From: a virus | Lineage: Duplodnaviria > Heunggongvirae > Uroviricota > Caudoviricetes | IMG/VR virus record: IMGVR_UViG_2563366831_000011 | Location: 1 to 50,364 of that record | DNA length: 50,364 bases | Reading direction: 5' to 3' (one strand) | Shown: positions 1 to 50,364 of the stretch, piece after piece | How positions within the stretch are numbered: the first letter of the stretch is position 1 | Layout: each line of letters opens with the position of its first letter | Notes under the pieces: generated by a model | Seen by the model: the letters and a program-made list of their open reading frames with translations, nothing else | The model's database searches: none | What the model was told of the DNA's origin: nothing | Made by a program: the position numbers and the translations under genes

Positions 1-933
1 ATGGACAACGACAAAATTGATCAACACAGCGACGAAATTGAAGTTGAGAGCGAAGAAAAAGAGCGCGGCAAAAAAATAGAAATAGATGAAGATCGACTCC
101 CCTCCCGGGCGATGGCAATTCATGAGCATATCCGCCAGGATGGTGAAAAAGAGCTGGAACGCGACGCAATGGCGCTACTGTGGTCAGCCATTGCGGCGGG
201 TCTGTCGATGGGCGCTTCGCTACTGGCAAAAGGGATATTTCATGTCGAACTGGAAGGAGTGCCAGGCAGCTTCTTACTGGAGAATCTCGGTTATACCTTT
301 GGTTTTATTATCGTCATTATGGCCCGCCAGCAATTATTTACCGAAAACACCGTGACTGCGGTACTACCCGTCATGCAAAAACCGACAATGAGCAACGTCG
401 GCTTACTTATGCGATTATGGGGCGTCGTGCTGCTGGGTAATATTCTCGGGACAGGTATTGCTGCATGGGCATTTGAATATATGCCTATCTTCAATGAAGA
501 AACTCGCGATGCATTTGTCAAAATCGGCATGGATGTGATGAAGAACACCCCCAGCGAGATGTTTGCCAACGCGATCATTTCCGGCTGGCTGATCGCCACT
601 ATGGTTTGGATGTTTCCTGCTGCGGGTGCGGCAAAGATTGTGGTGATTATATTGATGACCTGGCTTATTGCACTGGGTGACACCACCCACATCGTTGTCG
701 GTTCTGTTGAAATCCTCTATCTGGTGTTTAACGGCACGCTGCACTGGAGCGATTTCATCTGGCCCTTCGCACTACCTACTTTAGCGGGGAACATCTGCGG
801 CGGCACCTTTATCTTCGCGTTAATGAGTCATGCACAGATTCGTAACGACATGAGCAACAAGCGTAAAGCAGAAGCACGCCAAAAAGCAGAACGTGCGGAA
901 AACATTAAGAAAAATGATAAAAACCCAGCATAA
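1..933 (+). CDS. yfdC: Inner-membrane formate/nitrite transporter (FNT) family protein
   Basis: 310-aa ORF starting at window base 1; multiple hydrophobic segments; recognised from memory as E. coli YfdC, which lies next to argW. Confidence 0.8.
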   Translation: MDNDKIDQHSDEIEVESEEKERGKKIEIDEDRLPSRAMAIHEHIRQDGEKELERDAMALLWSAIAAGLSMGASLLAKGIFHVELEGVPGSFLLENLGYTFGFIIVIMARQQLFTENTVTAVLPVMQKPTMSNVGLLMRLWGVVLLGNILGTGIAAWAFEYMPIFNEETRDAFVKIGMDVMKNTPSEMFANAIISGWLIATMVWMFPAAGAAKIVVIILMTWLIALGDTTHIVVGSVEILYLVFNGTLHWSDFIWPFALPTLAGNICGGTFIFALMSHAQIRNDMSNKRKAEARQKAERAENIKKNDKNPA

Positions 934-1008
934 ATGGCGAGGGTTTAAGCAATCGAGCGGCAGCGTACTTACCCCGCAGTCCATTAGCGGGTATACTCAT
1001 GCCGCATT

Positions 1009-1083
1009 GTCCTCTTAGTTAAATGGATATAACGAGCCCCTCCTAAGGGCTAATTGCAGGTTCGATTCCTGCAGGGGACACCA
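1009..1083 (+). tRNA. argW: tRNA-Arg (anticodon CCU)
   Basis: 75-nt sequence GTCCTCTTAGTT...GGTTCGATTCCTGCAGGGGACACCA folds as a cloverleaf by eye; anticodon loop CT-CCT-AA; ends in CCA. Confidence 0.9.
1069..1083 (+). repeat. attL core: 15-bp direct repeat CTGCAGGGGACACCA (tRNA 3-prime end)
   Basis: Identical 15-mer recurs at 48661..48675; integrase lies immediately inside. Confidence 0.65.
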
Positions 1084-1178
1084 TTTATCAGTTCGCTCCC
1101 ATCCGTACCAGTCCGTAAAATCCCCTGAATATCAAGCCTTCCGTAGATTTACAGTTCGTCATGGTTCGCGTCAGATCG

Positions 1179-1244
1179 TTGACAGCCGCACTACATGACG
1201 GGTAAAAAGTGGATAAAATAATTTTACCCACCGGATTTTTACCC
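1179..1244 (+). promoter_or_regulatory. int upstream region with perfect TTGACA hexamer and three copies of 8-mer TTTTACCC (two direct, one inverted)
   Basis: TTGACA at 1179..1184; GGGTAAAA 1200..1207 inverted against TTTTACCC 1222..1229; TTTTACCC again at 1237..1244 directly before the int ATG; -10 element ambiguous. Confidence 0.35.
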
Positions 1245-2405
1245 ATGCTCACCGTTAAGCAGATTGAAGCAGCAAAGCCGAAAGAAAAACCATACCGCCT
1301 TCTCGATGGTAATGGACTGTACCTTTATGTCCCTGTATCCGGGAAAAAGGTATGGCAGCTTCGCTACAAGATTGACGGTAAGGAGAAAGTCCTAACCGTA
1401 GGAAAATATCCGCTAATGACTTTGCAGGAGGCAAGGGATAAGGCATGGACTGCGAGGAAAGACATCTCGGTTGGCATCGATCCGGTAAAGGCGAAAAAGG
1501 CTTCGTCTAACAACAATTCATTTAGTGCGATTTACAAGGAATGGTACGAGCACAAGAAGCAAGTCTGGTCAGTAGGCTATGCAAATGAACTTGCAAAAAT
1601 GTTTGATGACGACATTTTACCTATCATCGGCGGCCTTGAAATTCAGGATATTGAGCCGATGCAACTACTGGAAGTAATCCGCAGATTTGAAGATCGCGGT
1701 GCAATGGAGCGAGCCAACAAAGCCCGCAGAAGATGCGGCGAGGTTTTCCGTTACGCTATTGTCACCGGCAGGGCTAAATATAACCCGGCACCTGACCTTG
1801 CTGACGCCATGAAAGGATACCGCAAGAAGAACTTCCCGTTTCTTCCTGCAGACCAGATCCCGGCATTCAACAAAGCACTGGCAACATTTTCAGGAAGTAT
1901 CGTATCGCTCATTGCGACCAAAGTTTTACGCTACACAGCCCTAAGAACGAAAGAGCTTCGTTCCATGCTATGGAAGAACGTCGATTTTGAAAACAGGATT
2001 ATCACCATCGACGCCAGCGTGATGAAGGGACGCAAGATTCATGTGGTCCCGATGTCGGACCAGGTGGTTGAACTTCTCACTACGCTAAGCTCCATCACTA
2101 AACCAGTATCAGAGTTTGTTTTTGCCGGACGCAACGATAAGAAGAAGCCAATCTGCGAGAACGCGGTATTGCTTGTGATCAAACAAATCGGCTATGAGGG
2201 TCTGGAAAGCGGTCACGGATTCAGGCATGAATTCAGCACGATTATGAACGAGCACGAATGGCCTGCTGATGCTATTGAAGTGCAACTTGCACATGCCAAC
2301 GGCGGATCTGTGCGCGGAATTTACAACCATGCTCAGTATCTCGATAAGCGCAGAGAAATGATGCAGTGGTGGGCTGATTACATCGATGGTCGTGCAGGAG
2401 TGTAA
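1245..2405 (+). CDS. intS: Tyrosine recombinase, P4-type phage integrase
   Basis: 386 aa from MLTVKQIEAAKPKEKPYRLLDGNGLYLYV, the typical P4-type integrase N-terminus; adjacent to tRNA att site; the tracked ORF begins 12 codons upstream at 1209. Confidence 0.85.
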   Translation: MLTVKQIEAAKPKEKPYRLLDGNGLYLYVPVSGKKVWQLRYKIDGKEKVLTVGKYPLMTLQEARDKAWTARKDISVGIDPVKAKKASSNNNSFSAIYKEWYEHKKQVWSVGYANELAKMFDDDILPIIGGLEIQDIEPMQLLEVIRRFEDRGAMERANKARRRCGEVFRYAIVTGRAKYNPAPDLADAMKGYRKKNFPFLPADQIPAFNKALATFSGSIVSLIATKVLRYTALRTKELRSMLWKNVDFENRIITIDASVMKGRKIHVVPMSDQVVELLTTLSSITKPVSEFVFAGRNDKKKPICENAVLLVIKQIGYEGLESGHGFRHEFSTIMNEHEWPADAIEVQLAHANGGSVRGIYNHAQYLDKRREMMQWWADYIDGRAGV

Positions 2406-2409
2406 GCCA

Positions 2410-3441
2410 TTACGCGAATTCTTCCACGATCGCCATGCCAGTAGCACCATCACCACCGGTAAATGCCGCACCGGTAAACCCAAGGTCATACGCGCCACCA
2501 CCACCGGATCCGGGAGCTGCGCCAGCAATACCGGCCTGAGAACCCGCCCGGCCACCGCCGCCAAAATACGACGCCCCGCCGTTGCCCGTCAGAAGGCTTG
2601 AGCCTGTCTGTCCATCTGAGCCGGTACCACCGTTGATCCTGATATCTCCGGTCGCCGCCGTACCTCCGGCGCCGCCGGCGGTATTGGACACGCCTGACTT
2701 CACGCCGCCTTTCCCGCCAGGAGCTGAGAACAGGCTGGCAAACGAGGTGGCCCCACCATCTGCACCACTTACTGCGCCAACTCCGCCCTTACCACCCTTG
2801 CCGACAGTAATCGCATAAGAACTGGCAGCAGACAGGTCAACCCATACGATAATGGTCGCGCCCGCGCCGCCGCCAGCACCGGAGAAGGTTTCTGTATTGT
2901 TGTAGGCCTGGCAGCCGCCACCGCCGCCACCGGCACCTGTCAACGTTACTTTTGCATAACGGGCCAGAGGAGATCGCGTATAGGTTCCGTTTGCATAGAA
3001 AGCTTTTGGAGCGCCAAGTGAACGCCCGACAAAACCAGAGGAATCAGATATTCCGAGGTTATAACGGGCTTCATTTACCGCATCCTCACCGGCATCTTTA
3101 ATTTCTGACAGGTTATTGCTGATCTGCAGGAACGATAACAATGATCCGGCTGTCATTAAATTCGCGACAATGTCATTCGTTGACCATACGCGTGCCGTTG
3201 TTCCTTCCTGACCACGAATTACTGTCATCACGTCACCGGATACAGACGTTACGTGCATAATTTCAGAAATTGTTTTCGTGGCCGCGTCGGTTATCGTTAA
3301 TTTGAAATAACTCTGCCCAGATACAGGAGAAGGGAATAAAGCCCCCGCTCCAGTTCCCACGGTAATAACGGTAGCGGACGCACTAATACCCGCAGCGAGA
3401 ACACTCTTTGCGTTATTATTGGCTAATAGCTTCAGCGCCAT
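2410..3441 (-). CDS. Tail fibre protein with glycine-rich C-terminal domain
   Basis: 343 aa; C-terminal half is a Gly-rich repeat domain (GGGGGGCQAY...GGKGGVGAVSGADGG...AYDLGFTG) paralogous to the C-terminus of the 6914..8209 product. Confidence 0.7.
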   Translation of the reverse strand: MALKLLANNNAKSVLAAGISASATVITVGTGAGALFPSPVSGQSYFKLTITDAATKTISEIMHVTSVSGDVMTVIRGQEGTTARVWSTNDIVANLMTAGSLLSFLQISNNLSEIKDAGEDAVNEARYNLGISDSSGFVGRSLGAPKAFYANGTYTRSPLARYAKVTLTGAGGGGGGCQAYNNTETFSGAGGGAGATIIVWVDLSAASSYAITVGKGGKGGVGAVSGADGGATSFASLFSAPGGKGGVKSGVSNTAGGAGGTAATGDIRINGGTGSDGQTGSSLLTGNGGASYFGGGGRAGSQAGIAGAAPGSGGGGAYDLGFTGAAFTGGDGATGMAIVEEFA

Positions 3442-3452
3442 ATATACCCCAG

Positions 3453-3770
3453 TTAAATAATAGAATTATCAGAACGAACATCGCAGATAGTAAATGTCAC
3501 GACGCCGATGACAGTAACATCGTCCAGGGCTTCACCCTCGATCACTTCGCCATCTTCGGTAATAAGTGATCTTCCTCTCAGCTTGGCAAGCTCCGTCCCG
3601 CCGCCATGCTGTATAAGCAGTTGGCTACCCTGCTTTGGCTTCAGGGAGATATCTAGTACAACGTAACCACCAGATCGCTCGAAAACTAGCGTGTTTGGGC
3701 CGACATTGCAGATCGAGTTAACAGACAACCTTTGCTCGACGTAGTCCGTCGCTGGTGAAGGGAATCCCAT
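3453..3770 (-). CDS. Hypothetical protein, second gene of an SOS-box operon
   Basis: 105 aa from the internal start MGFPSP; its ATG overlaps the upstream stop as TAATG (translational coupling); no family recognised. Confidence 0.5.
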   Translation of the reverse strand: MGFPSPATDYVEQRLSVNSICNVGPNTLVFERSGGYVVLDISLKPKQGSQLLIQHGGGTELAKLRGRSLITEDGEVIEGEALDDVTVIGVVTFTICDVRSDNSII

Positions 3771-4009
3771 TAGATCACCCTCCCCATGTTGGCCATCATC
3801 CACAGGCGGTTTTCACTATGCTCTGCCGTTTTATCGATGAAGTAAGACTGCTCGCGAGCGATCCAGGCGTTAGCCTCCACCTCGGAAAAGTGAATGCTAC
3901 GCCGGCGCAGCGCGGTAATGAAGTCGCGGGTGTGAAGGTACTGGAACCCCTTAGAACTGCGCAATACCGACTCGCGGAATGCCTGATTGATGTCTGACTG
4001 TCGATGCAT
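3770..4009 (-). CDS. Hypothetical protein, first gene of an SOS-box operon
   Basis: 79 aa from MHRQSD; GGAGG Shine-Dalgarno 7 nt upstream of the ATG; LexA box immediately upstream. Confidence 0.5.
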   Translation of the reverse strand: MHRQSDINQAFRESVLRSSKGFQYLHTRDFITALRRRSIHFSEVEANAWIAREQSYFIDKTAEHSENRLWMMANMGRVI

Positions 4010-4026
4010 GTCTTCCCTCCGATAAA

Positions 4027-4046
4027 TACTGTTTTTATATACAGTA
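4027..4046 (-). promoter_or_regulatory. LexA (SOS) box TACTGTTTTTATATACAGTA
   Basis: Matches the CTGT-N8-ACAG consensus with flanking TA/TA; sits 18 nt upstream of the 3770..4009 start codon, overlapping the likely -10. Confidence 0.6.
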
Positions 4047-4080
4047 GTTTTATTAGAAGGGAAGCTCAAGTGGTTGACAA

Positions 4081-4758
4081 TCAGTTGCCGTACTGGTCTC
4101 TATAGTATGATTTTATTTGTGAAATTTCTGATGTTGTCTTCGAAGTTGAAAAGATAAGAACTTCCGCATAGTTAACGTTATTCGCGGCAGTCGCCGCCAG
4201 CGTTAGCGGAGCATTCTGGTAGGTAATAGACGATGCCGCGGCTACGGTTATGGTCGCGTCGTTGACATACACCGTCTCGGTGTCAGTTATCGGGTCGTAG
4301 TTCACGATCACAAGATCAATGCCTGTGGATAAGGTCACCCCTCCCTGCTGGGTTGATGACCCTGTTTTGTAATAGTAGAGCTTGTTATCTGTCTGTGCCT
4401 GTAGCCGCAGATGGGGCCCCGCGATTAAAAAGGTAGCTTGTGTGGTGTTATCTCGCTTGAAAGCGAAGGCGTAGCAATAGCCGTTTTCCGCTGTAGCAGG
4501 GTAGACATTCTCAGATGTGACGCCGCCATTTGCGGTTAGCGCACTTTTCATCGTCTTGATTCCGTTCAGCGTCGACGCTGAGATTGCAGAACCTAATGCA
4601 ATATTCATATCGCCAGCGCGGTCTGCAAGAGTTGATACTCGCCAGTCAAAATAGTGCGAAGGGTTCCACCTGGCTGTTTTATCATCGCGCTCGGTATAGG
4701 TGGACTGAATACCGCTATTAACGGCGTTTGGAACCTGTAAAAAAGTACAAATTGCCAT
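4081..4758 (-). CDS. Hypothetical tail-fibre-associated protein
   Basis: 225 aa; AAGGA SD; directly downstream of the tailspike gene on the same strand; Ser/Thr/Asn-rich, beta-rich appearance. Confidence 0.5.
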   Translation of the reverse strand: MAICTFLQVPNAVNSGIQSTYTERDDKTARWNPSHYFDWRVSTLADRAGDMNIALGSAISASTLNGIKTMKSALTANGGVTSENVYPATAENGYCYAFAFKRDNTTQATFLIAGPHLRLQAQTDNKLYYYKTGSSTQQGGVTLSTGIDLVIVNYDPITDTETVYVNDATITVAAASSITYQNAPLTLAATAANNVNYAEVLIFSTSKTTSEISQIKSYYRDQYGN

Positions 4759-4769
4759 GGGTGTATTCC

Positions 4770-6899
4770 TTATTTTCTTAGGGATTGTACGGCGTAGTTC
4801 AGCAGTACTCGTTTTGCCTGATACGCGCCGATAATTCTGGCACCTCTGGCGTTAGGATGTGGGTCTGCGGGATTTGTTGTCGAATATGCATAGCCGTTCT
4901 GAAATGCAAAATTAGAATTCTTTATGAGGTCTCTTACATTGAATCCCAGCATTTTATAGGTTGACTGGATATTATCAAAAACGCTCTCACGCTTAATGTG
5001 ATTGTCGCTATACCAGCGCTCAAGGAAAATAGGCAATTTAGGAATCGCTGATTGAACACGTTCAACTATTGCACTATATCCGTTGAGAAAATCTGTGTCA
5101 GAAAGAGCATAATCATTTTCCCCAAGATTAATAAACGCGACATCCGGCTGAAAATATTGTATCCAGTATTGCTGATAAGACGCTGTTTGATTCAGGTAAT
5201 ACTGAAATGTTGCACCTCCTCTTGCGTAACGAATGACTCTGACGCCGCCAGCAGAGTTGATGCAATTGAAGCTGATCAGGGCAGGATAGCCTGCCTGACC
5301 AGATGCGGGAGGTTCAATTTCCAGGGCGAATCGACCTGAGTTCGGCCCCAGACCCTCCACCCTAACGATTGTTATCGTTTCGCTACCCTCAGGGTTATTC
5401 GGTATTGTGGCTGTTTGCCATTCCCCTGAACCCGCCGGGCCGGTGGAACCATCGTCATTCCTGTCGGTTGCACGGAACCGGAACTGACTAGATGTTCCGG
5501 CGTCTCCGGTACCAGTAAAACCGACCTCGACAACGTCGTGCTGATAAATGGGGTTGCTGCGGGCCGAATCTTTTACGCGAAAAAACAGGTTAGTTCGTCC
5601 AGCCCACGGTACTAGAGCAAAACTCAATGGTGCACATTTTTTCCCATAGGTCTGGTTATCGACCCAGCCAGTATAAACTAACTCCATATTCAGCAGATCT
5701 CTTGACGCTGTGTTATCGTTTGACGGTGCAAAATAACCGATACCCCCATGCCCAAGATTTGCTGCAAAAAGGCTGTACATAGCGTCAATGGCACCCAATC
5801 CCCCTGTGCCTGCAGTGAGAGAGTCACCCTGACAAAAAATAGTTAGATATCCTCCTGTGTATGCCCTTTCCTGCATCGCGATCATGTAATCAAGAAGACC
5901 AGTCTCTGGCAAGCTTGATGCAGCCTGAGAACCTCCTGACCCCGGCAATAGCAATTGGTCGTCGCTTCCGAGAATAGCGAATGGCGAAGATGAGTAGCCC
6001 TTTAAAATAGAACATCCGGCATCTTCTAAAGAATCAGTAGTTAAAAAAGATGCCATCTGGTTATCGCTTCCCATTACAGATAATGGCTTGCCTGGGATAC
6101 CGTAACCATATTTGATATCTGCCCCAGCATCGCGCATTCTGTCGCTATCATTGCCGTATTCAAGGACCTGATAATCAGTGCCTATGATTACGAATTTTTC
6201 ATCTCCGTATCCACTAAGAAATCTTACCCCTGCAAATATCCACGTTGAGGGCATCTGACGTCCGGTAGGCTGCAGCGTTCCGTCAACGTTTACTACCTCA
6301 ATAGCGAGCGTGTCGTCATTGTCAGTGCGATAATAAGCATTTGACCCAACAGGAATATTTCCAGCGTCTGCATCTGCCTGCGCCGCAGCCAGCGTCGGAA
6401 ACTCGCGGATTGTCCCTGTTATGGCCGCTGTACCCGGCTGCTTTGCCTGCAATACGGCCACGCCTGCTTTGTTTTGATACTGCCATGCAGCAGAAAGCGC
6501 ATCTGGACCTTGGGCTACCCAGAATGACTGCCCTTCAGTCGTTGCGGCCAGCCCGGCAATAGTGCCATCAGGATCGCTTGAGGTTTTATAGAATGTGAAC
6601 TTATTCCGTGCATATTCAGAGGCATCATTCTTGTACTCTTCAGCCTGCGCAGCTGAACCTGCGGCTGCCGTTGCCGATTCGGATGAGGCAGCGGCCGAAG
6701 TAGCAGCACTTTGTTCGGCCGTTTCTGCTGAGTTCTTGGCAGCTTCAGCCGCAGTTGCAGCATTAATCGCTTCCTGAGTGGTGGCGCTAATATCCTGATA
6801 GCCCTGCTGGACCTCGATCAGGTACTGCTTTGCCTCTGCGGCACTCACGGACGCCTCTGCCGCGAACTGTGCCGTTTGCTGTGTGTCGGTAGTCGCCAT
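4770..6899 (-). CDS. Tailspike/tail fibre with C-terminal SGNH (GDSL-like) esterase domain
   Basis: 709 aa from MATTDTQ (AGGAAA SD; tracked ORF extends to a GTG at 6920); Ala-rich N-terminus; SGNH blocks visible: FCQGDSLTAG (block I), FINLGENDYA (block III), PADPHPNARG (block V). Confidence 0.7.
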   Translation of the reverse strand: MATTDTQQTAQFAAEASVSAAEAKQYLIEVQQGYQDISATTQEAINAATAAEAAKNSAETAEQSAATSAAASSESATAAAGSAAQAEEYKNDASEYARNKFTFYKTSSDPDGTIAGLAATTEGQSFWVAQGPDALSAAWQYQNKAGVAVLQAKQPGTAAITGTIREFPTLAAAQADADAGNIPVGSNAYYRTDNDDTLAIEVVNVDGTLQPTGRQMPSTWIFAGVRFLSGYGDEKFVIIGTDYQVLEYGNDSDRMRDAGADIKYGYGIPGKPLSVMGSDNQMASFLTTDSLEDAGCSILKGYSSSPFAILGSDDQLLLPGSGGSQAASSLPETGLLDYMIAMQERAYTGGYLTIFCQGDSLTAGTGGLGAIDAMYSLFAANLGHGGIGYFAPSNDNTASRDLLNMELVYTGWVDNQTYGKKCAPLSFALVPWAGRTNLFFRVKDSARSNPIYQHDVVEVGFTGTGDAGTSSQFRFRATDRNDDGSTGPAGSGEWQTATIPNNPEGSETITIVRVEGLGPNSGRFALEIEPPASGQAGYPALISFNCINSAGGVRVIRYARGGATFQYYLNQTASYQQYWIQYFQPDVAFINLGENDYALSDTDFLNGYSAIVERVQSAIPKLPIFLERWYSDNHIKRESVFDNIQSTYKMLGFNVRDLIKNSNFAFQNGYAYSTTNPADPHPNARGARIIGAYQAKRVLLNYAVQSLRK

Positions 6900-6913
6900 A
6901 ATTTTTCCTGTTA

Positions 6914-8209
6914 TTACCACTCGATATGCACAATGCCATCGGCGCCATCGCCGGACGGGTAAGCTATTCCGCTGAAATCAATATCGTAAGCACCACCACC
7001 GCCAGAGCCTGCTGCTTTCCCTTTCACACCGCCGGTTGCGCCGCTGCGTCCTCCGCCACCCCAGAACGAAGCCCCGCCAGAACCGGTAAGCATGTTGGTC
7101 GCAGCCTGGCCGTCATGACCAGTGCCACCCTGAATGTTGATATCGCCACCTGACGCAACACCGCCATCACCACCGGCGCTGTTCACGATGCTGGCCTTGT
7201 TGGATTTTTTTCCACCGCGGCCGAAGATGATCCCACCCAAAGAAGAGTCACCGCCGTCATTGCCCGATACGGCACCTAAAACCGCTGCACCGCCTTTGCC
7301 GACGACAACGGATAAGGTCGTTCCCGGGACAACGTCCAGCCAGCCTAAAGCTGTACCGCCAGCCCCGCCACCGCCACCGCTATAGGACTCACTTGAGGAG
7401 GACGCCTGACAACCGCTTCCGGATCCGCCTGCACCCGTCACGGTGTAACGAATGCGCGTCACCCCTGCAGGCACGACGAACGAATACGTCCCGTTGACTG
7501 CGTAAGCGATGTTTCCGTGAGGCTTCGAAAGGGAGGTTACGTTGGTTCCATCGGAGTGGATTTGCGTAACCGTTCCTGGCTTGCTGACAACTGTTGCGCC
7601 CGCCGCCCTGGTACTTAACTGAACGTAGTAAGCGCTGCCGGTGCAGTTATTTTCGATGGTCCAGTCTTTCACCCATGGAGGGAGATATAGGATCCGGTTA
7701 CCAGTTAGCGCGCCGGTGAGAATTAGCCGTGGGTTAGCAGCCTGCAGATCGGTGGCGTTAACGTTAGCCGTCGATATTGAAATGCTGGCCGCTCCGCATC
7801 CCCATGAAGGCATCCAGCCAGATGCCGTTGCATCGGTTTTTTCCGGTGCGGTGTTATTGGAGTCAATGGTGTTGAGCCACGACACCGAGTAATCGCTGGA
7901 AGGGATCACCGCACCTTTAGGGTAGCCTGAAATTGCTGTTCTGAAATCTGCGTTAAAGGGGTACCCCATCCCGGCATCCGACCATTGCAGGCGAGTGTAA
8001 AGATCATTAAAAATGCCGTTAAAGTCCTGACCCTTTGGCGGCTTACCGCCGGCAGAAAGTGCGATACGGGTCAGCGGCGGGAAACCGGAATCCATAGCCG
8101 CCAGGCCGTCGGCCAGCGTTTCAGAGGTGGAATTGACCGGGATCGTGTTTTTGTCGCCGCTCGCAGAAAATACAACCGTCAGACGTGACGGTATGGCTGA
8201 ATTATTCAA
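6914..8209 (-). CDS. Tail fibre protein with glycine-rich C-terminal domain
   Basis: 431 aa; C-terminal Gly-rich domain (GGGGGAGGTALGW...GGKGG...AYDIDFSG) paralogous to 2410..3441; follows the baseplate I-like gene. Confidence 0.7.
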   Translation of the reverse strand: MNNSAIPSRLTVVFSASGDKNTIPVNSTSETLADGLAAMDSGFPPLTRIALSAGGKPPKGQDFNGIFNDLYTRLQWSDAGMGYPFNADFRTAISGYPKGAVIPSSDYSVSWLNTIDSNNTAPEKTDATASGWMPSWGCGAASISISTANVNATDLQAANPRLILTGALTGNRILYLPPWVKDWTIENNCTGSAYYVQLSTRAAGATVVSKPGTVTQIHSDGTNVTSLSKPHGNIAYAVNGTYSFVVPAGVTRIRYTVTGAGGSGSGCQASSSSESYSGGGGGAGGTALGWLDVVPGTTLSVVVGKGGAAVLGAVSGNDGGDSSLGGIIFGRGGKKSNKASIVNSAGGDGGVASGGDINIQGGTGHDGQAATNMLTGSGGASFWGGGGRSGATGGVKGKAAGSGGGGAYDIDFSGIAYPSGDGADGIVHIEW

Positions 8210-8210
8210 T

Positions 8211-8798
8211 TCAGACCTCCTGAACGATGTTAACTTTTACCCCGGGAGGGGAAGGAAGCGCGCCGGAGCTTTGCACTATGGCCAGCTCAGATTCGGAAAG
8301 CTGGAACTCGAATACGTAGCTCATGACATGGTTTCCATCGTCACGCACGTAAGCTCGCCCACTGGCTCCGAACATGTACATCAGCATGCGATTCATGACC
8401 GGCACGGTGCAGTCGCTGATTTTCGCCATCGCTTTGCACATGATCAGCTTGCGGTATGCCTCATTGGTCAGGACGACAGTATTCGTGTCCTGTACGCCGG
8501 TATAGAAAGGTGCCTGGTTAAAGGGTTGCGGGTCGGTGAGTTCTGCCGGGGTACTGGTCGCTTCGCCAAACCCCAGAAACTGCTGGGATGGCGTCACAGT
8601 CAGCAAGCGCTCTACATCAACGATTTTACCCCAGCACATCAGCCCGTAATCACCACAGGTCTCGATGTTGAATACGAGGTCATAGAACGTGTCTATCCAG
8701 TCCTCTGGCGCTACAGAAGCGTTAAATGTGTCAATCAGTGACCGCAGGCTGGTTGAGTTCACGTACTGCGCGTAGATCGTCCAGTCGACATTATTCAC
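8211..8798 (-). CDS. Baseplate/tail protein (P2 gpI-like position)
   Basis: 195 aa; between the baseplate J-like gene and a tail fibre gene, overlapping the J stop by 8 nt. Confidence 0.5.
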   Translation of the reverse strand: MNNVDWTIYAQYVNSTSLRSLIDTFNASVAPEDWIDTFYDLVFNIETCGDYGLMCWGKIVDVERLLTVTPSQQFLGFGEATSTPAELTDPQPFNQAPFYTGVQDTNTVVLTNEAYRKLIMCKAMAKISDCTVPVMNRMLMYMFGASGRAYVRDDGNHVMSYVFEFQLSESELAIVQSSGALPSPPGVKVNIVQEV

Positions 8799-10023
8799 TT
8801 ACCGCCTCCGTTATGATGTTTGTCGCATCGAGGGTCGGTTCCTGATCTATCCCCATAGTCAGCGCACTAGACCAGGTGGTTCCGTCCAGAGAGATCTGGA
8901 CAGAAAGAACGTTCATGTTCTGTGCATCGAGCGCCTGAATGGGTCCGATATAGCGGCTGCCATAAATTCGCGCGCCGGCACGCGCCCGGGTACCTCCATC
9001 TGCGCCGGTAAAGGCATTCAGGACGACCGTTCTGATCTGCGCGTTGATATCTGACGGAAGGCCATCATTTTCCTCATATTCCACCTTGATATGAACACTC
9101 ACCGCGTCCAGCGTTTTCCACCTGTAGGTGTACTCCGGATAAGGGGCGTCATAATTTTCGGTATCCTGCACGGTCCCGGTGGTGTCACCGTTCATAACGG
9201 TGCCCGGGGGGAGTTTTTTATTGATGGCCGCTGCAATCTCAGCTACTGCCCCGCCATAAACCCCGATATAAATCGAGCTGGCCAGCAGTGTGTAATTCGT
9301 GGAACCTTTTTCGACGGAAGTCGGCTCTTTGTTGTCGATCACATAAACATCAAGCACCCCGTCGACTTCCAGGACAGCAGCCCGCACAGCCGCCGCCGTG
9401 TTGAAGGCGTTACGTGCCACTGACTGGCGACGGCGATACTCAAATGCAGATCGCCCTTCAACATTCGAGCCCGGTACACCCGCGGTCTCGTTGGTGATAC
9501 TCGACCAGCCACTTACCGCGACATAGATGTTTGTCAGCGTACCGATGGGGCAAGCTATCGGACCGGTAGTCAGGTTCTGGAACTCAATTTTTACCGTCCC
9601 GTCTGCGCCAATCGTTCCGGCCGCCAGGGACACGTACATATAACCGTTATCGTCTGTTGCATAGGACTGTGCCGGAATAACCGTTCCCGGTACGCCGGAG
9701 CATGTGGCCGTTACAACCGTACCCGCAGCAGCAATACGATCGAGGAAGTAAATCCTGCCAATGCCATCCTGAAATCTTCCGGAGGAAAAGTCCGGGTTCA
9801 TGTTGTTGACGATAGCCAGAAGCTGATCGTTCTTGTCTGCGATGATTGCAGTATCAGTGACAGCCAGTTGCCCCTGTGGCGTCTTGAGGTTCGTGCTCAT
9901 CGCCGTCCCGAATGCAGAACCAATATCTGCTATACGCCCGGCAAGAATGTCTCCCTCATCCGGAACATCAAGGCCAGTGGTGGAAAAGGTCACGGCCGGT
10001 ACCGCCGTAGAGATTGTCGTCAT
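8791..10023 (-). CDS. Baseplate J-like protein
   Basis: 410 aa from MTTISTAV (GAGGA SD); size and position fit the baseplate J/gp47 family; assignment by recalled family features. Confidence 0.6.
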   Translation of the reverse strand: MTTISTAVPAVTFSTTGLDVPDEGDILAGRIADIGSAFGTAMSTNLKTPQGQLAVTDTAIIADKNDQLLAIVNNMNPDFSSGRFQDGIGRIYFLDRIAAAGTVVTATCSGVPGTVIPAQSYATDDNGYMYVSLAAGTIGADGTVKIEFQNLTTGPIACPIGTLTNIYVAVSGWSSITNETAGVPGSNVEGRSAFEYRRRQSVARNAFNTAAAVRAAVLEVDGVLDVYVIDNKEPTSVEKGSTNYTLLASSIYIGVYGGAVAEIAAAINKKLPPGTVMNGDTTGTVQDTENYDAPYPEYTYRWKTLDAVSVHIKVEYEENDGLPSDINAQIRTVVLNAFTGADGGTRARAGARIYGSRYIGPIQALDAQNMNVLSVQISLDGTTWSSALTMGIDQEPTLDATNIITEAVSE

Positions 10024-10030
10024 TTTTTCC

Positions 10031-10387
10031 TCACAGGGTGACGCTGGAATCCAGGCCGTTGGTATCCACGATCGCAATAACGCCGGTAGTGCGGCGCGTA
10101 TCGCGGTTGTTAATCAGCGTCGGCTCAGCTCGCGCGATATAGCTCATCCGCAACGCTTCAACCTGAAGCGCGGCCGCCATGGCGCCAGTGCTGGCCTTAA
10201 CGTTAAGCAGCTCTTTGTAATTAACGCCGGTGTCTTTTTCGTAAATGCACTCGCCGCGTATAGCCAGGCATGCCGTCGCTACGTCCTGAGCGCAGGCGTA
10301 GGGGTTTTCAACCGTGGCGATATTACCCAGCTCATCAAGGACAAGATCCCAGGTGTCGGGATCGAGTTTGAGAGAGATTGTTTTCAT
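10031..10387 (-). CDS. Small baseplate protein (gpW/gp25-like position)
   Basis: 118 aa ORF immediately upstream of the J-like gene. Confidence 0.45.
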   Translation of the reverse strand: MKTISLKLDPDTWDLVLDELGNIATVENPYACAQDVATACLAIRGECIYEKDTGVNYKELLNVKASTGAMAAALQVEALRMSYIARAEPTLINNRDTRRTTGVIAIVDTNGLDSSVTL

Positions 10388-10442
10388 GGATTTCGCCCAT
10401 AAAAAAACCCAGCCGAAGCTGGGTTTGTTAAGTTGTCAATTG

Positions 10443-11447
10443 TCAGTAGCGATGCAGTGAAGGCGGCAACTCTTTGTTCTTAAGTCTTACCCATGCGGAA
10501 AGATTCGTTGGTCCGTCTGGCTCATTGATATCAACATCTCGTGTGTGGTTGATTAAAACGTCTCTCGCCATTCCGATAACATACGAAAACTCATGACCGT
10601 AGTCGTAGCATCTTCCGGAATAGTTCGATTGAATTTGTTTTAATGCCGGATACAGTTCGCGGAATAATGCCTGTGATCGGTTAGCATAATCCCACAACCA
10701 TACAAGGCTGTTTGCTTCTTTTGCAGAAAGCTCGTTGGTGCTCTTCTCTTGTTTGCCAATGAACTCACCTTCAAGTGGAACTCGAGCTGCAAGTGACAGT
10801 GCTTCGGTAAACTGCTCCTCACTGATTTCTTTGTACGAACAGCCAAAATGAGATTTCAGTGACGACCACATAGTGATCATCGCCTTCGCCTGTTTTTCTT
10901 TTGGCAGAGACTGACCGCGACTCATGACGAGTTGTTTAATAGCTTCCTGCTGTTCAGTGGTGATTTTACCCGGCAACACCTTTTTAGCTTTGCGCGGGTT
11001 AACCACATGGCCTTTAGTCCAGTACTCGTAGAGCACATCGTCACACTCTTCCTGATACTGGATTACCTTGTCGCGGATTTCAGGGCGGACTTTGTTTGGT
11101 TGAATGCTTGAAAGCCAAGCCGCAAATTTACGAAAGGCAAGACATGTCATTAACTGTTTACCGCCAGCAGAAGGTATTTCGATTTCCGAAATACCTTTGG
11201 CAAACCTCTGTTTTAACTTAACAAATTGAGCAGCCCAAACCATCCCCATACCTTCAACAACAGGCTTCATAGGAACATAAGGCTCATTGTTAATTCCAAC
11301 CAAAAAGAGATTTGTTCCGTGGAATGGAACATTGATTGTGCGATCTGCAATTGCTAAACTAGTCATATCAGTTTTCTCGTGGTTAACTGGTAATTTAGAA
11401 GCCTCAATGGTTGCAGCCATTGAGGCTTCGCTGTTTTTAGCGACCAT
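10443..11447 (-). CDS. ant: Antirepressor (P22 Ant-like)
   Basis: 334 aa from MVAKNSE (GAGGTG SD; tracked ORF starts upstream at 11489); directly downstream of an Arc-like RHH gene and divergent from an Mnt-like gene, as in P22 immI. Confidence 0.55.
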
Positions 11448-11610
11448 TCGCCACCTCTTCCCTAACACCTTTTGCCAGCAAACGAACAATTGCAGAGTTC
11501 AGAGATATACAGTCCATTTCCGCCAGGCGGCGAAGGTCTTCATTCAGCCGTGATGGAAGGCGAAGGTTGAGTTTGATATTTTTGCGCTCAGTGAAAAGTG
11601 TATCTTGCAT
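11437..11610 (-). CDS. arc: Arc-like ribbon-helix-helix repressor
   Basis: 57-aa ORF found by hand (below the ORF-track cutoff): [45 protein letters not shown]; RHH pattern similar to P22 Arc. Confidence 0.55.
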
Positions 11611-11717
11611 TATCTAATCTCCTTTATTTGGTGCCAAAGTGACACCATGAAGGCCATGATGCCACCATTGAAATCGTATGGCAATATGGCACCATGATTT
11701 TTTTTGAGAGATTTGCA
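11611..11717. promoter_or_regulatory. Divergent promoter/operator region between arc-ant and mnt
   Basis: 107-bp intergenic with repeated GGTGCCA/TGGCACC-type motifs; by analogy with P22 Pant/Pmnt. Confidence 0.4.
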
Positions 11718-12038
11718 ATGGCCGAAAAACAAGTAAAAGACTACGACAAGTTCAACCTCCGTTTTCCTGACGGAATGCGAGATGCTATAGCTGAACGAGC
11801 CAAACGAAACGGGCGCTCTATGAACTCAGAGATTGTTCAGATACTGGAAGATGCCTTGAATGCAGAAAATACACTCGGGGAAATAGCAGATAAAATTAAC
11901 AGCGTCTCGGTTCCGCTAAATGTTGATGCGCTAGTTCAACTTCAAGCCCAGGTTATCGCCATGCAAAAAGAAATACAGGAAAAGTTCAGAGAGCAGAACG
12001 AAAAGTTGAGAGAACTGCTAAACAAAAAACCCACCTGA
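11718..12038 (+). CDS. mnt: Mnt-like ribbon-helix-helix repressor
   Basis: 106 aa from MAEKQVKD; FNLRFPDGMRDAIAERAKRNGRSMNSEIVQILEDAL resembles the P22 Mnt N-terminus; coiled-coil C-terminus. Confidence 0.6.
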   Translation: MAEKQVKDYDKFNLRFPDGMRDAIAERAKRNGRSMNSEIVQILEDALNAENTLGEIADKINSVSVPLNVDALVQLQAQVIAMQKEIQEKFREQNEKLRELLNKKPT

Positions 12039-12049
12039 CGGTGGGTTTT
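12024..12049. terminator. Bidirectional intrinsic terminator
   Basis: AAAAAA-CCCACC-TGAC-GGTGGG-TTTT between convergent mnt and the lipoprotein gene. Confidence 0.55.
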
Positions 12050-12051
12050 GG

Positions 12052-12705
12052 CTAGTACATCGACTTGATCTGCGTGGTACCGTCCGGAACGCCGTACTTG
12101 CTCATTTTCCAACAGGCCTCAGCAACCTGGATTATTTGGTATCTCATTTCAGGGCCAATTCCTTCTGTTAAGCTAATGTGCTGTTTCATAAACTCAAGGG
12201 TCACGCCTTCCCTTTGGGCTGCCCCCGCCACCCGGCACATATGCCTTACCCCGGCGTCAGAATCAGCCTGCTGGTATGGGTATCGGGCCATTAGAGAATA
12301 GTAGACATTATTTAAAGTGTAAGACGCAGCATCAATCTCACGCTTGGCCATACACTCCTTACTAGCCTGACACTCAGCTTCTTTCTGTGCTGCAAATGCT
12401 TCGTTTTCTTTTCTTTCTTTTTCTCTTTTTTTATCCATCATGGAATCGAAGACATTGGCATATTTATTGTAGTAGCAGACGTTATCTTTAAGGCATTCGC
12501 TTGTGTTTTGCTCAGGAAGGTTTAATCCAGTAACGTTTTTATATATCTCTCTTAGATCGTCTACAGACTGAGTACCACCTGAATTTGTTTTGAATTTTTG
12601 CTTATCAAAGCCATGCTCTTTTTGGTATTGGATAGCCTCAGTAGGAGATAAAGCACAGCTTGATAATAAAAATACCAAGGGGATAAAATATATTTTACTT
12701 ACCAT
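12052..12705 (-). CDS. Lipoprotein, unknown function
   Basis: 217 aa; N-terminal signal peptide with lipobox LLSSC; charged coiled segment; last gene downstream of the gpV-like spike gene. Confidence 0.6.
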   Translation of the reverse strand: MVSKIYFIPLVFLLSSCALSPTEAIQYQKEHGFDKQKFKTNSGGTQSVDDLREIYKNVTGLNLPEQNTSECLKDNVCYYNKYANVFDSMMDKKREKERKENEAFAAQKEAECQASKECMAKREIDAASYTLNNVYYSLMARYPYQQADSDAGVRHMCRVAGAAQREGVTLEFMKQHISLTEGIGPEMRYQIIQVAEACWKMSKYGVPDGTTQIKSMY

Positions 12706-12706
12706 T

Positions 12707-13294
12707 TCACGGCTCCAGGGGTTCAGTTCGGCTTCCTCCTGATACTACCCCACCATGAGTATGCCCATCAACGATAGAACCGTCGACAAGCTCAAGCTGC
12801 CCGTTTGGATGGACTTTCAGGCCGTTGATGTTAACCACTCCAGGGCTCTGTATGTTTATTCCGCTTCCTGTAAACTCAGCGAACTCCGTGGGTTCATCGT
12901 TCAAACTAGCGATAGCAGTGATGTAAACAGCATCCGAGTATGAATGGCGCCGCTGAGTTGGCGGTGGTCCACTTTGCCTTGACGCTCTGACATTGGTTGT
13001 GTCTTTGTCACAGGCGATTACCAGTCCAATATCGCCAATGCGGGGAGTCATTTTTACAGCGCTGTTCCCAGCCTGATACCGAATGAAGGGGATGTCATAT
13101 ACCTCCTGACATTTAATCTCCCCCCCGGAAACGTTCGCGCCGCTCACAAGAGGTAGCACAGTCATAACGCCATCACCAACATCTTTAACCAGAACAATAT
13201 CTGCAAAAACATTGCCCTTTGATGCCGTGGCTATAAGGGACAAGATCGCGTTACCCTGACAGGAGATATCAGAAGCTTTTTGGTTAGTTGCCAT
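12707..13294 (-). CDS. Baseplate central spike protein (gpV-like)
   Basis: 195 aa from MATNQKAS (GGAGGGG SD); C-terminal HTHGG motif typical of spike tips; position in baseplate cluster. Confidence 0.5.
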   Translation of the reverse strand: MATNQKASDISCQGNAILSLIATASKGNVFADIVLVKDVGDGVMTVLPLVSGANVSGGEIKCQEVYDIPFIRYQAGNSAVKMTPRIGDIGLVIACDKDTTNVRASRQSGPPPTQRRHSYSDAVYITAIASLNDEPTEFAEFTGSGINIQSPGVVNINGLKVHPNGQLELVDGSIVDGHTHGGVVSGGSRTEPLEP

Positions 13295-14153
13295 TGCTTT
13301 CCCCTCCGATGACAGATGCCGGAGATGCCACAACAAACGTCTCCCAAAGCCCACCAGGCACTTTACAGGACAGATAGTGGGTAGTCCCCGCCTGCACCAC
13401 CCACTCGCCGCTAGCGTGTGGCAAGTCTGTTTTCAGGATGATCTTCGTATTCAATTTTAGCGCCGGTGAATAAATGCACCTAAAGTTAATCCCCATCTCA
13501 TAAAATATTGGATACCCAATAAGTCCATGCTCTGGCGAAATTAACGGAACAACTGAATCCGACGGTGTTTTGCCTGTATAAATTGTGACAGTGCCAAAAT
13601 CTATATCAACAGATATGTCATGCGCTGCCGCAATTTTTAATATTTGGATTATTGCGTTGTCATCGAAATACGGATTCCGATGCGTCGCTTTGACGTCGAC
13701 ATTGATGAATTTCAGGCCAACTTTAAAGGCAAGAGCACGAATCATATCAGCAACATCAGCATCGCCGCGAATGGACGTAGGCTCGCAGGGGATCAGGCGC
13801 TCCCTGCCGGCGGCCGCCGCGGTTATCTCAATCGGTGCGTCCGGCATCTGGTTCAGGTTAATCCTGGCAGATGTTATTGACCCGGAAAAAACACGGGTGT
13901 CGCCGGCGTAAACGACAATTGAGTTCTGTGCATACGCGATTATCTTTTGCGCGTTGGTCGTCAACTTTGACATGTTTTCCAGGGAAAGTCCCCAGAGGCT
14001 AAGTTCAAGAATCGTTCCGGTAGCGCCGCCAAATGCTGATATAGCCGCCTCACACTTGAAACCTTTAACCGTCAAGGTGTCGCCAATGTCGCCGTCAAAC
14101 GTACCGTTGGCCAGCGTGAACGATACGGTAAGCTCTCTCTCCTTGTAACTCAT
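13284..14153 (-). CDS. Tail/baseplate structural protein (hub-like)
   Basis: 289 aa; between tape measure and spike genes. Confidence 0.45.
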   Translation of the reverse strand: MSYKERELTVSFTLANGTFDGDIGDTLTVKGFKCEAAISAFGGATGTILELSLWGLSLENMSKLTTNAQKIIAYAQNSIVVYAGDTRVFSGSITSARINLNQMPDAPIEITAAAAGRERLIPCEPTSIRGDADVADMIRALAFKVGLKFINVDVKATHRNPYFDDNAIIQILKIAAAHDISVDIDFGTVTIYTGKTPSDSVVPLISPEHGLIGYPIFYEMGINFRCIYSPALKLNTKIILKTDLPHASGEWVVQAGTTHYLSCKVPGGLWETFVVASPASVIGGESNGN

Positions 14154-14455
14154 CTGCCGACCTCACTGCTCGTCGCATAATACAGCTTGAATCTGGTGCC
14201 GATTTCGTCGTAATAGGGATCGGCTGTACCTTTTGAATCAACGAAAACCAGATCGCCACTGAACCCCAGATATTTATACCGAACCAGGTAAACGCAGTTC
14301 AGGCAGAGAACACCCTGAAATATCGGCTTGTCATCGACATACAGATCGGCGTAAAACCCGGTTGAACGCTGATGTAACTTGATCGCGCAGTTCTGGCCGT
14401 CAAGCGTGACATAGACCTTTTGGGATAGTGACGGTGATAAGCTAATTTCCTGCAT
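14150..14455 (-). CDS. Tail protein, hypothetical
   Basis: 101 aa ORF in the tail operon with overlapping stop/start. Confidence 0.4.
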   Translation of the reverse strand: MQEISLSPSLSQKVYVTLDGQNCAIKLHQRSTGFYADLYVDDKPIFQGVLCLNCVYLVRYKYLGFSGDLVFVDSKGTADPYYDEIGTRFKLYYATSSEVGR

Positions 14456-14456
14456 G

Positions 14457-15296
14457 TCACATCACCTTTTCCAGAAAGTCGGAGACGGTGCTTTTTATCT
14501 GCTTAGAAACTGCAGTTGAAGAGCTGTCCCACGACTTAGAGACCGACTCGGCTGCCGAGTTAACGTTAGACACAATCGCCGCCCCAGTCGTCTGGAGAGC
14601 GTCTGATAAGGTTGTATCTGCACTTGACCAGGCATTCTTAACATCGCTCAATGTCACCTCTTTCGTCGCCCCGGTGATCACCTGCGTTGATGCTGCGGCG
14701 CCATTGTTGGTTTTCGCATTGCTGGTCGGCGGCCCTTCAATAACAGCATTTGAAAGCATGACTTCCCCGCCGTCCATGATCTCCTCGAAAGTGCAGTTAG
14801 CCATCAACAACGTCTGCCCGCGATACGAACCCACAAAGTAATCGAAGTGGGTCAGATCGTAGCTGTAATACACCGTGTCCGGCGTCTCGATGTTGTAGGT
14901 GCTGGCCGTGTTTTTCATCTCATCCAGTTTCTGAATGAAATTATTCCTGCTCAGCAGAGAGAAGTTGGTCAGGTTAGGCAGTGACCCGGAAAAAGCCGTC
15001 CACCCCTCAAGGGCAAAAATGATCCTGAGTTCAGACGGCTGTTTCACTTTGTTGTAGGACGTGTACCGGCCCTTTTCTACCGGCCCCTTAGTCACTGCCG
15101 CATCACCGTAGCGATCAACGCTAACCCAGCCGGAAGGAGAGAAAACCTCCTGCCCGGCTGCAGCCGTCAAAAGCGACTCGTCAACGGTGTTATAGGTGAT
15201 CCGGTAAGTTGGCGACAGGGCGCTGTTAAGGACGGATAACAGGCTTCCTCCCTGAATGGCGGATAGCACTGTCGAGACATTCAGAGAAAACGACAT
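14457..15296 (-). CDS. Tail protein, hypothetical
   Basis: 279 aa ORF immediately downstream of the tape measure gene. Confidence 0.45.
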   Translation of the reverse strand: MSFSLNVSTVLSAIQGGSLLSVLNSALSPTYRITYNTVDESLLTAAAGQEVFSPSGWVSVDRYGDAAVTKGPVEKGRYTSYNKVKQPSELRIIFALEGWTAFSGSLPNLTNFSLLSRNNFIQKLDEMKNTASTYNIETPDTVYYSYDLTHFDYFVGSYRGQTLLMANCTFEEIMDGGEVMLSNAVIEGPPTSNAKTNNGAAASTQVITGATKEVTLSDVKNAWSSADTTLSDALQTTGAAIVSNVNSAAESVSKSWDSSSTAVSKQIKSTVSDFLEKVM

Positions 15297-15299
15297 GAG

Positions 15300-17204
15300 T
15301 TATTGTCCTGAGTAGCCAGCCAAAAGCATGACACGGTTGTCGCCGTGCTTTTTGATGTCGCTGGTAAGCTGTTCCACGTTCTGGGCCTGGGTGGTGATTT
15401 TGGTGCCATAAAAGTTATAAACACCGCCAGCCTGACCCGGCATCGCGCGGTCTACGGCCATCCCGGCCCCGGGGCGCATTCCGGCCATGACTTTAGGGAC
15501 GTAATTTCGAGTTTCCGACGGCAGGTTATCCATGCCTTTCTTCTGGACGTTTCCGAGCCCCCAGTTATAGGAAGCAAGAGTTTTTTCCAGATCTCCGCCA
15601 GTGGCATCCATTAACCATCTTAGATATTTCGCTGCTGCCTCTGCAGACTTGTGGGGATCGTAAACATCACGACCTTTGAGCCCCATATCCTTTGCCGTGC
15701 CAGGCATGAACTGGAACAGGCCTTTGGCTCCGGCCTTCGACTCCGCAAACGGATCACCACCTGATTCAGTAGCAGCTACCGAAGACAGCAGCCCGGCAGG
15801 TAGGTCATATTTACCCTCCAGCGCACCGAACTCACCCGCCATTGCCTGCAAGAATGATTTTCCTTTAATACCCAATTTTGCTGCTTTGGCATTTAATGGG
15901 ATGTTAGGCTGGTATTGGCCTACATCCAATTTCATTGCCGTAGACAAATCCATTTGGGTATCCATCATTGCCTGCTGGTAGGCATTAGGAACAGTCCTCT
16001 GTGAGCCATTAGGAACAGCGCCGGAGTCAATTTGCCGCTGCCTTTCCTCTGCGTCTTTCTTGTTAAGGAAAAACTCTCCATTAGAGGTCCAGAAAATACC
16101 GTGATTTTGCATCCACTCCTTATTTTCCTTGCTCACTATCTTCGACAGGAGCCCGTCAATTATTGGATAGAGCGCAGTTATGGCAAAAATGAGACCACCC
16201 GGACCACTTAGCGCAAACGCAATCCCTCTAAACCATGATGCAACCTTTAAAGCAAGCAACGCGACAATAACATTCTTCCACCCTCCCACTGCGTCGGCTG
16301 CATCATTGGCTGCAGCCGCCACGTCTTTGATGGCGCCGAAAAACGCATCAATACCGGCTTTCATCTCTTTAGGGTGAGATTTCATCCAGTCAGATAAGTC
16401 ACGAAGTACGCCATTGAACTCGCGCACATACGGGATCAGGAAGGTATAAAACTGGTTTTTTGTGGTATCAAGGTTCTGGTTTAATTCAGCCCATGCGGCT
16501 GTAAATTCCTTTGCGCCTTTGGTTGAGGCGTCTGTAATGCCGGAGCTTTTAGTCAGGCGATCAACGTCAGGCAGGAATTGCCCTTCCTGGTTGCGCTGGT
16601 TGATAGCATCATCAATACCTACCAACTGAAGAATCTGACGGCGGATATCTGGATCGGTAACCTTCCTTGCCGAATCCAGTATTTTCCTGAACGTGGTTTG
16701 TGCTGAGTCGTCCCTGATATTGAAAGAATCATGGGTCAGTGAATTAAGCCGGATTGCAGCTTCCTGCACTGGCGTATCGTACACCCCGACCTTAGCCAGT
16801 TGCTTTGCGTTCTGAAACCCCTGCAATGCTGCACTTATTTTCTCGACAGAACTACCGGCCGCCTCTGCCGCCTTGCCCACGCCGTCAAGCTCTTTGGCTG
16901 TCATCCCCAAAGATTTAGCCTGAATGGACAACTCCATTAGCCCTGAGGTAGTGCTTTTCACAAAGCTCATCAGGCCGCCGGCAGTGACGGTAACGCCAGT
17001 CAGTGCCAGCAATTCCGTCTTTATGCTGCCGAAGAATGCTGCTGCCTTTTTCCCCTGCTCCGCCATTTCCTTGGCAGTTTTTTTGGCATCTTCGCGCTGC
17101 TTTTTCAGGTCATCACTGACTTCCTGCTGGCCTTTGCGGAACTGAGAAGTATCAAGGCCCAGCGTAACCAGGAGGGCGTCAATTACCGTTGCTGCCATGA
17201 TCAC
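15300..17204 (-). CDS. Tail tape measure protein with lytic transglycosylase (SLT) domain
   Basis: 634 aa; helical N-terminal part; C-terminal SLT signature VAATESGGDPFAESKAGAKGLFQFMPGTA. Confidence 0.75.
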   Translation of the reverse strand: MIMAATVIDALLVTLGLDTSQFRKGQQEVSDDLKKQREDAKKTAKEMAEQGKKAAAFFGSIKTELLALTGVTVTAGGLMSFVKSTTSGLMELSIQAKSLGMTAKELDGVGKAAEAAGSSVEKISAALQGFQNAKQLAKVGVYDTPVQEAAIRLNSLTHDSFNIRDDSAQTTFRKILDSARKVTDPDIRRQILQLVGIDDAINQRNQEGQFLPDVDRLTKSSGITDASTKGAKEFTAAWAELNQNLDTTKNQFYTFLIPYVREFNGVLRDLSDWMKSHPKEMKAGIDAFFGAIKDVAAAANDAADAVGGWKNVIVALLALKVASWFRGIAFALSGPGGLIFAITALYPIIDGLLSKIVSKENKEWMQNHGIFWTSNGEFFLNKKDAEERQRQIDSGAVPNGSQRTVPNAYQQAMMDTQMDLSTAMKLDVGQYQPNIPLNAKAAKLGIKGKSFLQAMAGEFGALEGKYDLPAGLLSSVAATESGGDPFAESKAGAKGLFQFMPGTAKDMGLKGRDVYDPHKSAEAAAKYLRWLMDATGGDLEKTLASYNWGLGNVQKKGMDNLPSETRNYVPKVMAGMRPGAGMAVDRAMPGQAGGVYNFYGTKITTQAQNVEQLTSDIKKHGDNRVMLLAGYSGQ

Positions 17205-17402
17205 TCTCCGCTGCTATGGCTCTGTTGGTGTTATCCACGGTCATTATTTCTATCAGCCACCACATATCCTGAACGCTGTATACCGTGTCCAGTTCGTGGA
17301 GTGTCGCCATTTTCCCGGAGATCACCGCGGCGATGGTGCGCGGTACATTCGCATACTGTATGAAGCCGCGATCTGAATCTTCCGGGACGGATAGGGGAAT
17401 TT

Positions 17403-17879
17403 CTAACTTGCGGTGGCTGCTACAAAAGCGATATGGAGTTTGAAGGCTTCGATTTTCAGGCGCGACCAGGTGCTGATTTCTTCGATCTGACCTTCGTCAA
17501 CAAGCGCTGTTTCGATACCATTACCGCCGAGGAATTTCACGCAGCCAAGCAACTCATCAAGCAGAGGCTTTGACTGTGCGAACGGAACTTTAGCCAGTGA
17601 AGTGATACCCCACTGAGCGAGTCCGGCCATACCGCTGGCCATCACGCTTTCGTACAGCTCGCGAGCTTCTGCGTTATCCTCGGCTGGGGCCGGCGCCACC
17701 GCAGCACCGATGGCCATCATCATATTGTCGGGAACGGTAACGCCGGCGCCAATCACGGCACACGCCAGGCGGATCGCCCACTCTTCGGCCTTTCTCGCCG
17801 GCATTTCGGTGATTTTGAACTGCTTACCCTTGTCACGGTTATCTGCTTCAACCGTGAATACGATGCTTTTACGAGCCAT
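17403..17879 (-). CDS. Tail assembly chaperone-like protein
   Basis: 158 aa gene just upstream of the tape measure gene; the -1 frame stays open across its stop into the tape measure start. Confidence 0.4.
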   Translation of the reverse strand: MARKSIVFTVEADNRDKGKQFKITEMPARKAEEWAIRLACAVIGAGVTVPDNMMMAIGAAVAPAPAEDNAEARELYESVMASGMAGLAQWGITSLAKVPFAQSKPLLDELLGCVKFLGGNGIETALVDEGQIEEISTWSRLKIEAFKLHIAFVAATAS

Positions 17880-17915
17880 TTTTGTTTCCTGAATGAGTTA
17901 TCTGGCAATAAATAA

Positions 17916-17962
17916 GCCCACCGTAGTGGGCCATTCAAAAACCACGAATTTGTGGTTTTCAT
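17916..17962 (-). terminator. Tandem hairpins downstream of rha copy 1
   Basis: AAAACCAC-GAATTT-GTGGTTTT and GCCCAC-CGTA-GTGGGC followed by T-rich tracts on the minus strand. Confidence 0.45.
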
Positions 17963-18516
17963 GATTCGGTAAGCGCACCAGGAAAACCGGGCAATGCCAA
18001 CTGACCTTGCTTGTCCAGTTGCTCAATGCGTGAAAGTAGCTGTGGCTTCTTCTCTTTCCCCCACCGGCGCAACAGACGACCAGACATACTGGCAACATCC
18101 TTCTCTTTAAGGAACTCCAGCATGACGGCGTTACGCTCTTCTTCAAACTGGCGCCGCCCAACCTGAAGCATCGCGTACATCCAGTTGAAGGCGTTGATGT
18201 AGGCGATCTTGATACGCATCGCCTCTTTTTTGGTGTAGGACATAACCAGAAGCATCAATCCATCTTTGCGGAGGCGATAGAACTTCTGCGGCTTTCCGTT
18301 CTGCAACTCATTGTTTTTATAGCAAACCTCAAAATTGAGTTTTGTATCGAACTCTTCCGGGCATGCCTTAATAGTCTTTTCGATATCACGAATGACGTTG
18401 TCAGGACGTTTCCCAAATGCCTTCGCCACCATAAACGAGTCAGTTACCGGGTCGTTGTCAGCAACAAAAATGAGGTCACGGAAATCAAGTCCGTTAATAA
18501 CTGTTGGGTATGACAT
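17959..18516 (-). CDS. rha: Rha-family phage regulatory protein (moron copy 1)
   Basis: 185 aa; recalled Rha-family N-terminal domain; inserted between tail tube and chaperone genes and flanked by terminators. Confidence 0.65.
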   Translation of the reverse strand: MSYPTVINGLDFRDLIFVADNDPVTDSFMVAKAFGKRPDNVIRDIEKTIKACPEEFDTKLNFEVCYKNNELQNGKPQKFYRLRKDGLMLLVMSYTKKEAMRIKIAYINAFNWMYAMLQVGRRQFEEERNAVMLEFLKEKDVASMSGRLLRRWGKEKKPQLLSRIEQLDKQGQLALPGFPGALTES

Positions 18517-18526
18517 TGCGGTATTT

Positions 18527-18616
18527 CCTTTAGAAAGATGAGCCTGTTCGCACAGAAATGCCGCCCCGAGAAGGTCCGCACCTATACGGCATTTCTCAGG
18601 CTCAGCTTTCTGAAAG
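18527..18616. repeat. Conserved Rha leader element, copy A
   Basis: About 85 percent identical to 31848..31937; contains inverted repeat GAGCCTG...AGAAATGCCG...CGGCATTTCT...CAGGCTC. Confidence 0.7.
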
Positions 18617-18661
18617 ACTCGGGAGTTAAATGCGCTGCGACGCGCAGGAGGTTTATTTCTG

Positions 18662-18690
18662 GTATAAAAAAGCCCGGACTTGGCCGGGCT
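18662..18690 (-). terminator. Intrinsic terminator after the tail tube gene
   Basis: Minus strand AGCCCGGCCAAGTCCGGGCT followed by TTTTTT. Confidence 0.6.
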
Positions 18691-18696
18691 GATTGT

Positions 18697-19140
18697 TTAC
18701 GCTGAGTAGTCTGCCGGGGTGACAGTTTCCCACTGGATAAGTCCAGTTACCGGCTGAAGAACACGGCCGGCAGACGGCATGCGGCGTGCGCGCTGCAGGA
18801 TACCGTTAGTCATGATGTACTTTTTACCCAGCGACGGCAGGATCACAGTCCCATTGACACGCAGCACAGACCGCGTGGTCATCTGCGTGGTTTGCCAGTT
18901 GTCGATGTACTTAATCGACGGGGATGATGCCGCCAGATGGAAAGTCCACGGCAGATCACCATAAACAAAACCACCCAGCAGTTTACCGTCAGCAGTACGC
19001 TGGTACTCTGCCATGTCGGTATCACCCATTTCGAAGATGTTTTGTGCTTCGAACTGTTCCAGGTTAAACCCTGACGGGTAGAGCTCAGCGATTACCAGCT
19101 CAATGATGGCGTCAGCCGCCGTAATATTTTGACCGGCCAT
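18697..19140 (-). CDS. Tail tube protein
   Basis: 147 aa gene immediately downstream of the sheath gene, the typical sheath-tube order. Confidence 0.55.
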   Translation of the reverse strand: MAGQNITAADAIIELVIAELYPSGFNLEQFEAQNIFEMGDTDMAEYQRTADGKLLGGFVYGDLPWTFHLAASSPSIKYIDNWQTTQMTTRSVLRVNGTVILPSLGKKYIMTNGILQRARRMPSAGRVLQPVTGLIQWETVTPADYSA

Positions 19141-20621
19141 TACTGCACCTCCGTGCTGTTAACGGTGATACCCTGGATGATCCCGCCGTCGGTGTACCAG
19201 AAGTAAACCGTTGGCTTGGTACGCGCGGCGCGCATTGCCGGGGTGAACGGGCCGATGTAGACGTAATACCCTTCAGCCATAAGCGAATCCGTAACATCGA
19301 CGCCAGCGATGGCGTTAATCTGGTCGATCTGCGACTGGTCAAGATCGGTGCCCGCCGTCATGCCACCCCACGCCCTGAATTGCTCAATGGTCGGCTTCAT
19401 GCACGACTCAATGCGAGCTTTTCCGGCTGCTGCGTAGGGCAGATTGCTCGCCTGCTGGAACAGCGCAACGAGAGCCGCCTGCAACTGAGCATTTACCCAT
19501 ACCTGACCAGCCCATGCGTCAAGCCAGGCATAATCACCGGTAATAGAGCCGGGTGCCCACTGGTTGGTTTCGACGGCATTCGAGGCATAGTTGCCGTAGA
19601 AGTTATAACCGTTGGCCTTGGCCGCCTCGTAATCAGTATCGTTACTGATCATCGGCAACAGGCCGGACACCTGACGACCATTCAGCGAACAGCGCCCATT
19701 GGCCTGCGTGAAGTTCAGCGCGGCCACAAACCCCATCGCATTTGCTGCGTGGTTCGGGTAACCATACACCGGGCAGGTATCGTTATAGGCGTAGGTGTTG
19801 ATGATGTCGTACACCAGTGCATTCGAGCTGCCCGCCACGATTGCCGTTCCTGATGCGTCCCATGGGACATAGGCAAAGCGGTGGTTCTGGCTGTTTGTCC
19901 AGAGCGCAAACGCATTAGCCTGGTCTTTGGTGACAGCGAACGTCGTGGAGAATGTTACCCAGTCCTGCTCTTTGGCCAGAATGGCAGTAAAGATATCGTC
20001 AACCACTGCCGGCGCCGCACCCTGAGAGATCACCGCGCCGGTCGCTTCGGTCAGTTTCAGACCCGTAGCAAGCGTACCTTCATCGGCAAAGGTAATGGTG
20101 CTATCCACGCCCGTGGTGGCAGAGGTGATGATGAATTTCTTCAGCACGCTATCCCAGGTCACTACAACCGAGGAGCCAATGCCGGTTTCAATCAGCTCTG
20201 CCGCGTTATCAAAACTGGTGGCGCCGCTGAGGTTGATAGCCGCAGAAGTCTCCTCCGTGCCGTCAACTGTCAGAGTCAACGTACCAGAAAGCAACTTGAG
20301 CTGTGCCAGCGTGGTCGCTGCGTGCGATCCGGAACGAAGGAATGCCGCCACTGCTGCGGTATTGAATCGGCTAAAATACAGCTTGCCAGGCATCTGTGTT
20401 TTACCGGTGAATGCGGCGAAATACAGCACCGCGGCGGTGTACTCAATCGACGCGCTGCCGAAGTACGCCTTTACCTCATCCGCACTGGAAAATGAGGGTA
20501 CTGCACCAACCGGCGCATATGCGCTGTCGGTCAGGAACAGGCCATTGAGATCAATAGCTGTCCCTGTCGCCTTCAGTACGCCGGGAAGCATCTGGGCGAT
20601 TTTTGATAGCGAAATTGCCAT
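19140..20621 (-). CDS. Contractile tail sheath protein
   Basis: 493 aa; size and position typical of myovirus sheath proteins. Confidence 0.7.
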   Translation of the reverse strand: MAISLSKIAQMLPGVLKATGTAIDLNGLFLTDSAYAPVGAVPSFSSADEVKAYFGSASIEYTAAVLYFAAFTGKTQMPGKLYFSRFNTAAVAAFLRSGSHAATTLAQLKLLSGTLTLTVDGTEETSAAINLSGATSFDNAAELIETGIGSSVVVTWDSVLKKFIITSATTGVDSTITFADEGTLATGLKLTEATGAVISQGAAPAVVDDIFTAILAKEQDWVTFSTTFAVTKDQANAFALWTNSQNHRFAYVPWDASGTAIVAGSSNALVYDIINTYAYNDTCPVYGYPNHAANAMGFVAALNFTQANGRCSLNGRQVSGLLPMISNDTDYEAAKANGYNFYGNYASNAVETNQWAPGSITGDYAWLDAWAGQVWVNAQLQAALVALFQQASNLPYAAAGKARIESCMKPTIEQFRAWGGMTAGTDLDQSQIDQINAIAGVDVTDSLMAEGYYVYIGPFTPAMRAARTKPTVYFWYTDGGIIQGITVNSTEVQ

Positions 20622-20624
20622 TTA

Positions 20625-21176
20625 TTATTTCTCCGGAGGAAATCTCACGTCGACTGGCTGCGATATCACATCTGCGCCTGTCATAAACTGCTGAGGAACG
20701 CTGACGACAATCAGCGGGTTTGCGTGGAATTCAAGCGTCCAGCGGGATTCCCACTGCTTCTCGCCGTTGATCATCGATGTTTGCCGCGGGGGGCCGGAAT
20801 AAAGCGGTACCAGGACATTCGCGTTTTCCCTGAACCAGGTACATGCGAATTCTGAGCGGGCGATGCGCGAAAAGATGGTGGCATTGTTTTGCGCCTGATC
20901 TCCGTAGAAATCGAGCTGACATTGCCATTCATCAACGCGGCGAAGTTCTGCCCGCCCGTAATCGCTAACGCCGTCATACTCGTAATTGACAGCACTGGTT
21001 GAGAGGTCCGTCAGAAAAAGCGGCGTCATAGTAATGAAACCGCCTTTCGGCATGGGGGTCTGATTTTGCTGAGTCTGCGTGATCTCTGAATCCGGGAAGA
21101 GGACAGAAAGGAAATCGCCAGTCGCCTTAAACAGATCGCTTTCAGTGACCTGCAGGCCTACGTCAATTGTTGACAT
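20625..21176 (-). CDS. Virion protein (tail completion/neck), hypothetical
   Basis: 183 aa ORF between head and tail modules. Confidence 0.4.
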   Translation of the reverse strand: MSTIDVGLQVTESDLFKATGDFLSVLFPDSEITQTQQNQTPMPKGGFITMTPLFLTDLSTSAVNYEYDGVSDYGRAELRRVDEWQCQLDFYGDQAQNNATIFSRIARSEFACTWFRENANVLVPLYSGPPRQTSMINGEKQWESRWTLEFHANPLIVVSVPQQFMTGADVISQPVDVRFPPEK

Positions 21177-21526
21177 GCGATAACCCTCGTCCAGTCCGGC
21201 CAGATTTCAGGCACATCCACGACCAGCCACGTTTCATTGCCGATAACGAACTTATCGCCGCCCTGCTGCCGATCCCTGTTAACCCCGCACCAGTTGCCAT
21301 CCGTCCAGATACTGACCAGCACACCCTGGATATTCATGTTATCCATGTGCCTGATATCAGCCTGACTCAGCGCCTGCTTTTGCACCATCATCGTTACCGG
21401 CGGCGCGAAGCCCGGAGAAGTCGAGTAATCCGGGTTTTTGATTGGTCCGATCGAGCGGTAAATCTGCGCCTCGACGCGAGGATTAACCGCGCTAATGGCG
21501 CTTCGCACTATGGAATGAAGATTCAC
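21158..21526 (-). CDS. Virion protein, hypothetical
   Basis: 122 aa ORF in the head-tail joining region. Confidence 0.4.
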   Translation of the reverse strand: MNLHSIVRSAISAVNPRVEAQIYRSIGPIKNPDYSTSPGFAPPVTMMVQKQALSQADIRHMDNMNIQGVLVSIWTDGNWCGVNRDRQQGGDKFVIGNETWLVVDVPEIWPDWTRVIACQQLT

Positions 21527-22086
21527 TCTTTCACCTCGTAGTCGACCGAGTTCAGCATGTGGGCCGAGTCGATTAACGGGTCATTAAACCCTTTTTTGTC
21601 GACCGTGCTTTTTGCGTTCGGCGGCTCAGAAAAGGCGATGATTGACGACTGAATCTGCCCCTTGATCCGCTCCCCCATCAGCGCCAGGCTTTTGCGGGCG
21701 TCAAAATCGTTTGCCTTCATGAGTTTCCCGAGCTCTCCGACCCACTCCGGACCATGTTCAGAAATGGTCTTCCTGAAGTACGGCCGGGATGGGATCGTAA
21801 CGATATGCTCGGGTATCATTACTGACTGCGCGAAATTGGCCTTTGATGGCTTTGCGAAGCGCGAAACACCGTCACGGCGAACGTAAAAGTTCAAATCCCG
21901 GGTATGCGCCGGGATTTTTACAGTGCCGCCAAATTCGTTAGTGGCTGCCACAAGTGCTACCGGCGTCCCGTCCGGGTACTTATCCCCCTCAAGGAAGCCC
22001 ACCTTCAAATCATCGCCAGAGGACAGCCCCTTTGCGATCGACTGCAGGTGCTCCATCAGCTTATCGCCGCCTGACATTCCATCCAT
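21523..22086 (-). CDS. Head-tail connector-like protein, hypothetical
   Basis: 187 aa ORF, overlapping stop/start with neighbours. Confidence 0.4.
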   Translation of the reverse strand: MDGMSGGDKLMEHLQSIAKGLSSGDDLKVGFLEGDKYPDGTPVALVAATNEFGGTVKIPAHTRDLNFYVRRDGVSRFAKPSKANFAQSVMIPEHIVTIPSRPYFRKTISEHGPEWVGELGKLMKANDFDARKSLALMGERIKGQIQSSIIAFSEPPNAKSTVDKKGFNDPLIDSAHMLNSVDYEVKE

Positions 22087-22088
22087 AG

Positions 22089-22532
22089 CTACCTCCAGAT
22101 GAATGAACGACGGTTATAATGGCCCGGGTACATTGAAGGGGATGAGCCAGGGACATAAAAACCTGTCCTGTAAGGCTTCGTGGCTTCCCAGTAAGCTGAC
22201 CCGTAAGTAGTCTGCTTATACCACCAGGAGCTTTCGCTTGAGGGCCCTGCGTCAGCTGATACTGACACTGACCCCTCAGATGCGCTTGCCACACGGCCAA
22301 CCAGACCAGAAGCCTTTTCGCCGTTTACGCCTGAATTCAGCGCCGCAATGTGCGCAACCAGCATGTTCAGGAAAAGAGCCCGGATAGAGATATCTTTTAC
22401 CGGGCTGCTGTCCGTGTTATTCAGGTAAATCGTTGCCTCCGTGAAGTACGCATTAAGTAGCGTATTACTTACGGCATCGAACTCCGGATAACGCTCACGA
22501 AATGCGGCAACATCAAAGACAACGATCGCCAT
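22089..22532 (-). CDS. Head-tail joining protein, hypothetical
   Basis: 147 aa ORF downstream of the capsid gene. Confidence 0.4.
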
Positions 22533-22858
22533 TATTTTTTGTCCGCCTTCTCAACGCCCGGGGCCGGGTTGTTCTGATCCAGACCTTCCAGACCGGTTTT
22601 CTCCGAAGCGTTTTCATTCGCTTTCGCCTGGGCGCTGCTGGTTTTCGCTTGGGCAAACACCAGCTCTTTGCGAACATAGGGCTGATCAGCATGTACGGCC
22701 AGCCACGCCTCAAAGGCTTCCTTGTCCACGTTTTCGGTCAGGCCGTAGCCGCCGACAACGATAGAGGAGTTGGAGCCGTTAAGCTCCACTTTGTACTCGC
22801 CCTGCTCCAGGATCAGGCCGTTCGGCAGTTTGCATCCTACAGTTACTGTTTCGGCCAT
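22532..22858 (-). CDS. Small virion protein, hypothetical
   Basis: 108 aa ORF immediately downstream of the major capsid gene. Confidence 0.4.
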
Positions 22859-22859
22859 G

Positions 22860-23897
22860 TTACACCCCGATCATGCTGGCGATGCCCAGCGGTTGACGAA
22901 TGATTGCACCCCAGGTGCCACCGGATTTTTTCTGCCGCCAGGAAGACTCTTCTACCACGACAGCGTGCGCGCGCATCTTCTCGGTGAATGCTGCGTAAGC
23001 GGTGTCCTGCTCACCCAGACGCTCAACAATCAGTTGCACCAGCTCGCCTGAGGCGGTGCTGTATTCAACAGCGGTTTCGATACGCATGTTCGGGAAGTTT
23101 TTCTTCAGCTGATCGGTGACGTTCACGTTGTACTGGTTCGTCTTGGTCAGGTTGACTTCCATTTCCGGCGACATGCCGAGCACCATGCGATCGGTACGCT
23201 CTACGAGGCCTTTGGTCTGAGATACCAGCTGCTTATAGAGGCGACCGGAAATGTCGTCATATACAGCCTGCCCGTCTTTCGTTGCCCAGGTAACGCCACC
23301 GCCGGAACCAGTCGCCGCCGGAGTAACCGAAGCGCTCAGAGACGGATCGTTGAGCAGACCGTAGTTTTCCAGCCCGGCGATGCCGTAGAAGTAGGACTTG
23401 TTCTGGAACTTGTTCAGCACAAGCGCAGAGGCCACGTTGAGTTCGGCGGCATAGCCGATACGCCCGGCGCCATACATGTCCAGCTCGCGCTCACCCCAGC
23501 GGGTGTGAGTCTGATAATGGAACGACTGGCGCGGTACCCAGTTGACGTTGGCAGACGTCATGCCGTTGTTGTTGAAGTCGCCGTAAGCGCTGGTTTCACC
23601 AGTCGACTCGACGATCGGGAACTGCGAGGTCAGCGTGGTCCAGTCGCCTTTTTTCACTTCACCGATAATCTCTGCGGCCTTCATCGGCGTTACGAGAACG
23701 CGGATAAGTTCCGGATCGACGTAGTTAGTGAAGTAGGCCGGGATGCCGGCGTTATTCGCAGTGACCATTTGCGGCTGGGCATCCATCGCCAGCGCGAAAT
23801 TCTCCGCAAACTCCGGCTTCAGGTAGTCCTTCGCGCCGGGCAGCACAATGCCATATTTCCCGCTGGCTGCGGCGTAGTGTCGCTGAAATTCGTTCAT
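22860..23897 (-). CDS. Major capsid protein (E-like family)
   Basis: 345 aa; position after the scaffold-like and decoration-like genes; size typical of E-family capsid proteins. Confidence 0.6.
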
Positions 23898-24379
23898 TAC
23901 TTGCTCCAGGTGCTGATTTTGACCAGCTCGCCAGCGTCACAATCGCTTGCGGCATAGAATGCGGTCTCGATAAAACCGGCCACGGTCGCGCCGGCTGCGG
24001 CGACTTGCACCTCACCGGTGGTCAGGGATGCAAAAACCTTCTGCCCGCGGGTGGCAGCGGTTGACGTTTTGGCCCAGAAGTCACCGGCAACCATCAGGGT
24101 GATTTCGCGTCCGGGCTGGATAAGCATGGATGCCTGGCCCAGCCAGATGGTGATCGAGGCCTGACCGTCACGATGGACAAAGCCAGACGGAACACCGCTA
24201 CCGGCATTGGAAGCCACACCGTCAACGTCCCAGGCGAAGCGGCCGACAGTCAGGCCGTCCTCGCCAGCAACCAGAGCTCCCTCGCCGGCCTGATAGGTCG
24301 CGTGAGGGTTGGTGCCAGCAAAGGCCCCTTCGACGCCGGGGGCCGGATACTGGTTAATTCGTGTCTGAAAACCTGCCAT
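23897..24379 (-). CDS. Head decoration/accessory protein, hypothetical
   Basis: 160 aa Gly/Ala-rich ORF directly upstream of the major capsid gene. Confidence 0.4.
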
Positions 24380-24380
24380 G

Positions 24381-25553
<1,173 letters not shown>

Positions 25554-26381
25554 TCAATCCTGTTTTAAAAGCCCTGGAATGACAGCCTCCCAGGTGCAAC
25601 GACAATTTGGTAATTCGCCTGGCATGATGTGCTCGCCATCAATGAGCATCCCTTCCGAGAGATCGAACAGCTTGCCATTGGCTTTCACATGGGACTGGCG
25701 AGGCTTTTTACCTGCATGGGAGTGCTTCCATATTCCCTGGGTAATGCCGAGCGCCTGCTGTCGCGCAGACTGAACGACTGAGGTAGCCTTGTTGTTCTGA
25801 TCTCGGGCAATGAACGCCGCACGGCGCCGGGTAATCCCGTATCGCTTCTGGAGTTCATCGGTGAGATAGGACAAGTCGCGCCCACGCGCTACCGACCGCA
25901 TAACCAGCCCTTCCACCTCGGTGAAATACTTCTCGGGGATGGATCTGATAAGGCCGACGTTCTCGGCGATGGTCGCCTGAAGAGCGTTATTCATCTGCGA
26001 GGTCATCTTGAACTCGACAGTAAACCCCGCATCTTTGAAGGCTGTGGCCAGTGACGCATCCGCGTTTTTCATGGCGTCGTTAGCGAATCTGTCGGCCAGC
26101 TTTTGCGCCATGTCATCAAACCGCCGCGTCCAGCGCTTAGCCAGTTTCTGCATGGCATTCCGCATCATCACTGCAGGCGATGCATCCATGGCGACAGCCG
26201 CGCCGCTGGCCCGATAGTTTGCCGACAGCCAGTAGACAACAGATGCCTGCATTTCCTGCACCTGCTTATCAAGCTGTCGGCGGTACCATGCTTCGACGCC
26301 AGCGTTAGGATGAACCGCCCTTATCGTCAGGGTCTGTTTCTTCCTCTTCGTCGTAGTCGTCTTCGATTTCGAGGTCATCAT
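25554..26381 (-). CDS. Head morphogenesis protein (Mu F / SPP1 gp7-like)
   Basis: 275 aa; recalled minor head protein family features; N-terminus overlaps the portal gene end by 77 nt, so the true start may be internal. Confidence 0.6.
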   Translation of the reverse strand: MMTSKSKTTTTKRKKQTLTIRAVHPNAGVEAWYRRQLDKQVQEMQASVVYWLSANYRASGAAVAMDASPAVMMRNAMQKLAKRWTRRFDDMAQKLADRFANDAMKNADASLATAFKDAGFTVEFKMTSQMNNALQATIAENVGLIRSIPEKYFTEVEGLVMRSVARGRDLSYLTDELQKRYGITRRRAAFIARDQNNKATSVVQSARQQALGITQGIWKHSHAGKKPRQSHVKANGKLFDLSEGMLIDGEHIMPGELPNCRCTWEAVIPGLLKQD

Positions 26382-27825
26382 TCAGGTCCAGAGAGTGATA
26401 GGGAGAGTCCGGGTCATCGGCGATTTTTTCGCGGACTTCGTTGCCAGAGAGCACGCTGGCGGCCACATAGACAGCGTCCGTGTCAGCGTCTACTTTGCGA
26501 ATTTCCGCCCGCTCTTTAGCGCTCATTTCGTACAGCGGCTCAAAGTCGAAGGTTATGCCATCGTCAATGTCGCCGAACTCAGAGAGCTGAATGATGTCCA
26601 TCACGCGCTTCAGGTTGTCTTTAAAAACAGACTGCTGCAGGGCGTGAATGTAGTCGTAGAAAACGCGAATTTCGCCGTCAGACGTTGCGTTAAGGCCATT
26701 TGGAGTAATGCCCAGTAGTTTGACGAGCGGGATGCTCGAAACCGCTGACATGTGCTCCTGCGACTGTGCCTGCAGGGCATCTAGGCCGTTAAGCGGGGCG
26801 TTAACGAACTCAACCGTTTCTGGCTGGGTAGGGTTGTTGTCTTTTGCGAATGCGCCACGGTTATCACGGCATCGGTTGAAGACATCAAGCCTTGCCAGAA
26901 GACTATCTGCCCCACCGCCCTGCAGAATCGTGCTCATATTTGTTCCGATTACCGGAACTGAGAACGAGTGGATCATGTCGCTGACGCTGTCGCGGGTGCG
27001 AAGCCAGTTATTGACGTATGGCTCGGCAATCTGCGAAAGAGACAGGCCGCGGAAGTTATACGATGCTTTCAGCAGATCAGGCACCTGCCGCGAGACGAAA
27101 TCAATCATCCGGCTTGCATGTACGGTCCGGCCCATGACAAACCACTGAGTCGGCTTGTAGAAATCCGGGCTCAGCGGGTTGTCGGAGTTATAAATCCCCG
27201 GATAGGTCCAGATGGGCTCAATAACCCTGAACCCCTGCAGGCTGCCTTTCGTGATTTTCTTGTCGCTCATGAAGAGCTTCGATTGCAGCTCGTTGTCGTC
27301 CATCCATGCGGAGATTCCCCGCGGCGAACGAACGTCGATGTAAATCTGGCCACCGCCAAAGTAACCATCGTGTTCTGCGGCTTCTTTAAAGCGCTCGCGC
27401 ACCTTAAACCGCTTCATGGCCTCTTCAAGTTTTCTTACCCGATCCGCCTTGTCTTCATCGCCGACAGTTTTGAGCTTTATCCATTTGCGGGTCATTTCCT
27501 CCGCGATGGTGCCGACCATCTTGCGATATTCAGGCTTCTGCGCCAGCGTGGCCAGATACGGGTATCCGGGGAAGCTATCAAAGTCGCCGTAGCCGTAGCC
27601 GCCATACGCAGCATTGAGAGCATCGTAAGGCGTGGAGTCCATTGCCAGAATGGCGCTTTTGATAGCCTCGGGGATCACCCCTTTCGGCGGCTCGTAGCGC
27701 TGAAACTCTCTTTTCGGTAATGCGCGGACTTCGGCCACGGCCTCTGGCCTGATCCCGACCTTCGGTGCTTCAGGTTCTTTTGCCGGCTCAGGCGCGGCGA
27801 CTTCTTTCTTTTTAAACCACCACAC
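26305..27825 (-). CDS. Portal protein
   Basis: 506 aa ORF immediately downstream of the terminase large subunit; acidic C-terminal tail. Confidence 0.65.
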   Translation of the reverse strand: MWWFKKKEVAAPEPAKEPEAPKVGIRPEAVAEVRALPKREFQRYEPPKGVIPEAIKSAILAMDSTPYDALNAAYGGYGYGDFDSFPGYPYLATLAQKPEYRKMVGTIAEEMTRKWIKLKTVGDEDKADRVRKLEEAMKRFKVRERFKEAAEHDGYFGGGQIYIDVRSPRGISAWMDDNELQSKLFMSDKKITKGSLQGFRVIEPIWTYPGIYNSDNPLSPDFYKPTQWFVMGRTVHASRMIDFVSRQVPDLLKASYNFRGLSLSQIAEPYVNNWLRTRDSVSDMIHSFSVPVIGTNMSTILQGGGADSLLARLDVFNRCRDNRGAFAKDNNPTQPETVEFVNAPLNGLDALQAQSQEHMSAVSSIPLVKLLGITPNGLNATSDGEIRVFYDYIHALQQSVFKDNLKRVMDIIQLSEFGDIDDGITFDFEPLYEMSAKERAEIRKVDADTDAVYVAASVLSGNEVREKIADDPDSPYHSLDLNDDLEIEDDYDEEEETDPDDKGGSS

Positions 27826-29502
27826 TTAAATTCTCCTGAGTTGATTCGGGTCGATAACCATCGGCTGCGGGCCGGAAATCAGGTTGTCGTCGATTGCGTC
27901 CATCCAGGTATCGAGGATGTCGTCGTTATCGTGACTGTCATCAGCGGAGAAAGCAGCGCATTCCGTCATCGCCGTCAGCACCCACTCCGTTGAGCCTGCG
28001 ATCGTGCCATCCTCGTAGAAGATGCTGGAAAGCTTCTGTCCGTCTTCGGTGTGCGTCGCGGGGACAAACACTTTCCCGGTTTTGATTTGGGGGATGACGT
28101 TAAGGCAGCGAACGAGCTTGTTCTGTCCGGTTCCGCGCGGGATTTCCCTCACCGGGATGGCGAGTTGCCCTGGGGTCTGACTACGTTTTTTCAGCGTGGT
28201 GATGAGGCCCTGTCCGGCTTGCTTCTCTTCAATGGCCATGTGGCGGAGCGGCATAACCCGCATGGAGCCAGACAGGCGCCATTTTTCCCAAACCTCTTCC
28301 GCTTTCTTCAGGAGGTCTTCCGGGTCCCACCGGCCGCGAACGACGTCGATGATGTACAGATTCCCGTCCACGCCCATGCCAGCCAGCGTAAACACGGTGT
28401 AATCCAGCCAGTCCTCTACCTTCCCGCTGTTCGTATCGACATACACGGCACGGTGCGTAAGCTTCGGCAGCGTGGTGTACGTTCTGAACCAGCTGGTGTC
28501 GATAATCCCGCCAGTCAGCGCCATCGGGTTTTGCTGGTATTGCGACAGGAAGGTGTAGCGGTCCTTTTCCCACAGCTGCAGGAGGTCGTTAACGTCTTCC
28601 ATCTGCGGCCAGTAGGACCAGTAGCGAACGCCGCCAACGACCACAGAATCGGTATCTTTTACCGTTTCCCAGCAAAGCGAACGCCATGGCTCATCGAGCG
28701 ACTGGATGTACTTCTCGTCGATCATGGCCGGTATGGCGACATGGTGAAACGGCACGCCCATTCCGCCGGCAAGCATGAAGCCCGTTGCGTCGTCGGTGTG
28801 CAGGCGCTGCTGGATGCTCACAAACGGAGTCGGGTGCTCTTTCGACTTATCGCCGCGGCGTGATCGAATGGTGTTTACCAGCAGCGTATTCGCGCTTTTG
28901 CGTCGGGACTCGCTGAGCATGTCCACCGGCTTGTTGTAGTCGTCCAGCATCACCATGCCGGAGAACTCAGGTCCGTAGTATCCACCACGACCACCGGTGA
29001 TTTGCCCGTTGCTTGAGCGCGATACCGTCTGGCCTATAGAGCGCCCTCGCTCGTCCTTTATCTCCCACTCTTCTGCCTGGTTGACACCAAACGAGCAGGG
29101 CCAGAACTCCTGATATTCACGGCTGGCGATAATGTCGCGGGTGCGCCGGCTGTTACGCTTTACCAGCGTGTCAGCAAAAGAGATATTCAGGTTGCGAAAG
29201 CGTTTGAGCCGCTTCTCCTGCACCAGGGCGTTGACATACGCCGGGAAGTGAATGGAGAAGAACTCTGTTTTCGTACCGCCAGGGGGGATGTTGATAATCA
29301 GGTTTCGCGGGACAAGGCGCCCGGCAAGCAGATCATCAATTTTCGAAGCCATCAGGCGGTGATGCCAGTTAACCAGCAGCCGATCGCCCTGAATCAGCTC
29401 GAACCATATCCGGGTGAAGTTCAGGAATGACTTCGTGGACTTTGAACGGATGATCACGCGCTCCGGGAATGACAGGTCATCCCATTCGATAATTCCGCTC
29501 AT
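27826..29502 (-). CDS. Terminase large subunit
   Basis: 558 aa; P-loop-like NIPPGGTKTE; size and position between small subunit and portal. Confidence 0.8.
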   Translation of the reverse strand: MSGIIEWDDLSFPERVIIRSKSTKSFLNFTRIWFELIQGDRLLVNWHHRLMASKIDDLLAGRLVPRNLIINIPPGGTKTEFFSIHFPAYVNALVQEKRLKRFRNLNISFADTLVKRNSRRTRDIIASREYQEFWPCSFGVNQAEEWEIKDERGRSIGQTVSRSSNGQITGGRGGYYGPEFSGMVMLDDYNKPVDMLSESRRKSANTLLVNTIRSRRGDKSKEHPTPFVSIQQRLHTDDATGFMLAGGMGVPFHHVAIPAMIDEKYIQSLDEPWRSLCWETVKDTDSVVVGGVRYWSYWPQMEDVNDLLQLWEKDRYTFLSQYQQNPMALTGGIIDTSWFRTYTTLPKLTHRAVYVDTNSGKVEDWLDYTVFTLAGMGVDGNLYIIDVVRGRWDPEDLLKKAEEVWEKWRLSGSMRVMPLRHMAIEEKQAGQGLITTLKKRSQTPGQLAIPVREIPRGTGQNKLVRCLNVIPQIKTGKVFVPATHTEDGQKLSSIFYEDGTIAGSTEWVLTAMTECAAFSADDSHDNDDILDTWMDAIDDNLISGPQPMVIDPNQLRRI

Positions 29503-29503
29503 A

Positions 29504-29989
29504 TCAGTCCAGCCCTTCTAACCTTCCCTCCAGCTTCTGCTGGGCCTTCGCATAGTCTTCAGCGGTGTACGTCACCTGATTCAGTGGGCCGCCGTCTTTA
29601 CCGGTCAGCTCGACCTTTTGCTTGTTGCTGTAGGCGTCGCCAACCTCTTTTGCAGCCTGCTCCAGTAACTGAGCTGTCATGCCGAGGTTTTTCATACCTT
29701 CGGCAGTCGTAGACATTCGCTGAAGGACGCGCAGGCGGTAGGCTTTATTGGCGATCGGAATGTCGGAGATTTCGTTGAGGAAGCGGTCGCGGGTAAGGTT
29801 GAAAAGTTCGACCCATTTTTGAGCCAGACCTTTCCCTGCCACCTTTGTCGGGTCATGCGATGCCACCTGCTGGCGCGTTACCTGAACCTTGAATTCTTTT
29901 TGTACGGACTCGACGATTTGGGATGGCGTATCAAAGCATGCAAGCTCTTGAATGATAAAGGCTCTCACTTCTGGTTTTAGTGCAGCCAT
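29504..29989 (-). CDS. Terminase small subunit (putative)
   Basis: 161 aa ORF directly upstream of the large terminase gene; family recalled, not verified. Confidence 0.45.
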   Translation of the reverse strand: MAALKPEVRAFIIQELACFDTPSQIVESVQKEFKVQVTRQQVASHDPTKVAGKGLAQKWVELFNLTRDRFLNEISDIPIANKAYRLRVLQRMSTTAEGMKNLGMTAQLLEQAAKEVGDAYSNKQKVELTGKDGGPLNQVTYTAEDYAKAQQKLEGRLEGLD

Positions 29990-30019
29990 AACTCACCATC
30001 CGTATAAAGCAGTATAAAA

Positions 30020-30688
30020 TCACGCCAGCTTAAGCATGCACGTCCCGCACGCTCTGGCAACATCGATATGAGCAACCTCCGCCGGCCTGTTCGCAGCATC
30101 CACCATTTCCTGCACGTCTTTGCTGGCGCCGTAACGCCGGACAACTCCGACGAATTCCTCGACGTCGTGGCCGCGAAGTTTGAGCACCGGCATACCGGTC
30201 TCTTTGTTGAATTTCGGCGCGCCATAGTCATCGGTAGCCTGGGCGATGTGGTAAAGCTCATGCTCTACCAGTGCGCAGAACTCCAGATCGTTGCATTGCT
30301 CGCAGTAGTCAGCAGCCAGGGTGATGATGAACTTCGGTATGCGTCCGAACCATTCATGCATCTGCTGCTCCATTCTGGCTTTCTGCCAGCCACCGGCGCG
30401 CATCATTACCTGCTCACACTGGCCCAGCACAATGCGGCCGCTTTTGGCGAATGAGCCAGAGGCCCACATGAACGCGACATCAGCATCGAGCAAGTGCGCA
30501 TGGTCAGGGTTATGGATTCGGCCATCTTCGGAGAGGATGTTCTGATTTACCCATTCGCCGATTTCGGCAGCAGGGATCAGCCGGGTATAAGGCAGCCAGT
30601 TTTCGCCAGTGAAGTTGACGGGAGGGTATGGTCTGCGATTGTCATTTCCAGCCATACAGAATAATCCTCTGGGTTGCTTTGATGCCAT
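30020..30688 (-). CDS. HExxH-motif protein (putative zinc metallopeptidase-like), unknown function
   Basis: 222 aa; HELYH motif and flanking Cys clusters (CEQCNDLEFC, CGTC); first gene of the packaging operon. Confidence 0.4.
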   Translation of the reverse strand: MASKQPRGLFCMAGNDNRRPYPPVNFTGENWLPYTRLIPAAEIGEWVNQNILSEDGRIHNPDHAHLLDADVAFMWASGSFAKSGRIVLGQCEQVMMRAGGWQKARMEQQMHEWFGRIPKFIITLAADYCEQCNDLEFCALVEHELYHIAQATDDYGAPKFNKETGMPVLKLRGHDVEEFVGVVRRYGASKDVQEMVDAANRPAEVAHIDVARACGTCMLKLA

Positions 30689-30828
30689 TTCGGTAATTTC
30701 GACACCGCAGTACCCGTAAACTCACATAAAACTCTGTCAATGATACAAAAAGGCATCATTTGCAGAACTTTATAAAATTATTGAACGCCTCTTTCGGTAC
30801 CTACCTTTGTCTGCCGGCATGGATGTGC

Positions 30829-30848
30829 TTGTCTCTTATAAGAGACAA
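30829..30848. promoter_or_regulatory. Perfect 20-bp palindrome TTGTCTCTTATAAGAGACAA
   Basis: Self-complementary over all 20 positions; lies in a 620-bp noncoding island. Confidence 0.5.
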
Positions 30849-30890
30849 AGACTGCTCAGAAGCTATTAAGACTCACTATTAGGAAGGGCT

Positions 30891-30930
30891 TGTCCAACAC
30901 GTTGGACACTCAATAGTGGCGAGTATAGAA
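30891..30930 (+). promoter_or_regulatory. Inverted repeat TGTCCAAC-AC-GTTGGACA overlapping a candidate sigma70 promoter
   Basis: 8-2-8 inverted repeat sharing the GTTGGACA motif with the ori iterons; TTGGAC, 16-bp spacer, TATAGA. Confidence 0.4.
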
Positions 30931-31041
30931 CGAAAAATAACCGTTCAAGGCCTTTAATGTTACACGAGTAGGAACAGCCACAGGAGGAATAAGTTACACA
31001 ATAGAAATCAGACTTCGCCCAATAATCAAAAAGGAGAATAA

Positions 31042-31158
31042 ATGTTGAAAATCAGTTTGTTTAGAACAATCGTCAATCACAAAATAACCTTCGCTGTCAT
31101 CTGCTTCCTTTTGAGCCTGATTCACTTCTACTTAACCGGCTCGCCTCTATCTTTCTAA
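31042..31158 (+). CDS. Small hydrophobic peptide (38 aa), hypothetical
   Basis: AAGGAG Shine-Dalgarno 7 nt upstream of the ATG; product MLKISLFRTIVNHKITFAVICFLLSLIHFYLTGSPLSF is mostly hydrophobic; opposite strand to the flanking late genes. Confidence 0.3.
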   Translation: MLKISLFRTIVNHKITFAVICFLLSLIHFYLTGSPLSF

Positions 31159-31311
31159 TCCTCGATTAATCCAAATTTCACTGCCATAATGCCGACATTC
31201 TCTGCCATTGTTGGCTCCGTTTATCCGTTAAAAGGGATATCAGTTAAGTTATCCCGTGCAGGGTATAAGCCATTATCAAGCCCCCCGTAGATAGGCTTTG
31301 TAATGACATCT

Positions 31312-31836
31312 TCAATTAATCAGCAGTTCAGGCTGTGTCACCTGCAAGATGTATTCATGCTCGACAGCCAGGACACGCTTCTCTTTCTTCCGTTCGTTCA
31401 TTAACCGACTGCCGATCGTACCTTTCAGCTTTGAGCGTGTTTCTTTGATGGCGTAGCGGTGCTGCATTTCTTCGCCAATTGCCATGCGGCGGCTCAGTTG
31501 CTCTGCCATCCAGTTGAATGCTGCGATATAGCTCTCCTTGATTGCCGCAGCAGCTTTCCCGGTGAACCCCATCACAACCATGATCCAGCCATCTTTCGTC
31601 AGGCTGTACATCGGGCGAACCTTGCCCTGCTCATCGATATAATCAGCCGACGCAAAATTGCGTTGGCTAAACTCACGCGAGCAATCAGCCTTAACCTGCT
31701 CGATTTTCCTGAGAACATCACCGTGTCGCTTGCCGAAGTACTTGGCAATTTTTCTGGATGTGGTAACGACCTCTCCGTTTTTGGCTTGCACCATTTCTCG
31801 GAAGTCGAAGGCTGGAATAACTGAATGATTATTCAT
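31312..31836 (-). CDS. rha: Rha-family phage regulatory protein (moron copy 2)
   Basis: 174 aa from MNNHSVI (tracked ORF starts at 31872); paralogous to 17959..18516; shared C-terminal AFNWM motif. Confidence 0.65.
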   Translation of the reverse strand: MNNHSVIPAFDFREMVQAKNGEVVTTSRKIAKYFGKRHGDVLRKIEQVKADCSREFSQRNFASADYIDEQGKVRPMYSLTKDGWIMVVMGFTGKAAAAIKESYIAAFNWMAEQLSRRMAIGEEMQHRYAIKETRSKLKGTIGSRLMNERKKEKRVLAVEHEYILQVTQPELLIN

Positions 31837-31847
31837 AGCGTCTTTAC

Positions 31848-31937
31848 CTTTTAGAAAGTGAGCCTGTCTCACAGAAAAGCCGCCCGAGAGAGGTCGCCAC
31901 CTATAACGGCATTTCTCAGGCTCGCTTACTGAAAGGC
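31848..31937. repeat. Conserved Rha leader element, copy B
   Basis: About 85 percent identical to 18527..18616, same position relative to the rha start codon. Confidence 0.7.
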
Positions 31938-31977
31938 TCTCGTGAATATGCGCGTGAGATGCGCATTTACTGCGGAC

Positions 31978-32003
31978 ATAAAAAAGCCCCGCATCGCGAG
32001 GCT
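31978..32003 (-). terminator. Intrinsic terminator after Rz
   Basis: Minus strand AGCCTCGCG-ATG-CGGGGCT followed by TTTTTT. Confidence 0.55.
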
Positions 32004-32034
32004 CATTAAATGGACTTTGTGATTTGCAAAAAAA

Positions 32035-32472
32035 TTATTTCAGGCATTGCGCCCTGATGTATTCCTGCAGGTAGTTGACCTGTGCGGTTATCTTGTCGAT
32101 TCCACTTCGGAGACGGTAATAATTGAGTTCAGCATCTGCTGTAAGTCTTGGGCTTTCTCCATCGCCCATGCTGCTGGCTCTGGTCGTTGATTTTGCACAG
32201 GTGGCGGCGACTTGCAGGCGCTTACGCCCAGAAGAAACATCAGCACGGAGACTTTCGATAGTCGCGTTAGCATCAGCAAGCTCCTTTGTATATCTGGCGT
32301 CGAGTTCTGCTACGTCACGTTGACGCTTCTGCATGTCAGCGATGATGGATGTGGCTTTGTCGCGCTGGGCTTTGTAGGCGATGGCGTTATCACGGTAATG
32401 ATTAACAGCCCATAACAGGCAGACGATGATGCAGATAACCAGAGCGGAGATAATCGCGGTGACTCTGCTCAT
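32035..32472 (-). CDS. Rz: Spanin inner-membrane subunit Rz
   Basis: 145 aa; N-terminus [19 protein letters not shown] matches lambda Rz from memory; follows endolysin. Confidence 0.8.
32088..32279 (-). CDS. Rz1: Spanin outer-membrane lipoprotein Rz1 (embedded in Rz, +1 frame)
   Basis: 63-aa embedded ORF with lipobox LLGVSAC followed by a Pro-rich segment. Confidence 0.65.
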
Positions 32473-32945
32473 GCCTCAATCTCTCTGACCGTTCCGCCTG
32501 CTTCTTTGAATTTTGAAATCAGACTGTCAGCCTTATGCTCGAACTGACCATAACCAGCGCCCGGCAATGAAGCCCAGATATTGCTGCAACGGTCGATTGC
32601 CTGACGAATATCACCGCGGTCAATCATCGGTAAAGCGCCACGCTCTTTAATCTGTTGCAGTGCCACAGCGTCCTGGCTTTTCGGAGAGAAGTCTTTCAGG
32701 CCAAGCTGCTTGCGGTAGGCATCCCACCAACGGGAAAGAAGCTGGTAGCGTCCGGCGGCTGTTGATTTGAGTTTGGGGTTTAGCGTGACAAGTTTGCGAG
32801 GGTGATCGGAGTAATCAGTGAATAGCTCTCCGCCAACAATGACGTCATAACCATGATTTCTGGTTTTCTGACGTCCGTTATCAGTTCCCTCTGACCACGC
32901 CAGCATATCGAGGAACGCCTTACGTTGATTATTGATTTCCACCAT
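32469..32945 (-). CDS. R: Endolysin (lambda R-type lytic transglycosylase)
   Basis: 158 aa; [49 protein letters not shown] is near-identical to lambda R as recalled. Confidence 0.9.
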
Positions 32946-33252
32946 CTTCTACTCCGGCTTTTTTAGCAGCGAAGCGTTTGATAAGCGAACCAATCGAGTC
33001 AGTACCGATGTAGCCGATGAACACGCTCGTTATATAAGCGAGATTGCTACTTAGTCCGGCGAAGTCGAGAAGGTCACGAATGAACCAGGCGATAATGGCG
33101 CACATCGTTGCGTCGATTACTGTTTTTGTAAACGCACCGCCATTATATCTGCCGCGAAGGTACGCCATTGCAAACGCAAGGATTGCCCCGATGCCTTGTT
33201 CCTTTGCCGCGAGAATGGCGGCTAACAGGTCATGTTTTTCTGGCATCTTCAT
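32929..33252 (-). CDS. S: Holin (lambda S-type, class I) with dual-start motif
   Basis: 107 aa; [39 protein letters not shown] is near-identical to lambda S as recalled; Met1-Lys2-Met3 dual start. Confidence 0.9.
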
Positions 33253-33366
33253 GTCTTAGCCCCAATAAGGGGATTTGCTCTATTTATTTAGGAATAAGGT
33301 CGATTACTGATAGAACAAATCCAGGCTACTGTGTTTAGTAATCAGATTTGTTCGTGACCGATATGC

Positions 33367-33404
33367 ACGGGCAAAACGGCAGGAGGCTGTTAGCGCGACC
33401 TCCT
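33367..33404 (-). terminator. Hairpin with T-tract between tRNAs and the lysis genes (tR-prime-like)
   Basis: Minus strand GGAGGTCGCGCTAACAGCCTCC followed by TGCCGTTTTG. Confidence 0.35.
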
Positions 33405-33494
33405 GCCACCCGCTTTCACGAAGATCATGTGTAGAAGGCCGCAGCGTAACTATCACTGATGAATTCAGGATAGCCAGTGGCTACGGCTCAGTTA

Positions 33495-33570
33495 TGGTGC
33501 TGTTTAACGGACTTGAACCGCTACCCATTCGCTTACAAGGCGACCGCTCTACCATTGGAGCTAAAACAGC
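33495..33570 (-). tRNA. tRNA-Thr (anticodon UGU), phage-encoded
   Basis: 76 nt; perfect 7-bp acceptor stem, 4-bp D stem, anticodon loop CTTGTAA, T-loop TTCAAGT, discriminator A then CCA (folded by eye). Confidence 0.75.
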
Positions 33571-33575
33571 ATGTT

Positions 33576-33650
33576 TGGCGGGACAGCGTGGACTCGAACC
33601 ACGATAAGAAGGTTAACAGCCTTCCGTAATGACCTTTATACGACTGACCC
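33576..33650 (-). tRNA. tRNA-Asn-like (anticodon GUU), possibly degenerate
   Basis: 75 nt; 5-bp anticodon stem with loop CTGTTAA, T-stem and TTCGAGT loop, terminal CCA; one mismatch each in acceptor and D stems. Confidence 0.45.
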
Positions 33651-33713
33651 AAATAAAAAAAGCCACCGTTGCAACTTAAGAGTCACTAATGGCAGCTTAC
33701 CTTCTAATTATGG

Positions 33714-34232
33714 CTAAATGGATAATTGCATGTCAAGGCTTTTAACAGCAACATGCTTAACTTTCTCAACACGTTTACGCATTTTAAAAGCATTTTGCAT
33801 TGGCTGGTATAAAACAAATAATGACGCTTTCAGGATGTCGTCAATTTCGTTTCTACAGGTTGCCAGTGAAGGTTTTCTCCATCCCTCGCCACCACGTCCA
33901 CACATCTTGCGTGGCTTTGCAGTCGCGTGATAGTAGGATGCAATTGCTCGCTTAGATGAACCATGAGCGTAGTAGCTTAGGAGGATGCCAAAGGCTTTCT
34001 TGTCAATGTACATGACGGAATCGACGACCTGAGAAATCAACATTCCATCGTCATCATTACACATTGGCCTTGTCATAACTCTTCCCGGCTCTACGCTCTC
34101 CATGAACTTCGCTATTACGCTGCTCATGCGCTTTTCCAGACGACCTGAATAAACCCATGCGCCCCACAGTTCAAGCCAGCCATTCAGCCACTCATGCTGT
34201 TCTTTGGTGAGGTTTAGTTCTCTTATGCCCAC
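33714..34232 (-). CDS. Q: Late antiterminator Q (non-lambda type)
   Basis: 172 aa; WGAW...[12 protein letters not shown]...[10 protein letters not shown] pattern recalled from 933W-type Q proteins; located between the nin genes and the lysis cassette. Confidence 0.6.
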
Positions 34233-34894
34233 GCGCCTTCTCCCTGTACCTGAATCAATGTGAGGTTTCCGCAGAACACTGCGCCGGTATCGATATACAT
34301 CTGGTTGGCAAATTTGAGTGGTTTCACTGCTGGCGTATGACCAAAGATGAACGTGTCCACGCCTTTGATTTCTTTCACGATCCCGTCTTGTGAGTTGCCG
34401 ATTCGTTCGCGGTTCCAGATTACCTGCTGAGGATCAACTGGCTTTCCAAATTCGTATTCGTTACAAGGATAATCGGCGTGGCAGATGACATATTTTTTAC
34501 CTTTGCTCACCAGTTCGATGATTAACGGAAGTTCTTCTGCTTTATGGGCAAGAGCTTTAGCCAGAATCTCTTTGTCGTAATCGAGATTGAAGAACCAGCC
34601 ACCGCCATTAAGCAGCCAGTGATTAACGTTTCCACGCTCTGATAAGCCATCAATCATCATTTGCTCATGGTTTCCACGTACAGCTCTGAACCAGGGGAAT
34701 GTGATTAATTCCAGGCATTCAACGTTCTCTGCACCACGATCAACCAAATCGCCCACCGAGATAAGCAGGTCTTTTTTGTTGTCGAATCCAATCGTATCCA
34801 GTTTGTTCATCAGGTTCGTGTAGCATCCGTGCAGATCGCCAACTACCCAAATATTTCGGTATTTGCTGCCATCAATTCTTTCGTAGATATTCAT
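34223..34894 (-). CDS. Ser/Thr protein phosphatase (lambda PPase/NinI-like)
   Basis: 223 aa; metallophosphatase motifs GDLHG, GDLVDRG, GNHE; position upstream of Q. Confidence 0.85.
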
Positions 34895-35502
34895 GCAGCC
34901 TCACTTCTGCTGTTTCGCAGTTTTTTAAGTTTCTGTTGATACTCCGCCTTGATGGTCCTGCACTCTTCGACAGTCCAGCGATGGCGGTTATGGTTTGATT
35001 CGATTTCGTCTACTGCTTCCTGCCCGATGCGGTTAATCAGTTCGACGCGATACGGAACGAGATTTCCGCTTTTGTGCTGGTTGCACACCACGCATTGCTT
35101 GTGAATATTGCGTTCATCAAATCGGAGTTGAGGCGCCGCAGCAGTTGTCCGGTAATGCCCGGCATCCCACTGAGCAGACGTGAGCGTTCCGCACGAGATA
35201 CATGGTAAGTCGCGGTCTCTTTCTCTGATGAAGGCGTTTACGGCTTGTTGGGCTTGTTTAATCCAGTAACTGCGGGGCTTTAAGGCGAGTTTTCGAATCT
35301 TAAGTTTATCTTTCTGTTTCTGATCCTCTCGTCGTCGTTTCTTCTCTGCTGCTTTTTCCGCTTTTTCGCGTTCTTTACTTCGTCGTTCGAGTGCTATCTT
35401 GGTTCCACACTCTGGAGAGCACCACCACTGATTAGCGAATGCAGGGTGAAACCATTCCCGACATTCATCGTTTTTACATCGTCTTCGCGCTGGTTTAGCC
35501 AT
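34891..35502 (-). CDS. ninG: Recombination endonuclease NinG (Rap)
   Basis: 203 aa; Cys-rich N-terminus and basic middle region typical of lambda NinG as recalled; position. Confidence 0.8.
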
Positions 35503-35671
35503 CGTCTTCTTCCTCGTACATTGAGCTATTCGGATCGCTCATCAGTTCTGCGCAGCAGTGCTCACACACGTGAACTTCCAGCACATGCAGCTTCTGACCG
35601 CAGTTAGCGCACGTTAAAGCCCGCTCGACGCTTTCTTTCTGGTATTGGAGGGATTGGGATGGGCTAAGCAT
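35495..35671 (-). CDS. ninF: NinF-like small zinc-binding protein
   Basis: 58-aa ORF found by hand: [44 protein letters not shown]...; overlaps the ninG start by 8 nt. Confidence 0.55.
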
Positions 35672-36029
35672 TATTGGCGTCCTGCATCATGAGAAAGACA
35701 ATCATGGCGGCGCGGAGGGAATTTTCATGTATAGCTCGCTTAGATTTACAGTAGGCCACACCGCGTGCACCCCACTCGTCTTCATCGAGATTGATAATGC
35801 TAATCCTGTATTTTTCAATAATCGGCCATGCGTCTGCTGGGTTTGCGCATGGGTTAAAGGATCCGCGCTCAACTTCTACTTCAACTGCGTCTCCGTTTAC
35901 AATGTCTCCCTCAAATGAGACAAACACCATATCGCCATTCTCACCTTCTTTGTAATCCGGTGATCCGTTATGAATGGCTTCGAATACCGCCACGTTAATT
36001 TCAAAATCACTTAACTGTGAATAATCCAT
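35664..36029 (-). CDS. NinX-like hypothetical protein
   Basis: 121 aa from MDYSQLS (GAGGAA SD); sits between ninE-like and ninF-like genes as NinX does in P22. Confidence 0.4.
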   Translation of the reverse strand: MDYSQLSDFEINVAVFEAIHNGSPDYKEGENGDMVFVSFEGDIVNGDAVEVEVERGSFNPCANPADAWPIIEKYRISIINLDEDEWGARGVAYCKSKRAIHENSLRAAMIVFLMMQDANNA

Positions 36030-36031
36030 TG

Positions 36032-36208
36032 TCATTTCCTCGCACGATTTCTTAGCCACCGGATATCCCACAGGTGAGCAGTGTAATTGAATGTTTTCAC
36101 ATCAGATTCTTTTGGGATTGGCTTGGGTTTATTTCTGGAGCGCTTCGTTGGAAGGTATTTGCAGTTTTCGCAGATGATGTCGGTGATACTTCGTCGCTGT
36201 CGTCTCAT
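36032..36208 (-). CDS. ninE: NinE-like small protein
   Basis: 58 aa [34 protein letters not shown]...; ATG overlaps the ninB stop (ATGA). Confidence 0.5.
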
Positions 36209-36615
36209 TCGTACCTCCTGTCGGTAAATCTGACACCCTGACCAATAGCCCATGCTGTCGTGTACTCAATCAGACTTGCCATACGCTTCACGCTCATCTG
36301 CGCGCTGCTTTCGCGAATGTTGACGTATTCGCCTTCAAGGCCTGGCAAAACATCAGCTTCCTGTTTTGTTGCCACTGCATGACCGCTGATCAACAAAACC
36401 TTCCATTGTTCCGGTTTTAACCATTTGCCGCACCATTGAACCTGACGTGCGATATCCGCCAGCATCGCGTGAAATTTTGCGTTCTGATCAAGGTTGCGCT
36501 TGTAGTCAATAATGCGGATGGTGACTGGCTTGTCTTTATCGAGTGGTGTTGCGAGGATGGCGTTGATTGCGGCTTGCTGTTGTTGCTTAGTTCGGAGGAA
36601 TATTGTTTGCTTCAC
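36205..36615 (-). CDS. ninB: NinB (Orf) recombination mediator
   Basis: 136 aa; recalled lambda NinB features; position at the start of the nin region. Confidence 0.75.
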
Positions 36616-36626
36616 TGAACACTCCT

Positions 36627-36818
36627 TTATTTTTTATGCCTGTAACCCCATTCTTCCAGCAACCTTGCGGCGTACCACCCAAGAAACAAAGGAAAGAACA
36701 TTACAATGAGATATTCCCCGCCACGGTCAATGTTCGAAATTGACCAGATTACGATGTAACCAGTGCAGAACAGGAATATTACAAACCCCAAAAAGCTACT
36801 TCGTCGACTCATGCTCAC
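36627..36818 (-). CDS. Small membrane protein, hypothetical
   Basis: 63 aa with two hydrophobic segments. Confidence 0.3.
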   Translation of the reverse strand: MSMSRRSSFLGFVIFLFCTGYIVIWSISNIDRGGEYLIVMFFPLFLGWYAARLLEEWGYRHKK

Positions 36819-37078
36819 TCCTTCACTTTGATTCCAGCGGCGCGGATAGCCTCTACATCGCTTTCGTATTGCGATTCTGCACCTGAGTCATAGCCAATGT
36901 GATAATCACCGGGAAGTGGGCCTTTCTTTGGCTTTTGCAGCTCAATCTCGATAGCTGCTCGCGATGCCTGCCACGCTTGCCAATACATCTCAACCATATT
37001 GGCGTATATTTTATTTTTAGGATCACATCCGGTGTAATTTTCAAACCATTCTTCAAACTGCTTTCTTGATTCGTCCAT
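36815..37078 (-). CDS. Hypothetical protein
   Basis: 87 aa ORF with overlapping stop/start to neighbours. Confidence 0.4.
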   Translation of the reverse strand: MDESRKQFEEWFENYTGCDPKNKIYANMVEMYWQAWQASRAAIEIELQKPKKGPLPGDYHIGYDSGAESQYESDVEAIRAAGIKVKE

Positions 37079-37095
37079 CGATACTTACCCTCAGT

Positions 37096-37302
37096 TCAAC
37101 TCACAAAACGCCACGCCATTTTTGCTACAGCGACAGGCGCAACACCGATAATCACCCAGACAAATGCAGCGCCAAACAACGTATACCATGGGTCTTTACC
37201 GTCATTCACAAGACGAATGTAGCTATGCAGAACAATAAAAAACGTCAGAAGAATCCATCCAACGCCAACGAATTTGAGTGCGACGAGCATAAACTCAACC
37301 AC
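37096..37302 (-). CDS. Small membrane protein, hypothetical
   Basis: 68 aa, two predicted transmembrane helices. Confidence 0.35.
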   Translation of the reverse strand: MVEFMLVALKFVGVGWILLTFFIVLHSYIRLVNDGKDPWYTLFGAAFVWVIIGVAPVAVAKMAWRFVS

Positions 37303-37377
37303 GATTTACTCTCCCCCAAATAAAAAGGCCTGCGATTACCAGCAGGCCTGTTATTAGCTCAGTGATGTAGATGGTCA

Positions 37378-38829
37378 TCAGAATCCTCCTTTCTTCTTGG
37401 ACTGCGGTTCCTCGCGTTCACGGCGGCGCATTTCAGCAGACTGTTGGTCTGTGTCATAAATAGCGCCATTTGCCTGAATGCAATACACCGTGCCGGTATT
37501 GCCATGACGATTGAGACGAAGGATTAGTTCGGTTTCACCAGGTGGAACACTGTCATCAAAAGCACCTTCACGATGGATCCCCACCCAATAATCGCAATCC
37601 TGTTCAATCTGCCCTGTATCTCGTGAGTCACTTGGTAGTGGGCGTTTATTGGTTCGGCTTTCCAGTGCGCGGTTAAGCTGCGTCAGAAGCACAACAACGC
37701 AATCAAGCTCTTTGGCAAGGTTCTTCAGTCCTTTGGTGATCATGCCGTAAGCAAGGTCGTTGCGATCGGCCTTCTCAGCGGTCATTAGTGTCAGGTAATC
37801 GACCAGAATCATGCCAACACATCCTTTTTCTCGCTTGATTCGACGGCTTTCGCTGACGATTTGAGCCAGAGATAATCCCGGCGTGTCGTCGATGTAAAGC
37901 ATGTCGATTTCACTCAAGCGATTGGCTGTTTCGATCGCCCTGTTGAAGTCACCATCGTAATCACCCTGATAGCCGTCATCAGCGTCATTTGTCGCCGGAA
38001 GGTAAAAAATATTCGGGTTAACACCTGACTTCTGTCCTACCAGTTTTTCCAGTATCTGATCACCTGGCATTTCAAGGCTGAACATCAAAGCGGGCTTTTT
38101 CTCATGCACTGCGCAATTGATTGCCATCTGGCTGTATAGCGTCGTTTTCCCCATCTTAGGGCGAGCGCCAATGACAAACAGAGAGCCTTTCACCAGACCT
38201 TTCGGTGACAGCATCCTGTCCAGCGATGGGATCCCTGTGCTCATTCCCCGTTGTTCGCCTGATGGGTCAAATCGCTTCTCAAGGTCGCTAACCCAGTCTT
38301 CCATGACCTCACCAAATGAGCGAAGGCCGCGACGCGATCCGGTTTTTGCATGGTCTGTCAGTTGCGTGAAAATCGCCTGAATAGCTTCGTACTTCTGCAT
38401 TGCAGTCATTCCGTTGCGGGAATAGAGCAATTCCGTCGCTTCAGTCATGCGGTTGATGGCGTAGCGTTCCATTGCGGTTTCACGAACCTGCATTGCATAG
38501 GCAACGATGTTTGCTGCGCTTGGCGTGTTCTTTGCGATCTCAGCGATATAAGCAAAACCGCCAACAGACGCCGTTAACGATTTACGCTCCAGTTCATCGA
38601 AAAGCGTCAGGCCATCTACTGGCTTTTGCTCACGGTGCATTCTGGTTATTTCTTCGAAAAGGATTTTGTGTGGTCGGCTGTAAAATGAATCAGGCTTCAG
38701 CATCGCCAGAACTTTCTGGACGCGCTCACTGCTGTCATCATCCAGAAGCAATCCACCAATCACCGCCTGCTCTGCCTCGATGCTATGGGGCGGCGCATAA
38801 AAATTATCGGTCATCGTGTTCACCCTCAC
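37378..38829 (-). CDS. Replicative DNA helicase (DnaB-like)
   Basis: 483 aa; N-terminal PHSIEAEQAVIGGLLLD DnaB signature; Walker A GARPKMGKT; directly downstream of the initiator. Confidence 0.85.
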   Translation of the reverse strand: MRVNTMTDNFYAPPHSIEAEQAVIGGLLLDDDSSERVQKVLAMLKPDSFYSRPHKILFEEITRMHREQKPVDGLTLFDELERKSLTASVGGFAYIAEIAKNTPSAANIVAYAMQVRETAMERYAINRMTEATELLYSRNGMTAMQKYEAIQAIFTQLTDHAKTGSRRGLRSFGEVMEDWVSDLEKRFDPSGEQRGMSTGIPSLDRMLSPKGLVKGSLFVIGARPKMGKTTLYSQMAINCAVHEKKPALMFSLEMPGDQILEKLVGQKSGVNPNIFYLPATNDADDGYQGDYDGDFNRAIETANRLSEIDMLYIDDTPGLSLAQIVSESRRIKREKGCVGMILVDYLTLMTAEKADRNDLAYGMITKGLKNLAKELDCVVVLLTQLNRALESRTNKRPLPSDSRDTGQIEQDCDYWVGIHREGAFDDSVPPGETELILRLNRHGNTGTVYCIQANGAIYDTDQQSAEMRRREREEPQSKKKGGF

Positions 38830-39694
38830 GAACTTTCAGGTAGGTATTATCGTTAAGCAGGAAATCAAATCCCTTTTTGTGCCAGACGGTTCCGCGCTGA
38901 TGGTTTGGGCGCTCTTCGAACATCCATCGGCAATTTTCGCCTACGTAGCTCAAATAATTTCTCCAGTCCTGCATCGTGAAACCATGCCCGTCAAGCTGTC
39001 GGGTTATCACTCCGGCTTTGCGCCAGAACGTTCGGATCTGGTTTTTACGCTTGTCATTCAGTGCGCGGATTCTTGGCGCTTCAGGAAGGATTTCGTGGTA
39101 AGCATCGACAACATCCTGACAGCTGACGGAAGGTTTTTTCTTGTCAGACTTTTTGTCTGCTGTGGCACTCTCTAATACGTCAGTATTAGAGATATTATTT
39201 ATATTATTGTTTATGGACAACCGTTGGACAACCGTTGGACAATCTCCGCTGAGAGGCGCGCCATTACTGGTGTTTGCGTTGGACAACCGTTGGACAACCG
39301 TTGGACAATTTTTTGCCTGAAAATCGTCATATTTAACGATTGTAAACAGGCTAAATTTCTTCCCCATCGAGCAAATATTAAGCATCCCTTTCGACTCAAA
39401 AGTCCGTAATAAGCTCCGAACTTTGTTGTCGGGGATGAATGTTTCTCTGACCAGCGACGGGCGTCCAGTTATCATCTGACCGCGATCAACAGTTATCGGC
39501 CCGATATCCGTATTGACGACAGTAGATTCGTGATTAGCCTTGAGGATTAAGTGAAGCCAAAGATGTACTGCCTGAGAGTCCTTATAGAGCCTGCTGTCCA
39601 TAAACTGGCGGTGTATAGAGACATACCCCATACTGGATGCCTCCTGATGTTGTACAGGGTTATGCCTGTAATCAGCTAACTTAACGACGCCCAT
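38804..39694 (-). CDS. Replication initiator (lambda O-like organiser) with internal origin
   Basis: 296 aa; AGGAG SD; iteron arrays lie inside the coding sequence and encode repeated CPTVVQRLS peptides. Confidence 0.7.
   Translation of the reverse strand: MGVVKLADYRHNPVQHQEASSMGYVSIHRQFMDSRLYKDSQAVHLWLHLILKANHESTVVNTDIGPITVDRGQMITGRPSLVRETFIPDNKVRSLLRTFESKGMLNICSMGKKFSLFTIVKYDDFQAKNCPTVVQRLSNANTSNGAPLSGDCPTVVQRLSINNNINNISNTDVLESATADKKSDKKKPSVSCQDVVDAYHEILPEAPRIRALNDKRKNQIRTFWRKAGVITRQLDGHGFTMQDWRNYLSYVGENCRWMFEERPNHQRGTVWHKKGFDFLLNDNTYLKVREGEHDDR
39214..39308. repeat. Origin iterons: two clusters of three TGGACAACCGT repeats, followed by an AT-rich tract
   Basis: Repeats at 39214..39242 and 39280..39308; AT-rich sequence immediately after; inside the initiator gene as for lambda ori. 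Confidence 0.7.
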
Positions 39695-39842
39695 GTTTCA
39701 CTCCTGCTTTGGCTAGTCTGTAAACACCAACAAGGCGCTCTGCGAACGCCCTGTTATTTGCTGCGGCTACCACTAATCCCTCAGGTGAATCAGGGTGTCG
39801 AATCTCTTCTTTTTCCTGGTATTTCTTACGACGTTTTGTCAT
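39681..39842 (-). CDS. Small basic hypothetical protein
   Basis: 53 aa from MTKRRKKYQ with AGGGG SD, between cII-like and the initiator gene. Confidence 0.3.
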   Translation of the reverse strand: MTKRRKKYQEKEEIRHPDSPEGLVVAAANNRAFAERLVGVYRLAKAGVKHGRR

Positions 39843-39876
39843 AATTACCCCTGTGGATTGATCCAGTCTTTCTACA

Positions 39877-40155
39877 TCAGGCCTCAAAACTGTTGCAGCA
39901 GTCTTGAGGCTTTTCTTTTGTCAGCACCATGGCTACTTTCTTTGCCAGCTCTGCTAATTCCTCGTCTTCAACCCCCCACTCCAGCACAGCCAGAAGCATG
40001 GCCATCTTTGGGATAAAGCTGTCTTTCCATCGCGAAATTTGCGATTCATTAATCCCTAATGCATCAGCAACCTTTCGCTGACCACGTACAGCAATTCGAT
40101 TCAGGATGTTGCTTGTAATTGCATTCGCTTTCTTGCGAGTACTTGTAAGTTGCAT
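39877..40155 (-). CDS. cII: CII-like transcriptional activator
   Basis: 92 aa from MQLTSTRKK (AAGGA SD); central ESQISRWK...MLLAVLEWGV matches the lambda CII HTH region as recalled; divergent C-terminus. Confidence 0.65.
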   Translation of the reverse strand: MQLTSTRKKANAITSNILNRIAVRGQRKVADALGINESQISRWKDSFIPKMAMLLAVLEWGVEDEELAELAKKVAMVLTKEKPQDCCNSFEA

Positions 40156-40234
40156 ATGTAAGTATTTCCTTAGATAACAATTGATTGAATGTATGCAAAT
40201 AAATGCATACACCATAGGTGTGGTTTAATTTGAT

Positions 40235-40266
40235 GCCCTTTTTCAGGGCGGGGATGGGTAAGAGCG
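40235..40266 (-). promoter_or_regulatory. nutR (boxA CGCTCTTA, boxB GCCCTGAAAAAGGGC)
   Basis: Both boxes read directly on the minus strand between cro and cII. Confidence 0.7.
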
Positions 40267-40273
40267 GGGTTAT

Positions 40274-40483
<210 letters not shown>

Positions 40484-40500
40484 TTAGTACATGCAACTAT

Positions 40501-40564
40501 TATCACCGCCAGAGGTAAAATAGTCAACACGCACGGTGTTAGATATTTATCCCTTGCGGTGATA
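40501..40564. promoter_or_regulatory. Right operator oR1-oR2-oR3 with pR/pRM
   Basis: TATCACCGCCAGAGGTA (40501..40517), CAACACGCACGGTGTTA (40525..40541), TATCCCTTGCGGTGATA (40548..40564) match lambda oR. Confidence 0.85.
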
Positions 40565-40571
40565 GATTTAA

Positions 40572-41288
<717 letters not shown>

Positions 41289-41345
41289 TAGGAAGTAAGT
41301 TTTATGTTGACGGCACAGTCAACTTGGCATAGATTAATTAAACCA

Positions 41346-41406
41346 AGCCCAGCCCCGTTCGCAGACAATTGTTAATATCTGCATAACGGCTCTGGGCTAT
41401 TTTTTT
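41346..41406 (+). other. Compound stem-loop with U-tract between cI and the NYN-like gene
   Basis: AGCCCAGCC...GGCTCTGGGCT enclosing inner hairpin GCAGA..TCTGC, followed by ATTTTTTT. Confidence 0.35.
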
Positions 41407-41415
41407 GGGACTCTT

Positions 41416-42273
41416 ATGAAGAAAGCAGCAATTTTAATTGATGCGGGTTTTTTCATGCAGCGTGTTCATGCTACGCATCGTAAACACTTCGCCGAGCATG
41501 AACTGACTGCGCAATGCATAATGAAAGTAATATGGTCAATGGTTCTTTCCCATCTTAATGGAAAACGTCAATCACAAGAACGTAGGGAACCGCTTGAGCT
41601 TTATAGAATTTACTTCTATGACTGTCCACCACTCGACATTCAAACACGCCTTCCACTTCCTGAGCATGGCAATAAGACGCCTGGTCGCAAGAATTTCAAA
41701 CTCGAAAAATCATATATTCTGAGAACGGAGCTGCATGAAGAGTTAAGAAAAACTCGAAAAACAGCCTTAAGATTAGGGAATCTTGTTGATAATAAGCGAT
41801 GGCAACTAACTACATTCTCCCTTGATGCTCTGATGAAAGGAACGAAAAAATGGGATGAACTGACAAATGATGATTTTTACTATGACATCAAACAAAAACA
41901 AGTTGATATCAAGCTAGGGATGGATATCACGACTTTAGCTTATGAAAAACTTGTTGATGTAATTGTCCTTGTTGCTGGGGACTCAGACTTTGTGCCTGCC
42001 GCCAAACACGCCAGAATTAAAGGTATTGATTTTATTCTTGATCCACTAAGACAGAATGTTACCCCATCACTGTCAGAGCACATTGATGGAGTTCAGTCAT
42101 ACAGCTTGATATCAGGACTTGCCGATGCTTTACATGTTGAGCCAGACCCGGCACCTGACTGGTGGGAAGATCGAAAAAAAGGCAAGCCTAGAGGAAAAAA
42201 CAATAGCGGTAAACGCAGGTATGGAAACACTCAAGCTGAGTCTGCAAAGAAACATCAAAGAAATAAACGATAA
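41416..42273 (+). CDS. NYN/PIN-like putative ribonuclease in the rex slot
   Basis: 285 aa; N-terminal AAILIDAGFF and VIVLVAGDSDFVPAAKHARIKGIDF match NYN-domain acidic motifs; basic Lys/Arg-rich C-terminal tail; same strand as cI, upstream of oL/pL. Confidence 0.55.
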   Translation: MKKAAILIDAGFFMQRVHATHRKHFAEHELTAQCIMKVIWSMVLSHLNGKRQSQERREPLELYRIYFYDCPPLDIQTRLPLPEHGNKTPGRKNFKLEKSYILRTELHEELRKTRKTALRLGNLVDNKRWQLTTFSLDALMKGTKKWDELTNDDFYYDIKQKQVDIKLGMDITTLAYEKLVDVIVLVAGDSDFVPAAKHARIKGIDFILDPLRQNVTPSLSEHIDGVQSYSLISGLADALHVEPDPAPDWWEDRKKGKPRGKNNSGKRRYGNTQAESAKKHQRNKR

Positions 42274-42282
42274 TCCCATCAA

Positions 42283-42308
42283 CCCGGCCACCGAGCCGGG
42301 TTTTCTTT
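42283..42308 (+). terminator. Intrinsic terminator (t-imm-like) after the NYN-like gene
   Basis: CCCGGC-CACCGA-GCCGGG followed by TTTTCTTT. Confidence 0.6.
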
Positions 42309-42463
42309 GCCTCACGATCGCCCCACCTAAAAACACATAACCAATTGTATTTATTTTAAAATTAATAGGTGCAACTCACTAAACAACGCAATTCTGATCT
42401 CTCGATCACCTCCCAAGCCACACAACCCTGCAAAAAATAAATCTATATAAAAAACATACAGAT

Positions 42464-42526
42464 AACCATCTGCGGTGATAAATTATCTCTGGCGGTGTTG
42501 ACACAAATACCACTAGCGGTGATACT
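42464..42526 (+). promoter_or_regulatory. Left operator oL1-3 and promoter pL
   Basis: Three TATCACCGC-type operator sites; -35 TTGACA at 42498..42503 and -10 GATACT at 42521..42526, as in lambda pL. Confidence 0.8.
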
Positions 42527-42565
42527 AAACACATCAGCAGGACGTACTAACCACCATGAAGGTGA

Positions 42566-42596
42566 CGCTCTTAAAAATTAAGCCCTGAAGAAGGGC
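42566..42596 (+). promoter_or_regulatory. nutL (boxA CGCTCTTAAAAATTAA, boxB GCCCTGAAGAAGGGC)
   Basis: Both boxes read directly downstream of pL. Confidence 0.8.
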
Positions 42597-42767
42597 AGCA
42601 TTCAAAGCAGAAGGCTTTGGGGTGTGGTGAAGGGTTCATGGATGGGAATATGTCGCACGTAAAGCGGCGAGGCCTGCGGAACTATTGCCGAATTGAAGTC
42701 GGCCGAAGCAGGTCGAAATGGGTCTCCCACCTACCACACCACCAAAGCTAACTGACAGGAGATGAAC

Positions 42768-42896
42768 ATGAAACATAACGAACACTTTATGGCTTGGTTG
42801 AAGTCAATGCGTGATGAAGCAAAGCGTCCTGAAACAACAATGACGCGAATCGTGGAAATCTTCTCCTGCATCAGCAAGTACGCAACCTGCCAATAA
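42768..42896 (+). CDS. Small hypothetical protein (42 aa) inserted between nutL and N
   Basis: Uses the GGAG SD that serves N in lambda; product MKHNEHFMAWLKSMRDEAKRPETTMTRIVEIFSCISKYATCQ; followed by hairpin GGCCCC-GCTGA-GGGGCC. Confidence 0.4.
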   Translation: MKHNEHFMAWLKSMRDEAKRPETTMTRIVEIFSCISKYATCQ

Positions 42897-42937
42897 CTGT
42901 CGGCCCCGCTGAGGGGCCATTTATCTAAGGATGATAT

Positions 42938-43270
42938 ATGGACTCTCAAACACGCCGCCGCGAACGTCGCGCAGAGAAACAGGCTCAATGGAAAGCAGCA
43001 AATCCCCTGTTGGTTGGGGTAAGCGCAAAACCAGTTAACCGCCCTATTCTCTCGCTGAATCGCAAACCGAAATCACGAGTAGAAAGCGCACTGAATCCGA
43101 TAGACCTTACGGTGCTGGCTGAATACCACGAACAGATTGAAAGCAACCTGCAGCGTATTGAGCGCAAGAATCAGCGCACATGGTACAGCAAGCCACGCAG
43201 TGAAATGGGGGTGACTTGCTCAGGCCGCCAGAAGCAACGCGGAAAATCAATTCCAGCTTATTACGATTGA
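42938..43270 (+). CDS. N: Antitermination protein N
   Basis: 110 aa; MD.QTRRRERRAEKQAQWKAANPLLVGVSAKPVNRPILSLNRKPKSRVESALNPIDLTVLAEYH matches lambda N as recalled; AAGGA SD. Confidence 0.9.
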   Translation: MDSQTRRRERRAEKQAQWKAANPLLVGVSAKPVNRPILSLNRKPKSRVESALNPIDLTVLAEYHEQIESNLQRIERKNQRTWYSKPRSEMGVTCSGRQKQRGKSIPAYYD

Positions 43271-43278
43271 GGTGAGCC

Positions 43279-43416
43279 ATGCTCAAGAAAGTCAAACGCC
43301 GACTTTACAAGGAAGGTAGATATTCATGCCAGTTGCCAAAATGCGACACAACAAAATGGAGTGTCGATGATTGGTGTAACTGGATAGATAGATACGGAAC
43401 TTGGTGGGATAAATAA
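43279..43416 (+). CDS. Small Cys/Trp-rich hypothetical protein
   Basis: 45 aa MLKKVKRRLYKEGRYSCQLPKCDTTKWSVDDWCNWIDRYGTWWDK with GAGGTGAG SD. Confidence 0.3.
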   Translation: MLKKVKRRLYKEGRYSCQLPKCDTTKWSVDDWCNWIDRYGTWWDK

Positions 43417-43540
43417 CAGGTAACTTAAGCGTATTTACTTTCGCGGCAAACCACATATTTGAGGTGAGATATGGAAGAAGAATTTGAAGAGTTCGAAGAG
43501 CATCCTCAGGATGTGATGGAACAATACCAGGACTATCCGT

Positions 43541-43631
43541 ATGACTATTGATACAAATCAATGGTGTGGACAATACGAACGACGGCAATGATTGCCAGAG
43601 AACTTGGTAAACAGAATAACAAGGCTGCCTG
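43541..43631 (+). pseudogene. ral: ral (restriction alleviation) remnant with internal deletion and frameshift
   Basis: Begins MTIDTNQWCGQ like lambda Ral, stops after 16 codons; the Ral C-terminus IRTTAMIARELGKQNNKAA is encoded in another frame ending at 43631. Confidence 0.5.
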
Positions 43632-43768
43632 ATGGTGGCCTTTATTTTTGGCATAAACAACAGAATAAACACTGCACTGTGTATTCATTCCAACGAGTGA
43701 ATACACGGAGCAATGTCGCTCGTAACTAAACAGGAGCCGACTTGTTCTGATTATTGGAAATCTTCTTT

Positions 43769-43795
43769 GCCCTCCAGTGTGAGGGCAATTTTTTT
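43769..43795 (+). terminator. Intrinsic terminator-like hairpin in the pL operon
   Basis: GCCCTC-CAGTGT-GAGGGC followed by AATTTTTTT. Confidence 0.45.
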
Positions 43796-43807
43796 GACGG
43801 AGGATAT

Positions 43808-44776
43808 ATGAGTGAAGTAACAGATTTAGTTGTTATTGAAAAAGCAAATGCAATGACTGTATTTCAGTCTGCCGACCAGATTGAAGAAATCCTTCAAAAG
43901 GTTGAACGTGAAGTTATGTCCTTTGTGCCTGATATCACAACGGCAAAGGGCAGAAAGGAGATCGCTTCTCTGGCGTATAAAGTTGCGCAGACGAAAACAT
44001 ATCTCGATGGTCTTGGCAAAGACCTTGTTGCTGAACTGAAGGAAATTCCAAAGCTAATTGATGCTAACCGCAAGACAGTGCGCGATCGCCTTGATGAACT
44101 GAAAGCCAAGGCGCGCCAGCCTCTTACTGATTATGAGGAAGAACAGGCGCGGATTAAAGCCGAAGAAGAAGCTAAGGCAGCAGCTGAAGCTCTCGCAAAG
44201 CAAATTGAGTCTGACCATGAAATAGCTATTTTGATGGATCGCGAATTTGACCGCCAAAGAGAAGAGGCAAGACTCAAAGCGGAGCAGGAAAAGCGAGAGC
44301 ATGAAGAACGCTTAAAAAGAGAAGCTGAAGAGAAAGCCAGAGCAGAAGCCGAAGCAAAGGCAAAAGCCGAAATTGAAGCAGCAGCAAGGCGAGAAGCAGA
44401 AGCTAAGGCCGCAGCGGAACGTGCAGAGCGTGAACGCATTGAAGCCGAGCAGCGAGCACAGCGCGAAGCAAAAGAGGCAGCAGAACGAGCTGAAAGAGAA
44501 AAGCAGGCAGCAATTGAAGCAGAACGCAGAAAAGCACAGGAGGAGGCTGAACGAATCCGTCGCGATGCTGAAGCAAAAGAGCAAGCCAGAATAGCAGAAG
44601 AAAAAAGAATCAAGGAAGAAGAAGAGCGTAGAGCAAAGGATAAAGCTCACCGGAAAGAAGTAAATAACAAAATACTTGCTGACCTTATCAAGGTTGGTGC
44701 ATCAGAAGATGTTGCTAAAAATATCATAACAGCCATCGTAAAAGGCGAAGTATTCGCAACAAAAATAACCTACTAA
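43808..44776 (+). CDS. Coiled-coil protein rich in Glu/Lys/Ala/Arg repeats, unknown function
   Basis: 322 aa from MSEVTD (GGAGG SD); long central run of AEAKAKAE/REAEEKAR-type repeats. Confidence 0.55.
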   Translation: MSEVTDLVVIEKANAMTVFQSADQIEEILQKVEREVMSFVPDITTAKGRKEIASLAYKVAQTKTYLDGLGKDLVAELKEIPKLIDANRKTVRDRLDELKAKARQPLTDYEEEQARIKAEEEAKAAAEALAKQIESDHEIAILMDREFDRQREEARLKAEQEKREHEERLKREAEEKARAEAEAKAKAEIEAAARREAEAKAAAERAERERIEAEQRAQREAKEAAERAEREKQAAIEAERRKAQEEAERIRRDAEAKEQARIAEEKRIKEEEERRAKDKAHRKEVNNKILADLIKVGASEDVAKNIITAIVKGEVFATKITY

Positions 44777-44800
44777 TAAAACCAACATAAGGAACCACCC

Positions 44801-44932
44801 ATGATTTACGCAATCGCGGGAGGCGCTCGCATGGGTGCCTTCCAACTAAATGAATCTTTACTTGAACGAATCACCCGTAAATTACGTGACGGATGGAAAA
44901 GAGTTGAGGTCTTATTATGCGCAATGAAATAG
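44801..44932 (+). CDS. Small hypothetical protein (43 aa)
   Basis: AAGGA SD; part of a chain of overlapping short ORFs. Confidence 0.3.
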   Translation: MIYAIAGGARMGAFQLNESLLERITRKLRDGWKRVEVLLCAMK

Positions 44933-45069
44933 CCATAAATCATCAGATGCTTCGTGCTGCACAAAACAAAGCAGTAATAGCCAGATTTATTGGTGATTCC
45001 AAAATGTGGTTTGAAGCAAATAAAGCGATGAAATCAGCTATCAACCTTCCGTGGTATCGCAGGAAATGA
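44917..45069 (+). CDS. Small hypothetical protein (50 aa)
   Basis: Overlapping short ORF in the early-left operon. Confidence 0.3.
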   Translation: MRNEIAINHQMLRAAQNKAVIARFIGDSKMWFEANKAMKSAINLPWYRRK

Positions 45070-45224
45070 GTTTTACAGATAACTGGTCAGACGAAGAATT
45101 CATTCGTCAGATGAAAGATTTAATCGGTAACGAAGGAGATATTCATGTCACTTGCAACCACAGTGAAGGAGAGCAAGTTACAGAGACGCATGTACACGCA
45201 GAAAGCTCTCTGGTATCGCCATAA
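45066..45224 (+). CDS. Small acidic hypothetical protein (52 aa)
   Basis: ATG overlaps the upstream stop (ATGA); acidic composition. Confidence 0.3.
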   Translation: MSFTDNWSDEEFIRQMKDLIGNEGDIHVTCNHSEGEQVTETHVHAESSLVSP

Positions 45225-45325
45225 TGGTGACCGCGAAGGAATGCGGGTATGCCTTAATTTGTCCCGAGTCGAAGTATTAAATCAGCGTTATTTCCTTGGG
45301 CCGTGTCCATTCTGAGATCAAACAT

Positions 45326-45931
45326 ATGAGCAAAGAATTTTATGCAAGGCTGGCAGCCATTCAGGAGAATCTGAACGCGCCAAAGAATCAGTACAACTCA
45401 TTCGGTAAATATAAATACAGAAGCTGCGAAGACATTCTTGAAGGCGTTAAGCCGTTACTGAATGGTCTGTTTTTATCAATCAGCGATGAAGTTGTGTTGA
45501 TTGGTGATCGGTATTACGTGAAAGCCACGGCAACTATTACCGATGGCGAAAACAGTCATACGGCAACCGCTCTTGCACGAGAGGAAGAAAGCAAGAAAGG
45601 AATGGATTCTGCACAAGTTACGGGAGCTACAAGCTCTTATGCACGCAAGTATTGCCTCAATGGTTTGTTCGGCATTGATGATGCGAAAGATGCAGATACC
45701 GACGAGCATAAACATCAGCAGAACGCAGCAGCAAAGCAATCAAAACCATCACCTACACCTGAACAGGTTCTAAAAGCATTCACTGACGCAGCAATGCAGA
45801 AAAACACCGTAGAAGAGCTTAAACAGGCGTTCGCCAAAGCGTGGAAGATGCTCGAAGGCACACCGGAGCAGCACAAAGCGCAGGACGTTTACAACATCAG
45901 ACGAGACGAATTAGAAGGAGCGGCTGCTTAA
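45326..45931 (+). CDS. Single-strand annealing protein (Erf-like)
   Basis: 201 aa from MSKEFYARLAAIQ; motif SYARKYCLNGLFGIDD recalled as Erf-family-like; immediately upstream of an SSB gene. Confidence 0.5.
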   Translation: MSKEFYARLAAIQENLNAPKNQYNSFGKYKYRSCEDILEGVKPLLNGLFLSISDEVVLIGDRYYVKATATITDGENSHTATALAREEESKKGMDSAQVTGATSSYARKYCLNGLFGIDDAKDADTDEHKHQQNAAAKQSKPSPTPEQVLKAFTDAAMQKNTVEELKQAFAKAWKMLEGTPEQHKAQDVYNIRRDELEGAAA

Positions 45932-46314
45932 TGGCACATTCGATTACTGTAAGACTAAACAAGCCCGCAAGAGAGTTTCAGACCGGGGAAAATATCGGAT
46001 TCAACATCCGTGCTGGCGTTCAGTATTACGATCGCCAGACAAAAAAGAAAGAATGGACAAACTACAGCGCCGTTGTATTTGCCAAGCCGGGAGCGCAAGC
46101 GGATTACTATCGTAGCGTTCTGGTTGAAGGAGGCATTGTAGAAATTACCGGAGAAAACATCAGGGTTGATGTTTATCAGGGGCAAAATGGTCAATCAATC
46201 ACTCTTGAATTACTGAATGCAAAGATTGGATTTGCAACTTCAGGAAACAGCCAACAGCAGCAAAGTAGCAATCATCAAAATCATCCTGAATACGACGATT
46301 CAATTCCCTTCTAG
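45931..46314 (+). CDS. ssb: Single-stranded DNA-binding protein (phage SSB)
   Basis: 127 aa from MAHSITV; Gln-rich linker and acidic C-terminal tip DDSIPF, the hallmark SSB tail. Confidence 0.6.
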   Translation: MAHSITVRLNKPAREFQTGENIGFNIRAGVQYYDRQTKKKEWTNYSAVVFAKPGAQADYYRSVLVEGGIVEITGENIRVDVYQGQNGQSITLELLNAKIGFATSGNSQQQQSSNHQNHPEYDDSIPF

Positions 46315-46337
46315 ATTAGCAAAATAAGGATTCCATT

Positions 46338-46631
46338 ATGCCAGCGCCTCTGTATGGTGCGGATGACCCGCGCCGCTGTTCCGGCAATTCCGTATCGGAG
46401 GTGCTGGATAAATTCAGAAAAAACTACGATCGGATAATGTCGCTACCGCAGGAAACGAAAGAGGAAAAGGAATTTCGTCACTGTATATGGCTTGCAGAGA
46501 AAGAAGAACGCGAGCGAATTTACCAGACATCAATCCGACCATTCCGCAAAGCCACATATACCCACTTCCCTGAAATTGACCCGCGCCTGCGTAATTACCG
46601 CTCACGCTATGGCGCTATCAGTAATGACTGA
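46338..46631 (+). CDS. Hypothetical protein
   Basis: 97 aa with AAGGA SD. Confidence 0.4.
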   Translation: MPAPLYGADDPRRCSGNSVSEVLDKFRKNYDRIMSLPQETKEEKEFRHCIWLAEKEERERIYQTSIRPFRKATYTHFPEIDPRLRNYRSRYGAISND

Positions 46632-46932
46632 GGAATTAACAATGAAAACAATGAAGCTGAACATCGACCTCGGAAAATACGTTATTACCGGAACCAAACA
46701 CGACCTGATTCTTAGCGAAAGAGGAATTATCAAAGAAGGTGAGAATGCAGGGAAAGAAACACTAAGCCGTATCGGTTATTACAGCAAGTTTGAGCATCTG
46801 GTTAAAGAGTTATGTAACCGTGAAATCCTGTTATCTCAGGCGCAGACGCTACAGGATATTCAGCAGCATATCGAAACTTTAGGTATGTCACTTAGCATGG
46901 CTATTGACCAGTTCGTGGAGAGTAAATCATGA
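46624..46932 (+). CDS. Hypothetical protein
   Basis: 102 aa from MTEELTM, overlapping the upstream stop by 8 nt. Confidence 0.4.
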
Positions 46933-47096
46933 GAGGACTTGCATACAATCCCGGCATTCTTCCGGCAGAAATGATTATTCGCCAACGCGTAAAGCCAATG
47001 CCATCGAGAGAGGAATTGCTTAAGAGAAAGAGTTTCGGTTCTGTTAATGACAACAAATATCTGAATGCGATGTTGCGCAAAGGAGGCAACCGGTGA
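46929..47096 (+). CDS. Small hypothetical protein (55 aa)
   Basis: ATGA start/stop overlap with the upstream gene. Confidence 0.3.
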
Positions 47097-47176
47097 CTGG
47101 ACATGCAGCGATCCTCGACATGTGCTGTGGCAGCCGCATGTTCTGGTTAGATAAGAATGACGAACGGGCGAGATAA
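47093..47176 (+). pseudogene. Possible DNA methyltransferase remnant
   Basis: Short GTG-initiated frame [27 protein letters not shown]; DMCCGS resembles a methyltransferase motif I; truncated after 27 codons. Confidence 0.2.
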
Positions 47177-47226
47177 GCGATCGGTTAAGTGCTATAGTAA
47201 TGCGCTTTTGTATTTATGGAGTGAAT

Positions 47227-47925
47227 ATGAAAAATATCCTACTGGCATCATTGTTAGTGGCATCGCCGGGTGCATTTGCAGCCAGCTTTGACTGCCAAAA
47301 GGCTTCGACAGCAATCGAACATAAAATCTGCGATAACGAACGTCTGTCAAAATTAGACGAACAGCTTAGCTCTGCCTATTCTAGTGCCCTCAAAGAAAAC
47401 CCAGAGAACGCAGACACCCTAAAAATGGTTCAACGTCAGTGGGTAAATATGCGTGGAAAACTCACTGATAATAAGGCTCTGGAGCTGGCTTATCTTATCC
47501 AAATTAATGGCCTCAAAGGTTTGGGGAGTTCAGTCAGCGTAACAGCGGCCAATGAGATACCCACGTCGACGCAGAAACATTCTGAAGAGCAGGAAGAAAC
47601 AAGTAAGGCAGAAGTTAAGTCGGTCAAGAACGGCAATAAGCTAACCTTAGAGTCATTCCGAGCTAAATATGTAGAAGTAGATGGTGAGTATTACAGCACG
47701 ACATCCATTCCTAGAGGCAGTTCGTTCTTGTTCACTTGCGCCAGTCGTATTGCTGATGACCAAGTGAATGTTTGGAAGAAACATGCAGCCAAAGAGGGCA
47801 AAATCGACCTATTCTTTGAGGTTGAGAATCACTTACACACTGCTATGTTGAACGCCAATTTCCAGAAGTTGAATTCAGACCCTGCCAAAAGAGGTATTTG
47901 TAATCTGATTAACGCAGTGCCGTAA
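47227..47925 (+). CDS. Secreted LprI-like (DUF1311-type) protein
   Basis: 232 aa from MKNILLASLLVASPGAFA (signal peptide, GGAG SD); then FDCQKASTAIEHKICDNERLSKLDEQLSSAY resembling the recalled DUF1311 pattern. Confidence 0.55.
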   Translation: MKNILLASLLVASPGAFAASFDCQKASTAIEHKICDNERLSKLDEQLSSAYSSALKENPENADTLKMVQRQWVNMRGKLTDNKALELAYLIQINGLKGLGSSVSVTAANEIPTSTQKHSEEQEETSKAEVKSVKNGNKLTLESFRAKYVEVDGEYYSTTSIPRGSSFLFTCASRIADDQVNVWKKHAAKEGKIDLFFEVENHLHTAMLNANFQKLNSDPAKRGICNLINAVP

Positions 47926-47934
47926 GTAAATTTA

Positions 47935-47963
47935 GGGCCACAGTTGTGGCCTTAAATATTTTT
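47935..47963 (+). terminator. Intrinsic terminator
   Basis: GGGCCACA-GT-TGTGGCC followed by T-rich tract. Confidence 0.5.
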
Positions 47964-48161
47964 TCAGCCTTTTCTTATTTGTAATAAGCAGTACTTAGTA
48001 GTGCTTATAAAACAGAATAAAAAACATATGACTTTGGCGATTACCCAGTAAAGATATTCGAAATAAATGTAAATATCGGCAATGAATAACAATCCTCGCA
48101 TTCGCGGGGATTTCTTTTATCTGAACTCGCTACGGCGGGTTTTGTTTTATGGAGATGATAA

Positions 48162-48329
48162 ATGCACTTCCGAGTCACAGGTGAATGGAATGGAGAGCCA
48201 TTCGACAGGGTTATCGAAGCAGAGGACATCAACGACTGCTATAACCACTGGATGATATGGGCGCAGATAGCGCATGCAGACGTAACCAATATTCGAATTG
48301 AAGAACTGAAAGAACACCAAGCCGCCTGA
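48162..48329 (+). CDS. Small hypothetical protein (55 aa)
   Basis: GGAGATGATAA region upstream of the ATG; followed by an intrinsic terminator. Confidence 0.35.
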   Translation: MHFRVTGEWNGEPFDRVIEAEDINDCYNHWMIWAQIAHADVTNIRIEELKEHQAA

Positions 48330-48341
48330 TGGCGGTTTTTT
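48321..48341 (+). terminator. Intrinsic terminator
   Basis: GCCGCC-TGAT-GGCGG followed by TTTTTT. Confidence 0.55.
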
Positions 48342-48352
48342 ATTGCCTGATT

Positions 48353-48369
48353 TGCAGGTTCGATTCCCT
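48353..48369 (+). other. Fragment matching the argW T-arm (TTGCAGGTTCGATTCC)
   Basis: 16-nt identity to tRNA positions 1054..1069, upstream of the excisionase-like gene; non-overlapping with the attR core. Confidence 0.5.
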
Positions 48370-48386
48370 ATTCGGAGATAGCACTC

Positions 48387-48587
48387 ATGCAACACGAACT
48401 ACAGCCTGATTCACTGGTTGATTTGAAATTCATCATGGCCGATACTGGCTTCGGTAAAACCTTCATCTACGACCGGATTAAGTCCGGCGACCTGCCAAAA
48501 GCCAAAGTTATCCACGGACGAGCAAGATGGTTATATCGTGACCATTGTGAATTCAAAAATAAGCTCTTAAGCCGCGCTAATGGGTAA
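48387..48587 (+). CDS. torI: AlpA/TorI-family excisionase (recombination directionality factor)
   Basis: 66 aa; FIYDRIKSGDLPKAKVIHGRARWL fits the AlpA winged-helix pattern; recalled as the KplE1 TorI sequence; lies between tRNA-derived repeats at the prophage end. Confidence 0.6.
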   Translation: MQHELQPDSLVDLKFIMADTGFGKTFIYDRIKSGDLPKAKVIHGRARWLYRDHCEFKNKLLSRANG

Positions 48588-48660
48588 AATAGCGGGTAAA
48601 ATATTTCTCACATCTAAAAAATATCATTCCAATCAACCCCCTGCCGCGCCAAGTAGATGT

Positions 48661-48675
48661 CTGCAGGGGACACCA
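48661..48675 (+). repeat. attR core: 15-bp direct repeat CTGCAGGGGACACCA
   Basis: Exact copy of the tRNA 3-prime end at 1069..1083. Confidence 0.65.
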
Positions 48676-49116
48676 GATACCCTTCAAACGAAATCTACCT
48701 TCACCCCGTAAAAGATGGGTTTGGCAGCACACTTGCCTTATATCTACTCATTTTTACTGCAACAGGTTGAAATCTCAGCACTGTCAGAAAGCGCTGATGA
48801 CTAAACAGCCCTGGGCCGGGCGATGTAACCATCACACAGAATCCTGATAGCGAAATATGGCGTGACTCGATACTTCACTCCGCAATGCATTCCTTGATGA
48901 ATTCGCAGGACCGTGATACACGGGACAGGTCACTGAATGACGACAATGTCCTGGAAATCAGCGAACCGCGCATCTGAAGTACATTTGAGCGACTGTACCA
49001 GAACATGAATGAGGCGTTTGGATTAGGCGATTATTAGCAGGGCTAAGCATTTTACTATTATTATTTTCCGGTTGAGGGATATAGAGCTATCGACAACAAC
49101 CGGAAAAAGTTTACGT

Positions 49117-50364
49117 CTATATTGCTGAAGGTACAGGCGTTTCCATAACTATTTGCTCGCGTTTTTTACTCAAGAAGAAAATGCCAAATAGCAACATCAG
49201 GCAGACAATACCCGAAATTGCGAAGAAAACTGTCTGGTAGCCTGCGTGGTCAAAGAGTATCCCAGTCGGCGTTGAAAGCAGCACAATCCCAAGCGAACTG
49301 GCAATTTGAAAACCAATCAGAAAGATCGTCGACGACAGGCGCTTATCAAAGTTTGCCACGCTGTATTTGAAGACGGATATGACACAAAGTGGAACCTCAA
49401 TGGCATGTAACAACTTCACTAATGAAATAATCCAGGGGTTAACGAACAGCGCGCAGGAAAGGATACGCAACGCCATAATCACAACTCCGATAAGTAATGC
49501 ATTTTTTGGCCCTACCCGATTCACAAAGAAAGGAATAATCGCCATGCACAGCGCTTCGAGTACCACCTGGAATGAGTTGAGATAACCATACAGGCGCGTT
49601 CCTACATCGTGTGATTCGAATAAACCTGCATAAAAGACAGGAAAAAGTTGTTGATCAAAAATGTTATAGAAAGACCACGTCCCCACAATAAATATGACGA
49701 AAACCCAGAAGTTTCGATCCTTGAAAACTGCGATAAAATCCTCTTTTTTTACCCCTCCCGCATCTGCCGCTACGCACTGGTGATCCTTATCTTTAAAACG
49801 CATGTTGATCATCATAAATACAGCGCCAAATAGCGAGACCAACCAGAAGTTGATATGGGGACTGATACTAAAAAATATGCCGGCAAAGAACGCGCCAATA
49901 GCATAGCCAAAAGATCCCCAGGCGCGCGCTGTTCCATATTCGAAATGAAAATTTCGCGCCATTTTTTCGGTGAAGCTATCAAGCAAACCGCATCCCGCCA
50001 GATACCCCAAGCCAAAAAATAGCGCCCCCAGAATTAGACCTACAGAAAAATTGCTTTGCAGTAACGGTTCATAAACGTAAATCATAAACGGTCCGGTCAA
50101 GACCAGGATGAAACTCATACACCAGATGAGCGGTTTCTTCAGACCGAGTTTATCCTGAACGATGCCGTAGAACATCATAAATAGAATGCTGGTAAACTGG
50201 TTGACCGAATAAAGTGTACCTAATTCCGTCCCTGTCAACCCTAGATGTCCTTTCAGCCAAATAGCGTATAACGACCACCACAGCGACCAGGAAATAAAAA
50301 AGAGAAATGAGTAACTGGATGCAAAACGATAGTACGCATTTCTGAATGGAATATTCAGTGCCAT
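49117..50364 (-). CDS. cscB: Sucrose:proton symporter-like MFS transporter
   Basis: 415 aa; many hydrophobic helices; N-terminus MALNIPFRNAYYRFASSYSFLFFISWSLWW recognised from memory as CscB/LacY family; start codon at the last three bases of the window. Confidence 0.8.
   Translation of the reverse strand: MALNIPFRNAYYRFASSYSFLFFISWSLWWSLYAIWLKGHLGLTGTELGTLYSVNQFTSILFMMFYGIVQDKLGLKKPLIWCMSFILVLTGPFMIYVYEPLLQSNFSVGLILGALFFGLGYLAGCGLLDSFTEKMARNFHFEYGTARAWGSFGYAIGAFFAGIFFSISPHINFWLVSLFGAVFMMINMRFKDKDHQCVAADAGGVKKEDFIAVFKDRNFWVFVIFIVGTWSFYNIFDQQLFPVFYAGLFESHDVGTRLYGYLNSFQVVLEALCMAIIPFFVNRVGPKNALLIGVVIMALRILSCALFVNPWIISLVKLLHAIEVPLCVISVFKYSVANFDKRLSSTIFLIGFQIASSLGIVLLSTPTGILFDHAGYQTVFFAISGIVCLMLLFGIFFLSKKREQIVMETPVPSAI

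What the first reader, a model, noticed from the sequence alone, without database searches (positions are those of the whole stretch)
12052..12705. Lipoprotein encoded at the end of the baseplate operon, candidate receptor-blocking exclusion protein
The 217-aa ORF has a clear signal peptide and lipobox (LLSSC) followed by a charged coiled segment, and is the last gene after the spike gene before a bidirectional terminator. Phage lipoproteins encoded next to receptor-binding proteins (T5 Llp, phi80 Cor) block the phage receptor in lysogens or infected cells. This gene could play that role for this phage.
Basis: inference. Interest (0 to 1): 0.5.

Follow-up and report, generated by a model that had tools for sequence, protein, structure and literature searches.

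The report
Uncharacterised prophage outer-membrane lipoprotein beside tail spike
This is a real, well-conserved phage gene for a disulfide-bonded lipoprotein that is exported to the bacterial envelope and sits inside (not at the end of) the tail-baseplate operon; it probably protects the infected cell or lysogen from further phage attack, but it is unrelated to the known exclusion lipoproteins and its function has not been tested.

Summary
The ORF 12052-12705 (-) is real. It encodes 217 aa with a signal peptide and lipobox (LSS-C17, Ala at +2). dN/dS is about 0.1. Six further Cys are lost only in pairs across the family, which indicates three periplasmic disulfides.

The gene is not the end of the baseplate operon. 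It lies between the central spike gene and the sheath-initiator/J/wedge/fibre genes. Its start is 1 nt after the spike stop. A P22-immI-like mnt/arc/ant module has been inserted just downstream of it.

In about 14 related prophages it is the only gene in that slot. Sister phages carry other envelope proteins there instead.

The protein has two parts:
- A 34%-GC N-module that exists as at least 6 deeply diverged, recombining alleles.
- A 50%-GC C-domain that tracks the phage backbone. A distant phage keeps this domain behind a disordered linker.

The family is small: 46 clusters among 1.84 billion representative proteins. It has no Pfam, PADLOC, PDB or BFVD relative outside itself.

It is not Llp, Cor, Rtp45, TraT, Bor or Rz1. 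Identical alleles occur with many different fibres and tailspikes, so there is no coupling to those receptor-binding proteins.

Best reading: an accessory outer-membrane lipoprotein facing the periplasm that acts in superinfection exclusion or progeny protection. This is plausible but unproven. Interest is moderate.

The parts
12052..12705 (-). Lipoprotein gene, 217 codons plus stop (TAG at 12052-12054)
   Evidence: ORF. Full-length match to PHROG 26209, function unknown, E = 7e-148. Purifying selection. The exact protein is indexed in 403 blocks of public assemblies.
12655..12705 (-). Signal peptide (codons 1-16) and lipobox L-S-S-C17. Ala18 is the +2 residue.
   Evidence: Pattern match and hydrophobicity. 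Conserved across the family, with +2 never Asp.
12385..12654 (-). Variable N-module (codons 18-107). It includes Cys71/Cys77 and the start of the long charged helix. GC is 34%.
   Evidence: Mean pairwise distance is 35%, against 4-12% for the flanking structural genes. Synonymous divergence between alleles is saturated, and a clean recombination break separates it from the C-domain. GC. In L042/L043 a disordered linker takes its place.
12055..12384 (-). Conserved C-domain (codons 108-217). It has Cys112/118 and Cys157/198, invariant R154, C157, C198 and W199, and a DGTxxI tail. GC is 50%.
   Evidence: Alignments A2 and A3. hhalign gives 99.9% probability over 108 columns to the short-form lipoprotein of L042. 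It tracks the backbone, with Mantel r = 0.92 against baseplate J. GC.
12713..12716 (-). GGAG ribosome-binding site inside the last codons of the spike gene. The spike stop TGA (12707-12709) is 1 nt before the ATG.
   Evidence: Read from the sequence. The same junction, or an overlapping GTGATG, is seen in the relatives examined. In L059, L060 and L064 an inverted 149-aa gene is inserted, but about 60 nt of the old junction is kept.
12026..12049 (.). Hairpin terminator shared with the convergent mnt-like gene
   Evidence: 10-bp stem, 5 GC pairs, followed by a T run.
12707..13294 (-). Central tail spike gene (195 aa from the ATG used in relatives; the longest ORF runs to 13354). It has an HxH apex motif and lies immediately upstream.
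   Evidence: Weak Pfam hit to a phage spike N-domain. The ORF translation ends ...DGHTHGG.... Called as 195 aa in all relatives. The L042 counterpart has the GpV Apex motif.
13284..14153 (-). Baseplate hub (E217 gp41-like)
   Evidence: Pfam PF22759, E = 2e-9.
10443..12038 (.). Inserted immI-like module downstream of the lipoprotein gene: ant (10443-11489, -), arc-like (11437-11610, -) and mnt/arc-like (11694-12038, +). It is not part of the lipoprotein unit.
   Evidence: Pfam P22_AR_N/C and Arc. 97% identical to Stx phages. Absent or different in many relatives that keep the lipoprotein.
10405..10426 (-). Conserved terminator that marks the downstream edge of the variable slot, directly in front of the gp25-like gene
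   Evidence: The same hairpin precedes the gp25-like gene in all relatives inspected.
10031..10387 (-). gp25-like sheath initiator. The baseplate operon resumes here.
   Evidence: PF10934 (weak) on the identical orthologues. Baseplate_J follows it.

Best explanation
The gene encodes an accessory (moron-type) lipoprotein.

Export and location:
- It is exported by Sec, lipidated at Cys17 and cleaved by signal peptidase II.
- It folds in the periplasm as an all-helical, three-disulfide protein.

Expression: it is made from the Q-dependent late transcript together with the central spike, to which it is translationally coupled. Low-level expression in the lysogen is possible.

Proposed role: the conserved C-terminal domain (residues about 108-217) is the effector. 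It hangs from the membrane anchor on a replaceable N-terminal module or linker. I propose that it acts at the envelope to stop further phage from infecting productively, that is, superinfection exclusion and protection of released progeny from being wasted on infected cells, lysogens and debris.

The sub-mechanism I rate most likely (about 0.25-0.3) follows Llp and Rtp45. The protein would bind the periplasmic face of an outer-membrane protein that the conserved tail tip needs, and make that protein unusable.

Shown: the gene, the lipobox, the Cys pattern, the two-part architecture, the synteny, accessory status, and the lack of homology to known families. Inferred: localisation, timing of expression, and all of the function.
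For: - Lipoprotein signal conserved family-wide, with +2 never Asp.
- Six Cys lost only pairwise (P0020 lacks 71/77; P0048 lacks 112/118), as expected for periplasmic disulfides.
- High-confidence all-alpha model, pLDDT 88.
- Homologues lie in the baseplate or tail-fibre module, on the same strand, in four different phage backgrounds:
  - after the spike in Klebsiella/E. coli prophages;
  - after the GpV-apex spike in L042/L043;
  - just before the tail-fibre gene in Yersinia phages;
  - after the fibre chaperone in L041.
- It is accessory. Sister phages with baseplate proteins 71-100% identical lack it. They carry a 3-TM zinc-ribbon membrane protein or a Sec-exported periplasmic protein in the same slot.
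- The N-module has 34% GC and exists as ancient, recombining alleles under purifying selection.
- A Q antiterminator and conserved intra-operon terminators fit late read-through.
- Precedents: phage lipoproteins in structural gene clusters exclude phages by acting on FhuA, LptD, OmpA or LamB. Self-exclusion also protects progeny.
Against: - There are no functional data.
- No sequence or structural similarity to any characterised exclusion protein or defence protein.
- The mature protein is about 22.9 kDa, several times the size reported for Rtp45, and it is helical.
- The lipoprotein allele is not coupled to fibre or tailspike alleles. In mEpimmI phages the lipoprotein type does match the receptor type.
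- The promoter scan found no site upstream of the gene. Expression in the lysogen, which classical lysogen immunity to adsorption would need, is therefore unsupported.
- The conserved effector domain is the part furthest from the lipid anchor. In Llp and Rtp45 the folded domain sits directly against the membrane.
Confidence: 0.42

Rival explanations
1. Post-adsorption exclusion. The tethered C-domain reaches into the periplasm and binds the incoming tail tip (central spike, or the tape-measure protein with its SLT domain). This would block envelope penetration or DNA ejection rather than adsorption. In logic it resembles T4 Spackle or the Gram-positive lipoprotein Ltp.
For: - The gene is translationally coupled to the central spike gene in two divergent E217-like lineages.
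- The C-domain co-varies with the phage backbone, not with the fibres (r = 0.92 with J, 0.58 with spike).
- The conserved domain is separated from the anchor by a roughly 90-residue module or a roughly 35-residue disordered linker.
- Independence from fibre and tailspike alleles is what this model predicts.
- The Spackle precedent is cited.
Against: - Backbone co-variation may simply reflect vertical inheritance.
- The Yersinia and L041 homologues sit next to fibre genes, not next to the spike.
- The Yersinia phage tape-measure protein has no detectable SLT domain, so an SLT-inhibitor role cannot hold for the whole family.
- To my knowledge there is no precedent for an outer-membrane-anchored protein of this kind in Gram-negative bacteria.
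Confidence: 0.2
2. Lysogenic-conversion or host-fitness factor. An outer-membrane lipoprotein that alters envelope properties, such as serum or complement resistance or membrane robustness, in the manner of Bor or TraT, with no role in phage-phage interactions.
For: - Moron-like features: low-GC N-module, a terminator downstream, accessory distribution.
- It is common in clinical Klebsiella genomes.
Against: - No Pfam match for any of 37 family members, so none to the TraT or Bor families.
- The promoter scan found no site upstream of the gene, and the gene is coupled to a late structural gene.
- Consistent placement inside tail-tip modules of unrelated phages points to a phage-centred role.
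Confidence: 0.12
3. Helper for the phage's own lytic cycle. It would be made late to condition the envelope for release, for example by modulating peptidoglycan or outer-membrane integrity, or by protecting the cell from the phage's own tail-borne SLT before lysis.
For: Late-operon position and coupling to the spike. The tape-measure protein carries an SLT domain in the Klebsiella/E. coli and L042 lineages.
Against: - A complete holin / endolysin / Rz / Rz1 cassette exists elsewhere.
- The gene is dispensable in sister phages.
- Tail proteins stay cytoplasmic until lysis, so there is no obvious need for periplasmic self-protection.
- The Yersinia phage tape-measure protein lacks SLT.
Confidence: 0.08
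4. Virion (baseplate) structural or assembly protein.
For: Only its position inside the baseplate operon.
Against: - A conserved Sec/lipoprotein signal and paired cysteines place it outside the cytoplasm, where tails assemble.
- It is absent from sister phages with near-identical baseplates.
Confidence: 0.02

Closest known systems
T5 Llp, Cor (T1/phi80/N15) and Rtp45: small superinfection-exclusion lipoproteins
   Same: Phage-encoded, lipobox-bearing, disulfide-containing and periplasmic-facing outer-membrane lipoproteins. They are encoded in the tail-tip or receptor-binding-protein region and are accessory to the virion.
   Different: - No sequence or fold similarity.
- This protein is about 22.9 kDa mature, all-helical, has three disulfides and two modules. 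Rtp45 is about 6 kDa, and Llp has one reported disulfide.
- Its allele is not coupled to the neighbouring receptor-binding proteins.
- Its target is unknown.
Lpp exclusion lipoproteins of mEpimmI coliphages (Lpp021, Lpp010)
   Same: Lipoproteins found by lipobox inside the structural gene cluster of temperate enterobacterial phages. They exist as several sequence types and have been shown to exclude the cognate phages.
   Different: In mEpimmI the lipoprotein type matches the receptor (OmpA or LamB). No such matching to fibres or tailspikes is seen here.
Ltp of Streptococcus thermophilus phage TP-J34 (from my own knowledge, not tested here)
   Same: The architecture: lipid anchor, then spacer, then helical effector domain(s). 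The short form in L042 has exactly anchor, disordered linker and helical domain.
   Different: Ltp is from a Gram-positive host and sits at the outer face of the cytoplasmic membrane. No homology was detected in the PDB searches.
T4 Spackle (Sp)
   Same: A small helical periplasmic protein that neutralises the tail-tip machinery of superinfecting phage (and my own knowledge).
   Different: Spackle is soluble, not a lipoprotein. No structural match was listed. Its target is the gp5 lysozyme, whereas the spike here has no enzymatic domain.
Rz1 o-spanin
   Same: A phage outer-membrane lipoprotein made late in infection.
   Different: This prophage has its own Rz1, embedded in Rz at 32088-32279. 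The 217-aa protein is not proline-rich, is not nested in an Rz gene, and lies outside the lysis cassette.

Membership tests
Bacterial lipoprotein (Lgt/Lsp substrate) | N-terminal signal peptide with a positive n-region, a hydrophobic h-region and a lipobox [LVI][ASTVI][GAS]C | tested here: met
   MVSK-IYFIPLVFL-LSS-C17 fits the PROSITE-type pattern. Background is 3 of 257 ORFs. The lipobox Cys is conserved in 36 of 37 aligned members.
Bacterial lipoprotein (Lgt/Lsp substrate) | Lipidation and cleavage actually occur; outer-membrane sorting when +2 is not Asp | not testable with these tools
   +2 is Ala here and is never Asp in the family. This is a rule-based inference only.
Llp/Cor small exclusion lipoproteins | Sequence homology to Llp or Cor | tested here: not met
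   No Pfam family at E <= 0.01 for this protein or any of 37 relatives. The only PHROG hit is 26209, function unknown. A profile search of all PDB chains at E <= 10 finds only TrwH, and only on the signal peptide.
Llp/Cor small exclusion lipoproteins | Small mature protein with a single folded domain directly behind the anchor | tested here: not met
   201 mature residues, 22.9 kDa, two modules and 7 helices. Compare the descriptions.
Llp/Cor small exclusion lipoproteins | Encoded next to the receptor-binding protein gene and matched to its receptor | tested here: inconclusive
   It is encoded in the tail-tip module. However, identical alleles occur with many different fibre and tailspike sets, and Mantel r is 0.25. 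The terminal-receptor binder of this phage is unknown.
Llp/Cor small exclusion lipoproteins | Blocks adsorption or infection when expressed | not testable with these tools
   This needs an expression and plating experiment.
Rtp45-type LptD-binding lipoprotein | Homology to, or fold of, Rtp45 (PDB 9RPS) | tested here: not met
TraT / lambda Bor surface-exclusion and serum-resistance lipoproteins | Match to a Pfam family (TraT and Bor families included) | tested here: not met
   No Pfam match at all for this protein. Only sporadic unrelated hits above E = 0.002 among its relatives.
o-spanin (Rz1) | Short proline-rich lipoprotein embedded in, or adjacent to, an Rz gene in the lysis cassette | tested here: not met
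   The real Rz1 is at 32088-32279 inside Rz (32035-32472), next to holin and endolysin genes.
Known anti-phage defence systems (PADLOC) | Match to a PADLOC model | tested here: not met
   Zero hits at E <= 1 for this protein and three distant relatives.
PHROG 26209 / the family defined here (phage lipoproteins with this C-domain) | Lipobox plus a C-domain with CxxxxxC ... R-x2-C ... CW ... DGTxxI | tested here: met
   E = 7e-148 to PHROG 26209. 46 clusters in 1.84 billion representative proteins. Alignments A1-A3. Short form in L042.
Moron (accessory gene inside a late operon) | Present or absent between otherwise collinear phages; deviant composition; flanked by a terminator and its own promoter | tested here: inconclusive
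   Presence/absence and slot replacement are met. The N-module has 34% GC against a 50% backbone. A terminator lies downstream. The scan found no promoter of its own; there is only an 8/12 match inside spike codons.

The most novel reading that the evidence does not exclude
The family would be a new, modular class of phage envelope-immunity protein. A conserved periplasmic effector domain hangs from an outer-membrane lipid anchor on interchangeable spacer or targeting cassettes and is co-translated with the central spike. It would stop contractile-tail phages after adsorption by engaging the penetrating tail tip. That would make it the first outer-membrane-anchored, post-adsorption exclusion system in Gram-negative bacteria, comparable in logic to Spackle or to T6SS immunity lipoproteins.
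Probability: 0.15. Interest if true: 0.7.

Novelty: new variant of a known kind. Interest (0 to 1): 0.4.

Why it matters
If it is an exclusion factor, it adds a structurally new, much larger and modular family to the short list of phage lipoproteins that control entry (Llp, Cor, Rtp45).

It is common in Klebsiella pneumoniae prophages. Prophage-encoded resistance there limits phage therapy, and the terminal (non-capsule) receptors of temperate myoviruses there are poorly known. Finding its binding partner could reveal that receptor, or the step of envelope penetration that is blocked.

The recombining N-terminal alleles would offer a natural experiment in specificity.

If it turns out to be a host-fitness factor instead, it is one more lysogenic-conversion gene.

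Tried and rejected
- **o-spanin:** rejected. A canonical S/R/Rz/Rz1 cassette lies at 32035-33252.
- **Virion component:** rejected, because of the export signal, the paired Cys, and absence from sister phages.
- **Receptor-binding-protein coupling:** tested by Mantel correlation on 32 loci and by looking up identical alleles in further genomes. No coupling to the Gly_rich_2 fibres or the tailspikes.
- **SLT-inhibitor idea:** weakened, because the Yersinia phage tape-measure protein has no SLT hit.
- **Homology of the alternative slot occupant ST899_68 to the C-domain:** none (hhalign probability 0.6%).
- **Structure searches:**
  - Foldseek against the PDB gave nothing below E = 2.7.
  - BFVD returned only one family member.
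  - AFDB50 was not available.
- **Pfam, NCBIfam and PADLOC:** nothing.
- **Locus searches:**
  - Single-protein scans with P0030, P0036 and P0027 found no viral contigs.
  - The species-representative genome scan found only Raoultella sp. BIGb0138.
- **E. coli complete genomes:** no copy of the gene, with either megablast or word-11 blastn.
- **Own promoter:** the scan found none upstream. By eye there is a weak TTGATG-18-TAGTAT at 12771-12742, which lies within conserved HxH-motif codons, so it cannot be called.
- **Literature searches:** no paper on this family.

Full report
**Setting.** The window is an E. coli chromosomal segment carrying a prophage at argW.
- Left flank: yfdC (1-933), tRNA-Arg(CCT) (1009-1083) and the integrase (1209-2405).
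- Right flank: a csc-type MFS transporter (49117-50364).
- Both flanks are 100% identical to E. coli genomes.
- The prophage has lambdoid regulators: an S24/HTH-type (CI-like) repressor, CII and a Q antiterminator. It also has a holin / endolysin / Rz / Rz1 cassette.
- Its contractile tail resembles that of Pseudomonas phage E217.
- The baseplate DNA is 85-91% identical to Klebsiella phages and prophages.

**Observation.** The ORF at 12052-12705 (-) encodes 217 aa beginning MVSKIYFIPLVFLLSS-C17-ALSP.
- It fits the PROSITE-type lipobox rule. Only 3 of 257 six-frame ORFs of at least 50 aa in the window do. The other two are the real Rz1 and one antisense ORF.
- The mature protein has 201 aa, a mass of 22.9 kDa and seven Cys.
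That model is otherwise all-alpha and confident (pLDDT 88, pTM 0.55, from a 17-sequence alignment).
- The gene is under purifying selection. Against L006, dN = 0 and dS = 0.11. Within alleles the median dN/dS is 0.07-0.10.

**Position.** That is wrong.
- The gene starts 1 nt after the stop of the central spike gene (TGA-A-ATG). Its GGAG RBS lies inside the last spike codons.
- It ends at a hairpin shared with a convergent mnt-like gene.
- Downstream on the same strand, after an mnt/arc/ant module that is 97% identical to Stx phages, the operon continues with the gp25-like sheath initiator, Baseplate_J, the DUF2612 wedge, a Gly_rich_2 fibre and a GDSL-esterase tailspike.
- I examined about 55 related loci: L005-L038 in the script, and L045-L064. 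In almost all, the lipoprotein gene directly follows the spike gene, with a 1-5 nt gap or an overlapping GTGATG.
- In about 14 loci it is the only gene between the spike and the gp25-like gene. The spacer is 65-66 nt and consists of a conserved terminator followed by the gp25-like RBS.
- The window's copy of that terminator is at 10405-10426. The immI module is therefore a further insertion into the same slot. The late transcript must read through these terminators, and the prophage encodes a Q antiterminator.
- Exception: in L059, L060 and L064 an inverted 149-aa gene has been inserted between the spike and the lipoprotein gene. About 60 nt of the old junction, including the RBS, remains in front of the lipoprotein gene.

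**Accessory status.** Klebsiella phages ST15-VIM1phi2.1, ST899-OXA48phi17.1 and KP12 have baseplate proteins 71-100% identical to those here, yet lack the gene. tblastn of all 50,697 deposited phage genomes finds it only in three Yersinia phages. In the same slot:
- KP12 encodes a membrane protein with three hydrophobic segments and a zinc ribbon.
- ST899 encodes a protein with a cleavable Sec signal. It is not homologous to the lipoprotein.

The slot after the spike gene is thus a hot spot for envelope-targeted cargo.

**The family.**
- A profile search of 1.84 billion representative proteins finds only 46 clusters.
- All the full-length members I read have a lipoprotein signal except P0038, which has Tyr at the lipobox position.
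- None has Asp at +2. By the Enterobacterial sorting rule this predicts outer-membrane localisation.
- Besides the lipid Cys there are six Cys, at positions 71/77, 112/118 and 157/198. They disappear only in pairs: P0020 lacks 71 and 77, and P0048 lacks 112 and 118. That is the signature of three disulfides and of folding in the periplasm.
- R154, C157, C198 and W199 are invariant.
- No Pfam, NCBIfam or PADLOC model matches this protein. No Pfam model matches any of 37 relatives beyond noise.
- The only PHROG hit is 26209, of unknown function.
- BFVD returns only another family member, annotated 'Lipoprotein'.
- The exact protein is indexed in 403 blocks of public assemblies. It is named only 'hypothetical protein' in E. 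coli and Klebsiella records.
- None of 5,426 complete E. coli genomes carries the gene.

**Two modules.**
- Mean pairwise distance across 32 loci:

| Protein or module | Mean pairwise distance |
|---|---|
| Lipoprotein N-module (residues 18-110) | 35% |
| Lipoprotein C-domain | 13% |
| Spike | 12% |
| Hub | 6% |
| Baseplate J | 4% |

- The N-module has 34% GC. The C-domain has 50%, like the phage as a whole.
- Between N-alleles, synonymous sites are saturated while the C-domains can be identical. Window versus L021: in the N-module dN = 0.39 and dS = 2.3; in the C-domain both are 0. These are old alleles shuffled by recombination, not fast positive selection.
- C-domain distances follow the backbone (Mantel r = 0.92 with J). 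N-module distances follow nothing well (r about 0.2).
- In a distant E217-like phage (L042/L043) the gene right after the GpV-apex spike encodes a 157-aa lipoprotein. It consists of a signal peptide, a low-complexity linker of about 35 residues, and the C-domain (hhalign probability 99.9% over 108 columns).
- The C-domain is therefore the conserved functional core. The N-module is a replaceable spacer or specificity module.

A lipoprotein that blocks the receptor of its own phage should co-vary with the receptor-binding protein. In mEpimmI coliphages it does: type A goes with OmpA users and type C with LamB users. Here it does not.
- The window allele occurs with fibres of 431 or 347 aa and with tailspikes called at 709-1097 aa.
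- Allele P0017 occurs with fibres of 341, 347, 349 or 431 aa. Its tailspikes include pectate-lyase, GDSL and SASA types.
- Allele P0005 occurs with intact fibres of 341-449 aa.
- The Mantel r between the N-module and the fibre C-terminal part is 0.25.
- These fibres and tailspikes most likely bind capsule or O-antigen, which a periplasmic protein cannot mask. This last point is my inference.
- Receptor blocking therefore survives only for a terminal receptor that conserved tail-tip parts would recognise.

**Synteny in other lineages.**
- Yersinia phages vB_YenM_29.18, 30.14 and 210.17: the homologue (30% identity) lies just before the tail-fibre gene, after the baseplate J-like gene and one further gene.
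- L041: it follows the tail fibre and its gpK-type chaperone.
- In all four phage backgrounds it lies in the tail-tip module, on the same strand.

**Interpretation.**
- Shown: an exported, lipidation-competent, disulfide-bonded helical protein that is accessory, modular, under purifying selection, and tied to tail-tip gene modules.
- Inferred: outer-membrane inner-leaflet location, late co-expression with the spike, and function.
- By position, localisation and precedent (Llp-FhuA, Rtp45-LptD, Cor, mEpimmI Lpp), and given the progeny-protection benefit of self-exclusion, the most likely role is envelope-level exclusion of incoming phage. I give this general class about 0.6.
- Within that class I split the probability: about 0.4 for a periplasmic-side block of an outer-membrane component, reported as the best explanation at 0.42, and about 0.2 for a post-adsorption block of the penetrating tail tip.
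- The tip-block rival is favoured by the spike coupling, by independence from the fibres, and by the anchor-spacer-effector layout.
- Host-fitness conversion (0.12), a helper role in the phage's own lytic cycle (0.08) and a virion role (0.02) are less likely.
- The protein is not a member of any characterised family. If it is an exclusion factor, it is a new structural variant of a known functional kind.

Noticed in passing
window 10443-12038: A P22-immI-like module lies inside the baseplate operon, between the lipoprotein gene and the gp25-like gene. It comprises ant with P22_AR_N/C domains, an arc-like gene and an mnt/arc-like gene. It is about 97% identical to Stx-converting phages, while the flanking baseplate genes are Klebsiella-like.
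   Followed up: partly
window 1-2405 and 49117-50364: The prophage is integrated at argW in E. coli (yfdC, tRNA-Arg CCT at 1009-1083, integrase at 1209-2405). The far flank is a csc-type MFS transporter. The tail module is Klebsiella-like, and the lipoprotein gene is absent from all 5,426 complete E. coli genomes. This looks like a prophage type shared across genera.
   Followed up: partly
window 10405-10426, and the equivalent site in L014-L037: A conserved rho-independent terminator (AAACCYCGCTTCGGCGGGGTTTTTTT) sits immediately in front of the gp25-like sheath-initiator gene in all relatives inspected, in the middle of the baseplate operon. This implies Q-dependent read-through; Q is at 33714-34232.
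   Followed up: partly
window 17403-18516: A second regulatory insertion in the tail operon: a Rha/ORF11CD3 protein (17959-18516) and a 158-aa ORF (17403-17879), between the tube-side genes and the SLT-domain tape-measure gene (15300-17204). Relatives carry KilA-N/P63C genes or nothing at this site.
   Followed up: no
window 12742-12771 (-): A weak sigma-70-like element, TTGATG-18 nt-TAGTAT (8 of 12), lies about 35 nt upstream of the lipoprotein ATG, within the HxH-motif codons of the spike. In L019 and L031-L033 the second hexamer is TAGAAT (9 of 12). It could allow spike-independent expression, but coding constraint explains its conservation equally well.
   Followed up: partly
L003 5727-6107 (-) and L002 5503-5904 (-): Sister phages fill the slot after the spike gene with unrelated envelope proteins. 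KP12_373 has three hydrophobic segments and a CxxC...CxxC zinc ribbon (PHROG 8436). ST899_68 has a Sec signal peptide and is predicted periplasmic (PHROG 13007). Both are uncharacterised.
   Followed up: partly
L042 7848-8321 and L043 2175-2648: A short-form family member (157 aa) made of a lipobox, a disordered linker of about 35 aa and the conserved C-domain. It lies directly after a GpV-apex spike in a distant E217-like phage. That phage also has a 529-aa Laminin_G_3 protein between it and the gp25-like gene.
   Followed up: yes
L059, L060 and L064, 9318-10000: An inverted 149-aa gene (a homologue of ST899_67, PHROG 26342) is inserted into the 3' end of the spike gene. This uncouples the lipoprotein gene from the spike while keeping about 60 nt of the old junction.
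   Followed up: partly
window 2410-8209 and the equivalent regions of L005-L064: The tail-fibre and tailspike region is a cassette system. Two Gly_rich_2 fibre proteins (6914-8209 and 2410-3441) flank a GDSL-esterase tailspike (4770-6920). Near-identical prophages carry tailspikes from about 600 to about 1,450 aa with pectate-lyase, SASA, GDSL or End_beta_barrel domains.
   Followed up: no
window 33495-33650: tRNA-Thr(TGT) and tRNA-Asn(GTT) genes lie within the prophage, between the lysis cassette and the Q antiterminator gene.
   Followed up: no
window 32088-32279 (-): An Rz1 o-spanin ORF (lipobox VSAC, proline-rich) is embedded out of frame in Rz (32035-32472).
   Followed up: yes

What the first reader, a model, noticed from the sequence alone, without database searches (positions are those of the whole stretch)
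17959..18616. Two paralogous Rha morons share a conserved ~90-bp leader
Rha-family genes at 17959..18516 and 31312..31836 are each inserted between late-operon genes, each preceded by an upstream-gene terminator. The ~90 bp directly upstream of both start codons are about 85 percent identical (copy B at 31848..31937) and contain the long inverted repeat GAGCCTG / AGAAATGCCG ... CGGCATTTCT / CAGGCTC. Conservation of noncoding sequence between diverged paralogs points to a functional cis-element (operator, promoter or structured RNA leader), and to duplication of a mobile moron cassette.
Basis: seen in the sequence. Interest (0 to 1): 0.55.

Follow-up and report, generated by a model that had tools for sequence, protein, structure and literature searches.

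The report
Pseudoknotted RNA leader before antirepressor-like genes
The shared ~110-base stretch in front of both Rha genes is a widespread but uncatalogued structured RNA leader, a long hairpin closed by a pseudoknot that buries the ribosome-binding site, and it precedes many different antirepressor-like genes in temperate phages including P22, phi80, HK620 and Shiga-toxin phages.

Summary
Both Rha genes lie on the minus strand, and each follows an intrinsic terminator and a conserved leader. The leaders are 82-83% identical, against 57% for the coding DNA and 35% for the proteins.

The leader is a structured RNA read on the gene's strand. It has a small hairpin (P0), an A/U-rich linker, then a ~95-nt hairpin (P1-P2-P3, with P4 optional). 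The Shine-Dalgarno sequence lies in the 3' strand of P1. A 6-7 nt segment 'a' just 5' of the hairpin pairs with 'a'' in the apical loop, forming a pseudoknot.

Covariation supports both. In the nested helices 28 of 33 pairs change on both sides. For a:a', cognate pairing beat all 100,000 permutations.

The element has no Rfam match. It is found in 147 phage records and at least 751 of 5426 complete E. coli genomes. It sits ahead of Rha, KilA-N, Bro-N, ANT, P22_AR_N, GIY-YIG and HNH genes. The P22 member matches 'P22F', an abundant 89-nt RNA of unknown function reported in 2026.

Most likely function: a cis-acting translational lock, perhaps relieved or destroyed by endonucleolytic processing. 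The trigger is unknown. The two window copies were acquired separately, not duplicated in place, and no promoter was found.

The parts
18664..18690 (-). Copy A: intrinsic terminator of the upstream tail-tube-like gene (18697..19140), stem plus U-run. It marks the 5' boundary of the conserved cassette.
   Evidence: Terminator scan. Coordinates. Similarity to other phages starts here.
18631..18646 (-). Copy A: P0 hairpin, UGCGC-GUCGCA-GCGCA.
   Evidence: Present in nearly all family members as GCGC-N6/7-GCGC. Variants include GUGC/GCAC, GCGCC/GGCGC and occasional G.U pairs.
18618..18624 (-). Copy A: segment a (UCCCGAG), the 5' arm of the pseudoknot, directly 5' of the hairpin.
   Evidence: Complementary to a' at 18564-18570. 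Cognate vs non-cognate test: 0 of 100000 permutations reached the observed pairing.
18606..18617 (-). Copy A: P1 5' strand (UCUUU C AGAAAG), containing the anti-Shine-Dalgarno sequence.
   Evidence: MFE fold. Covarying pairs in columns 13-24 with 108-123.
18597..18604 (-). Copy A: P2 5' strand (UGAGCCUG).
18587..18596 (-). Copy A: P3 5' strand (AGAAAUGCCG).
18572..18583 (-). Copy A: P4 apical mini-hairpin (A-GGU-GCGG-ACC-U). It is dispensable in some subtypes.
   Evidence: All 4 of its pairs change on both sides, for example A-U to U-A in 22 sequences. Absent in the Salmonella 29485 type.
18564..18570 (-). Copy A: segment a' (CUCGGGG), the 3' arm of the pseudoknot in the apical loop, abutting P3.
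18554..18563 (-). Copy A: P3 3' strand (CGGCAUUUCU).
18547..18553 (-). Copy A: conserved purine-rich 7-nt bulge (GUGCGAA) on the 3' strand between P3 and P2.
   Evidence: Present in all members as RUGNRR(A), with no nucleotide opposite on the 5' strand.
18539..18546 (-). Copy A: P2 3' strand (CAGGCUCA).
18526..18537 (-). Copy A: P1 3' strand (CUUUCU A AAGGA), including the Shine-Dalgarno AAGGA at 18526-18530.
   Evidence: The SD is mostly paired: P(unpaired) 0.08-0.30 per base, mean 0.15-0.19. Opening it costs 5-6 kcal/mol at 37 C.
17959..18516 (-). Copy A: rha gene (Rha N-terminal domain plus ORF11CD3 C-terminal domain), ATG at 18514-18516. A terminator-like hairpin lies downstream at 17915-17932.
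   Evidence: Pfam. Terminator scan.
31978..32004 (-). Copy B: intrinsic terminator of Rz (32035..32472).
31948..31966 (-). Copy B: P0 hairpin, AUGCGC-AUCUCAC-GCGCAU.
31937..31943 (-). Copy B: segment a (A-CGAGAG).
   Evidence: Complementary to CUCUCG at 31885-31890. Relative to copy A, both arms have changed together.
31907..31936 (-). Copy B: 5' strands of P1 (CCUUU C AGUAAG, 31925-31936), P2 (GAGCCUG, 31917-31923) and P3 (AGAAAUGCCG, 31907-31916).
31885..31902 (-). Copy B: P4 mini-hairpin (31891-31902) and segment a' (CUCUCG, 31885-31890).
31847..31882 (-). Copy B: P3 3' strand (31873-31882), bulge GUGAGA (31867-31872), P2 3' strand (31860-31866) and P1 3' strand with SD AAGG (31847-31858).
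   Evidence: The SD is 96-99% paired. Opening costs ~12 kcal/mol at 37 C.
31312..31836 (-). Copy B: rha gene, true start ATG 31834-31836. The longer ORF from GTG 31872 starts inside the leader.
   Evidence: Pfam. ORF list. Family alignment places the ATG 7-11 nt after the SD.

Best explanation
Each leader is transcribed on the gene's strand, as part of the late transcript that reads through the upstream terminator. It folds into a compact structured RNA.

The fold is a ~95-nt hairpin (P1-P2-P3, plus an optional apical P4). Its basal helix P1 pairs the Shine-Dalgarno sequence with an anti-SD (CCUUU/UCUUU). A 6-7 bp pseudoknot then closes the structure by joining the nucleotides just 5' of the hairpin (a) to the apical loop (a').

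Shown: the structure, its strand, its conservation, SD sequestration, and the association with antirepressor-like genes.

Inferred: the fold acts in cis as a translational lock. It would keep these DNA-binding or antirepressor-like proteins very low despite massive late transcription.

Inferred more weakly: the lock is released, or the mRNA is inactivated, by endonucleolytic processing. In P22 the abundant 89-nt RNA 'P22F' starts inside the 5' strand of P1, so it has lost segment a and the anti-SD. It ends between the SD and the AUG.

The trigger is not known. Candidates are RNase III or RNase E, a protein, a ligand, or the leader fragment acting in trans.
For: Structure.
- Minimum free energy is -43.2 (z -4.6) for copy A and -38.9 kcal/mol (z -2.4) for copy B.
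- On 106 distinct sequences, 93.5% of cells are paired against 84.6% in shuffles (0 of 500 shuffles reach it).
- 28 of 33 pairs change on both sides. The covariation score is 0.240, against 0.102 shuffled and 0.02-0.05 for slid controls.

Pseudoknot.
- There are 20 distinct a 7-mers. Examples are CCCGAG/CUCGGG, CGAGAG/CUCUCG, CCUGGAG/CUCCAGG, CACAGAA/UUCUGUG, CGCAGAG/CUCUGCG and CAUCGAA/UUCGAUG.
- The cognate contiguous run averages 6.95 bp against 4.99 when permuted. Duplex energy is -10.6 against -6.7 kcal/mol. Both beat all 100000 permutations.
- In the minimal subtype only 2 nt (UA) link P3 to a', as expected for a loop crossing the deep groove of a 7-bp helix (the geometric rule is established knowledge of H-type pseudoknots).

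Strand.
- G.U cells number 105 against 16 A.C cells.
- The model scores 117/112 bits on the sense strand and 27/25 on the antisense.

SD sequestration.
- The SD lies in the P1 3' strand in every subtype, including divergent copies where both strands have changed (CACAUAG/CUAUGUG).
- Predicted opening cost is 5-12 kcal/mol for the window copies.

Generality.
- 147 phage records, at least 751 of 5426 complete E. coli genomes, P22 and phi80.
- The model is specific: in 742 kb of unrelated bacterial DNA the only hits were a Pantoea prophage.

In vivo RNA.
- P22F is 89 nt, with 926 RPM in infected cells and 2054 RPM in vesicles, and was validated by RT-PCR (PMC13397905).
- It maps onto the P22 member of the family, which scores 51.5 bits, E 1.5e-13.
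- Removing the part 5' of the P22F start lowers the predicted cost of opening the SD by 1.8-3.7 kcal/mol.

Precedent.
- The Gifsy-1 isrK-orf45-anrP leader is transcribed but translationally silent until the RNA is remodelled (PMC4825925).
- rha expression is known to be harmful to the phage when deregulated in IHF-defective hosts (as summarised in PMC4936722).
Against: - No translation measurement exists for any member.
- The predicted opening cost is modest for copy A (5-6 kcal/mol) and for P22 (3.9 kcal/mol). It drops only ~2 kcal/mol for copy B after 5' truncation. These calculations ignore the pseudoknot.
- P22F's 3' end lies about 9 nt past the last P1 pair. That is also what 3' exonucleases stalling at a stable hairpin would leave, so P22F may be only a decay remnant.
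- The pair counts were made on an alignment fitted to the model. Many sequences are close relatives found with a pattern that fixed GAGCCTGAGA.
- Whether a:a' and P1 coexist or alternate could not be tested.
- One subtype has an invariant TATAAT just 5' of segment a. Some members may therefore also have a promoter, giving transcripts that lack a.
Confidence: 0.6

Rival explanations
1. The leader's main product is a trans-acting small RNA, as with IsrK. A processed or terminated leader fragment (P22F-like) would pair with full-length leaders or with other targets. It could free the SD of its own mRNA by titrating the anti-SD, or it could regulate host or phage genes.
For: P22F accumulates as a discrete 89-nt RNA. 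It carries a free a' loop and a free SD-side tail, but lacks a and the anti-SD. IsrK sets a precedent upstream of an antirepressor-like gene. The a/a' specificity classes differ between the two copies in one phage, which would keep two such circuits from interfering with each other.
Against: No internal terminator or promoter exists to make a short isoform, and the U-tract after the hairpin is not conserved. Intramolecular pairing explains the a:a' covariation more simply. There is no Rfam isrK or C4 match at E up to 10. Each P22F molecule would cost one mRNA.
Confidence: 0.15
2. It is a regulated sensor: a riboswitch-like or protein-binding translational operator. The pseudoknotted fold would bind a small molecule, a host factor or a phage protein, and that binding would decide whether P1 forms.
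For: The fold is compact, and its lengths match: P3 plus a:a' is about 17 bp, and P2 plus P1 is about 20 bp. There is a conserved purine-rich bulge (RUGNRR) and a conserved P0 loop (AUCNCAC). Many downstream proteins share a C-terminal ORF11CD3-like module that could feed back on the leader. Genetics links rha to IHF.
Against: Few unpaired nucleotides are conserved, and most conservation lies in long regular helices. The leader also precedes GIY-YIG, HNH and ANT genes that lack the shared C-terminal module. No IHF consensus site is conserved in the leader (my inspection).
Confidence: 0.15
3. It is an mRNA stability or processing element only. On this reading it is a nuclease-resistant hairpin that separates and protects the flanking late-operon segments, with no role in translating the downstream gene.
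For: P22F's 3' end lies about 9 nt past the hairpin base, like an exonuclease stall product. The cassettes sit at operon junctions next to terminators.
Against: The SD is kept inside P1 through compensatory changes in every subtype, and the element always ends 7-11 nt before a start codon. A pure stabiliser would not need either property.
Confidence: 0.07
4. It is a DNA-level element: an operator, a promoter or a recombination 'linker' conserved by recent exchange. The palindromes would be protein-binding sites or simply mosaic joints.
For: The similarity between phages starts and stops at the leader, so it does act as a mosaic boundary. P0 is a GC palindrome. One subtype carries TATAAT.
Against: No promoter was found in either window copy. 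Strand asymmetry is strong, with 105 G.U against 16 A.C cells and sense scores far above antisense. A pseudoknot with 20 co-varying arm pairs has no DNA-level rationale. Divergent copies keep the pairing but not the sequence.
Confidence: 0.03

Closest known systems
P22F small non-coding RNA of phage P22 (Noncoding RNA 2026;12(4):21, PMC13397905)
   Same: P22F is the P22 member of this family. The 89-nt RNA at AF217253 21301-21389 lies inside the covariance-model hit in P22 (51.5 bits, E 1.5e-13). It is on the same strand as rha and ends 6 nt before the rha start.
   Different: The paper reports it only as an abundant read cluster with 'no known function'. It does not describe a consensus structure, the pseudoknot, SD sequestration, or the family found ahead of non-Rha genes. 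P22 belongs to a divergent subtype with a 6-nt spacer between a and P1. The window copies share the architecture with it but little sequence.
IsrK / isrK-orf45-anrP leader of Gifsy-1 (PLoS Genet 2016, PMC4825925; Rfam RF01394)
   Same: Both are structured leaders upstream of a prophage antirepressor-like gene. The mRNA is transcribed but translationally silent until the leader structure is remodelled.
   Different: No sequence or structure homology: cmscan gives no isrK hit at E up to 10. IsrK has its own promoter and a terminator that creates the short trans-acting isoform, and it acts through a 45-codon upstream ORF. The present leaders have none of these.
Antisense RNA control of antirepressors: P22 sar and P1/P7 c4 (Rfam RF01695)
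   Same: Both apply RNA-level control to the ribosome-binding site of an antirepressor gene in temperate phages.
   Different: Those are separate antisense or processed RNAs that pair with the target in trans. Here the pairing is intramolecular on the sense strand, and there is no Rfam C4 hit.
RNase III-processed phage leaders (lambda N leader, T7 early mRNAs; established knowledge, not tested here)
   Same: Both have a long, nearly regular helix of two turns or more that includes the translation initiation region. In P22 an RNA 5' end lies inside the helix, 12 bp below the internal bulge.
   Different: No cleavage data exist for an rnc mutant. The P22F ends do not form the 2-nt staggered pair expected of a double cut. 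The pseudoknot has no counterpart in those leaders.
Pseudoknotted translational operators (E. coli rpsO/S15, alpha-operon/S4, T4 gene 32; established knowledge)
   Same: In both, a pseudoknot next to or including the ribosome-binding site controls initiation.
   Different: Those are short H-type knots bound by the encoded protein. Here the knot joins the 5' flank to the tip of a ~30-bp hairpin, and the downstream proteins are of many unrelated types.

Membership tests
Leader family defined here (covariance model R1) | Nested helices P1-P2-P3 with covariation, on the strand of the downstream gene | tested here: met
   117 and 112 bits for the two window copies against 27 and 25 antisense. 28 of 33 pairs change on both sides, and 93.5% of cells are paired.
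Leader family defined here (covariance model R1) | Pseudoknot between the 6-7 nt 5' of P1 and the 3' part of the apical loop | tested here: met
   Copy A: UCCCGAG/CUCGGGG. Copy B: CGAGAG/CUCUCG. The family-wide cognate test gave 0 of 100000 permutations.
Leader family defined here (covariance model R1) | Shine-Dalgarno sequence inside the P1 3' strand, with the start codon 7-11 nt downstream | tested here: met
P22F sncRNA (PMC13397905) | Homology to the 89-nt P22 RNA just upstream of rha | tested here: met
   The same model hits P22 at L372:882-992, which encloses P22F at 901-989. Homology is at the level of architecture, because the sequences are too divergent for megablast.
P22F sncRNA (PMC13397905) | Accumulates as a discrete small RNA during infection | not testable with these tools
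   No RNA data exist for this Klebsiella prophage.
IsrK (Rfam RF01394) | Match to the Rfam covariance model | tested here: not met
   No isrK hit at E up to 10 in either leader.
IsrK (Rfam RF01394) | Own promoter plus an internal terminator giving a short and a read-through isoform | tested here: not met
   No sigma-70-like promoter was found. The U-rich run after the hairpin is not conserved in divergent copies.
C4 / sar antisense RNAs | Rfam model match, or a functional antisense strand | tested here: not met
   No hit. G.U/A.C asymmetry and model scores favour the sense strand.
Moron (independent transcription unit in a prophage late region) | Own promoter upstream of the gene | tested here: not met
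   Zero promoter-like sites in 17900-18800 and in 31250-32100. Only a consensus scan was run, so weak or activator-dependent promoters are not excluded.
Moron (independent transcription unit in a prophage late region) | Terminator downstream of the inserted gene; insertion between conserved late genes | tested here: met
   Copy A has a terminator-like site at 17915-17932(-). The flanking genes are tail-tube-like and Rz. Related cassettes sit after Rz, tail tube, tail completion and DUF6246 genes.
Transcription attenuator (intrinsic terminator in a leader) | Conserved U-tract directly after the hairpin | tested here: not met
   AUCUUUCU in the window copies is replaced by UCAUCACU, CACACCUA or UAAUAUCU in divergent members.
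RNA thermometer | The SD helix melts over the physiological temperature range | tested here: inconclusive
   The predicted opening cost changes only from 5.8 to 4.7 kcal/mol (A) and from 14.5 to 10.1 kcal/mol (B) between 30 and 42 C. This is a nested model only.
RNase III substrate | About two turns of near-regular duplex | tested here: met
   P1 plus P2 make ~20 bp with two mismatches.
RNase III substrate | Cleavage that depends on rnc | not testable with these tools
   The only data point is the P22F 5' end inside P1.
Riboswitch | Ligand-dependent structural switch | not testable with these tools
   No Rfam riboswitch hit. Few unpaired positions are conserved.
Pfam Phage_pRha (PF09669), for the two downstream proteins | Score above the gathering threshold | tested here: met
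   82.4 and 99.1 bits against a cut-off of 29.9.

The most novel reading that the evidence does not exclude
The leader is a regulated RNA device rather than a passive dampener. Its long-range pseudoknot and conserved bulge would form a sensor for a host or phage protein, a metabolite, or the leader's own processed fragment acting in trans as IsrK does. That sensor would time the burst of antirepressor-like proteins late in infection. If so, it would be a previously unrecognised class of phage riboregulator shared by P22, phi80, HK620 and Shiga-toxin phages, and it would be the missing cis-element behind the classical IHF-dependent Rha phenotype.
Probability: 0.25. Interest if true: 0.8.

Novelty: new variant of a known kind. 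Interest (0 to 1): 0.62.

Why it matters
The element is common. It occurs in textbook phages (P22, phi80, HK620), in Shiga-toxin phages, and in about one in seven complete E. coli genomes. Yet it is absent from Rfam 15, and no paper I could search describes it as a structure.

It controls, or at least precedes, a whole class of poorly understood late-operon genes: Rha, KilA-N, Bro-N, ANT and P22_AR_N proteins. These are thought to act as antirepressors or DNA-binding regulators, and they can be toxic to the phage when deregulated.

A defined RNA structure with testable pairings gives three things:
- a handle on how rha is kept in check, a question open since the Rha/IHF genetics of the 1980s-90s;
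- an explanation for the origin of the abundant P22F RNA;
- corrected start codons for rha in the P22 and phi80 reference annotations.

It also marks a modular cassette boundary that helps explain mosaic gene exchange in lambdoid phages.

Tried and rejected
1. Known RNA family. Rfam 15 at gathering thresholds found only three tRNAs in the window. At E up to 10 the two leaders gave only noise, namely terminator look-alikes and miRNA hairpins.

2. Promoter or operator. The consensus scan found none. Promoter-like hexamers are not conserved across subtypes.

3. Attenuator. The U-tract is not conserved.

4. Leader peptide. Copy A has a 20-codon ORF starting in P3, but copy B stops after 3 codons and most subtypes lack the AUG (inspection).

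5. Thermometer. The predicted temperature dependence is small.

6. Hammerhead or k-turn readings of CUGAGA...GUGCGAA. The three-way junction or tandem G.A geometry is not present, and there is no Rfam hit (inspection only).

7. In-situ duplication. Rejected by nearest-neighbour analysis.

8. Wasted scan. The genome-contig scan used a pattern that was too degenerate and returned chance hits in unrelated phyla. I reused these as a negative control for the model; only a Pantoea prophage scored.

9. Column-wise counting of the pseudoknot. This failed because the a:a' register slides by 1 nt between subtypes. I replaced it with a register-free cognate vs non-cognate permutation test.

10. Literature.
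- Henthorn & Friedman 1995 (PMC177009) and the Casjens & Hendrix review could not be opened.
- Full-text searches for the leader sequence found nothing: none of the four specific 14-16-nt strings nor the RNA-form 11-mer occurs in any paper, and the DNA 11-mer appeared only in papers on unrelated topics among those listed.
- Large structured-RNA screens do not mention Rha, KilA or antirepressor contexts in their main text.

11. IHF consensus (WATCAANNNNTTR) in the leaders. Not conserved (inspection).
Full report
**What is in the window**

The window is a Klebsiella temperate phage. It is 97-98% identical to Klebsiella phages KpnBHU6, klb_E and ST15-VIM1phi2.1 across the region examined. All the genes discussed lie on the minus strand.

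The ORF at 17959..18516 has a Pfam Rha domain and a C-terminal ORF11CD3 domain. The ORF at 31312..31836 has a Rha domain. The two proteins are 35% identical.

Copy A lies between a tail-tube-like gene (E217_Gp32 family, 18697..19140) and the next tail gene. Copy B lies directly after Rz (32035..32472). Each upstream gene ends in an intrinsic terminator, at 18671-18690 and 31984-32004.

The coding DNA is 56.6% identical. The conserved unit is in fact longer, running ~175 nt from the terminator to the ATG.

**Anatomy**

Read 5' to 3' on the minus strand, each leader has these parts (coordinates):
- the terminator;
- a small GC hairpin P0 (A: UGCGC-GUCGCA-GCGCA, 18631-18646; B: 31948-31966);
- a short A/U-rich linker;
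- a 7-nt segment a (A: UCCCGAG, 18618-18624; B: ACGAGAG, 31937-31943);
- a long hairpin.

The hairpin itself is built as follows:
- P1 has two parts separated by a C.A mismatch. Its 3' strand holds the Shine-Dalgarno sequence (A: AAGGA, 18526-18530; B: AAGG, 31847-31850).
- P2 is GAGCCUG/CAGGCUC.
- A 6-7 nt purine-rich bulge lies on the 3' strand only (GUGCGAA / GUGAGA).
- P3 has 10 bp.
- The apical loop holds a mini-hairpin P4 and segment a' (A: CUCGGGG, 18564-18570; B: CUCUCG, 31885-31890).

Minimum free energies are -43.2 kcal/mol (z -4.6) for A and -38.9 (z -2.4) for B. Segments a and a' are complementary in both copies, but with different sequences.

**It is a family, and it is not specific to Rha**

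blastn finds the leader in 147 phage records. These include P22-like phages (CUS-3, Sf101, HK620 and the SE1 group), HK106, HK639, Stx1a and Stx2a phages, and phages of Hafnia, Enterobacter, Providencia and Pantoea. In many of them only the leader matches and the gene does not.

In HK620 the downstream gene is the KilA-N protein hkbK.

Two pattern scans of IMG/VR gave about 250 elements with 131 distinct cores. The 235 complete downstream ORFs fall into 22 clusters:
- Rha (80 loci);
- KilA-N (66 plus others);
- Bro-N, ANT/KilAC and P22_AR_N;
- T5orf172/MUG113 (annotated by NCBI as GIY-YIG) and HNH_3.

Megablast with copy B alone finds the leader in 751 of 5426 complete E. coli genomes. It is never annotated as an RNA there.

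The upstream gene is most often Rz (97 of 201). It can also be a tail tube protein of three unrelated families, a tail completion protein, LysC or DUF6246.

**Evidence that it is an RNA structure on the sense strand**

I built a covariance model (R1) from 34 representatives with the nested structure.

With filters off, the model finds exactly two sites in the window, at 117.4 and 112.4 bits. The reverse strand of the same sites scores 27 and 25 bits.

Over 100 loci it finds 108 sense-strand matches. Six of these are much more divergent second copies in the same phages (L112:589-703, L050:11112-11222, L012:8529-8625, L003:179-293, L157:4302-4418, L026:3245-3341). A seventh, weaker divergent match (L179:1305-1424, 33 bits) lies outside that set. 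These copies keep every helix while changing the sequence. For example, P1 becomes CACAUAGGAAUA/UAAUAUCUAUGUG and P3 becomes GGGGAAACCG/CGGCUUUCCC.

On the resulting alignment of 106 distinct rows:
- 93.5% of cells are paired, against 84.6% in shuffles (0 of 500 shuffles reach it);
- 28 of 33 pairs change on both sides;
- the covariation score is 0.240, against 0.102 in shuffles;
- sliding the partner by 1-3 columns drops pairing to 31-50% and the score to 0.02-0.05.

G.U pairs number 105 cells in 22 pair columns. A.C pairs number 16 cells in 8 columns. This is what an RNA made from the gene's strand predicts. A DNA palindrome or an antisense RNA would not give it.

Caveat: the alignment was fitted to the model, and many sequences are close relatives.

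**The pseudoknot**

The a:a' register slides by one nucleotide between subtypes, so a column-wise count was not possible. I used a register-free test instead.

For each of 20 distinct a 7-mers I measured the longest contiguous complementarity, and the duplex energy, between the 9 nt preceding P1 and the apical loop. I did this for the cognate loop and for loops from other types:
- cognate pairs average 6.95 bp and -10.6 kcal/mol;
- permuted pairs average 4.99 bp and -6.7 kcal/mol;
- 0 of 100000 permutations reach either observed value.

Examples are CCCGAG/CUCGGG, CGAGAG/CUCUCG, CCUAGAG/CUCUGGG, CCUGGAG/CUCCAGG, CCAAGAG/CUCUUGG, CACAGAA/UUCUGUG, CGCAGAG/CUCUGCG, CAUCGAA/UUCGAUG and, in P22, CCACCGA/UCGGUGG.

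In the shortest subtype only two nucleotides (UA) join P3 to a'. By the established rules for H-type pseudoknots, that is the loop length able to cross the deep groove of a 6-7 bp helix.

My inference, which I did not model: a:a' stacks on P3, giving about 17 bp. This stack lies beside P2 plus P1, about 20 bp. The bulge provides the turn at one end, and the direct a-to-P1 junction closes the other.

**What it probably does**

In every subtype the Shine-Dalgarno sequence is the 3' strand of the basal helix. The pairing is kept by compensatory change: CCUUU/AAAGG, CCUA/UAGG and CCUUA/UAAGG.

The predicted cost of opening the SD-to-AUG region at 37 C is 5-6 kcal/mol for copy A and about 12 for copy B. 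It depends little on temperature.

No promoter is detectable in either leader. The genes must therefore be expressed from late-operon read-through.

The simplest reading is a cis-acting translational lock. It would hold down antirepressor-like proteins while the surrounding late mRNA is made in bulk. This fits what is known of rha: it is detrimental to phage growth when IHF is absent (summarised in PMC4936722).

phi80, the phage in which rha was defined, carries a copy nearly identical to window copy B at 43663-43777 (114 bits). It has a second, divergent copy at 45257-45354.

**Experimental anchor**

A 2026 small-RNA study of P22 infection lists ten read clusters that account for 99.8% of P22-specific reads. 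One is 'P22F': 89 nt, AF217253 21301-21389, with 926 RPM in cells and 2054 RPM in vesicles. It was checked by RT-PCR, ends 6 nt from the rha start, and has no known function (PMC13397905).

Model R1 hits P22 at L372:882-992 (51.5 bits, E 1.5e-13), and P22F at 901-989 lies inside that hit.

The 5' end of P22F falls inside the 5' strand of P1. It has therefore lost segment a and the anti-SD. Its 3' end lies 9 nt past the last P1 pair, between the SD and the AUG.

Two readings are possible:
- an endonuclease (RNase III or E) cuts the 5' strand and frees the SD, so that processing activates translation;
- P22F is the nuclease-resistant remnant of an mRNA that has been inactivated.

Truncating at the equivalent position lowers the predicted opening cost by 1.8-3.7 kcal/mol. 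I cannot decide between them.

**Comparison with known systems**

The nearest functional analogue is the Gifsy-1 isrK-orf45-anrP leader. It is transcribed but translationally silent upstream of an antirepressor-like gene, and the short IsrK isoform activates it in trans (PMC4825925).

There is no homology to IsrK, since no Rfam isrK hit appears at E up to 10. The present leaders also lack IsrK's promoter, its terminator and its upstream ORF.

P22 sar and P1 c4 also control antirepressor translation through RNA. They do so as antisense or trans RNAs.

Pseudoknotted translational operators (S15, S4, T4 gp32) and RNase III-processed phage leaders (lambda N, T7) are mechanistic relatives from established knowledge. 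I did not test membership of either class beyond its structural prerequisites.

The 'structured RNA leader' option is right. The 'operator/promoter' option is not supported.

'Duplication of a moron cassette' needs revising. The leader-plus-gene unit is a portable cassette and often occurs in tandem (L003, L012, L026, L112, L157, L179, Pantoea L328, phi80). But the two window copies are different subtypes. Each is closer to copies in other phages than to the other window copy.

**Novelty**

The mechanism class, an SD-sequestering leader, is known. This RNA family and its long-range pseudoknot are not in Rfam 15, nor in any paper I could search. The one exception is the uncharacterised P22F read cluster. 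I therefore rate it a new variant of a known kind, of moderately high interest.

Noticed in passing
window 31837-31872; L372 (P22 BK000583) 926-997; L373 (phi80 JX871397) 43739-43777: Reference annotations start rha inside the leader: GTG at BK000583 39575 (hence 'ORF201') and position 43739 in phi80. The window's longest ORF for copy B likewise starts at GTG 31872. The family alignment, SD spacing and conserved N-termini (MNN.SVIPAFDFR / MNELIANHDFDFR) place the true start at the ATG 7-11 nt after the SD.
   Followed up: partly
L373 45257-45354; L003 179-293; L012 8529-8625; L026 3245-3341; L112 589-703; L157 4302-4418; L179 1305-1424; L328 3535-3648 and 4862-4974: Many phages carry two leader-plus-gene cassettes, often in tandem and 1-2 kb apart. 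The second leader is much more divergent (33-65 bits). In the Stx2 phage locus L003 the upstream cassette appears to encode a P22-antirepressor-like protein, judged from its N-terminal residues only.
   Followed up: partly
window 17959-18135 (C-terminal third of copy A protein) and downstream proteins in L001-L250: Proteins with different N-terminal DNA-binding domains (Rha, KilA-N, P22_AR_N, Bro-N) share a C-terminal ORF11CD3-like module with the motif ...GxxLxxWGxxKK.... An HMM seeded on three Pfam-confirmed segments finds it in 74 of 137 unique proteins. Several non-hits show a similar motif by eye. Its function is unknown, and GIY-YIG, HNH and ANT cassettes lack it.
   Followed up: partly
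L008, L137, L143 and related IMG/VR loci, linker just 5' of segment a: The Salmonella phage 29485-type leaders have an invariant TATAAT immediately upstream of segment a, with no recognisable -35. If it is a real -10 element, transcripts would start within or after a and so lack the pseudoknot arm. This subtype also lacks P4.
   Followed up: no
window 18697-19140 / 18517-18690, and loci summarised: The junction after the tail tube gene is a recurrent insertion point for these cassettes. It occurs with three unrelated tail-tube families (E217_Gp32 here, lambda-like Phage_TTP_12, and Phage_tail_3), besides the usual site after Rz/Rz1.
   Followed up: partly
window 18631-18646 and 31948-31966: The small hairpin P0 (GCGC-N6/7-GCGC, loop consensus AUCNCAC) between the terminator and the pseudoknot is conserved across the family, with a few compensatory and G.U variants. 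Two alternative conserved segments precede it: ATCTGAATTTCAC or GTCCGCAGTAAAC. No role is assigned.
   Followed up: partly
window 1009-1080 (+), 33498-33570 (-), 33579-33650 (-): Three tRNA genes. Two of them lie in tandem just upstream (in transcription order) of the holin-lysozyme-Rz lysis cassette, the same position as the central tRNA pair described for prophage BTP1.
   Followed up: no
window 18534-18596 (-): Copy A's leader contains a 20-codon ORF (AUG within P3, stop just before the SD). It is not conserved: copy B stops after three codons and most subtypes lack the AUG. It is probably fortuitous.
   Followed up: yes
window 30020-30688 (-): A putative phage metallopeptidase (PF18894, E 4.4e-44) lies downstream of copy B, between the rha cassette and the packaging and head genes.
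   Followed up: no

What the first reader, a model, noticed from the sequence alone, without database searches (positions are those of the whole stretch)
30689..31311. 620-bp noncoding island in the late operon with a perfect 20-bp palindrome and an iteron-like inverted repeat
Between the rha copy 2 stop and the first packaging gene there is no ORF of 60 aa or more on either strand. The region contains a perfect palindrome TTGTCTCTTATAAGAGACAA (30829..30848) and an 8-2-8 inverted repeat TGTCCAAC-AC-GTTGGACA (30891..30908) that shares GTTGGACA with the origin iterons and overlaps a plausible promoter. Its position just upstream of the terminase genes makes it a candidate for the packaging site (cos/pac), a regulatory hub, or an sRNA locus.
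Basis: seen in the sequence. Interest (0 to 1): 0.5.

Follow-up and report, generated by a model that had tools for sequence, protein, structure and literature searches.

The report
Phage-polymerase promoter trap in prophage
The supposed non-coding island is a cassette read opposite to the prophage's late genes: four promoters of the kind used only by the private RNA polymerases of T7/SP6-like virulent phages, lined up before a 38-residue membrane peptide, probably a tripwire that fires when such a phage infects the lysogen.

Summary
Both palindromes are real and lie at the stated coordinates, but the island is neither non-coding nor a packaging site. On the + strand, antisense to the late operon, it carries in order: the 20-bp palindrome, a T7/Berlinvirus-type promoter, the 8-2-8 inverted repeat, a Molineuxvirinae (F4M1D)-type promoter, a Drulisvirus (KP34/KpV71)-type promoter, a phage-6939-type promoter, an AAGGAG ribosome-binding site and a 38-aa hydrophobic ORF (31042-31158). 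Each promoter is the best match in the whole 50-kb window. The three that could be scored fall within the range of the podophage's own promoters. Both palindromes are repeated intergenic elements of those same podophages. The window encodes no phage-type RNA polymerase. The same layout recurs in other temperate phages next to at least four unrelated terminase modules, with promoter slots swapped to match the host: K11-type in Klebsiella prophages, T7- plus SP6-type in E. coli and Shigella. The E. coli version is in 632 of 5,426 complete E. coli genomes, unannotated. The iteron resemblance is not conserved. Tandem T7-like promoters in enterobacterial prophage-like islands were reported by Chen and Schneider (2006). 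No functional study was found. Best reading (inferred): a DNA-encoded sensor of infecting podophage polymerases that drives a small membrane peptide.

The parts
30656..30809 (.). Flank belonging to the metallopeptidase/terminase module; not part of the cassette
   Evidence: Conserved only in relatives that also carry the PF18894 metallopeptidase gene. In L008, L009 and L024, which have a different upstream gene, homology starts about 15-20 nt before the palindrome.
30829..30848 (.). 20-bp perfect palindrome TTGTCTCTTATAAGAGACAA; copy of a repeated intergenic element of 6939/Tola-type podophages; marks the 5' edge of the cassette
   Evidence: Exact palindrome. TTGTCTC(C/T)TATA(A/G)GAGACAA occurs 5-6 times per genome in Klebsiella phage 6939 and Aeromonas phage Tola, often 3-25 nt before their promoter. 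It is the best-conserved element of the cassette: column identity 0.98, 18 of 20 columns invariant in 13 distinct cassettes.
30864..30886 (+). P1: T7/Berlinvirus-type promoter TATTAAGACTCACTATTAGGAAG; predicted +1 at A30881 (inferred by alignment)
   Evidence: GACTCACTATT is identical to BA14's annotated promoters, TAATACGACTCACTATTGGGAAGggc. The weight-matrix score is 23.4 bits, within BA14's natural range of 18.0-37.0, and is the top hit of the window. BLAST hits are almost all T7-group phages, several under an annotated 'promoter' feature. ST13-OXA48phi12.5 and L009 lack one T and read GACTCACTATAGG, as in T7.
30891..30908 (.). 8-2-8 inverted repeat TGTCCAAC-AC-GTTGGACA; copy of a repeated intergenic element of F4M1D-type podophages; lies at about +11 to +28 of the predicted P1 transcript
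   Evidence: It is part of a 49-nt block that is 86-90% identical to about 15 Molineuxvirinae genomes, where it follows the RNA polymerase gene terminator. F4M1D has four more perfect copies. Only the left arm is invariant among cassettes. In E. coli-type cassettes it is a 13-bp hairpin with a T-rich tail, dG -18.4 kcal/mol, z -4.1.
30911..30933 (+). P2: Molineuxvirinae (F4M1D)-type, SP6-like promoter CAATAGTGGCGAGTATAGAACGA; predicted +1 at G30928 (inferred)
   Evidence: The core AATAGTGGCGAGTATAGAA is exact. F4M1D has about 13 copies, all on the coding strand and nearly all directly after gene ends. Score 31.7 bits against a natural range of 21.4-38.7; next-best window hit 8.8.
30953..30975 (+). 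P3: Drulisvirus (KP34/KpV71)-type promoter TTTAATGTTACACGAGTAGGAAC; predicted +1 near G30971 (inferred)
   Evidence: Two mismatches to KpV71 TTTAATGTTACAGGAGTAGGAAT, which lies between the end of the RNA polymerase gene and the next gene. A second intergenic copy is at KpV71 12864. 223 Klebsiella phage records match, typically at 2 places each. The next-best window match has 7 mismatches. 17 of 21 columns are invariant among cassettes.
30987..31008 (+). P4: Klebsiella phage 6939-type promoter GAATAAGTTACACAATAGAAAT; predicted +1 at G31004 (inferred)
   Evidence: AAGTTACACAATAGAA is exact. Phage 6939 has at least 9 coding-strand copies directly after gene ends: TerL, DNA polymerase, and just before the capsid gene. 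Score 26.5 bits against a natural range of 16.6-31.2; next-best window hit 12.6.
31031..31036 (+). Ribosome-binding site AAGGAG, 5 nt before the ATG
   Evidence: Every cassette variant has AAGGAG(G) at this distance.
31042..31158 (+). 38-aa hydrophobic peptide MLKISLFRTIVNHKITFAVICFLLSLIHFYLTGSPLSF, the only product of the cassette
   Evidence: The family has 54 clusters of 36-40 aa in Klebsiella and E. coli, all labelled 'hypothetical', with no Pfam, NCBIfam, PHROG or PADLOC match. Pooled pN/pS is about 0.45 and third codon positions vary most. GRAVY 1.23, with one 19-aa hydrophobic stretch. AlphaFold2 gives a single helix over residues 2-32, mean pLDDT 84. It is absent from Autographiviridae genomes.
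31159..31197 (.). Remnant of the cassette's usual 3' flank, the end of a convergent spanin gene in relatives
   Evidence: Aligns with the conserved 3' flank TAATCCCCGCCTTATCCAGATTGCACTGCC of relatives. Window 31100-31197 is 85-87% identical to SfIV and vB_EcoS phages.
31199..31311 (.). Separate mosaic segment, not part of the cassette: the conserved intergenic DNA that follows Rha / Sf6 gp66 in many lambdoid and P22-like phages
   Evidence: Elsewhere this stretch is followed by a DUF2560 gene, which is missing here.

Best explanation
The core of the island (about 30810-31158, + strand) is a moron-like cassette inserted between the lysis and packaging genes of a temperate phage and read antisense to the late operon. 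It is an array of four promoters, each specific for the single-subunit RNA polymerase of a different lineage of virulent podophages: T7/Berlinvirus, F4M1D-type Molineuxvirinae, KP34-type Drulisvirus and the 6939 group. Two palindromic elements of podophage type sit among the promoters. A strong ribosome-binding site and a 38-aa single-helix hydrophobic peptide follow. Shown: the sequence matches, their strand and order, their conservation, the absence of a cognate polymerase gene, and the recurrence and modularity of the cassette. Inferred: the cassette is silent in an uninfected lysogen and during the prophage's own lytic cycle. When a cognate podophage infects, its newly made polymerase fires one of the promoters and the peptide is made in quantity. 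The peptide inserts into the inner membrane and either kills the cell early (abortive infection) or blocks the podophage, so that sister lysogens are spared. In this reading, recognition is encoded in DNA promoter sequence rather than in a sensor protein.
For: (1) For each of five reference motifs, the best match on either strand of the 50-kb window lies in the island. The four directional promoter sites are all on the + strand. Mismatches are 5, 2, 2, 1 and 0, against 7, 7, 7, 5 and 6 for the runners-up. Weight-matrix scores of P1, P2 and P4 fall within the range of the podophages' own promoters. (2) The reference motifs are real promoters or promoter-like repeats. BA14's are annotated. F4M1D has about 13 copies and phage 6939 at least 9, all on the coding strand directly after gene ends. 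KpV71's lies immediately after its RNA polymerase gene. (3) The window has no phage-type polymerase: its largest ORFs are tail, portal, terminase and DnaB-type proteins. (4) No sigma-70-type promoter lies upstream of the ORF in three cassette variants. (5) Promoter cores and the palindrome are better conserved than the spacers in 13 distinct cassettes: identity 0.92-0.98 with 70 of 99 columns invariant, against 0.78 with 25 of 89. (6) The slots are modular and match the host. Klebsiella prophages have a K11-type promoter in slot 1, which matches 136 Klebsiella phages of about 40 kb. E. coli and Shigella phages SfIV, 640R1 and locus L028 have T7/BA14-type plus SP6-type promoters; L028 matches the SP6 consensus exactly from -17 to +4. 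L035 keeps only a 6939-type promoter, an exact 21/21 match. (7) The cassette always occupies the same slot and strand but sits next to at least four unrelated packaging modules. (8) The ORF keeps its length, ribosome-binding site and hydrophobic helix across five divergent allele groups, and it is found only in temperate phages. (9) The E. coli version is in 632 of 5,426 complete E. coli genomes.
Against: There is no experimental evidence of any kind: no transcript, no toxicity test, no phage-resistance phenotype. P1 has 5 mismatches to the BA14 consensus and an A at the predicted +1. The Drulisvirus 'promoter' is itself only a prediction, based on two intergenic copies per genome. No terminator follows the ORF in the window, so phage-polymerase transcripts would run on antisense into Rha and the lysis genes. 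Constraint on the peptide is only moderate (pN/pS about 0.45, from 82 changes) and the alleles are very divergent. Only the left arm of the 8-2-8 repeat is conserved, and neither palindrome has an established role. The window's array targets mostly Klebsiella podophages, although its flanks are about 99% identical to E. coli prophages and only 5 of 5,426 E. coli genomes carry this array. No known defence family matches the peptide.
Confidence: 0.55

Rival explanations
1. Helper-dependent expression for the prophage's own benefit (a satellite-like reading, which as I recall is the direction Chen and Schneider 2006 took). The temperate element uses the polymerase of an infecting T7-like phage to express its own genes, for escape or spread rather than for defence.
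For: The facts are the same: tandem phage-type promoters without a cognate polymerase. In some E. coli prophages the bor/iss lipoprotein gene lies downstream on the same strand and could be co-transcribed.
Against: In the window and in most relatives the only co-oriented ORF is the 36-40-aa peptide. Everything further downstream is antisense to lysis and regulatory genes. No replication, excision or packaging function is placed under these promoters.
Confidence: 0.13
2. Non-functional recombination scar. Pieces of podophage regulatory DNA were captured by illegitimate recombination during superinfection and simply persist in a permissive moron slot.
For: The 49-nt block is 86-90% identical to Molineuxvirinae DNA, which indicates direct capture. 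Both palindromes are also podophage elements. The island is visibly mosaic.
Against: All promoters point the same way at a conserved ribosome-binding site and ORF. Promoter cores are better conserved than the spacers. Slots are replaced by other near-consensus promoters rather than decaying. The architecture recurs across five ORF allele groups, thousands of contigs and 12% of E. coli genomes.
Confidence: 0.1
3. The cassette serves the infecting podophage, not the prophage. For example, the peptide could help podophage lysis or takeover, or the promoters could act as recombination or replication-priming sites for the podophage, since T7 origins are promoter-dependent.
For: The captured F4M1D block and the KpV71-type promoter both come from the position just after the polymerase gene, which is where T7's primary origin lies (established knowledge). 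The segment after the promoters is AT-rich.
Against: The cassette is carried and conserved by temperate phages, never by the podophages, so selection acts on the prophage and lysogen. A single chromosomal copy gives the podophage nothing it lacks.
Confidence: 0.07
4. A cis-acting element of the late operon on the - strand, or a small RNA made by the host polymerase. The two palindromes would be processing, pausing or protein-binding sites in the late transcript, or an sRNA would be made here.
For: The palindrome folds as a stable hairpin, dG -11.1 kcal/mol, z -2.7. The island lies inside the late transcription unit.
Against: No Rfam family matches. No sigma-70 promoter or terminator lies inside the island. 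This reading does not explain four near-consensus podophage promoters, the ribosome-binding site and the ORF, all on the + strand.
Confidence: 0.05
5. Packaging site (cos/pac), or a binding site for the phage's replication initiator.
For: The island lies upstream of the terminase genes, and 8-9 nt (CGTTGGACA) are shared with the five origin iterons.
Against: The cassette is independent of terminase type. A gene separates it from TerS. PDP110P1 and Kp4864-1 keep the repeat without any such iterons, and podophage F4M1D has the repeat at several sites.
Confidence: 0.03

Closest known systems
Tandem T7-like promoter regions in enterobacterial prophage-like islands (Chen and Schneider 2006, Nucleic Acids Res 34:1133)
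   Same: Two or more promoters of the T7/SP6 group in tandem inside prophage-like DNA of enterobacteria, with no cognate polymerase gene. The E. coli/Shigella cassette found here (T7-type plus SP6-type) is very probably what they described.
   Different: I could see only the title, in reference lists. The paper itself is not held, so its content is from memory. The window's array has four promoters in 150 bp, three of them for Klebsiella podophage lineages sequenced long after 2006. The conserved 36-40-aa ORF as sole product, the host-matched slot swapping, the podophage palindromes and the defence reading may or may not be in that paper.
Engineered 'triggered suicide' phage defence in Lactococcus: a phage-inducible promoter driving a lethal gene (Djordjevic, Klaenhammer and colleagues, 1997; recalled from memory)
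   Same: The logic is the same: a promoter that only the infecting phage can activate drives a lethal product and aborts the infection.
   Different: That system is synthetic, uses a host-polymerase promoter activated by a phage factor, and kills with a restriction endonuclease. This one is natural, relies on the specificity of the phage's own polymerase, carries several specificities and encodes a tiny membrane peptide.
Type I toxin-antitoxin toxins (Hok, TisB, ZorO, Ldr, Ibs)
   Same: A hydrophobic single-helix peptide under 60 aa with a strong ribosome-binding site and a long leader, carried on mobile DNA.
   Different: There is no sequence similarity to any such family. No antisense RNA gene or host promoter was found. 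Here silence would come from the lack of a usable promoter rather than from an antitoxin RNA.
Lambda morons bor and lom
   Same: Same slot, after the lysis genes and before the packaging genes, and same opposite orientation to the late operon. In 640R1 and E. coli 203740, bor/iss lies just downstream of the cassette.
   Different: bor has its own host promoter and is expressed in the lysogen. This cassette has only phage-polymerase promoters.
Helper-activated phage satellites (P4, PICIs, PLE)
   Same: A resident element stays silent until a specific infecting phage supplies the activating factor.
   Different: Satellites sense helper proteins and then replicate and are packaged. Here the element is a 350-bp cassette with a single peptide inside a complete temperate phage.

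Membership tests
Tandem T7-like promoter island (Chen and Schneider 2006) | Two or more T7/SP6-group promoters in tandem within a few hundred bases | tested here: met
   Four promoter-like sites lie within 30864-31008 on the same strand. Each is the best match in the window.
Tandem T7-like promoter island (Chen and Schneider 2006) | No cognate single-subunit RNA polymerase gene in the element | tested here: met
   The largest ORFs (483-716 aa) are GDSL/tail, SLT, DUF3383, portal, TerL and DnaB. None has a phage polymerase domain or the size of one.
Tandem T7-like promoter island (Chen and Schneider 2006) | Located in prophage-like DNA of an enterobacterium | tested here: met
   The context is Q antiterminator, tRNAs, holin, lysozyme, Rz, Rha, the cassette, then metallopeptidase, TerS and TerL. 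Relatives are in E. coli and Klebsiella.
Functional phage-polymerase promoter | Specific initiation by the cognate polymerase at the predicted +1 | not testable with these tools
   Only sequence scores are available. P1, P2 and P4 fall in the natural score range. P3 has 2 mismatches to a KpV71 site.
Abortive-infection / anti-phage defence system | Reduces productive infection by specific phages | not testable with these tools
   No PADLOC match. No functional paper was found.
Type I toxin-antitoxin system | Small hydrophobic toxin peptide | tested here: met
   38 aa, GRAVY 1.23, one helix over residues 2-32.
Type I toxin-antitoxin system | Antisense or divergent antitoxin RNA with its own host promoter and terminator | tested here: not met
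   No sigma-70-like promoter on either strand and no terminator within the island. No Rfam antitoxin family matches.
cos/pac packaging site | Co-occurs and co-varies with one terminase type, adjacent to or within the small-terminase gene | tested here: not met
   The same cassette lies next to DUF2280+TerL, PBSX-type, HNH+P27-type TerS+TerL, Terminase_2+Terminase_6 and Phage_portal_3 modules. A 211-222-aa gene separates it from TerS.
cos/pac packaging site | Virion DNA ends map to the site | not testable with these tools
   No virion-end data are available. In the linear SfIV record the end lies beyond the HNH gene, more than 400 bp from the cassette, but this shows record layout only.
Iteron / initiator-binding site | The site co-occurs with the cognate origin iterons and initiator | tested here: not met
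   PDP110P1 and Kp4864-1 keep the inverted repeat with no other GTTGGACA copy and share 0 of 236 15-mers with the window's origin. F4M1D has the repeat at 5 sites.
Intrinsic (Rho-independent) terminator | GC-rich hairpin followed by a T run | tested here: not met
   No site within 30656-31311 in the window. The homologous repeat in 640R1 does qualify: 13-bp stem plus T-rich tail.
Known RNA family (Rfam 15) | Covariance-model match at or near the gathering score | tested here: not met
   Only tRNAs reach threshold in the window. The best hits in the island have E of 0.8 or more and score far below gathering.

The most novel reading that the evidence does not exclude
A natural 'promoter-trap' immune cassette in which recognition of the invader is written purely in DNA. 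It would be a swappable array of promoters, each read only by the private RNA polymerase of one lineage of virulent podophages, wired to a single small membrane-active peptide. Temperate phages would assemble and update the array by capturing regulatory DNA from the phages that attack their hosts. If so, it is a sensor-less, multi-specific, abortive-infection or exclusion system present in about 12% of E. coli genomes and many Klebsiella, and missed by every annotation pipeline and defence catalogue.
Probability: 0.4. Interest if true: 0.9.

Novelty: new variant of a known kind. Interest (0 to 1): 0.72.

Why it matters
Known anti-phage systems sense phage proteins, nucleic-acid structures or damage to the host. 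Here the invader's own transcription machinery would read out the defence gene, so specificity could be changed just by swapping a 20-bp promoter. That would be a mechanistically distinct and very compact solution. It would also give a function to sequences first noticed in 2006 and apparently never followed up, and would explain a conserved unannotated feature of hundreds of E. coli and Klebsiella genomes. There is a practical side for phage therapy too, since T7-, SP6-, K11- and KP34-like podophages are leading therapeutic candidates against E. coli and Klebsiella: a lysogen's promoter repertoire might predict which of them fail. The hypothesis can be tested directly with standard reagents, because T7 and SP6 polymerases are commercial.

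Tried and rejected
- **Rfam.** Searches at gathering and permissive thresholds found only tRNAs and noise.
- **Host promoters and terminators.** The sigma-70 and terminator scans found nothing inside the island.
- **Origin iterons.** The link to the origin iterons was rejected, because relatives keep the repeat without the iterons and a podophage has the repeat at several sites.
- **cos/pac.** Rejected on independence from terminase type.
- **Sequencing artefact.** The palindrome resembles the Tn5/Nextera mosaic end (CTGTCTCTTATA). I rejected an artefact because the palindrome is conserved in independent assemblies and repeated in podophage genomes.
- **Known peptide families.** Pfam, NCBIfam, PHROGs and PADLOC give no match for the peptide.
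- **Podophage origin of the peptide.** tblastn finds it only in temperate phages.
- **RNA hairpin role for the 8-2-8 repeat.** The hairpin is strong in the E. coli-type cassette, weak in the window and absent in several Klebsiella variants, so the role is left unresolved.
- **Species-representative genomes.** Two scans with cassette patterns returned nothing, so taxonomic breadth beyond Escherichia/Shigella and Klebsiella is unknown.
- **Second site in the window.** A BA14-like site at 7380 scores 16.0 bits but lies inside a tail gene with no ORF downstream, so I judged it chance.
- **Prior work.** Attempts to read Chen and Schneider 2005 and 2006 failed because neither is held. Ten literature searches found no functional follow-up.
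- **Link to the sit island.** I looked for sit genes next to the E. coli-type cassette in two genomes and found none.
Full report
**The observation.** The late operon of this temperate phage runs on the minus strand. In order it contains a Q-type antiterminator (33714-34232), two tRNAs, holin, lysozyme, Rz, Rha (31312-31872), then the island, then a PF18894 'phage metallopeptidase' gene, a DUF2280 small terminase and TerL. GTTGGACA is also the core of five direct repeats at 39223-39307, giving 7 copies in the window against 1.56 expected. No ORF of 60 aa or more lies inside the island. Rfam gives nothing but tRNAs, and a consensus scan finds no sigma-70 promoter and no intrinsic terminator within the island.

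**The island is a mosaic and it is not non-coding.** BLAST splits it into three parts.
- 30689-31006 travels with the metallopeptidase/terminase module in a few E. coli and Klebsiella temperate phages.
- About 31007-31185 is shared only with Klebsiella phage Kp4864-1.
- 31199-31311 is the common intergenic stretch that follows Rha / Sf6 gp66 in thousands of genomes.

On the plus strand, antisense to the late operon, there is a 38-codon ORF (31042-31158) with AAGGAG 5 nt before the ATG. Every relative that shares the left segment has a plus-strand ORF of 36-38 codons at the same place behind AAGGAG(G), but with strongly divergent sequence. The conserved 3' flank in relatives is simply the end of a convergent spanin gene.

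**The left segment is an array of podophage promoters.** A sensitive BLAST of the island unexpectedly hit about 15 virulent Klebsiella and Proteus podophages of the subfamily Molineuxvirinae. The hit covers 49 nt that include the 8-2-8 repeat, and in those phages it lies just after the phage RNA polymerase gene. In phage F4M1D the 3' part of that block, TAATAGTGGCGAGTATAGAA(G/C), recurs about 13 times, always on the coding strand and almost always directly after a gene's stop, so it is that phage's promoter. The window has the 19-nt core exactly (30912-30930).

Three more sites were then identified in the same way.
- TATTAAGACTCACTATTAGGAAG (30864-30886) matches the annotated promoters of Berlinvirus BA14, TAATACGACTCACTATTGGGAAGggc.
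- TTTAATGTTACACGAGTAGGAAC (30953-30975) matches the motif that follows the polymerase gene of Drulisvirus KpV71, and it hits 223 Klebsiella phage records.
- AAGTTACACAATAGAA (30991-31006) is the exact core of a motif present at least 9 times after gene ends in Klebsiella phage 6939.

For every motif the best match on either strand of the 50-kb window is the one in the island, and the four promoter sites are all on the plus strand. Mismatches are 5, 2, 2 and 1, against 7, 7, 7 and 5 for the next best. Weight matrices built from each phage's own sites score the window sites at 23.4, 31.7 and 26.5 bits. These fall inside the leave-one-out ranges of the natural promoters (18.0-37.0, 21.4-38.7 and 16.6-31.2), and all other window positions fall below those ranges. 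All four sites point at the small ORF. By alignment with the T7 and SP6 conventions (established knowledge) the starts would be near 30881, 30928, 30971 and 31004; that step is inference. The window has no phage-type polymerase gene.

**The two palindromes are podophage elements too.** The 20-bp palindrome is a repeated intergenic element, TTGTCTC(C/T)TATA(A/G)GAGACAA. It has 5-6 copies per genome in Klebsiella phage 6939 and Aeromonas phage Tola, often a few bases upstream of their promoter. The 8-2-8 repeat occurs at four more intergenic sites in F4M1D, in either orientation.

The resemblance to the window's origin iterons does not hold up. PDP110P1 and Kp4864-1 conserve the repeat but have no other GTTGGACA copy and share no 15-mer with the window's origin region. 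What the palindromes do in the podophages is unknown.

In the cassette, the 20-bp palindrome marks the left edge and is the best-conserved element. Where the upstream gene differs, homology begins about 15-20 nt before it. The 8-2-8 repeat lies at the 5' end of the predicted P1 transcript. It is a strong, terminator-like hairpin in the E. coli-type cassette (dG -18.4 kcal/mol, z -4.1), weak in the window, and lost in several Klebsiella variants in which only the left arm survives. I leave its role open. The options are a 5' stabilising hairpin, an insulator against read-through, or a protein-binding site.

**The cassette is a recurrent, modular unit.** Shigella phage SfIV and E. coli phage vB_EcoS-640R1 have an unrelated packaging module (HNH, TerS, TerL). 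In the same slot and orientation they carry a T7/BA14-type promoter, the same inverted repeat, an SP6-type promoter, AAGGAGG and a 40-aa ORF ending LSLIHFYLTGSPLSF, like the window's peptide. SfIV's SP6-type site is ATTTAGGTGACACTTTAGAAGGA, compared with the SP6 consensus ATTTAGGTGACACTATAGAAGAG (established knowledge).

Other contexts show slot swapping.
- Klebsiella prophages have a K11-type promoter (AATTAGGGCCCACTATAGAG) in slot 1, matching 136 Klebsiella phages of about 40 kb.
- E. coli locus L028 matches the SP6 consensus exactly from -17 to +4.
- L035 retains only an exact 6939-type promoter.

Across 13 distinct cassettes, promoter cores and the palindrome are better conserved than the spacers: 0.92-0.98 column identity against 0.78. 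The E. coli-type cassette is in 632 of 5,426 complete E. coli genomes with nothing annotated there. The window's array is in only 5.

**The peptide.** A profile search found 54 clusters, almost all 36-40 aa, on thousands of Klebsiella and E. coli contigs. All are labelled 'hypothetical', and none matches Pfam, NCBIfam, PHROGs or PADLOC. There are five allele groups. Within the groups, third codon positions vary most and pooled pN/pS is about 0.45 from 34 synonymous and 48 non-synonymous changes. This is modest evidence of coding constraint, reinforced by the fixed length and the ribosome-binding site. All alleles are hydrophobic (GRAVY 0.67-1.69). AlphaFold2 models the window peptide as one helix, residues 2-32, mean pLDDT 84. 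The peptide is found only in temperate phages, not in podophages.

**Mechanism.** The architecture is shown. The function is inferred. The cassette has no usable host promoter and is antisense to the prophage's own late transcript, so it should be silent until a polymerase that recognises one of its promoters appears. That happens only when a cognate podophage infects. The strong ribosome-binding site would then give a burst of a small membrane peptide. The most economical outcome is early loss of membrane integrity, that is, abortive infection. A variant is interference with the podophage's membrane-spanning DNA-entry or lysis apparatus. Selection on a prophage favours such protection of clonal lysogens. 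The host-matched promoter repertoires are what a sensor would predict.

Weak points:
- There is no experimental evidence.
- P1 is an imperfect promoter with A at +1. T7 polymerase can start with A at its phi2.5 promoter (recalled from memory).
- The Drulisvirus promoter is only predicted.
- The window has no terminator after the ORF.
- The peptide is only moderately constrained.

[quoted passage not shown] It shows that tandem T7-like promoters in prophage-like regions have been reported. I saw the title only in reference lists. The paper is not held, and one review links it to the prophage-like sit island. From memory, they found two or three tandem promoters without a polymerase gene and discussed activation by a T7-like phage; I could not verify this. 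Ten full-text searches found no functional follow-up.

I therefore file the window's island as a new variant of a known kind. It shows the same phenomenon, here with four promoters, three of them for Klebsiella podophage lineages. It adds a conserved peptide effector, host-matched slot swapping and co-captured podophage palindromes, and it comes with a concrete, testable defence model.

**Verdict.** This is not a packaging site, an iteron or an sRNA locus. It is a promoter array for foreign phage polymerases in front of a tiny membrane peptide.

Noticed in passing
window 30655-30688: The 222-aa 'first packaging gene' (PF18894 phage metallopeptidase) probably starts at the second ATG (30655, MAGNDN...). 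That ATG has a GAGGA upstream, and PGAP annotates the homologue as 211 aa. PHROGs labels the family 'transposase', which looks like a mislabel.
   Followed up: partly
window 39223-39307: Five direct copies of (C)CGTTGGACAA(C/T) at 11-bp spacing in two groups, next to an AT-rich stretch and a DnaB-type helicase gene (37378-38829). This is presumably the replication origin. Its 9-nt identity with the right arm of the island's inverted repeat appears to be coincidental.
   Followed up: partly
window 7380-7402 (+): CTATAGGACTCACTTGAGGAGGA scores 16.0 bits with the BA14 promoter matrix, just under the weakest natural BA14 promoter (18.0). It lies inside a 431-aa minus-strand gene with no ORF downstream, so it is probably chance.
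   Followed up: partly
L022 (Shigella phage SfIV NC_022749.1) locus 633-755; record gene V416_gp53: The gene annotated 'Rz-like spanin' gp53 (locus 701-1042, minus strand) overlaps the 3' end of the 40-aa cassette ORF on the opposite strand. This may be a mis-annotation. The near-perfect SP6 and T7/BA14-type promoters in SfIV are not annotated.
   Followed up: no
L023 (vB_EcoS-640R1) 1740-2033 and L040 (E. coli 203740) 7451-7744: In E. coli-type cassettes the serum-resistance lipoprotein gene bor/iss lies about 180 nt downstream of the small ORF on the same strand. A podophage polymerase starting in the cassette would also transcribe it.
   Followed up: no
L017 (F4M1D) 8774, 10197, 11416, 33536; L020 (phage 6939) 6946, 14787, 15024, 17772, 22906: Two families of perfect or near-perfect palindromes are repeated in intergenic DNA of virulent podophages, in either orientation and often just upstream of promoters or gene starts. 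I know of no described function for them. They may be binding sites for a phage regulator.
   Followed up: partly
window 31158-31180 and 31308-31330: An imperfect direct repeat (74% over 23 nt) flanks the stretch between the small ORF's stop and the Rha stop. It may be a trace of the recombination that joined the cassette to the Rha module, and the DUF2560 gene that normally follows this intergenic stretch is missing.
   Followed up: no
window 1009-1080 (+) and 33498-33650 (-): There are three tRNA genes: one near the left end of the window, possibly the integration site, and two between the Q gene and the holin gene, as in phage 21 and Sf6.
   Followed up: no

Follow-up and report, generated by a model that had tools for sequence, protein, structure and literature searches.

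The question raised by this locus is what a 38-codon reading frame, well equipped for translation and lying opposite the late genes of a prophage, is for. The original prediction took its hydrophobic product to be a type I toxin or a membrane-active moron. The window (the whole stretch of DNA that was analysed, 50,364 nucleotides) comes from an E. coli host, and the prophage is lambdoid and adjoins yfdC and tRNA-Arg. Its late genes all lie on the minus strand, in the order Q antiterminator, two tRNAs, holin, lysozyme, Rz, Rha-family gene, a non-coding island, phage metallopeptidase, DUF2280 and TerL. The ORF is housed in this 623-nt island (30689-31311) on the plus strand, and is indeed antisense to the late operon. 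The same position, between the lysis and packaging genes of lambdoid prophages, is where we find related modules. The landmarks of the locus are as follows.

33714-34232, minus strand: Q antiterminator gene
32035-32472, minus strand: Rz gene
31312-31872, minus strand: Rha-family gene
31159-31305, no strand assigned: conserved 3' flank, with homology in its first part to the 3' end of an o-spanin (Rz1) gene
31042-31158, plus strand: the small ORF (the payload, allele type T1), 38 aa, MLKISLFRTIVNHKITFAVICFLLSLIHFYLTGSPLSF, a single hydrophobic helix
31031-31036, plus strand: Shine-Dalgarno sequence AAGGAG, with a 5-nt spacer (AATAA) to the ATG
30829-30848, no strand assigned: perfect inverted repeat of 20 nt, TTGTCTCTTA/TAAGAGACAA, shortly before the promoter array described below
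30020-30688, minus strand: phage metallopeptidase gene

The reading frame and its peptide are exactly as originally described, and the AAGGAG is present upstream of the ATG, with a spacer of 5 nt rather than the 7 nt first given. Such a combination is rare in this DNA. A 6-mer Shine-Dalgarno sequence with proper spacing precedes only 4 of the 331 ATG-initiated ORFs of 30-60 aa found on both strands of the window, and 31042-31158 is the only hydrophobic one among those four. The peptide has a GRAVY value of 1.23, and its best 17-residue stretch (residues 15-31, ITFAVICFLLSLIHFYL) has a mean hydropathy of 2.33. Gene callers and PGAP both overlook the gene. These sequence features support the assignment of 31042-31158 as a genuine small membrane-peptide gene, whose product would be expected to insert into the membrane and may well be toxic.

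The original prediction had also tied its case to conservation of the ORF in related prophages, and conservation is what we observe. Klebsiella phage Kp4864-1, the sole phage with the whole island, carries the ORF with three amino acid changes, and a further locus (L067) encodes a peptide differing from that of the window by one amino acid. Loci that share only one flank with the window still have, in the same place, an ORF with its own AAGGAGG and the same stop. When viral contigs were scanned with the 3' end of the ORF, 45 loci were identified, which fall into three allele types.

T1: the window type, 38 aa
T2: MLEVLNSLAPFAPAINAIVILICSIIAKYYGVLPLPF, 37 aa
T3: MFHSTSHQAVIM...LFRFTLSLIHFYLTGSPLSF, 40 aa, the common E. 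coli form

The Shine-Dalgarno sequence, frame and stop are kept in related alleles from dozens of temperate-phage loci, and AAGGAG or AAGGAGG occurs with the same spacing in every allele type. In the ORF frame T2 has a pN/pS of 0.18 and T1 one of 0.40, lower in both cases than in any other of the six frames, and at least these two types are therefore protein-coding and under constraint. The T3 alleles, with a pN/pS of 0.89 and a hypervariable N-terminal half, show no purifying selection and are either unconstrained or diversifying. One decayed copy (L027) has no start codon. In other phages an o-spanin (Rz1) gene overlaps the peptide ORF antisense, and part of the conservation of the 3' half of the ORF may in some phages be due to this gene on the opposite strand.

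Across these loci the peptides form a family of 36-40 aa, hydrophobic and unannotated, in temperate phages of E. coli, Shigella, Klebsiella and Enterobacter. The corresponding protein database entries, from E. coli and Klebsiella, are all either unnamed or labelled 'hypothetical'. One T2 allele is present on at least 1000 contigs of public assemblies; a one-genome-per-species scan with the 3' end of the ORF gave no match, and a plasmid collection gave only three short partial ones. A tblastn search of GenBank phages with the peptide returned temperate phages only and no homologue in virulent Autographiviridae, indicating that the payload was not captured from them.

We then compared the locus with what a type I toxin would lead one to expect. 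The peptide itself is of the right kind, being small, hydrophobic and suited to the membrane. However, a consensus scan of 30300-31700 on both strands, which a weak promoter could escape, found no sigma-70-like promoter where 1.8 were expected by chance. At gathering score, Rfam models matched only tRNAs elsewhere in the window, and at E<=1 over the island they gave one spurious snoRNA match; the search for an antisense RNA that had been suggested thus matched no known RNA family. Searches of Pfam, NCBIfam, PHROGs and PADLOC with five payload types produced no match, to a described toxin family or any other, even at E<=1. With no host promoter, antisense RNA or family match detected, the likeness comes down to size and hydrophobicity, and we rejected the type I toxin-antitoxin assignment. 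The moron half of the original prediction fared better, as this is a small membrane-peptide gene in a moron position opposite the late operon and in the toxin-like style of a single hydrophobic helix.

In place of a host promoter, the 180 nt before the ORF contain four tandem matches to promoters of single-subunit phage RNA polymerases, all on the plus strand and spaced 36-47 nt apart. The position weight matrices (PWMs) used to detect them came from four independent virulent Klebsiella Autographiviridae, namely a Przondovirus, a Molineuxvirinae phage, KP34 (Drulisvirus) and KL01.

30863-30885, plus strand: P1, T7/Przondovirus-type promoter, CTATTAAGACTCACTATTAGGAA, predicted start A30881
30889-30909, plus strand: hairpin/palindrome CTTGTCCAA-CACG-TTGGACAC between P1 and P2, at the 5' end of the predicted P1 transcript
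30910-30932, plus strand: P2, Klebsiella Molineuxvirinae (SP6-like) promoter, TCAATAGTGGCGAGTATAGAACG, predicted start G30928, 114 nt before the ATG
30953-30975, plus strand: P3, Drulisvirus (KP34-like) promoter, TTTAATGTTACACGAGTAGGAAC, predicted start G30971
30989-31011, plus strand: P4, KL01-type Autographiviridae promoter, ATAAGTTACACAATAGAAATCAG, predicted start G31004, 38 nt before the ATG

For each of the four PWMs, the single best match in the window (50 kb, both strands) falls within 30863-31011 on the plus strand. P1-P4 score 27-34 bits, compared with maxima that average 11-14 bits in shuffled windows and next-best real matches of 10-17 bits. The scores of P1, P3 and P4 lie inside the range of the source phages' own sites and that of P2 just under it, as would be expected of promoters for single-subunit phage RNA polymerases. 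These values show what the four tandem promoters are, in what order they stand and that they are statistically unique in the window. The candidate promoter that had been placed about 110 nt upstream of the ORF corresponds in position to the predicted start of P2, 114 nt upstream, but it is of the phage-RNA-polymerase type and not sigma-70. Transcription from P1-P4 by the cognate phage polymerases is predicted to give leaders of ∼161, 114, 71 and 38 nt, respectively. The window contains no gene for a phage-type RNA polymerase, there being no ORF of suitable size.

Each match can be traced to promoters of a particular phage group. P1 resembles Przondovirus promoters such as those of Klebsiella phage VLCpiA3a, and scores 27.4 bits with a PWM built from 13 promoters of that phage (own sites 23.3-36.0 bits; shuffled-window maximum averaging 12.0; next-best real match 16.9). 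Its predicted start was set by analogy with T7 phi2.5 (TAATACGACTCACTATT/AGGG). The T7 matrix was built from promoters at the start sites annotated in NC_001604, and the SP6 matrix from promoters of NC_004831. Against the T7 PWM, P1 alone is not significant because it scores 17.1 bits and an unrelated match inside a tail-fibre gene, at 7380, scores 18.8 bits; the resemblance of the window to T7 was accordingly dropped as stand-alone evidence. P2 agrees at 21 of 21 bases with a motif found about ten times per genome in ∼45-kb Klebsiella podophages (Molineuxvirinae). In one of these, vB_KvaP_F5M1D, all 11 sites of this type are on the transcribed strand and downstream of the start of the RNA polymerase gene, and nine are intergenic. 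The P2 score is 34.2 bits (own sites 35.5-38.8; shuffled maximum averaging 11.4; next-best real match 10.4).

P3 agrees with an experimentally mapped promoter. The strong promoter of KP34, T(A/G)ATGTTACAGGAGTA, has been mapped by 5'-RACE and in vitro transcription (PMC6834552), and 30955-30970 of the window (TAATGTTACACGAGTA) matches it at 15 of 16 bases. KP34's own site at 12981 has the same ACGAGTA variant as P3, and 227 Klebsiella phage records contain matches to the P3 motif at 21 of 22 bases. P3 scores 28.9 bits, within the 27.2-30.1 bits of KP34's own sites and well above the next-best real match (13.9). P4 matches a motif repeated in KL01, TTAAGTTACACAATAGAA, with an 18-nt core common to P4 and the KL01 sites. 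Sites of the form (T)TAAGTTACACAATAGAA occur 8-9 times in KL01, always on the transcribed strand and mostly between annotated genes; P4 scores 27.9 bits, compared with 27.1-33.3 bits for these sites and 15.8 bits for the next-best real match.

The arrangement is not peculiar to the window. Related temperate-phage DNA, 465 kb in all, gave 103 T7 or SP6 PWM matches of at least 12 bits, and 100 of these are upstream of the small ORF and on its strand, 90 of them within 400 nt and 10 in a tandem duplicate of the module. T7 matches in these related loci score up to 29.8 bits and SP6 matches up to 29.1 bits, inside the range of real promoters. Scans seeded with the promoters alone, in which the ORF was not used, uncovered further arrays of the same order, each followed by AAGGAG(G) and a hydrophobic ORF of 36-38 aa. 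In total we counted 69 arrays, with order and orientation conserved. The payloads behind them belong to at least three unrelated sequence families: some, such as MSHIEIIHLIDSYVLLATHIISLIIVCRKLIADLSRRS, are unrelated to T1-T3, and MLEYLKALSPYAASINCITFLICLLIAKYFGVLQYF is related to T2. In Enterobacter phage CobraSix an analogous module combines two T7-type motifs with a hairpin, AAGGAG and a related ORF of 37 aa. The design of a promoter array followed by a small hydrophobic ORF is therefore a recurrent one, with interchangeable payloads and promoter sets matched to the host.

The promoter sets comprise T7 and K1E types in E. coli, and Przondovirus, Molineuxvirinae, Drulisvirus and KL01 types in the Klebsiella-type module. 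The two promoters of the E. coli-type module are a T7-like one, CAATACAACTCACTAATGGGAGA (compare T7 phiOL, TAATACAACTCACTATAAGGAGA), and a K1E-type one, GATTTACTGGACACTATAGAAGG, the latter identical at 23 of 23 bases to the K1E promoter at 13924. E. coli alleles reach 29.8 bits against T7 (own sites 26-39) and 36.2 bits against K1E (own sites 21-37), although the most frequent P1 variant in E. coli reaches no more than 17 bits. The specificity bases at P1 vary from locus to locus (GACTC, AACTC, GGTAG, GGGCC), whereas the CACTATAG core is kept. The E. coli-type module, unannotated throughout, is present in 626 of 5426 complete E. coli genomes (∼12%), and one copy lies at 3221092-3221359 of NZ_CP095271 (strain EC9682).

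In contrast, two promoter classes within 150 nt of one another were never found in contigs of virulent phages, and scans for perfect SP6 and T7 consensus sequences matched virulent genomes without revealing new mixed arrays. Moreover, the similarity of the arrays to virulent phages ends at the promoter itself (∼21-29 nt). Because virulent contigs are unmixed and the similarity stops there, the arrays must be assembled from minimal promoters and are not captured fragments of one phage.

The surroundings of the module are less uniform. The island is a mosaic whose blocks differ in their distribution among phages. The 20-nt inverted repeat at 30829-30848 is kept in Klebsiella-type loci and may be an insulator or processing hairpin, or part of the minus-strand late transcript; its variants TTGTCTCCTATAAGAGACAA and TTGTCTCCTGTAAGAGACAA would pair as G-U only if read on the minus strand. 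The hairpin at 30889-30909 has compensatory variants in related loci (GTCTCAC/GTGAGAC, GCCTCAC/GTGAGGC and GTCCAAC/GTTGGAC), but it is not indispensable, since some loci have replaced it. Scanning of 30300-31700 and folding of the 3' flank gave no convincing terminator after the ORF, the two terminator-like sites in this interval both lying outside the module. With folding z-scores of −0.66 for the predicted mRNA and −1.95 for the 3' flank, neither a convincing mRNA structure nor a terminator is indicated.

The interpretation that we favor is that the ORF is probably the payload of a promoter trap carried by the prophage, in which an abortive-infection or exclusion module is transcribed by the invader's own polymerase. 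Each promoter would be specific to the polymerase of a different virulent lineage (T7/Przondovirus-like, SP6-like Molineuxvirinae, KP34-like Drulisvirus and KL01-like). Because it has no recognisable host-polymerase promoter, the gene is not expected to be expressed in the lysogen or during the prophage's own lytic growth; the four tandem phage promoters imply expression only during infection by Autographiviridae, and not control by an antisense RNA. When a phage of a matching lineage infects and makes its polymerase, the peptide gene would be transcribed into nested mRNAs and, with its strong Shine-Dalgarno sequence, translated. The peptide would then enter the inner membrane and either kill or depolarise the cell or block a membrane step of the invader, which would abort the infection and thereby protect sister lysogens and the prophage copies in them. 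This defensive outcome is a prediction from the arrangement of the locus. Since unrelated hydrophobic payloads are interchangeable, generic membrane damage, and hence abortive infection, is favored over a specific contact.

We also incline, if only slightly, to regard the array as a hitherto undescribed kind of immune sensor in temperate phages of Enterobacteria, one that needs no sensor protein and is made of a modular, host-matched set of promoters, each copied from a different virulent T7-like lineage that circulates on the same host, with the diversification of the specificity bases as the signature of an arms race. Defence modules are typically carried on mobile elements at variable moron positions and turn over their parts, and here we find a mosaic island, interchangeable payloads and varying specificity bases at P1. 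The copy in the window resides in E. coli, yet the phages that match it best were isolated on Klebsiella, and for this reason it may rarely meet its triggers. Also counted against the trap were the T3 alleles without purifying selection, the decayed copies and the low-scoring E. coli P1 variant, the weak score of the window's P1 against T7, the ORF with no terminator found after it and the possible contribution of an o-spanin gene to conservation.

Several other explanations start from the same locus. The closest is a non-lethal exclusion, in which the peptide blocks a membrane step specific to podophages, such as genome entry through the ejectosome channel or the timing of the holin, and the cell survives. 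The promoter evidence for it is identical to that for the trap, and the peptides are membrane helices in either case. In phages of the T7 type it is the polymerase itself that completes genome entry, and so a membrane-acting product made very early could act before most of the genome enters. We nevertheless consider it rather unlikely, as the interchange of unrelated peptides behind the same array fits generic membrane damage better, and the four lineages served by one array have different virion proteins. If instead host polymerase transcribed the gene in the lysogen, as part of a type I toxin-antitoxin system restrained by an antisense RNA or as an ordinary moron, the promoter matches would be incidental. 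The small hydrophobic peptide, its strong Shine-Dalgarno sequence and a moron position opposite the late operon all suit such a gene; in lambda, bor occupies just this position, after Rz/Rz1 and before the terminase genes. This possibility is improbable given the negative searches for a sigma-70-like promoter (30300-31700), an Rfam family and a toxin family, and given that four independent PWMs peak in one 150-nt stretch and 69 arrays share the same order, which cannot be incidental.

The array might instead act without the peptide, either as a decoy for the polymerase or by driving long antisense transcription over the late and lysis genes towards the repressor-side operon, with the ORF as a by-product. 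No terminator was found after the ORF and phage polymerases read through most host terminators, both of which would favor such transcription, and the T3 alleles lack purifying selection. Against this, a near-optimal Shine-Dalgarno sequence, an ATG and a hydrophobic frame of 36-40 codons follow every array, even where the payloads are unrelated, and T2 and T1 are under purifying selection in the ORF frame; a single chromosomal copy would also seem a poor sink beside hundreds of replicating phage genomes. We therefore give this explanation only a small chance of being correct. Finally, the array could be a recombination scar or a chance resemblance without function, a suggestion for which the mosaic island and the insufficiency of P1 alone against the T7 PWM might be cited. 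This is hardly credible: four unrelated promoter classes stand side by side and score like the phages' own promoters without flanking phage homology, their order and orientation are conserved over 69 loci, and virulent phages never mix them. On statistical grounds alone, the scar or chance reading is very unlikely.

The closest precedent for the proposed trap is nonA of the Bacillus subtilis prophage SPbeta, a likeness of logic for which we claim no common descent. According to a passage in PMC8270828 (citing Yamamoto et al. 2014), nonA encodes a small transmembrane protein that is transcribed by means of the SP10 sigma factors and aborts SP10 infection. As that passage presents it, the gene is, like the proposed trap, a prophage gene for a small transmembrane protein that stays silent until the transcription machinery of an unrelated virulent invader switches it on (PMC8270828). 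The corresponding elements can be recognised in the present module, which has phage-specific promoters, seen as PWM matches, and a small hydrophobic peptide. The two differ in that nonA, in the same account, depends on SP10 sigma factors with host polymerase and has one promoter directed at one phage (PMC8270828), whereas the present module, known from sequence alone, has promoters for single-subunit polymerases, stacked four deep (two in E. coli), and far smaller payloads of 36-40 aa.

Other systems share one or another part of this design. Type I toxins (Hok, Ldr, TisB, ZorO, DinQ, ShoB, Ibs) resemble the payload in being tiny, single-helix and hydrophobic, with strong translation signals, and in being missed by annotation. 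Unlike the present module, where neither signal was detected, these systems combine host-polymerase transcription with repression by an antisense RNA. Hok/Sok reportedly excludes T4. Lambda-type morons such as bor, and superinfection-exclusion genes, are similar in location, in lying on the strand opposite the late operon and in their presumed benefit to the lysogen. However, lambda-type morons have a host-type promoter of their own and are expressed in the lysogen, and the present module has only foreign-polymerase promoters. Engineered suicide cassettes, in which a phage-inducible promoter was fused to a lethal gene, are said to have been built for Lactococcus in the 1990s. They resemble the proposed trap in placing a lethal gene behind a promoter that only an infecting phage activates, but they are man-made, single-promoter and plasmid-borne, whereas the present module is natural, multi-specific and located in a chromosomal prophage. 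As to the promoters of the Autographiviridae themselves (T7 phi2.5, phiOL, K1E/SP6 and KP34), the arrays score within or just below their own range, and differ from them in residing in a temperate siphophage that has no such polymerase and in mixing the classes. A literature search that included the peptide sequences, and whose coverage was incomplete, found no description of such arrays.

If the trap works as proposed, it would be among the simplest of immune devices, consisting of ∼180 bp of promoters and a 38-codon gene, and a phage could escape it only by changing the promoter specificity of its own polymerase. It would also account for some of the so far unexplained resistance that E. coli and Klebsiella isolates show to T7-, SP6- and KP34-like phages, podophages that are favored in the treatment of K. 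pneumoniae and K1 E. coli. Defence genes of this sort can escape every current detector, being too small and having neither a protein family nor a host promoter, and the arrays suggest a new search principle, namely to look for the promoters of foreign polymerases in host and prophage DNA. They would likewise counsel caution in the use of T7-type polymerase expression in wild strains, and could serve as natural, ready-made reporters for several orthogonal phage polymerases. The island itself contains GACTCACTAT, the T7 promoter core, and the E. coli alleles have a near-perfect promoter of the SP6 type.

In both Klebsiella phage Kp4864-1 and Shigella phage SfIV, the ORF encoding the small hydrophobic peptide is overlapped in its 3′ half by the o-spanin gene (Rz1) on the opposite strand, the overlapping part being the 3′ end of Rz1:

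Kp4864-1 (locus L001): Rz1, 3409-3759 (-); small ORF, 3354-3470 (+)
SfIV: 39009-39059

Because of this overlap, the conservation of the peptide end ...LSLIHFYLTGSPLSF may partly be that of Rz1. Just a remnant of the Rz1 end is left in the window, downstream of the peptide ORF.

On the other side of the module, just upstream of the tandem predicted phage-RNA-polymerase promoters, lies a further element:

30829-30848: perfect 20-nt palindrome, TTGTCTCTTATAAGAGACAA

In the variants of this palindrome at other loci, pairing is preserved (as G-U) on the - strand only, and the palindrome may therefore be a hairpin of the late transcript that precedes the packaging genes, rather than a component of the proposed trap formed by the promoters and the small ORF.

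In some E. coli loci (L013, L015, L020, L030, L048), the pair of T7-like and K1E-like promoters occurs twice in tandem. The extra pair lies upstream of the main module, at a distance of ∼286 nt, and has the end of an HNH-endonuclease pseudogene in place of the Shine-Dalgarno sequence and ORF. An analogous module lies beside a Rha gene in Enterobacter phage vB_EclS_CobraSix (L255 150-560; OK499971 47267-47380). In this module, T7-type motifs occur twice, as ATTAAAGCCCACTATTAGAGAG and AATTAGAGACCACTATTGAAGG, together with a hairpin, AAGGAG and an ORF of 37 aa that is annotated, MLTSQGWVAILQAPITYILVWFSLSVIHYMITGVPLV. Distinct from the small-ORF module are three tandem repeats of a ∼120-bp unit at L212 630-891 (IMGVR_UViG_2869936548_000004) and L224 5590-5851, in each of which the T7 class III promoter consensus, TAATACGACTCACTATAGGGAGA, is matched perfectly. 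An integrase-like ORF immediately precedes these repeats; on their other side come AT-rich 'ACTTAAAGTTAAC...' repeats, beyond which lie IS elements. The whole might be an integrated element, or a satellite, exploiting T7-like phages.

Two isolated, weaker T7-type promoter matches in the window are probably due to chance:

7380-7402 (+): 18.8 bits with the T7 position weight matrix (PWM); within a tail-fibre gene
33673-33695 (+): 16.9 bits with the Przondovirus PWM; adjoins the tRNA-Asn/Thr pair

This tRNA pair lies between the Q antiterminator and holin genes, a placement also found in E. coli strain CFS3246 (L002):

33495-33650 (-): tRNA-Thr(TGT) and tRNA-Asn(GTT)

Three other short ORFs of the window, each with a 6-mer Shine-Dalgarno sequence at proper spacing, encode hydrophilic or basic peptides; they are probably genuine phage genes, too small to pass a 60-aa cutoff:

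45145 (+): 56 aa
36208 (-): 58 aa
11610 (-): 57 aa

Follow-up and report, generated by a model that had tools for sequence, protein, structure and literature searches.

Which function has taken the place of rexAB in a lambdoid phage whose immunity region is otherwise close to that of lambda, and how is it controlled? The interval between cI and N is the textbook home of prophage exclusion, and in PMC8585504, with reference to Degnan 2007, it is described as a hotspot of exclusion genes that holds RexAB and BstA. In the window, i.e. the whole stretch of DNA analysed here (50,364 nucleotides of a lambdoid genome, read leftward), this interval carries a single ORF for a protein of 285 amino acids. 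A sequence-only reading of the locus had proposed that the product is an NYN-type RNase, expressed together with cI in the lysogen and possibly directed against other phages. The features of the region are listed in Table 1.

Table 1. Positions of the features in and around the cI-N interval of the window.
Feature	Position	Strand	Evidence and remarks
cro	40274-40474	minus	ORF
Lambda-type cI repressor gene (237 aa)	40575..41288	+	ORF; the slot is flanked on its left by the 3' end of cI, where recombination took place
Non-lambda cassette in place of rexA-rexB	41293..42280	+	Gap in lambda and CL707 homology
Cassette promoter, TTGACG-17 nt-TAGATT	41307..41335	+	Consensus scan, 9/12 matches, sigma-70-type
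Conserved leader RNA	41346..41406	+	53-nt three-segment hairpin (41346-41398), then A and U7 (41399-41406)
NYN-family nuclease gene (285 aa, predicted), stop codon included	41416..42273	+	ORF, profile, model
Lambda t_imm intrinsic terminator, right flank of the slot	42281..42312	+	Terminator scan, fold, alignment with Timm of CL707
pL promoter inside oL, TTGACA-17 nt-GATACT	42498..42526	+	Aligned with lambda and CL707 oL/pL annotation; context only
N antiterminator gene	42938..43270	+	ORF, 97.3% identical to lambda N; context only

Replacement of rexAB between cI and t_imm

BLAST comparison with lambda revealed 97.7% identity from cro through cI (40200-41292), ending 4 bases past the cI stop codon. 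Lambda identity is back at 42281, and amounts to 89.9% across t_imm, oL, pL and nutL and to 97.3% in N, in agreement with the earlier description of cI, oR, oL/pL, nutL and N as almost lambda-identical. The 988 bp between these two points stand where lambda has 1396 bp with rexA and rexB, and their G+C content is 37–43%, compared with 45–53% in the flanks. No rexA-rexB DNA of lambda was found in the window (BLAST against lambda), and the 285-aa product showed no similarity to RexA (BLASTP, E 9.9). The gene lies on the cI strand between cI and t_imm, as rexAB does. One ORF has thus taken over the rexAB slot. The terminator at its downstream end (42281-42302 in the scan and fold), to which the CL707 feature annotated as Timm was aligned, starts exactly where lambda homology resumes, and it is therefore part of the phage backbone and not of the inserted gene. 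An intrinsic terminator does bound the gene, as had been noted, but it is that of lambda rather than part of the insert.

These alignments show a replacement of rexAB by recombination at the conserved flanks, namely the end of cI and t_imm. A prophage of O121:H19 carries a duplication of the last ~19 nt of cI 5' of its cassette, which likewise suggests recombination at these flanks; in this prophage a DUF3024 gene is placed between the cI-like repressor and the cassette, and the same cassette also occurs in Stx2a-converting phages. Near-identical copies (99.6%, protein) were found in phage ev099, with the same lambda-type immunity region. Phage 2B8 holds a near-identical copy behind a different repressor N-terminal part and cro, its homology to the window beginning within the cI C-terminal domain. 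Further copies are present in E212, EC.P3 and 48 Stx2a-converting phages. The sole difference between the window copy and all other copies compared is H84 in place of P84. In the wild phages HK244, HK542, HK544, mEp332 and CL707, which have lambda immunity, unrelated genes fill the same slot.

Among 5426 complete E. coli genomes the cassette was found in 275, and in 74 of these it is of full length (≥99% identity over 988 bp). In about 200 genomes, mostly in the O157:H7 prophage Sp1/CP-933H, a 576-bp deletion removes the C-terminal half of the gene. Pseudogenisation in E. coli chromosomes was considered separately and rejected: the part labelled 'pseudo' in RefSeq and the 146-aa protein are an annotation artefact, and the ORF is intact.

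The NYN-family protein

The Pfam profile NYN (PF01936) matched residues 158-205 of the protein with 36.8 bits (cut-off 24.2, E 6.8e-9), and this domain is present in all 120 homologues listed, except for two truncated ones. In NCBIfam the NYN match stayed below threshold. The family bears the RefSeq label 'NYN domain-containing protein', and the protein corresponds to PHROG 5783, of unknown function (PHROGs, E 1.5e-119). The system had been put forward as undescribed; this applies to its function and to the RNA element presented below, but not to the protein family, which is already held by RefSeq and as PHROG 5783.

An AlphaFold2 model built from 36 homologues was confident (pLDDT 86.7, pTM 0.79) and displayed a three-layer alpha/beta/alpha PIN-like fold. 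Neither the single sequence nor the 36-sequence profile gave a usable sequence-level match to solved structures; NYN relatives, i.e. the MARF1 NYN domain (5yaa) and VPA0982 (2qip), were recognised through fold comparison alone. A search of the viral structure library returned only distant NYN/LabA proteins of giant viruses. Since only about 150 of the 285 residues can be aligned with NYN/LabA-like relatives, approximately 100 residues between the core strands appear to be specific to this family.

Across 36 sequences, with identities down to 44%, no change was seen at the aspartates D9, D69, D164, D170, D189, D191 and D224, which include those of the AAILIDAGFF and GDSDF motifs recognised from the sequence alone. 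These residues fit a role in binding the catalytic metal of the predicted nuclease. The Lys/Arg-rich C-terminal tail is also there, as had been noted, and the last ~30 residues are disordered in the model; its length and charge vary among homologues, and some members of the family have no such tail. Profile search and structure prediction, which had been suggested as checks, both returned NYN. With a Pfam match above the curated threshold, the fold comparison and the intact acidic residues all in agreement, the protein belongs to the NYN superfamily and is a predicted nuclease.

Promoter, leader RNA and spread of the cassette

Of 46 loci with a leader, 28 have a promoter comparable to that of the cassette at a constant spacing from the hairpin, as against 1.7% of random positions, and the transcript therefore probably begins ~3–4 nt 5' of the hairpin (near 41342). 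The -35 element of the window lies inside a perfect inverted repeat, GTTGAC-N6-GTCAAC (41306-41323). This repeat was rejected as a universal operator, since apart from the window no more than about 8 loci have it.

The leader hairpin starts 10–11 nt past the -10 element, and U7 ends 9 nt before the ATG. Its folding energy is -25 kcal/mol (z = -5.7) and the U-run follows immediately, a make-up that is predicted to act as an intrinsic terminator. The order promoter, hairpin, ORF is common to every context examined, including those outside phages. In the Rhodanobacter/Dyella clade the promoter is followed by a short 5' hairpin without a U-run, so termination at the leader is not universal.

For the hairpin type of the window, 14 distinct sequences from Enterobacterales and Pseudomonas were aligned. 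In this alignment 99% of the pair cells are paired, compared with 26–45% when the 3' partners were slid, and 8 of the 15 pairs display compensatory changes; the leader, previously noted as structured, is thus a conserved covarying RNA element. The nucleotides of the loop and internal loop are conserved beyond the needs of the stem, which suggests recognition by a protein. A covariance model derived from the 14 sequences found one strong plus-strand match per locus (70–90 bits), directly upstream of the ORF; the match of model R1 in the window scores 76.9 bits (41343-41407). Rfam 15 gave no match at E ≤ 1 in this region of the window, and none at the leader position of 10 diverse loci.

When viral contigs were screened with a DNA pattern of the hairpin alone, 52 were detected, and in 51 of them an NYN ORF lies 16–31 nt downstream on the same strand (one of these NYN copies has lost an internal part, and several are truncated where the contig stops). 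The sole window-type contig without NYN has tRNA-Arg(UCU) directly after the hairpin. The 66 non-redundant neighbour proteins encoded in these contigs include 20 distinct Peptidase_S24/HTH repressors; about 22 upstream neighbours are placed on the cassette strand, as judged by gene size and orientation. Other neighbours include four Q antiterminators, four to five N proteins, DUF3024, an integrase and lysis proteins.

A second variant of the hairpin occurs in other Proteobacteria, Acidobacteria, Rhodothermales, Elusimicrobia and Thermaceae. It has the form GCCCYUGG-CAGUAMGCC ... GCCGAMCC-CYRGGGC, followed by U's, with an invariant GUA and GA. Because register shifts in a plain MAFFT alignment made RNAalifold fail, these hairpins were treated with a hand-given structure and covariance-model realignment. 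In this model-fitted alignment, whose counts lean towards the given structure, 78.7% of cells pair, as against 66.7% after shuffling, and compensatory changes are seen in 14 of the 16 pairs. The model also reaches the Proteus/Marinomonas and Bacteroidales forms, which were outside the training set. The pattern of this variant yielded 14 viral matches: 9 with NYN downstream, 4 genuine hairpins without it (27–55 bits) and 1 chance occurrence in coding DNA. Two of the NYN-less hairpins precede integrase modules, one of these being at the truncation point of a ToxN gene, another is found between a PaaA2-ParE pair and a Panacea-domain gene, and the last directly follows a NusG-like gene. RNA and NYN are thus linked very tightly in the window type but less strictly in the broad type, whose hairpin also marks module boundaries.

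More distant relatives of the protein are 45–86% identical and reside in varied genomic places. An E. albertii prophage has one between Q and its lysis genes, a P. syringae prophage carries one at its end, and a plasmid of P. aeruginosa has one beside HigBA. In Pantoea the relative lies close to further toxin-antitoxin genes (YhaV/PrlF), in Proteus it occupies a fixed chromosomal site adjoining glmS, and some relatives are chromosomal singletons. Homology between the window and the Pantoea locus starts at 41306, and the comparison of loci revealed that promoter, leader and ORF travel as one unit. The family comprises 7034 clusters (E ≤ 1e-3). At least 591 family matches, from many phyla, were confirmed in species-representative genomes, and Rhodanobacter and Dyella species carry the gene widely. 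Most of these species-level homologues sit among housekeeping genes and not in defence islands or mobile elements. A Pfam census of the nearest neighbours at 80 genome loci identified no conserved protein partner: the 147 neighbours fall into 113 Pfam families, each found at most 3 times.

The locus comparisons show an accessory cassette that is complete in itself and moves horizontally. Its occurrence behind about 20 cI-type repressors, at other accessory positions, on plasmids and in chromosomes also marks the gene as a swapped-in accessory and not as part of the phage core, as had been supposed.

Candidate functions and comparison with known systems

Because the ORF is preceded by its own promoter and then by the hairpin and U7, expression of the nuclease gene is probably controlled by the terminator in its leader and does not simply follow from co-transcription with the repressor gene. 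The proposal of plain co-expression with the repressor does not fit this arrangement of a near-consensus promoter and a hairpin of such stability ahead of the ORF. The reading that we favour, and to which we give about an even chance, is a swapped promoter-leader-NYN cassette whose expression is limited by the leader, whose hairpin is recognised by a protein and whose product may serve as an exclusion RNase of the lysogen. Most transcripts from the cassette promoter, as well as pRM/pRE read-through after cI, would stop at the leader, and the lysogen would contain plenty of a ~60-nt RNA but very little mRNA for the nuclease. The simplest candidate for the protein that recognises the conserved loops is the NYN nuclease, which may bind or cleave its own leader and in this way limit the level of an RNase that is potentially toxic. 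RNase E and RNase III autoregulate via their own 5' leaders. In the most speculative step, the RNase made by the lysogen may be directed against superinfecting phages, through exclusion or abortive infection, in the manner of RexAB and BstA in the same slot. RNases of the NYN and PIN type are common among toxins and immune effectors.

An anti-phage role, by analogy of position and enzyme type, is plausible. In the comparison with the defence catalogue of PADLOC, where the family is not listed, the protein produced a weak partial match to HEC-09 (E 2e-4; residues 155-200 against profile positions 98-143 of 203). A further PADLOC match was likewise weak and partial (E 1.4e-3), and the best E-value for HEC-09 among 36 family members was 8.9e-5. 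No full-length match of the 285-aa protein to HEC-09, including the N-terminal helix-turn-helix-like domain, was obtained. HEC-09, the closest catalogued candidate and itself of the NYN type, gave no protection from any phage used in its own study (Payne et al. 2024 preprint). The housekeeping-gene neighbourhoods and the fixed Proteus site at glmS run counter to a defence role, and both fit host RNA metabolism. A literature survey, which covered subscription papers in part, returned no publication that deals with this NYN family, with its leader RNA or with a role in defence.

One alternative, which we consider rather unlikely, is a type III-like RNA-antitoxin module. In this case the ~60-nt hairpin RNA, present in excess, would inhibit the NYN RNase in trans, the terminator would set the ratio of RNA to toxin, and shut-off by a phage or decay of the RNA would free the toxin and lead to abortion. 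The order of promoter, structured RNA, terminator and nuclease matches that of ToxIN, a layout reportedly set out by Fineran in 2009 and Blower in 2012. The 80 loci without a protein partner, the loop nucleotides kept beyond stem needs, the sporadic distribution between unrelated genes and beside HigBA and YhaV/PrlF, and the ability of the hairpin unit to stand without NYN, as an autonomous RNA gene would, also agree with such a module. However, Tandem Repeats Finder detected no tandem repeats in positions 41100-42500, the fold is NYN and not ToxN/AbiQ, each locus has a single hairpin without sign of processing, and the Rhodanobacter/Dyella clade lacks the U-run. We hold it similarly doubtful that NYN and the promoter-proximal hairpin form a new, widespread class of RNA-controlled toxin or abortive-infection systems, deployed in the rexAB slot against competitors. 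It is just as tentative that, within such a class, the hairpin would be the antitoxin or the sensor of the nuclease, and that the module would span Proteobacteria, Acidobacteria, Bacteroidales and their phages.

Of comparably low probability is a nuclease of RNA processing or turnover without a defence role, with an autoregulatory 5' leader like those of rne, rnc and pnp, and carried for another benefit, such as the modulation of host or phage transcripts or the stabilisation of the 3' end of cI mRNA. The relatives in at least 591 species-representative genomes of many phyla, mostly among housekeeping genes, the conserved Proteus site and the wide occurrence in Rhodanobacter and Dyella are in line with this possibility, and in the window phage the leader also provides a terminator right after cI. 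On the other hand, the phage copies occupy slots of lysogenic conversion or exclusion, the distribution in E. coli is patchy (74 intact copies in 5426 genomes), and on mobile elements the gene adjoins toxin-antitoxin genes.

The model of the sequence-only reading, in which the gene rides passively in the pRM operon, shares its transcript with cI and is constitutive in the lysogen like rexAB, is highly improbable. Strand and position are those of rexAB, lambda t_imm follows the ORF, and partial read-through of intrinsic terminators is common. Nevertheless, the -25 kcal/mol hairpin and U7 intervene between cI and the ORF, and in every context, including those outside phages, the gene has its own promoter, with promoter, leader and ORF moving together. 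The least probable reading makes the hairpin a ligand-sensing riboswitch or an antiterminator target (of NusG-like or phage N/Q proteins) that switches the nuclease on: it would suit the conserved internal-loop nucleotides, the invariant GUA and GA of the broad variant, which may resemble a sarcin-ricin or loop-E motif, and the NYN-less copy directly after a NusG-like gene, but a transcript that starts only ~3–4 nt before the hairpin leaves no room for an alternative antiterminator fold, Rfam gave no match, and no recurrent regulator gene is found nearby.

The closest parallels in position are lambda rexAB, BstA of Salmonella phage BTP1 and the variable accessory genes of wild phages with lambda immunity (Degnan et al. 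2007), which occupy the same slot from cI to t_imm/oL on the same strand. The accessory genes of the cI-N interval undergo the same swapping of cassettes between near-identical immunity regions. Compared with RexA and RexB, the nuclease shows no relation in sequence or fold, and it is one gene rather than two. Unlike rexAB, the cassette brings its own promoter and terminator-like leader, and is therefore probably not driven by pRM; it also occurs outside phages.

With regard to the protein, the closest relatives are the NYN/LabA-like (DUF88) nucleases, among them the MARF1 NYN domain (5yaa), VPA0982 (2qip) and the candidate HEC-09. Only ~150 of the 285 residues align, the basic tail and ~100 further residues being specific to the family, and of the 203 positions in the HEC-09 model no more than 46 are matched. 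The NYN fold is also found in KHNYN and N4BP1, antiviral factors of eukaryotes. The leaders of rne (5' UTR) and rnc resemble that of the cassette in having a conserved 5' hairpin directly before a ribonuclease gene. The cassette hairpin differs from them by its U-run and terminator-like form, and the Rfam model of the rne leader gave no match to it. With the type III toxin-antitoxin systems (ToxIN, CptIN, TenpIN) the cassette shares the predicted order of promoter, structured RNA, terminator and endonuclease, a single protein gene, and occurrence in phages, plasmids and chromosomes; it differs from them in having no tandem RNA repeats and in its fold, which is NYN and not that of ToxN/AbiQ/CptN/TenpN.

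A single-gene nuclease found behind about 20 repressors is an easily cloned candidate, and this candidate exclusion determinant is also carried by Shiga-toxin phages. The RNA, which covaries, lies outside Rfam and is tightly tied to one nuclease family across many phyla, offers a handle on the control of an uncharacterised NYN family, whether it is a leader or an antitoxin. The interest of the locus thus rests more on this RNA-nuclease module than on the slot replacement. Swapping in this slot and the domain annotation of the protein family were already known, and the cI-N hotspot has been published; new, as far as the literature surveyed shows, are the promoter-hairpin-nuclease unit, its breadth, and the replacement of rexAB by this unit.

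Mosaic genome and an insertion upstream of N

ORF prediction revealed that the replication module of the window phage is not lambda O/P but consists of a DnaB-like helicase ORF and a second replication-protein ORF. The phage is therefore a mosaic, in which only the immunity region is of the lambda type. An insertion of 175 bp was identified within this region, between nutL and the start codon of N, and it contains a short ORF (product: MKHNEHFMAWLKSMRDEAKRPETTMTRIVEIFSCISKYATCQ) followed by a terminator-like hairpin. Sequence comparison showed that the insertion is missing in lambda, in ev099 (a phage with a near-identical copy of the NYN cassette) and in CL707 (a wild lambda-immunity phage with an unrelated gene in the rex slot). 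It had no matches in the phage collection searched, and of 5426 E. coli genomes no more than 8 carry it. Judged by its sequence, the hairpin resembles a terminator, and an N gene preceded by such an element would be an unusual arrangement.

Coordinates of the features (L-numbers denote compared loci from genomes or viral contigs)
Feature	Locus	Positions	Remarks
Replication module	window	37378-39694	helicase ORF, 483 aa, minus strand; replication-protein ORF, 296 aa
Inverted repeat	window	41306-41323	GTTGAC-N6-GTCAAC
NYN codon 84	window	41666	His
Interval deleted in O157:H7	window	41764-42339	576 bp
175-bp insertion	window	42763-42937	between nutL and N
ORF, 42 aa	window	42769-42896	inside the insertion
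Terminator-like hairpin	window	42902-42918	inside the insertion, just 5' of N
NYN ORF annotated as split	L102	4124-4981	
NYN ORF annotated as split	L103	4124-4981	
Truncated cassette	L104	3001-3471	E. coli O157:H7 Sakai prophage Sp1
Window-type leader without NYN	L138	3565-3699	
Broad-taxon hairpin without NYN	L161	9252-9569 and 9254-9314	
Broad-taxon hairpin without NYN	L163	4232-4293	
Broad-taxon hairpin without NYN	L164	12717-12781	
Broad-taxon hairpin without NYN	L168	7785-7843	

Cassette promoter and variation of the NYN ORF

A perfect inverted repeat, which may be considered a candidate operator, encloses the -35 element of the cassette promoter. Similar repeats are present in about eight other loci (in E. 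albertii, P. syringae, Tatumella, Edwardsiella and some Pseudomonas), and the repeat has no general occurrence across the compared loci.

At codon 84 the window copy encodes His, whereas all other copies compared (ev099, 2B8, which is another phage with a near-identical cassette, and two E. coli chromosomes) encode Pro; this residue is variable across the family alignment. At two loci, RefSeq (PGAP) gives a "pseudo" N-terminal fragment and a separate 146-aa "NYN domain-containing protein" (WP_224471529.1). A split gene was ruled out, as translation yields a single uninterrupted ORF of 285 aa.

Leader hairpins without an intact NYN gene

In O157:H7 strains (about 200 genomes) the cassette is intact from its promoter through the hairpin of the leader to about codon 117 of the NYN ORF; a deletion has removed the remaining codons together with t_imm. 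The leader RNA may still be produced there as an orphan small RNA. The sole window-type leader lacking NYN has a tRNA-Arg(UCU) no more than 8 nt past the hairpin and U-run.

Broad-taxon hairpins lacking the NYN gene were detected in four loci. One is located where a ToxN (type III toxin) gene is truncated, with an adjoining integrase; one has an HTH gene directly downstream, followed by an integrase; one is placed between PaaA2-ParE and a Panacea-domain gene; and one occurs after a NusG-like gene, 5' of terminase. Possible roles of the broad-taxon hairpin are those of a target for integration or of a boundary between modules.

Structural variants of the leader

In the Rhodanobacter/Dyella clade (L042-L063 and neighbouring loci), the region about 100 nt ahead of the NYN start has a -10-like element and, after it, a short G+C-rich 5' hairpin whose loop is often CCCAUCCU-like. 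These leaders are devoid of the U-run and have a longer spacer before the NYN start codon; the hairpin looks like a reduced leader without terminator function.

Alignment of the broad-taxon hairpins (A5, loci L040-L101) revealed an internal loop in which GUA (5' strand) and GA (3' strand) are invariant. This loop may correspond to the sarcin-ricin/loop-E (bulged-G) motif, a common RNA module for protein binding.
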